From Campylobacterota bacterium (GTDB lineage: Bacteria > Campylobacterota > Campylobacteria > Campylobacterales > Sulfurimonadaceae), in contig JAYEMF010000005.1 of assembly GCA_034717975.1 (NCBI GenBank), positions 3,613 to 27,562 on the forward strand: DNA of 23,950 bases, given 5' to 3'. The notes beneath the pieces were generated by a model, which was given only the letters and a program-made list of their open reading frames with translations, had not been told where the DNA came from and ran no database searches. The position numbers and the translations under genes are program-made. Shown here piece by piece: positions 1 through 23,950 of the stretch (the first letter of the stretch is position 1; the number at the start of each line of letters is the position of its first letter).

Positions 1-8
1 ATAAATTG

Positions 9-41
9 CTGTCAACTTTGAGATATTCTCAAAGTTGATAG
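9..41. repeat. Inverted repeat (possible terminator of an upstream gene or operator)
   Basis: TCAACTTTGAGA (12-23) - TAT - TCTCAAAGTTGA (27-38) is a perfect 12-bp inverted repeat, extendable to 15 bp with one G.U pair. Confidence 0.6.
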
Positions 42-164
42 GTAAAATAATCTAATGTATTACATTTCTACACACTCTTCTCTTTTGACCTTTAAAACGT
101 TGTTCCTATTAGTGACACTCATATAAGATTGCACATCGGCTACGCTTATATTTAAACCTCTTTT

Positions 165-173
165 TGTTATAGT
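165..173 (+). promoter_or_regulatory. Putative sigma70 extended -10 promoter of the nuo operon
   Basis: TGtTATAGT preceded by a T-rich tract, typical of Campylobacterota RpoD promoters; about 95 nt upstream of nuoA. Confidence 0.55.
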
Positions 174-206
174 TCAGTAACTGTTTTCTCTACGAAACGA
201 TGCAGT

Positions 207-234
207 CAAAAATGGCGCACTGTCGCCGTTTTTG
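207..234 (+). promoter_or_regulatory. Stem-loop in the nuo 5' leader (terminator-like or stabilising hairpin)
   Basis: CAAAAATGGCG-cactgt-CGCCGTTTTTG: 11-bp stem with one G.U pair and a 3' T-run. Confidence 0.5.
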
Positions 235-267
235 GGTGTTTGTAAACAACAACGAAAAGGTTGATTT

Positions 268-657
268 ATGGAGCACGTTAATACAATGAACCCTTATTTT
301 GGGGTTTTTGTGCTGTTTGTACTGACATTTGGTGCATTTTATGCAACAACGGTAATTGCCCGTCTGGCGAGCCGTGCAATGGCAAGCAAAGATACGGAAA
401 AGCTGAAGCTGACGGTTTATGAATGTGGGCCGGAAGTAACGAAGCAGCCAAATAGAATTTCGACACAGTTTTACCTGTTCGCACTTCTTTTCCTGCTGTT
501 CGACGTTGAGATCGTCTTTATGTTCCCATGGGCGATTAATTTTAAACTTTTAGGCTGGTTTGGCTTTGTTGAGATGATGCTTTTCATCCTGCTGTTGGCA
601 ATCGGTTTTGTTTATGCTTGGAAAAAAGGAGCGCTTGAATGGCACAGCATCAAGTAG
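268..657 (+). CDS. nuoA: NADH-quinone oxidoreductase subunit A
   Basis: Three hydrophobic segments; YECG and FLLFDVE...FPWA motifs; WKKGALEW C-terminus; AAAAGG RBS at 255-260. Confidence 0.97.
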
Positions 658-1148
658 ATTATTTAAAAGATGGCGGCCTTCCGGTCGCTTTGACATCTAT
701 CGACAAATTGGCGAACTGGGGACGTTCAAACTCGCTTTGGGCTTTGACTTACGGTTTGGCATGCTGCGGTATCGAGATGATGGCCTCTGGTGCATCACGC
801 TATGACTTCGACCGTTTCGGTACGATCTTCCGTTCATCACCGCGTCAGGCTGACATTATGATCGTTGCGGGAACGCTGACTAAAAAGCATGCAGAGTTCA
901 TCCGACGACTGTATGATCAGATGACGGAACCTAAATGGGTCATCTCTATGGGCTCTTGCGCCAATACCGGCGGTATGTTCAACACATACGCCACAGTACA
1001 GGGTGTTGACCGTGTTATTCCGGTTGATCTTTACCTGCCTGGTTGTGCACCGCGTCCGGAAACGCTTCAGTATGCCGTGATGCTGCTGCAGAAAAAGATC
1101 CGTAGCGAAAAAGCGATCAAGTCGCAAAAACCAAAAAGGTTGATGTAG
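639..1148 (+). CDS. nuoB: NADH-quinone oxidoreductase subunit B (cluster N2)
   Basis: [22 protein letters not shown] and [13 protein letters not shown] motifs. Confidence 0.98.
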
Positions 1149-1963
1149 TGAGAGCGTATACAGAGAAGAAAGACGTACAGAAAAAAGCCTACTATACTGA
1201 CCGTTACTGGGTGGCTCCGCAGGTGCCTAAATCAGAAGTGGAAAGTGATGAAGTGTTCGCTGCAGACCTGGCGGCAATCAAAGCGAAGTTTGACGTCCTT
1301 GATGCTTACATCCAGGTAGAACAGATGGTCGTAATGATCAATCCGGAAGATAACTTCGGTGTCGTCGAAGTATTGAAGAATGAGTGTGACTATACGCAGC
1401 TTTCCGAGATGAGTGCGATTGACTGGATAGCAGACAAAGGTCAGCTTGAAGTCTTCTATCAACTGCTGAGTATGAACAAGCGTAAACGTATCCGTGTCAA
1501 ATGTTTTATTGACCAGGATCAGGCGGTTGAGAGTCTTAACCCGCTCTTCAGATCAGCAGACTGGGCAGAGCGTGAAGCTTATGATATGTTAGGCCTTAAG
1601 GTGAACAATCATCCATTCATGAAACGCATCCTGATGCCGGACGACTGGCAGGGGCATCCGCTGCTGAAAACTTACCCGCTTCATGGTGATGAGTTTGCTC
1701 AGTGGTATGAGGTTGACAAAATCTTTGGGAAAGAGGCACGCGATATCATCGGGCCTGAAAACCGTGATTCGGCTATGGTTGACCGTTACGACAGCGAGCG
1801 CTTTGGACGTCTTGGACATGAGGTCCCTCGCGGTGCAGAGCCTAAAGAGTCCAGAGGCCCGGTAGAAAATGTTTCACTTGATTACCAGGAAGAGGGCGGT
1901 ATCTTCCTGATCGAAGAGTTTGACAAAGATAACACAGTCGTGATCAGCGACAGAGACAGATAA
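1148..1963 (+). CDS. nuoC: NADH-quinone oxidoreductase subunit C
   Basis: [13 protein letters not shown]...HP...[18 protein letters not shown] motif; GTG start overlapping the nuoB stop; epsilon-type N- and C-terminal extensions. Confidence 0.96.
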
Positions 1964-1973
1964 GGACAGTTAT

Positions 1974-3200
1974 ATGCAACAAACCAATAGACTACGTCCA
2001 TTTTTTGAAAATATTACCTTTGATCGTGAAGATAATGAGCTGGTTCTGAACTTCGGTCCTCAGCACCCTTCTGCTCACGGTCAGCTGCGTCTTATGCTTC
2101 ACCTCCAGCAAGAGCAGATCGTTAAAGCGCATCCGGATGTCGGATACCTTCACCGTGGTATGGAGAAGATGGCAGAAAACATGATCTATAATGAGTTCAT
2201 GCCGACAACCGACCGTATGGATTACATCGCGTCAAGTTCTAACAACTACGGCTTTGCCCTGGCGGTTGAGAAACTGATCGGCCTGGAAGTTCCGCGTCGT
2301 GCGAAAGTCATCCGTATGCTGCTGCTTGAGACAAACCGTCTCATGTCACACCTATTCTGGTTGGCAACAACCGCACTCGATATCGGTGCGATGACGGTAT
2401 TCCTTTACGCATTCCGTGAACGTGAATACCTGATGGACCTTATCGAAGATTACTGTGGTGCACGTCTGACGCACTCGGCAGTCCGTATCGGTGGTGTTCC
2501 GCTTGATCTTCCGGATAACTTTATGGATGATCTGAAAAAGTTCCTGGACAAACTTCCGGAGAATATCAAAGATTATGAAGATCTGCTTGATACCAACCGT
2601 ATCTGGCGTATGCGTATGGAAGATGTCGGGGTGATACCGACCGAGATGGCTCTGAGTTGGGGCTGTACAGGTCCAATGCTACGTGCTTCAGGTGTCAAAT
2701 GGGATATCCGTAAAGAAGAGCCGTACGAACTGTATGACGAAGTCGACTTTGATGTCCCTTACTCTGACAAGTGTGACAACTACGCGCGTTATAAGGTCTA
2801 TATGATGGAGATGCGTGAGTCGGCGAAGATCCTTTATCAACTGATCCCGATGTATTATGAGACATCACCGGAACTGATGGCGCATGCGCCGAAATACATT
2901 TCGGCACCGAAAATCGATATCATGACGCAGAACTACTCGTTGATGCAGCACTTTGTACTGGTTACGCAGGGAATGCGTCCTCCGGTCGGTGAAGTCTATA
3001 TCCCGACTGAGTCGCCAAAAGGTGAACTCGGTTATTACATCAACTCTCAGGGCGGTCCATATCCGTACCGTCTTAAAATGCGTGCGCCATCATTCTGGCA
3101 CACGGGAATTTTGACAGACCTGCTTCCGGGTCACTATATCCCAGACGTCGTTGCGATCATTGGTACAACCAATATCGTATTCGGTGAAGTTGACAGATAG
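1974..3200 (+). CDS. nuoD: NADH-quinone oxidoreductase subunit D
   Basis: [36 protein letters not shown] and terminal GEVDR motifs. Confidence 0.98.
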
Positions 3201-3208
3201 GAGAGTGC

Positions 3209-3433
3209 ATGAAACGTTTTGATTTGCGTCATCTTAAAGATGAATTCTATGATCGTATGAATGAGATCATGAAGAGCGAAGTGGAATATGGCGAAGTGGC
3301 AATCTTCCTGTTTGAAGTCGGTGATTTTACATCGGTTCAAAAAAGTGCGGATGCTATCAAAGAGGGTGGACATGATCTGCTGAACTCTTTGAAATTCAAT
3401 GAGGTCGACTGGACCATTGTTGTTAAAAAATAA
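3209..3433 (+). CDS. nuoX: Epsilon-type complex I small subunit (NuoE replacement, NuoX; Cj1575c/HP1264-like)
   Basis: 74 aa, MKRFDLR...GEVAIFLFEVGDF...LLNSLKFNEVDWTIVVKK matches the Campylobacterota 'subunit E family' protein; no Cys; position after nuoD; AGGAG RBS. Confidence 0.88.
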   Translation: MKRFDLRHLKDEFYDRMNEIMKSEVEYGEVAIFLFEVGDFTSVQKSADAIKEGGHDLLNSLKFNEVDWTIVVKK

Positions 3434-3444
3434 GAGGATGATAC

Positions 3445-5439
3445 GTGAGTAAAGTCTATTTTTCCACTTGGCGAGGCGAGCAGATAAACAATATCGGCAA
3501 AGCTGAGGATGCGTGGGAAGAGTCTGCTTACAACCTGCCGGCACAGTACGACGATCACCGTGATTCCAAAGCCTTTATTGGCTGGGACGGTGTGGCACTG
3601 TTTAATCCGGATGTAGACGTGGTACGCCTTGCGACAGAGTATGCAGCGCAGTACCAGGTCTATTCGGAAGCATGTGGCCGTTGTGCACCGGGACGTTGGG
3701 GTGGAAGAATTCTCTACGATCTGCTGGATAAGATCGCGCGTGGCGAAGGAACATATGACGATGTCGCCCACCTGAAAGAGGTCTCAAAAAGTATGCAGCT
3801 TACCTCCAAGTGTGAGATTGGTAAAACAGTACCAAACCCGCTTTTGGACCTGATGGAGCATTTTGAGTCAGATTTCAATGCGTGTATTGATGAGCAGAAG
3901 CCTTCCAAGCATTATGATACAGAAGTTAACTATATTGCCAAGATCACAGCTCCATGTCAGGATGCCTGTCCGGCACATGTTGATATCCCGGGTTATATCG
4001 AAGGGGTACGAGATCTGCGTCTGGATGACTCGTTGAAGGCAACACGCCAGACAATGCCGCTGGCCCATGTCTGTGGCCGCGTCTGTCCGCATCCGTGTGA
4101 AGATGAGTGCCGTCGAAAGAACCTGGATGAGTCGATCTCTATTATGGAACTCAAGCGTCTGGGCGCCGACTACGAGACTGACCACGGTTTCGGATTCTTT
4201 CATCCGGCAAAACAGAAAAAGATGGGCGACAAACGTGTCGCTGTTATCGGTGCAGGGCCGGCAGGTCTGACTACGGCATATTATCTGGCACTTGAAGGTG
4301 TCAATGTAGATGTCTATGAAGAGCTTCCGGTTCTGGGTGGTGAAGTTGCCGTCGGTGTGCCGGAATACCGTATGCCGATCGACAAGTACAACCAGGATAT
4401 CGAAGCGGTTAAAGATCTGGGTGTCAACTTCATCGTTAACTCCAAAGTAACAGCTGAATTAATGCGGAAGTACGAAGAGGAGTATGACGCGGTGATGGTG
4501 GCAACCGGAACACGTATCTCCAAAAAAGTTCGTTGTAACAATGAACGTCCTGAGATCGAAGGGTACTGGAGCGCGATTGAGATGCTCGACCAGATCAATC
4601 TCTGGGAGAAATACGGCATTGGCGAACCAGTTGATTTGACTGGCAAGACAGTTGTCTGTGTAGGCGGCGGTTTTACCTCGATGGATGTCGTCCGCTGTTC
4701 GATCCGTGCCAATGCCGAGCGGGTTGTCATGATCTATCGTCGTGACGAGAAGACGATCATACGTAATACCACCTATGAAGAGTATCACGAAGCGGTAGAA
4801 GAGGGTGTTGAGTTTATTTTCCATTCAGCTGTCGAAGAGATGGTGGATGAAGATGATGTGCTCAAGGTACTTAAAATGAATATGTTTGAACTTGTTCCGG
4901 ACCCGGATGGCGGTCGTCCGCAGCTTGTGAAAATCGAAGATGGTGATTTTGAGATCGATGCCGATTTCCTTATCCCGGCTGTATCACAAAGTGCCGATCT
5001 CGACCTGCTCCCTGAAGAGTGGGAGATCGAGATGACATCATGGGCGACCATAAAGACCAACGGTAAAGATTATATGACTTCCCGAAAGGGTATCTTTGCT
5101 TCGGGTGACTGTGAATATGGTCCGATGACAATCGTCAATGCTGTCGGTCAGGCCAAACGAGCGGCTTCAGTGATCTCACGCTATATTGAAACCGGTGAGA
5201 TCACGCTGACAGACGATGAGATCATGGAAGATCACCTTCGCAAGATGCGTGTTTACGACAAGAAAGAGAAGGTAACCGGTTGGATGCCTGGCGTTCCTCG
5301 TGAAAAAAGTGAAGTAGTCGGTGTTGACGATCGTAAAGACAACAACGTTGAAGTCAACTATGGCTTTACCCAGGAACAGGCGATCAGCGAAGCTGAACGA
5401 TGCATGCGCTGTTACTACATTGCGATGGTCGCAAACTGA
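3445..5439 (+). CDS. FAD/NADPH-dependent Fe-S oxidoreductase, GltD/SfrB-like, with an N-terminal NuoF-type Fe-S helical domain
   Basis: GTG start after GAGG; EACGRCAPGR...KC (NuoF N3-like); PCQDACP and CGRVCPHPCEDEC (GltD-type clusters); VAVIGAGPAG (FAD); VGGGFTSMD...IYRR (NADPH); FASGD; C-terminal EAERCMRC. Confidence 0.9.
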   Translation: MSKVYFSTWRGEQINNIGKAEDAWEESAYNLPAQYDDHRDSKAFIGWDGVALFNPDVDVVRLATEYAAQYQVYSEACGRCAPGRWGGRILYDLLDKIARGEGTYDDVAHLKEVSKSMQLTSKCEIGKTVPNPLLDLMEHFESDFNACIDEQKPSKHYDTEVNYIAKITAPCQDACPAHVDIPGYIEGVRDLRLDDSLKATRQTMPLAHVCGRVCPHPCEDECRRKNLDESISIMELKRLGADYETDHGFGFFHPAKQKKMGDKRVAVIGAGPAGLTTAYYLALEGVNVDVYEELPVLGGEVAVGVPEYRMPIDKYNQDIEAVKDLGVNFIVNSKVTAELMRKYEEEYDAVMVATGTRISKKVRCNNERPEIEGYWSAIEMLDQINLWEKYGIGEPVDLTGKTVVCVGGGFTSMDVVRCSIRANAERVVMIYRRDEKTIIRNTTYEEYHEAVEEGVEFIFHSAVEEMVDEDDVLKVLKMNMFELVPDPDGGRPQLVKIEDGDFEIDADFLIPAVSQSADLDLLPEEWEIEMTSWATIKTNGKDYMTSRKGIFASGDCEYGPMTIVNAVGQAKRAASVISRYIETGEITLTDDEIMEDHLRKMRVYDKKEKVTGWMPGVPREKSEVVGVDDRKDNNVEVNYGFTQEQAISEAERCMRCYYIAMVAN

Positions 5440-5450
5440 TGGAGGCGAAA

Positions 5451-7685
5451 ATGAGTGAAGCAATCAATTTTACCATTGACGGCCGTCAGGTTCAGGCCGA
5501 GAAGGGTGAGTCTATCCTTCAGGTGGCGCGTCGTGAGGATATCTATATTCCAACGATGTGTTATCTTGCCAAGACGACACCGTCGGCATCATGCCGTATG
5601 TGTGTGGTTGAAGTCGAAGGTGTGGACGGATTCATCCTGAGCTGTAATACACCGCCGACCGAAGGGGCCACTGTTACAACCGATTCTGCTGAACTTTACA
5701 GCGAGCGCCAGAACATCATGAAGATGTACAATGTCAATCACCCGCTTCAGTGCGGTGTCTGTGACAAAAGCGGTGAGTGTGATTTGCAGAACAAGACACT
5801 TGATTTTGGTCTGGATGAGCAGAGTTTTGCCGTGGCTGACCAGAAACGTAAAAAGAAGAAGTGGGGTGTACTCAGTTACGATCCGCATCTCTGTATTATG
5901 TGTGAGAAGTGTACCTCTGTCTGTAATGAAGTAGTAGGTTCTGAAGCACTCTATATCCGTCCAGGCGGTTATAAATCAGAGATCGATAATCACTACAGCC
6001 AGTGTATTCAGTGCGGTGAGTGTATCTCAGTCTGTCCGGTCGGCGCCATGGCCAGCAGTGATTTCAAATACACTTCCAATGTCTGGGAACTTGAACCGGT
6101 TCCATCGGCATGTGCACACTGTAGCAGTGCCTGTAATCTTCTTTATGATGTTAAAGAGACAGGCATCGGCTTTATCGGTGAGAAGTCTATCTATCGTGTG
6201 ACTAACGAAGATGATCACGACTCGCTGTGCGGTGCCGGCCGTTTTGGTTATGACTACGACAACCGTGTAAACGAGAAAGATGTTACCGCATTTGAAAGCG
6301 CTGTCGAAGCGTTCAAAAAAGCGGATACTATTCGTTTTAATTCAATGATCAGTAATGAAGAAGCACTGCTACTGCAGCGTCTAAAAGAGAAACACGGGTA
6401 CAAACTTGTCAACAAAGAGGCAAAAGCGTATCAGAACTTTATGGATAACTTCGGTTCAACAAGTGGAAAGCAGCTCTACAGCAGCGATCTTAAAAAACTC
6501 AAAGCCTCTGATTATGCTATTACGCTTGGATCGTCAGTCTCTTCAGACAATCCTATGGTCCGTTTTGCTCTGAGTTCAGCGGTTAACCGTAGAAAAGCGT
6601 ATGTTGCCTGTATGCATCCTATTGAAGATGAGATGATCCGTAATATTGTTTCTCAATACGTGAAATATGAGGTTGGATCGGAAGAGGGTGTACTCGCCAT
6701 GCTTTGTGACTTCATTCTGAGTGATGAAGCCAAAGCAGAGAACAAAGCTTTCTTTGATGACCTGGATGTTGGTTATATAAGCGGTGAAAGCAGTGTCGGT
6801 GAGGAAGAGTTCGCTCAACTGGCACAGCGACTGGTTCGAAGAAAGAGTCCGGTTCTTGTTATCGGTGAAGATCTGATTAACCATGAACGTGCCGCAAATA
6901 TCGCAAAGATGGCCGGTTTGATCGAGCATAACAGTGATTTTTCTGTACTGGTCACACCACCGGCAACCAATACACTGGGTGTAAGCCTGATTTGTGATCT
7001 TGACAGTGAAGCCGGCAGTTATGCTGTCGGTTATAACGTCGAAGCAGATTTTGTACTCAGTGCACTTGGCAAAGGTGACCTGGATATGCCGGCGATGAAC
7101 CAGCAAGAGGGAACCTTGACCAGTATCGATAAAAAAGTAGTACCGATGAATGCGGCACTCCCTTATCATGGTTATGAACTTAACGACATCGCTTCGGCAC
7201 TGGATGTTTCCAGCGAATATGTTATCGATTATACGAAAGAGCTGCCGACAGATAAAGGCTATCGTGCCATACCGTTTGATGAACTTCCAAACCGCTATTC
7301 CAATGTGGGTGAAGCGGTACGTGGTTATGCTCTGGAAAATGGGGATGTGACGATTTCCGGTCAACTTGACGCGCTTGGTGATATCCGTGAGTTTAACGGA
7401 AGTGTCATCTATCGCTGCAATCCACTGTCACAGTTTAATCCGTTTACAGATAAAGCACATCAAATTATCGATGAGCCTCTACTGATCGGGTCAGAGCAGT
7501 TTGCAATCGCTGCAAAGATCCAAGGTGGCGAACAAGTGGCTTTTGACATTGATGGCCAGCGAATTGAGCGTCTATTTAAGGTTGATAGAAAACTCAAAGG
7601 AACCGTTGCGTTTAATCCTGCGTTTGACAGCAGTGAAAACTATGACAGTTACCGATACAATCAAGTTAAGATAGAGAGGGTCTAA
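5451..7685 (+). CDS. nuoG: NADH-quinone oxidoreductase subunit G, paralogue 1 (compact form)
   Basis: Start reassigned to ATG 5451 (GGAGG at 5441-5445). IPTMCY..SCRMC..C [2Fe-2S]; HPLQCGVCDKSGECDLQ (N5); CIMCEKCTSVC and CIQCGECISVCP; CAHCSSAC...LCGAGRFG (N7); molybdopterin-oxidoreductase-like C-terminal body. Confidence 0.93.
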   Translation: MSEAINFTIDGRQVQAEKGESILQVARREDIYIPTMCYLAKTTPSASCRMCVVEVEGVDGFILSCNTPPTEGATVTTDSAELYSERQNIMKMYNVNHPLQCGVCDKSGECDLQNKTLDFGLDEQSFAVADQKRKKKKWGVLSYDPHLCIMCEKCTSVCNEVVGSEALYIRPGGYKSEIDNHYSQCIQCGECISVCPVGAMASSDFKYTSNVWELEPVPSACAHCSSACNLLYDVKETGIGFIGEKSIYRVTNEDDHDSLCGAGRFGYDYDNRVNEKDVTAFESAVEAFKKADTIRFNSMISNEEALLLQRLKEKHGYKLVNKEAKAYQNFMDNFGSTSGKQLYSSDLKKLKASDYAITLGSSVSSDNPMVRFALSSAVNRRKAYVACMHPIEDEMIRNIVSQYVKYEVGSEEGVLAMLCDFILSDEAKAENKAFFDDLDVGYISGESSVGEEEFAQLAQRLVRRKSPVLVIGEDLINHERAANIAKMAGLIEHNSDFSVLVTPPATNTLGVSLICDLDSEAGSYAVGYNVEADFVLSALGKGDLDMPAMNQQEGTLTSIDKKVVPMNAALPYHGYELNDIASALDVSSEYVIDYTKELPTDKGYRAIPFDELPNRYSNVGEAVRGYALENGDVTISGQLDALGDIREFNGSVIYRCNPLSQFNPFTDKAHQIIDEPLLIGSEQFAIAAKIQGGEQVAFDIDGQRIERLFKVDRKLKGTVAFNPAFDSSENYDSYRYNQVKIERV

Positions 7686-10174
7686 TGGGAAACGAAATTA
7701 CGATTACCATTGACGGTAAAGAGGTCAAGACACAAGAGGGTGAGTTTATTCTCAATGCCGCTCGTGGCGATGGCATCTTTATACCGGCAATTTGTTACCT
7801 GACACGATGTAGTCCTACGTTGGCTTGTCGTATCTGTCTCGTCGAAGCCGATGGCAAACAGGTCTATGCCTGTAATGCCAAGGCAAAAGACGGGATGAAT
7901 ATTACGACGACGACGGAAAATATTGAGAGTGAACGTCGTGCGATCATGGAAGTTTACGATGTAAACCACCCGCTGCAGTGTGGTGTTTGTGACCAGTCCG
8001 GCGAGTGTGAGCTTCAAAACTATACCCTTGAGCTGGGTGTAGACTCACAAAGTTATGCGATCGCTGATGTTGAACGACCTGTCAAAGATTGGGGACACCT
8101 TCACTATGATGCGGGTCTCTGTATCGTTTGTGAACGCTGTACAACTGTCTGTAAAGATATGATAGGTGACAACTCGCTTAAGACTGTTCCGCGTGGCGCA
8201 GGTGCTATTGATGCTGACTTTAAAGAGAGCATGCCGAAAGATGCCTATGCGATGTGGAACAAGCTCAACAAATCAGTCATCGGACTTACCAGCGGTGAGG
8301 AGATGCTTGATTGTACAAGTTGTGGCGAGTGTGCGGCTGTCTGTCCGGTCGGCGCCCTGGTAGATACGAATTATGTTTACACGACCAATGCATGGGAGAC
8401 AAAACAGATCCCTGCAACCTGCGGTCACTGTAGCGCCGGTTGTCAGATCTCTTATGATGTCAAACATGAGAGCATTGAAAATCCGGAAGAGAAGATCTAC
8501 CGTGTGACCAATGAGTGGAACTACGTATCACTCTGCGGTGCCGGGCGCTACGGATATGACTATCAAAATGCGAATGTGACAAAAGATGAATCAGCGTTCA
8601 ATGCAGCGATCGAAGCATTCAAAAAAGCCGATACCATCAACTTTACATCAAGCATCACCAATGAAGAGGCCTTGATCCTTCAAAAGCTTAAAGAGCAACA
8701 TGGGTATAAGCTGGTTAATGATGAAGCCCGTGCATTTAAGACATTTATGCATGATTATGCCGATATCAGCCGCACATCGCTTTATGGTTCGGATCTTGAG
8801 AAAGTACACAATACTGATTTTGTCGTCTCTGTCGGTACAGCGCTAAAATCAGATAATCCGAATGCACGTTATGCCTTTAACAATGCGGTACAGATGAAAG
8901 GTGCAGGACTCTATTTCCACCCAATGGGCGATCCGGTCATTGAGGGCCTGAGCAAAAATGTGATGAGCATCAAACATGCACCGCTTCAGGAAGAAGCAGT
9001 GCTTTACCTGATGCTTGATCTCTTTGGCGATAAAGAAGCAATGCCTGAAGAGGTGACAAGTTATCTGGCAGGTTTTCACTCTACCAAAACCATCACGGTT
9101 CAAGAGACGATCAAAGAGAAAGTCGTTGAAAAAGTGATGGTCACCAAGGTCAATGAAGAGACCGGTGAAGAGGAAGAGGTCGAAGAAGAGAAGACCAAAA
9201 TGGTTCCGAAAAAAGTCTCCAAAGAGATTGAAGTAGACGATAACAGACTGCTTGAGATCATTGGTGCGGGCGATAATTTCATGGAAGGGCTCGAGAAACT
9301 TCTGAAGAAGAAAGAGTCGTTCGCCATGATGGTTGGAGCAGATCTTTATACGCACCAAAATTCGCGTAACCTTGCCCGTCTTGTCGCTTTGATCGAAAAA
9401 TATTCGGCATTTGAGCTGGTTATGATTCCATCATTTACAAACACATTGGGTGTAGGCCTGATCTGTGATCTCGATGAGAGTGCAGGTGAGTATGCAGTCG
9501 GTTATAACACTGCAGGTGACTTTCTTCTTTCGGCATTAGGCGAGGGTGATCTTGATATGCCGGCGATCAATCAGCAAGAGGGGACATTGACAAGCATCAA
9601 CAAGCGTGTCAATCCGACCAATGTAGCGATCGGTTATGGCGGTTATGTGCTAAACGATATTGCCAATGCACTTGGACTGAATGCCGAGTACACGATTGAC
9701 TATACGGAGCAGTTACCGACAAATCGCGGTTTTAAAGCCGAGAAGTTCGATGACCTTCCAAATCACTACACTAATGATGGTGTCGAGGTTCGCGGTTACC
9801 TGCTGGGTAGCACTCCGGTCAGAACGAAAAAAGATGAGAGCGTCGAAGCGTTTGACGAAGCCCTGAAACTTGAAGGTGAACTGGTTTACCTTGCCAATCC
9901 GGTTCGTCAGTTTACACCATTTACGAGTAAACCACATCAGCTTGATGAAGTCTTTGGTCTCTATATGAGTGAAGAGGCTCTGAGTGAAAGCGAGATGAAT
10001 GAGGGTGACCGTGTCAAGGTGAAAACTGATAGTGGTGAAGTTGAACTTGATATTGTCAGTGACAACAAGATCTCAGGCAAGATCTGCTGTCTGCCGACAT
10101 TTGACAATAAAATCAATACGGAAGCACTGTTCAGCGGTTACCGCTTTGCAACAGCTTCAATTCAAAAGGTGTAA
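7685..10174 (+). CDS. nuoG: NADH-quinone oxidoreductase subunit G, paralogue 2 (canonical Campylobacterota form with insertions)
   Basis: IPAICY..ACRIC..C; HPLQCGVCDQSGECELQ; CIVCERCTTVC and CTSCGECAAVCP; CGHCSAGC...LCGAGRYG; TAATG coupling to the preceding gene; directly precedes nuoH. Confidence 0.95.
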   Translation: MGNEITITIDGKEVKTQEGEFILNAARGDGIFIPAICYLTRCSPTLACRICLVEADGKQVYACNAKAKDGMNITTTTENIESERRAIMEVYDVNHPLQCGVCDQSGECELQNYTLELGVDSQSYAIADVERPVKDWGHLHYDAGLCIVCERCTTVCKDMIGDNSLKTVPRGAGAIDADFKESMPKDAYAMWNKLNKSVIGLTSGEEMLDCTSCGECAAVCPVGALVDTNYVYTTNAWETKQIPATCGHCSAGCQISYDVKHESIENPEEKIYRVTNEWNYVSLCGAGRYGYDYQNANVTKDESAFNAAIEAFKKADTINFTSSITNEEALILQKLKEQHGYKLVNDEARAFKTFMHDYADISRTSLYGSDLEKVHNTDFVVSVGTALKSDNPNARYAFNNAVQMKGAGLYFHPMGDPVIEGLSKNVMSIKHAPLQEEAVLYLMLDLFGDKEAMPEEVTSYLAGFHSTKTITVQETIKEKVVEKVMVTKVNEETGEEEEVEEEKTKMVPKKVSKEIEVDDNRLLEIIGAGDNFMEGLEKLLKKKESFAMMVGADLYTHQNSRNLARLVALIEKYSAFELVMIPSFTNTLGVGLICDLDESAGEYAVGYNTAGDFLLSALGEGDLDMPAINQQEGTLTSINKRVNPTNVAIGYGGYVLNDIANALGLNAEYTIDYTEQLPTNRGFKAEKFDDLPNHYTNDGVEVRGYLLGSTPVRTKKDESVEAFDEALKLEGELVYLANPVRQFTPFTSKPHQLDEVFGLYMSEEALSESEMNEGDRVKVKTDSGEVELDIVSDNKISGKICCLPTFDNKINTEALFSGYRFATASIQKV

Positions 10175-10177
10175 TAG

Positions 10178-11167
10178 ATGGATATAGCATATTTAATCGA
10201 AACGATTGTCAAGATCGTAGTAATCTTGCTTGTATTTTCTGCGCTTGCCGGATTCGGTACGTACTTTGAGCGTAAAGTACTGGCATTTATGCAGCGACGT
10301 CTCGGACCAATGCACGTTGGTCCATACGGTTTGCTTCAGATCGCGGCCGATGGTATCAAACTCTTTACCAAAGAGGATATCGTTCCGCAGAATGTTGTAG
10401 CACCGATCTTTAAGATCGCTCCGGTCATTACCGCAGCTACAGCATTTATGGCGGCAGCAGCTATTCCGTTTATGCCTAGCTTTACGATCGGTGATTACAC
10501 GGTCTCTCCGATTGTCGCTGATATCAATGTAGGTATCCTGTATATCCTCGGTATCATGGGAATCGGCCTTTACGGTCCGCTCCTTGGCGGTATGGCATCG
10601 GCCAATAAATGGTCACTGATCTCTGCAGCGCGTGCCGCATCGGTCTTTATCTCTTACGAGGTAGTTACCGGTCTTTCACTGCTGGCACCGTTGATGATGG
10701 TCGGTTCATTGTCACTGATCGACTTTAACAACTATCAGACTGGCGGCATCGGTTCATGGATCGTCTGGTCACAGCCGGTTGCATTTGTACTCTTCGTGAT
10801 TGCAGCATTTGCTGAAACGGGTCGTACTCCGTTCCACCTTATTGCCAATGACCACGAGATTATCGATGGTTTCGGTACGGAGTATTCAGGGATGCGTTGG
10901 GGTCTCTTTTTCATTGGTGAGTACGCCAATATGTTCTTTATCTCGTTCGTGATCGCACTGATCTTCCTGGGCGGATTTGGTGATGGTACAGCCTTGGGTG
11001 CTTTGGCACTTCTGGGTAAAGTAGCATTTATTTTCTTCTTCTTTCTCTGGACACGTGCAGCATGGCCGGATGTCCGACCGGATCAACTGATGTGGTTGTG
11101 TTGGAAGGTGCTTATGCCAATCGCAGTGATCAACATTATTGTCACTGGTATTGTGATGATGTTTTAA
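10178..11167 (+). CDS. nuoH: NADH-quinone oxidoreductase subunit H
   Basis: ERKVLAFMQRRLGP..VGPYGLLQ..ADGIKL..KE, ISYE, TEYSG and RPDQLM motifs; about 8 hydrophobic segments. Confidence 0.97.
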   Translation: MDIAYLIETIVKIVVILLVFSALAGFGTYFERKVLAFMQRRLGPMHVGPYGLLQIAADGIKLFTKEDIVPQNVVAPIFKIAPVITAATAFMAAAAIPFMPSFTIGDYTVSPIVADINVGILYILGIMGIGLYGPLLGGMASANKWSLISAARAASVFISYEVVTGLSLLAPLMMVGSLSLIDFNNYQTGGIGSWIVWSQPVAFVLFVIAAFAETGRTPFHLIANDHEIIDGFGTEYSGMRWGLFFIGEYANMFFISFVIALIFLGGFGDGTALGALALLGKVAFIFFFFLWTRAAWPDVRPDQLMWLCWKVLMPIAVINIIVTGIVMMF

Positions 11168-11176
11168 AGGTGAATG

Positions 11177-11794
11177 ATGAGTCTAGAACAATTTAAACAT
11201 AGAGACGTAGGTGAAGATGGCTACTACATGGTAGACATCGAGGACTATCCAACCACATGGTGGGGCAAGTTCACACGTGTTGTCGATCGTACGTTCAAAG
11301 GCGAGCTTTTCGTTGGTCTTTGGGTCGTTTTACGTGAGATGATCAAGTTTGATATTCACACAGTACAGTATCCGAAAGAGAAGTTGCCGATCGGACCACG
11401 TTATCGTGCCGTTCATAAGATGCTGCGCCTGTTCGAATCTGGAACGGAACGCTGCATCGGTTGTGGCCTTTGTGAAAAGATCTGTGTCGCTGACTGTATC
11501 CGAATGGACACACGTGTTGACGAAGAGAGTCGTAAAGAGGTGACAGAGTACAGCATCAATCTTGGTCGCTGTATCTTCTGTGGTTACTGTGCAGAAGTGT
11601 GTCCTGAACTGGCGATCGTTCATGGCGGACGCTACGAGAATGCGTCTGAGCAGCGTGCACACTTCGTTGAGTTCGAAGATATGTTGACACCGATCGATAT
11701 GCTGACATCAGGTCAGCAACAAGAATACCCTGGCTTTGGTGCCGTTATCCCAGGAAGTGACAAGAGCGTTAAGAAAACGCCTCTTGCCTATTAA
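11177..11794 (+). CDS. nuoI: NADH-quinone oxidoreductase subunit I
   Basis: TVQYP, ERCIGCGLCEKIC and RCIFCGYCAEVCPELAI (two [4Fe-4S] motifs). ATGATG at 11174/11177; the second ATG is better spaced from AAAGG. Confidence 0.97.
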   Translation: MSLEQFKHRDVGEDGYYMVDIEDYPTTWWGKFTRVVDRTFKGELFVGLWVVLREMIKFDIHTVQYPKEKLPIGPRYRAVHKMLRLFESGTERCIGCGLCEKICVADCIRMDTRVDEESRKEVTEYSINLGRCIFCGYCAEVCPELAIVHGGRYENASEQRAHFVEFEDMLTPIDMLTSGQQQEYPGFGAVIPGSDKSVKKTPLAY

Positions 11795-11803
11795 GGAGTT
11801 ATG

Positions 11804-12379
11804 ATGTTTGAAGCAATTGCTTTTTATCTGTTTGCGATCTTGACGGTAGTGATGTTCTCTATTACCGTTATGACATCACAGGCACTTTATGCACTGACAG
11901 CGATGGCTGCCGGGATGATCTTTATCTCTGCATTCTTCTTTATCTTAGGGGCAGAATTTCTGGGTGCTGTTCAGATCGTTGTCTACTCCGGAGCAGTTTT
12001 GGCACTTTACGCATTCGGGATGATGTTCTTCGATACGACACGAGATGTCAAAGAGAAAAATCCATCTAATTTGTTGGTGTTTGGAATGGGCGGTTTGGCT
12101 GCACTGATGGTCGTTGTGATCTTCATGGCACCGATCGTTTCCGAAAACATCACAGCTGTCTATCCGGTGATGGAAGATGCCGGAAACGCTCAGCAGATCG
12201 GTATGGTGCTCTTTACTAAATACCTGGTTCCGTTTGAAGTAGCCGCCGTTATGCTGCTGGTCGCGATGATCGCAGGTATTGTACTTGCCGGTAAGAAGAT
12301 GGATCGCTCTTTGACTCAGATGGAAGAAGAGGAGATCGAGCTTATGGAGCTAGAGTCTCACAGAAAGGCTGTCTTATGA
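11804..12379 (+). CDS. nuoJ: NADH-quinone oxidoreductase subunit J
   Basis: AEFLGAVQIVVYSGAV and LFTKYLVPFEVAAVMLLVAMIAGI motifs. Start is 11801 or 11804 (AAGGAG at 11793-11798 favours 11804). Confidence 0.96.
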   Translation: MFEAIAFYLFAILTVVMFSITVMTSQALYALTAMAAGMIFISAFFFILGAEFLGAVQIVVYSGAVLALYAFGMMFFDTTRDVKEKNPSNLLVFGMGGLAALMVVVIFMAPIVSENITAVYPVMEDAGNAQQIGMVLFTKYLVPFEVAAVMLLVAMIAGIVLAGKKMDRSLTQMEEEEIELMELESHRKAVL

Positions 12380-12684
12380 TGGAAATCGGACTTAATCACT
12401 ACCTGGTCTTGTCGACACTGCTTTTTGCGATCGGTCTGATCGGTGTAATGCGTCGTAAAAATCTACTGATGCTCTTCTTTGCAACAGAGATTCTGCTAAA
12501 TGCCGTGAACGTTGCTTTTGCCGCGATCTCACACTATTATGGTGACCTGACGGGGCAGATGTTCGCTTTCTTCGTGATCGCGATCGCTGCTTCGGAAGTT
12601 GCTGTTGGTCTTGGTCTTCTGGTCGTTTGGTTCAAACGTACCGGTAAGATCGACCTTGATATGATGACAACGATGCGAGGATAA
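12376..12684 (+). CDS. nuoK: NADH-quinone oxidoreductase subunit K
   Basis: RRKNLL...EILLNA and AASEVAVGL motifs; three TM helices; ATGA overlap with nuoJ. Confidence 0.97.
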   Translation: MMEIGLNHYLVLSTLLFAIGLIGVMRRKNLLMLFFATEILLNAVNVAFAAISHYYGDLTGQMFAFFVIAIAASEVAVGLGLLVVWFKRTGKIDLDMMTTMRG

Positions 12685-12689
12685 GACAT

Positions 12690-14573
12690 ATGGAACTCTA
12701 TTTATATATTGCACTCTTTGCACCGTTAACAGGTTCTCTGTTCGCTGCACTTTTTGGTGCGAAGCCTAAAACAATGATCGCCGGACTGGTCCCATCGGGT
12801 CTGCTCTTTGCCTCATTTGTGGCAAGTTCTATTTTACTTGTGCACATTCTGGGCGGTGGCCAGCCGGTTCATGTCGAGATGATGACATGGATGGCAACCG
12901 GTGATCTTTATATCCCATTCGGGTTTGTAGTCGATCAGGTTTCTGTAACGATGATGATGGTTGTGACGATCGTTTCTACGGTCGTACATGTCTACTCTAT
13001 CGGTTACATGGATCATGACAAAGCGTTCAACCGTTTCTTCGCCTGGCTTTCAGCCTTTGTGTTCTCGATGATGGTACTGGTAATGAGTGATAACTTCGCC
13101 GGCCTCTTCATCGGTTGGGAAGGTGTCGGTCTCTGTTCATGGGCACTGATTGGTTTCTGGTATCACAAAGAGTCGGCGACCTGGGCGGCAAACGAAGCAT
13201 TTATAATGAACCGTATCGCTGACCTTGGAATGCTTATCGGTATCTTCCTGATCTACTGGAACACTGGTTCACTGCAGTATGATCAGGCCTTTGCCGCGCT
13301 TCCTGCTTTGGAGATGGATGTGATCGTTTGGATCGGAATCTTCCTGTTTGTCGGTGCAATGGGTAAATCGGCACAGTTTCCGCTACACACATGGCTTGCC
13401 GATGCGATGGAGGGTCCGACGCCTGTTTCGGCTCTGATCCACGCAGCAACGATGGTAACGGCCGGTGTTTATCTTGTAGTCCGTGCCAACCCGGTTTATG
13501 ACCTTATCCCTGAAGTGGGCGTCTTTATCGCAAGTCTCGGTGCATTCGTTGCAATGTTTGCTGCGACAATGGCACTGGTTAACCGTGATATGAAACGTAT
13601 TATTGCCTACTCAACACTTTCACAGCTTGGTTATATGTTTGTGGCTGCAGGACTGGGAGCTTACTGGGTGGCACTGTTCCACCTGATGGCACACGCATTC
13701 TTTAAAGCACTGCTCTTCCTGGGTGCAGGTAATGTTATGCACGCAATGCATGATGAGCTTGATCCGTTCAAAATGGGTGGATTGAAGCGAGCGATGAAGT
13801 GGACGTGGATCATGATGACATTGGCATCTGTTGCACTCGCAGGTATCTGGCCACTGGCTGGTTTTTTCTCGAAAGACCTGATCCTGGAAGTCGCATTTGT
13901 GACACATCATCCGATTCTTTACACGGTACTGTTACTGACAGCCGGTTTAACAGCATTCTACTCATTCCGTCTTGTAGCACTGATCTTTCATGGCGAAGAG
14001 CGCTATAAAGAGCATGGCATCCATCCGCATGAAGCGTATAACTATATGCTGATCGCGATGAGCCCGCTGGCTCTACTTGCGGTAATCGCAGGGTTTGGAT
14101 TCAAAGGTGATTATGTGGCGATGGTAACACAACTGCTTCCGGCTACGGAGTATCATGTACACTCTCCGGTAACGTTCTGGATCATGATAATCGGTACACA
14201 GCTTTTTGTCGGTGCCGCGATCGCATTCGCATACTCGAAGTACACTAAAAAAGGCTTCAGCAAGAAGTGGGAAGAGCGTTTTTGTTACAAACTGCTGTTC
14301 AATCAGTACTTCATACCAAAAATCTATGAAGAGATCTTTATTAAGCCGTATCGTGAGCTTTCAACGATCTTCTGGAAACAGATCGATCTGAAAGTGGTGG
14401 ATGCTACGGTTGACTTTATAGGAAATACATTTTATAAAACCGCTGAGGCAACTCATGGTATGCAAAACGGTAACCTTTCAACGATGCTTCGTTGGATGGT
14501 AGCTGGTACAGTGATCTTGCTGTTACTCGCTGTTGCGTTCACCATCGGTTACTCTGCGGTAGTAGGAGCTTAG
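12690..14573 (+). CDS. nuoL: NADH-quinone oxidoreductase subunit L
   Basis: GWEGVGLCS, NRIAD, GKSAQFPLHTWLADAMEGPTPVSALIHAATMVTAG and HAFFKALLFL motifs. Confidence 0.98.
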   Translation: MELYLYIALFAPLTGSLFAALFGAKPKTMIAGLVPSGLLFASFVASSILLVHILGGGQPVHVEMMTWMATGDLYIPFGFVVDQVSVTMMMVVTIVSTVVHVYSIGYMDHDKAFNRFFAWLSAFVFSMMVLVMSDNFAGLFIGWEGVGLCSWALIGFWYHKESATWAANEAFIMNRIADLGMLIGIFLIYWNTGSLQYDQAFAALPALEMDVIVWIGIFLFVGAMGKSAQFPLHTWLADAMEGPTPVSALIHAATMVTAGVYLVVRANPVYDLIPEVGVFIASLGAFVAMFAATMALVNRDMKRIIAYSTLSQLGYMFVAAGLGAYWVALFHLMAHAFFKALLFLGAGNVMHAMHDELDPFKMGGLKRAMKWTWIMMTLASVALAGIWPLAGFFSKDLILEVAFVTHHPILYTVLLLTAGLTAFYSFRLVALIFHGEERYKEHGIHPHEAYNYMLIAMSPLALLAVIAGFGFKGDYVAMVTQLLPATEYHVHSPVTFWIMIIGTQLFVGAAIAFAYSKYTKKGFSKKWEERFCYKLLFNQYFIPKIYEEIFIKPYRELSTIFWKQIDLKVVDATVDFIGNTFYKTAEATHGMQNGNLSTMLRWMVAGTVILLLLAVAFTIGYSAVVGA

Positions 14574-16118
14574 ATGTTAGATAATATTTTATCGATTCTC
14601 ATTTTCTTCCCGGCATTGGCAGCAATGCTTGGGTTTGTTGTTCATAAAGATAGCATCCGCGCCTACGGTATTACAGTAGCTGCTATTGAGTTCGTGCTTT
14701 CTCTTGTATTGTGGTACTCGTATGACCCGTCTGTATCAGGAATGCAGTTTATGGAGTCACTGCCGCTCATTCCGGCATTTGGTATCAGTTACCTGCTGGG
14801 TGTTGACGGTATTTCGCTCTTTATTATTGTCCTTTCGGCTTTCATTACCTTGATCGGTATAGCATCATTGACGGAAACACGTCGTGTCAAAGATATGATC
14901 TTGACACTGCTTTTCCTTGAAATGACAATGATCGGTGTATTTGCAGCGCTTGATGCCATCGTTTTCTATGTGTTCTGGGAACTCTCTCTTGTACCGATGC
15001 TTTACCTTATTGGTGCATGGGGTGGACCGCTGCGTATCTATGCATCGGTCAAGTTCTTCCTCTATACCTTTACCGGTTCACTGGTAATGCTGGTCGGTAT
15101 GCTCTTTATGGCATATTTCTATTACCAGGCAACAGGACAATGGAGTTTCTCGATCCTGGAGTGGTATCGTCTGATCCTTCCTGAGAATTTCCAGATCTGG
15201 CTCTTTGTCGCATTCTTCTTCGGATTTGCGATCAAAGTTCCGATGTTCCCGTTCCATACCTGGCTTCCGTATGCACACGGTCAGGCACCGACGATCGGTT
15301 CGGTTATCCTTGCCGCCGTCTTGCTGAAAATGGGTACGTATGCTTTTGTACGTTTTTCTCTGCCGCTCTTCCCGGATGCTTCCGTCTTCTTTATGATGCC
15401 GATCGCAGTACTTGCGATCATCATGATCGTCTATACAGCGATGGTGGCTTATGCCCAGGAAGATATCAAGCAGGTCGTTGCCTACAGCTCGGTCTCGCAT
15501 ATGGGGGTTATCATACTGGGTACCTTTGCCCTAAACGTTGAAGGTATTACAGGTTCAGTGTTCCTGATGATCGCACACGGTGTTGTCTCCGGTGCGCTCT
15601 TCCTTCTCGTCGGCGTGATCTATGAACGCCGACATACGAAGCTCATGAGCGAGTTTGGCGGTCTGGCATCGGTCATGCCGCATTACGCCACTATTTTCGG
15701 TGTGATGATGATGGCCTCTGTCGGTCTTCCGTTGACGATCAACTTCGTTGGTGAGTTCTTGAGCCTGCTTGGTTTCTACAAGCAGTCGCATATGATGACG
15801 CTGCTTGCCGGAACGGCAATTATCGTTGGTGCTATCTATATGCTTGCAGCGTATAAAAAAGCATTCTTTGGCGAGGTGACAAAAGAGGAGAATAAAAATC
15901 TTCCGGATGTCAACAAAAAAGAGCTTGTAGCGCTTATACCACTGACAATCATTACTATCTGGCTGGGTGTCTACCCTAAACCGGTTCTGGAGCCGATCAA
16001 TAACTCGGTAGAATCCATCGTACAGTTGATGCACGATAAAGCGATCACAGAAGAGGCAAAGATGCGTATCCCGAATCTTTCCGAAGAGGTCGCAATCACT
16101 AAAGAGGAGGCAAAATAA
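14574..16118 (+). CDS. nuoM: NADH-quinone oxidoreductase subunit M
   Basis: [45 protein letters not shown] and NFVGE motifs. Confidence 0.98.
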
Positions 16119-17623
16119 TGTTAGAACCAGTAAATGTTTCATTAGAATCACTCAACCTGGCAACACTTGCCCCAATGATGATAGCCATTGCAGGTGCTTT
16201 GACTATCCTTATTATCGATCTTGCAAAAAGTGGTTTGAACAAATCACTTTATGTCATGATCAGTATCCTGTTCTTGCTGCTTGATCTGGGTAGTCTTATT
16301 GATTTTGCAGGATTCTTTGCACAAAATGGTACGGCACTCGGCTTCTTTGATGTCATGCTGATCGATGGTCTGGCGATTCTGGGACAGTTGATCATTGTCG
16401 TCGGTTCCATGCTCTTTATTCCACTCTCATTGACATCGAAGCGTTTCCATGAGTACTCTTATCCTGAGTACTATGCACTTTTCTTGTTTATGATCGCCGG
16501 TTTCCAGTTTATGGTTGCAACCGACAATCTTATCCTGATATTTGTAGGGCTTGAGACAGCTTCACTGGCACTCTACGCGTTGATCGCTATGCACAACCGT
16601 AACAAGTCATTTGAAGCAGCCGTCAAGTACTTCACCATGGGTGCTTTGGCAGCAGGTTTCTTCTCGTTCGGTGCGATGGTCTTCTATGCGTTGACAGGTT
16701 CAGTTGAGATCCATCAGATCGCACAGGTTCTGGCCGCAGATGGCTACAGCAATATCGGTTTTGTCCTGGTGGCTGTTGTCTTTATGCTGGCATCGTTTGG
16801 TTTCAAACTTTCACTTGTACCATTCCATACCTGGGCACCTGATGTTTATGAAGGTTCATCTTCAGCATTGGCAGGGTACATGTCAATTGTTCCTAAGATT
16901 GCAGCCTTCATTGTCTCCATGCGTCTGTTCGAGTTCCTTATCCAGAGCGGTGTGGTGTGGCTTGAAGTCGTACTTTATGCGTTCATTGTTATCACGATGA
17001 CTGCAGCGAACATCTGGGCACTGGTTCAAAACGATGTCAAGCGTATGCTTGCTTACAGTTCAGTTTCACACGCCGGTTTTGTTATGGCTGCCGTATTGAT
17101 CGGTACTACACAGGCCAATACAGGACTTTTCCTCTACTGGATACTGTTTGCCTTTACCAATCTCGGAGCATTCTCGATGCTGTGGGTCAACCGTCAAAAA
17201 ACAATTATGCCGGGTCAGACTTCAGACCATCCGTTTGAAAAATTCTCCGGTTTGGTCCGTACAATGCCGGTTGCAGCGGTTATGATGGCACTCTTTATGT
17301 TAAGCCTTGCAGGACTTCCGCCGTTTGGACTCTTCTGGGGTAAAATGTATATGATCGGTGCTGCTGTCAGCGGAGGTTACACTGTGTTAGCGTTGATCAT
17401 GGCACTTAACTCGGCTATCGCCGCTTTCTACTACTTGAAACTGATTGTTTTCATGTTCATGAAAGATCCGATTGATGTGGATGACAAGTTCTATATGTCA
17501 AATGCATCACTGCCATTGAAAACCATGATTGGTATGGCGGCAGTTGTAACGATCTTCTCTGTTATCGCTGTCAATCCGCTCTTGGAGTTCATTACCTCTT
17601 TCGTGTATAATAGCGGGTATTAA
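16118..17623 (+). CDS. nuoN: NADH-quinone oxidoreductase subunit N
   Basis: [38 protein letters not shown] and SLAGLPP..LF.GK motifs. Confidence 0.98.
17606..17611 (+). promoter_or_regulatory. Possible internal -10 box for the pflA-like gene
   Basis: Perfect TATAAT in the last codons of nuoN, about 42 nt upstream of the TTG start; no extended TG motif. Confidence 0.3.
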
Positions 17624-17652
17624 GACCTTATCAGTCAAAGGGAGGATAGACA

Positions 17653-20010
17653 TTGTCGAAGTGGCTCTCCCTTTTACTCTTCTCCACCCTTCTCTTTTCC
17701 CTTGAACTGAGTGTTCAAAGCGGAAAAGAGTCTTCTCAAAACTTTTCCGTCATCCATCTAAAAGAGAACAAACCTTTTCTCTGCGAATCACAGCAGAATG
17801 ATTTTGACGATACGGTTGAAGTAATCTGTGCTTTTAATCAGCGTCCAAGTGAGCTGCTTAAACCCCTCAATAACAATTTTTTCACTATAAGCTCCCAAAC
17901 CCGTGGCAAGAACTATTTTATCATCATCAAGCCGCATCAGAAGATGAGACTCTATCCGATCATCTTCGATCTGACCCAGGATCAGGAAATTTACCATGCG
18001 GATGTAATCAGTGCCAAACACTGGATGGTCGTAGGGTACAAAGAGCAGCTTCCTATGATCAAACATGATAAAACTCCGTCGCAGGGATTTAATTTTCCGG
18101 TTCACTTTGATTATGATGCCAAACCCTATGTGGGTGGACTGGATATAAAAGGGAACCCTGTACATATGTCCAGTGTTAAAGATGTCAGTGATTATATTGC
18201 TTTGAAGCGTTTTTACCGTGCTAAAGATTACAGGAAGGCTCTTGAGATTTCCAAAGCTGTATTGGAGACTTATCCGGATACCGTTTTTCGAAGCGAACTG
18301 CTGCTTTATCAGATCCGTTCACAGCATCACCTTGAGAAGAATGAAGAGTTGCTGGAAGTGGCTAAAAAGTTTTTGCGTACCTATTCATCGGATGAAAATG
18401 TCCCGGAAGTATTGGCCTATACTGCCAATGCGTATGCTCTGATCGGTCTTTATATCGATGCAGACTATTTCTTTGACAGACTCTTTACAGAGCATCAGGA
18501 TAACCATTTTGCAAAGCTTGGGCTCATCTTTAAGGCGGAACAGCTCGAAGCAACCGGCAACAGCAAGAAAGCATTGACATTCTATGAACAGGCCATGCAT
18601 GAGTCACAGGATATGCATATCGCAGCTACTGCCGCCTATAAACTGGCAAACTATTATATTGAACATGGCCAGGTGAAAAAGGCAAAGATTTATGCAGAAA
18701 AAATACTGAAGAGTTATAGTGTCTATTTTGGCGAACATATCTTGACATCAATTGGGATGGCGAATGCTTTTGCCAATCGTAAACAGCCGGAGATAGCTGC
18801 AGGCATTGCTGATGCACTGCTGAAGAGTATGCAAAAAGGTCAGCTTGGCTACGAAAAACTTTATAAAAACAAGGGTGTCTGGCTGGCTGATTCCGGTCAA
18901 AAAGCCGAGGCGCTTGAAGCCTTTAATGCTTATCTCATGAAATACAAATTCGGTAATTTCCGTGAAGAGGTGATCCGTGAAAAAGATGCACTCTTCTTCG
19001 ATGATGATGATCAGAATGCCACATCCAAACTGGCAGAGTACCAGGGGTTGATGGAACAGTATTCCGGGGATGCCATCGGGAATAAGGCAACGTATAAAAA
19101 AGCGGAACTTCTTTATGCCAAAGGGAATTACCCGGAAGTGTTGGATATGCGCAGTGCCCTCGAAGCGCTGGATCCGGGTCTCTACCCAGATACACAGAAG
19201 CTTATAAAAGATGCTGCTGTAGGTATGATGGAACGAGCCCTGGAAAAGGATGCCTGCACGGATGTGATCGCACTTTCGCAGGAATTTGATGTCAAACTCT
19301 CTTCCAAGTGGGATGCTGGAATCTTCAGCTGTGCCAAGCAAAGCGGTGAATATGAACTGGCAAAGTCCATAGCACAGCCACATCTTAAAGACGCTGATGT
19401 AGGTGATCGCATGGCATGGCTAAGCCGTTACATCGAAGCTGACTTTGGCATGGGGAACTATCAGGATGTTATTACGGCCAGTGATGAACTTTTAACGCTT
19501 AATGCTATGGAAAAAGAGGATTATCGTTATATTCACCGACTCCGCTACGATGCATATCAGCGGCTTGGGAAGAGTGAGGGGATGATCAAGGCGATCACTG
19601 AAGTAGAAAGAGCATACGGCCTGGACTTTAAAGATATCGAACGCTATACGCAGATGGTCACGCTTGCCCAGAGGCAAAAAAGTGATACCCTCATTGAAAA
19701 TTATTCCAATAAGGTAATTGCACTGCAGAATAAGACGAATACCCGTACGCAGTCGCCATATATAGAGTTCACATTGGTCCAGTCGCTCATCGATCTGAAT
19801 AAAACAGAAAAAGCACTGCAGGTAGTCCGCTCTCTGGAAAAAATAAAACTATCAAATGAGAAACGCGCCCGTCAAAAATACCTTGAGGGGACACTGCTGC
19901 AAAAGCTCTCTCGAAACAGTGAAGCTAAAAAAGCCTATGAAGAGAGTATGGAAGCGGATGCAGCATCGGCATGGGGAAAACTGGCGAACGACAGTCTGGA
20001 GTTACTGTAA
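17653..20010 (+). CDS. pflA: Exported TPR-repeat protein, probable paralysed-flagella protein PflA (flagellar motor scaffold)
   Basis: 785 aa, signal peptide, beta-rich N-terminal domain followed by TPR-like helical repeats; strong GGGAGG RBS before TTG; lies directly after nuoN as pflA does in Campylobacter/Helicobacter. Confidence 0.75.
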   Translation: MSKWLSLLLFSTLLFSLELSVQSGKESSQNFSVIHLKENKPFLCESQQNDFDDTVEVICAFNQRPSELLKPLNNNFFTISSQTRGKNYFIIIKPHQKMRLYPIIFDLTQDQEIYHADVISAKHWMVVGYKEQLPMIKHDKTPSQGFNFPVHFDYDAKPYVGGLDIKGNPVHMSSVKDVSDYIALKRFYRAKDYRKALEISKAVLETYPDTVFRSELLLYQIRSQHHLEKNEELLEVAKKFLRTYSSDENVPEVLAYTANAYALIGLYIDADYFFDRLFTEHQDNHFAKLGLIFKAEQLEATGNSKKALTFYEQAMHESQDMHIAATAAYKLANYYIEHGQVKKAKIYAEKILKSYSVYFGEHILTSIGMANAFANRKQPEIAAGIADALLKSMQKGQLGYEKLYKNKGVWLADSGQKAEALEAFNAYLMKYKFGNFREEVIREKDALFFDDDDQNATSKLAEYQGLMEQYSGDAIGNKATYKKAELLYAKGNYPEVLDMRSALEALDPGLYPDTQKLIKDAAVGMMERALEKDACTDVIALSQEFDVKLSSKWDAGIFSCAKQSGEYELAKSIAQPHLKDADVGDRMAWLSRYIEADFGMGNYQDVITASDELLTLNAMEKEDYRYIHRLRYDAYQRLGKSEGMIKAITEVERAYGLDFKDIERYTQMVTLAQRQKSDTLIENYSNKVIALQNKTNTRTQSPYIEFTLVQSLIDLNKTEKALQVVRSLEKIKLSNEKRARQKYLEGTLLQKLSRNSEAKKAYEESMEADAASAWGKLANDSLELL

Positions 20011-20895
20011 CAGCAAACCGGCTTCTTCATAAATCTTCGGGATCGGACATACTCTTTTATCGTTGAACTGATGACGATTAAAGGTCTGCTGCCGTTTGGC
20101 CAGCTGGGCAGTATGGGTGATGACCTTTTCAATCATCTCATCTTTCGTGCTTAAGCCGTCAAGATACTCCAAAACTTCAATAATTCCGATCGCTTTCATA
20201 CTGTTGGGCGAACGTCCATAGTGCAGTTCGAGCCCGGCCACTTCATCGATTAGCCCCAGTTCGACCATCTTATGCGTCCGGGTTTTGATCCGTCCTCTCA
20301 GCACACTGCGCTCGACATCAATTTCAAATAGCGGGAGATCGGTGATGATGGGTTCTGGCGGATGGGCGTTAAACCATGCCGAAGGAGTCATCCCCGACTC
20401 CAGATAGAGCAGCAGCATCTTCTCAATGCGGTAGACATCAGTCGGTGCAATGCTTTGCATATGCTCAGGATCTTCTATCTGGAGCATAGAGTAAGCCGAT
20501 GGAAGATCATTCATAAAAGAAGCAGCTTTTAGCTTTGTTGCATCAGAGATCGCCGGTAGTGGCGAAAGTCCACTCAAAAGGGATTTAAGATAGAAGCCTG
20601 TGCCCCCGACGATGATAAGGTTTTTATTTTCCTGAAGAGCACTTTGTCTTGCATCATGGTAACAGTCGATAAAAGTGGAGACACTGAAGTGCTCGTTTGG
20701 TGCTAAAACATTGATGCCAAAGTGTCTGACAAGAGCCAGCTCATCAGCTGATGGTTTGGCCGAGGCGATATCGATCTCTTTATAGATGCTGAGTGAATCG
20801 ATAGAGAGAATATAGGCATTGTGTTCAAGTGCCAGTTTAAGGGCCAGGTCACTTTTCCCTGATGCCGTAGGACCGATAATCGCAATCGTTTTCAT
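20002..20895 (-). CDS. miaA: tRNA (adenosine-37-N6)-dimethylallyltransferase
   Basis: IIGPTASGKS P-loop, DSLSIYK..DIASAKP, IVGGTGFY and LAKRQ.TF motifs. Confidence 0.96.
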   Translation of the reverse strand: MKTIAIIGPTASGKSDLALKLALEHNAYILSIDSLSIYKEIDIASAKPSADELALVRHFGINVLAPNEHFSVSTFIDCYHDARQSALQENKNLIIVGGTGFYLKSLLSGLSPLPAISDATKLKAASFMNDLPSAYSMLQIEDPEHMQSIAPTDVYRIEKMLLLYLESGMTPSAWFNAHPPEPIITDLPLFEIDVERSVLRGRIKTRTHKMVELGLIDEVAGLELHYGRSPNSMKAIGIIEVLEYLDGLSTKDEMIEKVITHTAQLAKRQQTFNRHQFNDKRVCPIPKIYEEAGLLLQ

Positions 20896-20929
20896 AGTGA
20901 AAGTATAACGGATTTGCTACAATGATGCC
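20896..20929. promoter_or_regulatory. Bidirectional promoter with two back-to-back -10 boxes, probably leaderless in both directions
   Basis: Plus strand TGcTACAAT (20915-20923) and minus strand GtTATACT (20909-20902); each -10 ends exactly 6 nt before a start codon; no Shine-Dalgarno on either side. Confidence 0.65.
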
Positions 20930-21808
20930 ATGTATAAACAGCTCATTGCCCTTTTTCTTTTTCTCTTCATCTTCAGCGGATGTGAACGAATGCTCTTCCA
21001 TCCGGATCATCATGTCTATCGTACACCGGATCATTATCAGCTCAGTTATGAGGAGATTCATTTTAGATCCAAAGATGAGACACTCTTGCATGGATGGTGG
21101 CTGAAACCCAAGGAGGAGTCGAAAGGTCTTATGGTCGTTGTCCACGGCAATGCCCAAAACCTGACATCGCATTTTGAAAGTTGGGTTTGGCTTGTGGAAG
21201 CGGGATATGAACTCTTTATTTTTGATTACCGGGGATATGGTGCTTCCGAGGGAGAGGTAGATATCGAGATGGCGATTGAAGATACGGACGCCGCTCTGCA
21301 TTATGCACAGGAACACTACAATGGTGATCTTTTTGCCTGTGGACAGTCATTGGGTGGTATGCTGCTGATCAATTCCCTGGCAAAAGAGCCCTATCCGGCG
21401 TATCGTTTTGTCATTATAGACAGTACCTACAGTGATTTGGAAGAGATGGGAAAAGAGCTCCTGTCACGCTCTTTTATTACCTGGCCGTTTCAGTGGTTGG
21501 CCTACCCGCTCCTGAGTGATAATTACAACCCAATAGATAAGTTAAACGAGATAGAGCGACCGCTGCTTTTTGTCGCAGGTTCTGAAGATGCCATTATCTC
21601 CCCAAACCAGTCATGGCAGCTTTTTCATGCGGCTTCACGGCCTAAAGAGTTATGGGTTGTTCCCGGTGCGGAGCATATCAGTGCGCTGAATGTTGAAGGG
21701 GTTCAAGAGACATTATTACACTATATGAAAGATTTTCCTGATCACTCAGCACCGAGCACGCTGAAAATCTTTGACAATTTGGATAAAATAACAGAAATAA
21801 AAGAGTAG
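20930..21808 (+). CDS. Lipoprotein alpha/beta-fold serine hydrolase (YfhR/BEM46/ABHD13-like)
   Basis: Lipobox FSG-C at residue 18; HGNA, FDYRGYG.S.G, GQSLGG nucleophile, GSED acid and GAEH histidine motifs. Confidence 0.88.
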   Translation: MYKQLIALFLFLFIFSGCERMLFHPDHHVYRTPDHYQLSYEEIHFRSKDETLLHGWWLKPKEESKGLMVVVHGNAQNLTSHFESWVWLVEAGYELFIFDYRGYGASEGEVDIEMAIEDTDAALHYAQEHYNGDLFACGQSLGGMLLINSLAKEPYPAYRFVIIDSTYSDLEEMGKELLSRSFITWPFQWLAYPLLSDNYNPIDKLNEIERPLLFVAGSEDAIISPNQSWQLFHAASRPKELWVVPGAEHISALNVEGVQETLLHYMKDFPDHSAPSTLKIFDNLDKITEIKE

Positions 21809-21816
21809 GGCCAAAT

Positions 21817-22677
21817 TTGGAACGTGTGATCGGTAAGCTAAAAGACTTTAATGAACTGGTGATGTTCCAGCACTCTATCTTCTCTCTCCCATTTATTTTC
21901 ATTGCGATGATCGTTGCAGCTGATGGCTGGTTTGGCTGGACGCTGCTGGTTCTGGGTGTTCTGGCCGCGGTAACAGCCCGCAACTTTGCCATGGGACTCA
22001 ATCGTTATGCGGATCGTGCCTATGATGCCCAAAATCCGCGTACTGCTTCTCGTCCGAGTGTAGACGGCAGGCTTGACGGAAGTGCCATTATGCTCTTTAC
22101 ACTGGTCAATGCCGCTGTCTTTATTATAGTCGCCTATATGATCAACGATCTCGCCTTCTGGCTCAGTTTTCCTATTCTGGCTGTTTTGGGAAGCTACTCC
22201 TACTTCAAACGTTTCAGCGCCATGGCCCACATCGTTTTGGGTGTCTCTCTGGGTCTGGCACCGATTGCCGGGGTTGTCGCTGTCGAAGCAGCTATACCTC
22301 TCTGGTCGCTGCTGCTCAGTGCCGGGGTGATCTTTTGGGTAGCGGGTTTTGATCTGCTCTATTCGCTTCAGGATATTGATTATGATCAATCTGTGGGACT
22401 CCATTCGATCCCTTCACGTTACGGTGCGGAAGCGACTCTCTTTATCGCATCGATTTTTCATGCAGTGACCGTACTCTTCTGGGCCTTCTTTGTCGGATGC
22501 GCTTCACTGGGTCTCTTTGCCTGGCTGGCGGTGATTATTGCCGCGGTGATGCTTACCTATGAGCACCAGTTGGTACGCAAGGATTTTACAAAGATTGACA
22601 GGGCATTCTTTACTGTTAACGGATATCTGGGTGTCATCTTTTTAGTCATGATCATTGCCGACAGGATAGCAGCATGA
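21817..22677 (+). CDS. mqnP: UbiA-family menaquinone (futalosine pathway) prenyltransferase
   Basis: HSIFSLPF, NRYADRAYDAQNPRTASRP, YSYFKRF, FWVAGFDLLYSLQD and AFFTVNG motifs; TTG start. Confidence 0.9.
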   Translation: MERVIGKLKDFNELVMFQHSIFSLPFIFIAMIVAADGWFGWTLLVLGVLAAVTARNFAMGLNRYADRAYDAQNPRTASRPSVDGRLDGSAIMLFTLVNAAVFIIVAYMINDLAFWLSFPILAVLGSYSYFKRFSAMAHIVLGVSLGLAPIAGVVAVEAAIPLWSLLLSAGVIFWVAGFDLLYSLQDIDYDQSVGLHSIPSRYGAEATLFIASIFHAVTVLFWAFFVGCASLGLFAWLAVIIAAVMLTYEHQLVRKDFTKIDRAFFTVNGYLGVIFLVMIIADRIAA

Positions 22678-23189
22678 GTATTCGTCTCATATCGGCCCCG
22701 ATCAGCCTGCAATATTCACTGCTCTGTGAAAATGAAGAGGGATTTGAACGGGAGTACCATCAGCTGAGTGAGTCCGATGAGGACCCGATCGGGCAGTGGC
22801 TGAAACTGGCAAAGGGCCGCGGTGAGATGGCCGAGACTGACCCGGTACTGCTAAACCTTCTGATTGAACTGCATCGCAAAGTAGATAACCTTGAACGACT
22901 TATCAAAGAGGAGGAGCCAGCCCGTGTTGCGTTGAGTTCATTGGGCGATATTGAGCGTATCGGCTATGGCTTTTTTCAGATGAAAAGTGCCCTGTTCCAA
23001 AAGGGGCAAAGCTACTATGGCCGGATCGAGATGCCGGTGCATCCGAAACGGGACATCGGTGTGTTCTTCAGTGCGGAAGATGAGCGTTTGGCACGTGTAA
23101 CTAAAATGCATTCCCGTGATGAGAAAGAGTGGGGATCGTATCTTACGGCACGCGAACGTGTCATGATCCGTGAGATGAAAGGGAGTTGA
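22674..23189 (+). CDS. Conserved Campylobacterota hypothetical protein, possible degenerate PilZ-like domain
   Basis: ATGA coupling to mqnP; helical DPVLLNLLIELHRKVDNLE segment followed by a beta-rich region and a terminal helix. Confidence 0.7.
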   Translation: MSIRLISAPISLQYSLLCENEEGFEREYHQLSESDEDPIGQWLKLAKGRGEMAETDPVLLNLLIELHRKVDNLERLIKEEEPARVALSSLGDIERIGYGFFQMKSALFQKGQSYYGRIEMPVHPKRDIGVFFSAEDERLARVTKMHSRDEKEWGSYLTARERVMIREMKGS

Positions 23190-23695
23190 TGATAGGTATC
23201 GAATACATCTTGATCGGATTGGCAGCTCTGATGCTCTATCTTATCTACGTCATCATTAGTAAAGATGCCCAGCAAAATAGAAAGATCCGTTCTATCGCAA
23301 CAGCAGTCGAGGAGTTGCATCGACAGTTGTATGCCAGTGAAAAAAAGATCAATCAGCAGATCGATCAACTCGCATCACTGGAACCGCCAATGAGCCGCTC
23401 CGAGATCGAACAGAAGTTAGAGCAGAGCAGTTATGCTACGGCTGTTCCGGTCGCACAGAGTATTGAGGAGATTCAACGGGGATTTGATGCTTTCAAGTCG
23501 GACATCACCAAGCGCCTGCATCAAGTCGAAGACGGTATGCGCAGCCTCTCTATGCCATCATCGGTCAGCAACATGGATGATGAGAAGATCATCGCTCTTT
23601 TTAAGCAGGGTGTCCCCCTTGAAACCATTGCCAAAGAGCTGCACCTCTCCAAACCGGAAGTCGAATTTGTGCTGAAGATCAATAGAATTCGCTAG
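23189..23695 (+). CDS. Single-pass membrane coiled-coil protein with C-terminal HTH-like domain (DUF6115/DUF2802, SwrB/FipA-like)
   Basis: N-terminal TM helix, heptad-rich middle, C-terminal IIALFKQGVPLETIAKELHLSKPEVEFVLKI; TGATG coupling. Confidence 0.75.
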   Translation: MIGIEYILIGLAALMLYLIYVIISKDAQQNRKIRSIATAVEELHRQLYASEKKINQQIDQLASLEPPMSRSEIEQKLEQSSYATAVPVAQSIEEIQRGFDAFKSDITKRLHQVEDGMRSLSMPSSVSNMDDEKIIALFKQGVPLETIAKELHLSKPEVEFVLKINRIR

Positions 23696-23729
23696 AAAGT
23701 CTTATTTTTAGCTTTCTGTAAGAAACAAG

Positions 23730-23738
23730 TGCTATAAT
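23730..23738 (+). promoter_or_regulatory. Extended -10 promoter of the tRNA gene
   Basis: Consensus TGcTATAAT 25 nt upstream of the tRNA 5' end, with T-rich upstream sequence. Confidence 0.75.
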
Positions 23739-23763
23739 TTCGGTCTCTTAAATGAGATGATGT

Positions 23764-23840
23764 GCGCTCGTAGCTCAGCTGGATAGAGCATCGGTTTGCG
23801 GTACCGAAGGTCACAGGTTCGACTCCTGTCGGGCGCACCA
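23764..23840 (+). tRNA. tRNA-Arg (anticodon GCG)
   Basis: 77 nt; acceptor stem GCGCTCG/CGGGCGC; D-arm GCTC-AGCTGGATA-GAGC; anticodon stem TCGGT/ACCGA with loop TT-GCG-GT; T-arm ACAGG-TTCGACT-CCTGT; encoded CCA. Confidence 0.98.
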
Positions 23841-23950
23841 TTACTTCTTTATAAACCTCCTATTTACGATACTTTTACAACTTTTTGAATGAACTGAATA
23901 CTATGTTGACCTGTGGATTTCTATACTGAAGGTCATGGTGATTTGGCTCG

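Follow-up and report, generated by a model that had tools for sequence, protein, structure and literature searches.

The closest described counterpart of the operon analyzed here is the complex I operon of Sulfurimonas denitrificans. For this species, passages of a 2019 preprint describe the same gene layout and propose that electrons flow in reverse to NAD(P)+ and ferredoxin (bioRxiv 10.1101/717884); they credit Weerakoon and Olson 2008 with having first noted the arrangement. A second described system is the NuoXY complex I of Campylobacter jejuni and Helicobacter pylori (Cj1575c/Cj1574c and HP1264/HP1265), for which flavodoxin has been reported instead of NADH (PMC4178425, PMC6682613). In C. 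jejuni, NuoY (Cj1574c) was reported to mediate the electron flow from flavodoxin to the complex (PMC4178425). The layout and the proposed role of the present operon are already known in print, and the novelty assumed in the sequence-only reading of this DNA has to be given up, as essentially the same hypothesis stands in the preprint. The following features are not contained in its passages considered here: the NuoF tail with three of four cysteines, the Bfu-type Lys ligand, the homology of NuoY and NuoG1, and the presence of a second, canonical operon together with PntB.

The window, that is, the whole stretch of 23,950 nt that was analyzed, contains the complex I genes in one operon on the + strand. 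The genes nuoA (268-657), nuoB (639-1148), nuoC (1148-1963) and nuoD (1974-3200), which form the Q-module and the first membrane subunit of complex I, were identified with the Pfam models PF00507, PF01058, PF00329 and PF00346, and the region 268-3200 also yielded matches above the cut-offs to the NCBIfam models PRK08489, PRK08491 and TIGR01962. At the other end, nuoH (10178-11167), nuoI (11174-11794), nuoJ (11801-12379), nuoK (12376-12684), nuoL (12690-14573), nuoM (14574-16118) and nuoN (16118-17623) were each supported by Pfam and by an NCBIfam equivalog above cut-off. The gene mqnP is located 4 kb downstream. Between nuoD and nuoH, the tightly coupled set of nuoX, a flavoprotein gene and two full-length nuoG genes was verified as originally read. 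The gene nuoX (3209-3433, 74 aa; PF16514, E 1e-40) occupies the nuoE slot and is separated from nuoD by TAG, 8 nt with GGAGAG, and ATG. The flavoprotein gene (3445-5439, 664 aa) occupies the nuoF slot and begins with GTG, following the TAA of nuoX and 11 nt with AGAGGA. The reading frame of the short nuoG, nuoG1 (5451-7685), is open from 5400; its likely start is the ATG at 5451, 5 nt past GGAGG, resulting in 744 aa, and an alternative ATG at 5439, which overlaps the TGA of the flavoprotein gene, would result in 748 aa. A TAATG overlap joins nuoG1 to the long nuoG, nuoG2 (7685-10174, 829 aa), and a gap of 3 nt separates the latter from nuoH. Both NuoG proteins exceed the cut-off of 591 bits of PRK08493, the epsilon-type NuoG model (892.2 bits for NuoG1; 1162.7 bits, over the full length, for NuoG2).

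The absence of nuoE and nuoF holds for the window, in which neither PF01257 (NuoE) nor PF01512 (the NuoF FMN domain) has a match anywhere, but not for the genome: a second, complete canonical nuo operon including nuoEF resides on another contig (G000:C67). With nuoA-D and nuoH-N in one operon, PF16514 in the nuoE slot and neither NuoE nor NuoF, the operon in the window belongs to the NuoX type of complex I. The original reading had named nuoEF genes elsewhere, supplying the real input module, as a finding that would speak against it; such genes exist, but they lie inside the complete second operon, so that the objection applies in form only. Of 41 genomes sampled from Sulfurimonadaceae, no more than 14 yielded a NuoF domain. 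PntB and ATP-citrate lyase are also encoded in the source genome, a search of which for an Rnf marker found none and for Flavodoxin_1 gave a weak match alone (27 bits). Because a canonical NuoEF complex I and PntB are also present, NADPH could be made without the flavoprotein module.

The arrangement is widespread. Among 98 flavoprotein loci, 82 show nuoH preceded by two NuoG genes (each encoding 600 aa or more), a contig end truncates 15, and in one NuoG2 is split over two ORFs; a flavoprotein with a single NuoG was not found at any of them. NuoX is present in all 95 loci that reach nuoD. The layout is not due to chance, because the combination of two NuoG and NuoX recurs across these loci. 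The flavoprotein was found in 93 of 401 sampled genomes, including all 34 Sulfurimonadaceae of the phylum sample, to which the source genome has to be added. Cross-tabulation by hand within the 401-genome sample showed that 74 of the 93 positive genomes also encode ATP-citrate lyase, and 19 gave no match (15 of these belong to one family, f2). Conversely, 15 genomes have the lyase without the flavoprotein (7 in family f5, 7 in f11 and 1 in f4), and in family f7 the three flavoprotein-positive genomes are exactly the three with strong lyase matches. Because of the 19 positives without the lyase and the 15 lyase genomes without the flavoprotein, the link to autotrophy is not a strict one.

Judged from its domain matches, the flavoprotein joins a NuoF tail and an NADPH/FAD module in one chain. 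The Pfam matches are PF10589 (NuoF C-terminal Fe-S region) at aa 73-146 (E 7e-20), PF14691 (Fer4_20) at aa 168-247 and PF07992 at aa 264-570; NCBIfam PRK12771 scored 382.5 bits, under its cut-off of 516. The best PDB matches are the Bfu-type NfnA 9bov_A (E 7.5e-79), 9n5u_A and the NfnSL chain 4ylf_B, and the closest solved homologues (NfnABC, StnABC and NfnSL) are soluble enzymes. The NuoF-tail domain (3514-3933, aa 24-163) has PDB matches to the C-terminal parts of HydB, NfnB and NuoF. Alignment with the source genome's own NuoF shows three of the four cysteines of an N3-like site (C77, C80 and C123), with Gly83 in place of the third NuoF cysteine; all of these residues, including Gly83, are invariant in 24 of 24 orthologues. 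An assignment as canonical NuoF was rejected on account of this Gly83 and the absence of PF01512. Since Zn has been found in Bfu enzymes at sites where three Cys are combined with one other residue (PMC11829005), the NuoF tail may, by analogy, be purely structural.

The NfnL/GltD-like module of the flavoprotein (3946-5190) was aligned with 9bov_A, 4ylf_B, 9n5u_A, 8oh5_C and 5jca_L. It contains two [4Fe-4S] motifs (C171, C175, C210, C214, C218 and C222, with K237), the FAD motif GAGPAGL and an NADPH motif with Y431-R432-R433. This YRR motif is invariant in all 24 orthologues (10 families, 50-82% identity), and so are the FAD motif and every GltD-type cluster ligand. The column of K237 contains Lys in all three Bfu-type chains (9bov_A, 9n5u_A and 8oh5_C) and Glu in both NfnSL chains (4ylf_B and 5jca_L), the Glu presumably being a cluster ligand itself. 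C175, C214, C218 and K237, invariant in 24 of 24 orthologues, align with C108, C147, C151 and K170 of Csac NfnA, in which this Lys ligates cluster A7 (Cys3Lys) and the FAD is the end of a simple wire into the NuoG-like domain (PMC11829005). By these residues, the module matches the non-bifurcating Bfu NfnA type with its Cys3Lys cluster. The YRR motif has been linked to the phosphate of NADP(H) (bioRxiv 10.1101/717884). The C-terminal extension (5197-5439) aligns only with Bfu-type NfnA/StnC chains, up to their CxxC, and ends with RCMRCYY (C653 and C656), which lies 8 residues ahead of the stop and is unchanged in all 24 orthologues. Two further assignments were considered and rejected: NfnSL, because the operon has no NfnS-like gene and K237 is Lys instead of Glu, and a full Bfu NfnABC/StnABC, because the operon lacks PF01512 and NuoX lacks cysteine.

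NuoG1 has the full N-terminal Fe-S region and, according to its cysteine positions, an Fe-S set of its own. Its N1b, N5 and N4 ligands are invariant among 22 orthologues, and the cysteines of the extra cluster are lost in 2 of the 22. The identity to NuoG2 is about 45%. NuoY is much closer to NuoG1 (hhalign E 8.1e-60, 37% identity) than to NuoG2 (E 2.8e-26, 21% identity), and in BLAST searches NuoG1 was the best or only match of all 15 NuoY proteins. NuoY aligns with NuoG1 residues of about 333-507 and 637-748 (hhalign), and its profile matches two segments of nuoG1, one at 6462-6956 (147.8 bits, E 3.6e-43) and the other, the C-terminal barrel, at 7344-7682 (65.7 bits, E 4.9e-18). In all 15 NuoXY-type operons examined, what is left of NuoG1 in its gene slot is the C-terminal half, present as NuoY. 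By these alignments, NuoY of Campylobacter and Helicobacter is a shortened homologue of NuoG1, and NuoG1 thus fills the slot of NuoY. As its C-terminal half corresponds to a full-length counterpart of NuoY, NuoG1 probably docks at the NuoY position of the short-headed enzyme. The claim that nuoY is missing therefore needs a correction: a separate gene is indeed absent, and the NuoY profile finds only NuoG1 in the window and in the 99.9%-complete genome, but NuoG1 is the full-length homologue of NuoY. NuoX (74 aa) contains no cysteine and hence no cluster, matches PDB 2lxr_A (E 2e-25), and has 54-76% identity over 31 orthologues from flavoprotein-type and NuoY-type operons.

NuoG2 and the single NuoG of NuoXY-type operons form one clade in the tree (31 of 31 sequences, support 100), which identifies them as orthologues at the sequence level. 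A basic/aromatic insert of 28 aa in NuoG2 (8228-8311, aa 182-209), opposite a gap of NuoG1 in the pairwise alignment, separates the two halves of a 2x[4Fe-4S] ferredoxin-like domain and adjoins the extra cluster. The insert is present in all 31 NuoG2/NuoG sequences, including those of NuoXY-type operons, and absent from all 22 NuoG1 sequences; the extra-cluster cysteines are likewise conserved in 31 of 31, and K180, K185, W191 and K196 are invariant in the insert region. A second stretch, of about 70 aa, is also present in NuoG2 but not in NuoG1. The insert and the extra cluster are likely to represent a candidate port for ferredoxin or flavodoxin. To this extent the proposed variant with two heads gains some support.

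From the genes, domains and motifs, their conservation and the homologies, we infer how the parts would be attached and wired, and with which substrate and direction. The evidence tilts, by a modest degree, toward a "long-headed" Campylobacterota complex I, in which an NADP(H) module with NuoG1 at the place of NuoY is added to the core, and which probably runs in reverse. The one operon would most likely encode one membrane enzyme. Its core would be the flavodoxin/ferredoxin-type complex I of Campylobacter and Helicobacter (NuoA-D, NuoX, NuoG2 and NuoH-N), with the NADP(H) module sitting atop. The flavoprotein would bind NADPH at its FAD and pass the electrons singly through both of its [4Fe-4S] clusters (of which one is Cys3Lys) to the Fe-S chain of NuoG1, possibly via the degenerate N3-like site of the NuoF tail, and from there they would proceed through NuoG2, NuoI and NuoB to menaquinone. 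If the quinone is menaquinone, the NADPH reaction would be near equilibrium. In an autotroph with the rTCA cycle, the enzyme would probably be reversed, so that the pmf pushes electrons from menaquinol to NADP+ and perhaps to ferredoxin. The initial idea of an NADP(H)-coupled complex I is favored, in silico, by the NfnL/GltD-like FAD/NADPH module, the YRR motif shared by all 24 orthologues, the NuoF tail, the coupled operon and the ATP-citrate lyase. Biochemical or structural data on any flavoprotein-type complex I were not found in the literature.

Three other explanations have to be weighed against the long-headed complex I. The flavoprotein and NuoG1 might be a soluble NADPH:ferredoxin/flavodoxin oxidoreductase in their own right, of the SfrAB/Nfn kind, which is merely co-transcribed with, and linked by a diffusible carrier to, a flavodoxin/ferredoxin-dependent complex I with a core of NuoX and NuoG2. 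The solubility of NfnABC, StnABC and NfnSL, the nearest solved relatives, is in line with this possibility, as are the description of SfrB-like NADPH subunits as partners of hydrogenase or NuoG-like proteins (PMC3543383), the complete Fe-S set of NuoG1 and the inferential nature of any contact with the core. We nevertheless regard it as unlikely, although it is the most serious of the three: the C-terminal half of NuoG1 is kept as NuoY in the same slot in 15 of 15 NuoXY-type operons, NuoY is treated as a component of the C. jejuni complex (PMC4178425), the flavoprotein retains the NuoF docking tail, and every complete locus places the genes between nuoD and nuoH, their stop and start codons overlapping.

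The enzyme might also bifurcate electrons from NADPH to menaquinone (high potential) and ferredoxin (low potential), by the logic of FixABCX, or confurcate in the sense that menaquinol and the pmf drive the reduction of NAD(P)+ and ferredoxin at a fixed ratio of 1:2, the latter form being the proposal of the preprint itself (bioRxiv 10.1101/717884). Although the architecture is two-branched, with two NuoG chains and two candidate ports, and although autotrophs with the rTCA cycle depend on reduced ferredoxin and the source genome gave no match to an Rnf marker, we consider this improbable. The FAD environment resembles that of Bfu NfnA (Lys), whose FAD does not serve as the bifurcating site (PMC11829005), and not that of NfnSL (Glu); a second flavin domain is missing, PF01512 being without a match in the operon, and NuoX is clusterless. 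Equally doubtful is the view that the flavoprotein module has no NADP(H) role in vivo or lies off the main path, with NADH or another donor or as a regulatory or overflow branch, and that NuoG1 is chiefly structural, like NuoY. It would account for the degenerate N3-like site, the loss of the extra cluster in 2 of 22 NuoG1, the dead-end Fe-S side branches of the homologous NfnA (PMC11829005) and the fact that NuoXY-type lineages manage without the module, but it is at odds with the strict conservation of the FAD motif, YRR and GltD-type cluster ligands in 24 orthologues of 10 families and with the invariant N1b, N5 and N4 ligands of NuoG1.

Beyond the long-headed complex I, we tentatively propose a three-port redox hub, a possibility to which we lend limited weight. 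Ferredoxin or flavodoxin would enter at the basic insert and extra cluster of NuoG2, kept in all Campylobacterota, NADP(H) at the flavoprotein and the Fe-S third of NuoG1, anchored by the NuoY-like half of NuoG1, and menaquinone at the membrane arm. The pmf could then drive electrons from menaquinol to both NADP+ and ferredoxin, and transfer between ferredoxin and NADP+ would be possible without the membrane arm. The NuoXY complex I of Campylobacter and Helicobacter would be a cut-down descendant of this hub, retaining only the anchor (NuoY). Campylobacterota that oxidise sulfur and hydrogen are the dominant dark carbon fixers of vents and sulfidic waters. For the supply of reduced ferredoxin and NADPH to their reverse TCA cycle, the operon, found in every sampled Sulfurimonadaceae genome, is the published candidate. 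If the menaquinone pool is indeed coupled to NADP(H) and ferredoxin, this supply would be explained and the complex I family would gain a new input module. In addition, the homology of NuoY and NuoG1 connects the enzyme with Campylobacter and Helicobacter, whose complex I is essential and drug-relevant, and offers a structural hypothesis for the nature of NuoY.

The canonical NuoE-NuoF-NuoG module, e.g., that of the second operon of the source genome, has the same gene slots, and its NuoF C-terminal domain and NuoG Fe-S motifs N1b, N5, N4 and N7 are retained in the window, whereas the FMN/NADH domain and N1a are missing, the third N3 cysteine is Gly, and NuoG is duplicated. Geobacter SfrAB, likened here by description only (PMC3543383), has an NADPH subunit, SfrB, and a NuoG/Fdh-like SfrA and so rests on the same principle, in which a NuoG-like Fe-S protein partners a GltD-type NADPH flavoprotein, but is soluble and encoded outside any nuo operon. 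The large subunit of NfnSL (NfnAB of Thermotoga maritima and Pyrococcus furiosus; 4YLF, 5JCA) is homologous to aa 168-585 of the flavoprotein (whole protein, E 3.7e-72; module alone, 238.7 bits), with FAD, YRR and two [4Fe-4S] clusters in common; it differs by 2 residues in the CPxxCE motif and has neither the NuoF tail nor the C-terminal extension. The Bfu-type NfnABC/StnABC (9BOV/9BP5, 9N5U, 8OH5) share an NfnL-like FAD/NADPH domain with Cys3Lys that feeds a NuoG/Fdh-like Fe-S chain, a NuoF-type four-helix bundle with cluster, and the C-terminal extension up to CxxC. However, they are soluble, the NuoG-like subunit harbours their NfnL domain as an insertion, whereas the module in the window is part of a membrane complex I operon, and their bifurcation site (flavobicluster) is formed by an FMN-bearing NuoF-like subunit (BfuB) and a NuoE-like [2Fe-2S] subunit (BfuC). 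The NuoXY complex I has a NuoX 58-70% identical to that of the window and a single NuoG orthologous to NuoG2, and NuoE and NuoF are absent in both; its NuoY lacks the N-terminal Fe-S third and about 130 residues in the middle, and a flavoprotein is missing, so that the form in the window is about 1,100 residues larger, with up to 8 more cofactor sites. S. denitrificans, a member of the same family with flavoprotein orthologues of 77-87% identity, has the same gene order (Suden_1824, flavoprotein; Suden_1823, short NuoG; Suden_1822, long NuoG), an NfnB-like protein with YRR in the NuoF slot, and a short NuoG that, like NuoG1, lacks about 30 aa of the ferredoxin domain and an acidic stretch of about 70 aa. 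Nothing essential differs between the two, and the window thus represents the same system in another genus of Sulfurimonadaceae.

Gene calls with Pfam and NCBIfam models place a single, unbroken complex I operon on the forward strand of the window, which comes from a genome of 2.52 Mb (99.9% complete) whose nearest named relatives are Sulfurimonadaceae. The genes are nuoA (268–657), nuoB (639–1148), nuoC (1148–1963), nuoD (1974–3200), nuoX (3209–3433), a gene with a GTG start that encodes a flavoprotein of 664 aa and occupies the slot of nuoF (3445–5439), the short nuoG1 (ending at 7685), the long nuoG2 (7685–10174) and nuoH to nuoN (10178–17623). The TAG of nuoD is separated from the ATG of nuoX by 8 nt that include GGAGAG, the TAA of nuoX from the GTG of the flavoprotein gene by 11 nt that include AGAGGA, and nuoG1 and nuoG2 share a TAATG. 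For nuoG1, an ATG at 5439 overlaps the TGA of the flavoprotein gene, and a GGAGG lies 5 nt upstream of a further ATG at 5451; the latter, giving a protein of 744 aa, is the likelier start. Neither the NuoE domain (PF01257) nor the FMN domain of NuoF (PF01512) was matched anywhere in the window. Thus, the tight spacing of nuoX, the flavoprotein gene and two nuoG genes, without nuoE and nuoF, which the sequence-only reading had claimed, was borne out. Beyond nuoN, after 30 nt, follows a gene for a DUF7494/TPR protein of 785 aa with a TTG start (17653–20010, plus strand), and further downstream an ORF of 171 aa without a Pfam or NCBIfam match (22674–23189, plus strand) lies between mqnP and a DUF2802-like gene.

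This long-headed form of complex I, with a flavoprotein and two NuoG proteins, is real, conserved, biologically important and already described. In the part of a preprint that was accessible (bioRxiv 10.1101/717884), Suden_1824 is described as an NfnB-like replacement for NuoF, a short and a long NuoG are described and both reported to be expressed, the composition is stated to be conserved in Sulfurimonas and Sulfurovum, and its first notice is credited to Weerakoon and Olson (2008); reduction of NAD(P)+ and ferredoxin driven by the proton-motive force is also proposed there. The earlier suspicion that the gene order might have been noted in related genomes was therefore correct. Literature searches for this gene layout yielded chiefly complex I papers on other subjects and, for the time after the preprint, no experimental work on the long-headed enzyme. 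The homology of NuoY and NuoG1, the lysine-type cluster of the flavoprotein and an insert in NuoG2, all discussed below, are modest additions that sharpen future experiments.

The distribution was analyzed in 401 Campylobacterota genomes, sampled evenly and with a completeness of 90% or more. Of these, 337 have NuoX and 93 a full flavoprotein orthologue (best E ≤ 1e-170, counted from the match table), while the remaining 68 matches of the flavoprotein search were weak and represent GltD paralogues. The flavoprotein is present in all 34 genomes of the window's own family f1 (Sulfurimonadaceae), plus the window's genome, in 19 of the 20 genomes of family f4, and in every sampled genome of f8 (8), f12 (4), f6 (3), f9 and f10 (2 each), and f13 and f14 (1 each). 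Lower frequencies were observed for f7 (3 of 23) and f2 (15 of 118), and the flavoprotein was found in none of the genomes of f3 (158), f5 (7) and f11 (19). The synteny survey proposed earlier supported the association with a second nuoG: among 98 flavoprotein loci, 82 have two NuoG genes and nuoH, 15 are cut by a contig edge, and in one NuoG2 is present as two overlapping ORFs. These ORFs (309 and 537 aa; L081:12181-14551) are located in a complete, single-contig genome of family f2 and may be due to a frameshift, to an error in sequencing or to a real split of the gene.

The two NuoG proteins are about 45% identical, and both retain the ligands of N1b, N5, N4 and N7 as well as a second ferredoxin-type cluster. 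NuoG2 matches the epsilon NuoG model over its full length (1162.7 bits) and forms one clade, with a support of 100, with the single NuoG of the Campylobacter/Helicobacter form that has NuoX and NuoY. The two halves of the 2x[4Fe-4S] domain are separated by an insert of 28 aa, with invariant K180, K185, W191 and K196, in 31 of 31 NuoG2 and NuoG proteins, including those of NuoXY-type operons, and in none of 22 NuoG1. The cysteines of the extra cluster are missing in 2 of the 22 NuoG1 and have been lost in no NuoG2; judged from these alignments, the cluster is dispensable in NuoG1 and invariant in NuoG2. The two NuoG1 concerned (L094:7566-9818 and L097:10014-12386) retain N4. Insert and extra cluster together are the likeliest candidate for a docking site of the acidic carriers flavodoxin or ferredoxin. 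The NuoX of L097, in one genome of family f4, has 194 aa in total, including a C-terminal tail of 120 aa rich in Ala, Glu and Lys (7533-8117). At another locus (L093, genome G054), NuoG1 and NuoG2 pair with each other in a tree of the C-terminal halves (support 98), a hint that gene conversion may have taken place between the two.

The comparison of ten operons with nuoX and without the flavoprotein gene, from families f2, f3, f7 and f11, sheds light on NuoY. In all ten, the best BLASTP match of the gene that follows nuoX and occupies the slot of NuoY (231–339 aa) was NuoG1, and in five more Campylobacteraceae operons the best match of this gene was likewise NuoG1, with no match to NuoG2 at E 1e-5. 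Profile-profile comparison of NuoY with NuoG1 yielded E 8.1e-60 and 37% identity, covering NuoG1 residues ~333–507 and ~637–748, versus E 2.8e-26 and 21% identity with NuoG2. Pfam has no family for NuoY, and the NCBIfam model PRK08493 matches all ten NuoY, each time under its cut-off. In the window's genome, the NuoY profile matched NuoG1 (window positions 6462–6956 and 7344–7682) and, weakly (28 bits), NuoG2, and nothing else. The claim that nuoY is absent thus holds in the sense that there is no separate gene; the profile matches make NuoG1 a NuoY with its Fe-S third and a middle segment still attached. On the evidence of sequence comparison, NuoY is a cut-down NuoG1; with the full-length NuoG2 as outgroup paralogue, the ancestor of NuoG1 and NuoY was full length, so that NuoY arose by loss. 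Two quick trees, both with long NuoY branches, disagree on the number of such events: NuoY forms a single clade in the whole-length tree (support 96) and is divided by family, beside the NuoG1 of the same family, in the tree of the C-terminal halves. An AU test did not reject the single clade (p 0.33). A complex prediction for NuoX with NuoG1 residues 330–748, both entered as alignments, scored 0.00 and counts neither way. In the accessible portions of the literature on NuoX, NuoY and complex I, no statement was found that NuoY is a NuoG homologue, although the idea may still have been published.

The best-supported reading of the operon is a single membrane enzyme that couples NADP(H) to menaquinone. 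Electrons would pass from the FAD of the flavoprotein via its two [4Fe-4S] clusters to NuoG1, NuoG2, NuoI and NuoB, and ferredoxin or flavodoxin could connect at NuoG2, as a second port. Menaquinone as the quinone fits the presence, 4 kb downstream of the operon, of mqnP, which encodes the menaquinone prenyltransferase of the futalosine pathway (21817–22677, plus strand; NF041585, 459 bits). The midpoint potentials are about −320 mV for NADP+/NADPH and about −74 mV for menaquinone, from which about 47 kJ per electron pair can be calculated for the reaction from NADPH to menaquinone. At a normal proton-motive force, this would not pay for four protons, and the reaction should therefore be readily reversible. 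For an autotroph that uses the rTCA cycle and oxidizes sulfur compounds at the level of quinone or cytochrome, reverse operation would be the obvious use, as has been hypothesized in the literature.

ATP-citrate lyase is indeed encoded in the window's genome. When the match tables for the flavoprotein and the lyase were cross-tabulated by hand, counting strong lyase matches, 74 genomes with the flavoprotein had such a match and 19 had none, and the corresponding numbers without the flavoprotein were 15 and 293. In f7, the flavoprotein and a strong lyase match coincide: both occur in the same three genomes, and neither in any other. However, 15 f2 genomes have the flavoprotein module without the lyase, and seven genomes each of f11 and f5 have the lyase without the module, which argues against a strict link; because relatives are not independent, all these counts describe the sample and are no test of such a link.

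The same genome harbors a complete second, canonical nuo operon on contig C67 (L002 634-13764, minus strand), with nuoA, nuoB, a nuoCD fusion (579 aa), nuoE, nuoF, a short nuoG of 463 aa and nuoH-N. This operon adjoins a gene for an MqnC-like radical SAM protein, and ATP-citrate lyase (C67:3392-3919) is encoded within a few kb of it. That a nuoEF pair located elsewhere might feed the long-headed complex had been anticipated as a possible refutation; it is not the likeliest reading, as nuoEF sit in their own complete operon. A NuoF domain was detected in only 14 of the 41 sampled Sulfurimonadaceae genomes, so that the canonical enzyme is the accessory one and the long-headed enzyme the constant one. 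No Rnf marker was matched in the genome. PntB, the beta subunit of a proton-translocating transhydrogenase, is encoded on contig C37 (4034-5398; E 6e-198) and offers a putative alternative route to NADPH. Together with the canonical complex I, it weakens the argument that the long-headed enzyme is necessary for NADPH and moves the interest to ferredoxin.

The flavoprotein itself is composed of three parts. Residues 24–163 match the NuoF tail (PF10589, E 7e-20), and in the PDB this part matches C-terminal portions of HydB, NfnB and NuoF. Where the NuoF of the same genome has CGQCTPCR as its N3 motif, the flavoprotein has CGRCAPGR, so that three of the four ligand cysteines are kept (C77, C80 and C123) and the third is replaced by Gly83; all four residues are the same in each of the 24 orthologues compared, which come from ten families. 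In Bfu-type enzymes, sites of three cysteines and one other residue proved to contain Zn, according to the accessible part of PMC11829005. Residues 168–582 form an NfnL/GltD-type module with two [4Fe-4S] motifs, the FAD motif GAGPAGL and Y431-R432-R433, the equivalents of which in the NfnB of T. maritima are cited as binding the phosphate of NADP(H) in the consulted part of bioRxiv 10.1101/717884. In two f2 genomes, the flavoprotein is 927–962 aa long (L083:8012-10795, minus strand; L084:6885-9773, plus strand), with a low-complexity insert of ~260–300 aa that has the NuoF tail on one side and the NfnL-like module on the other; thus, the two parts tolerate a long linker. NuoG1 (813–1046 aa) and NuoG2 (933–1012 aa) are also larger at these loci.

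The third part, residues 585–664, aligns with Bfu-type chains only and contains an invariant RCMRCYY eight residues upstream of the stop. In NfnA and StnC, the C-terminal CxxC runs on into an Fe-S domain, whereas the flavoprotein ends there, and for this reason a fusion of flavoprotein and NuoG1 by frameshift or read-through was considered. It was rejected, since all 24 orthologues terminate at this point with an identical RCMRCYY tail and NuoG1 is preceded by a ribosome-binding site and begins with an ATG of its own. Electron bifurcation at the flavoprotein would be an alternative to simple transfer from NADPH, but the environment of its FAD is of the Bfu type and no second flavin is present; in NfnABC, the FAD of the NfnL-like domain terminates a simple wire and does not itself bifurcate electrons, as stated in the accessible part of PMC11829005. 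The type of the module is marked by K237, which aligns with the lysine of Caldicellulosiruptor NfnA that ligates cluster A7: as in the flavoprotein, this column holds Lys in three of three Bfu-type chains (9bov_A, 9n5u_A and 8oh5_C), whereas it holds Glu in both NfnSL chains (4ylf_B and 5jca_L).
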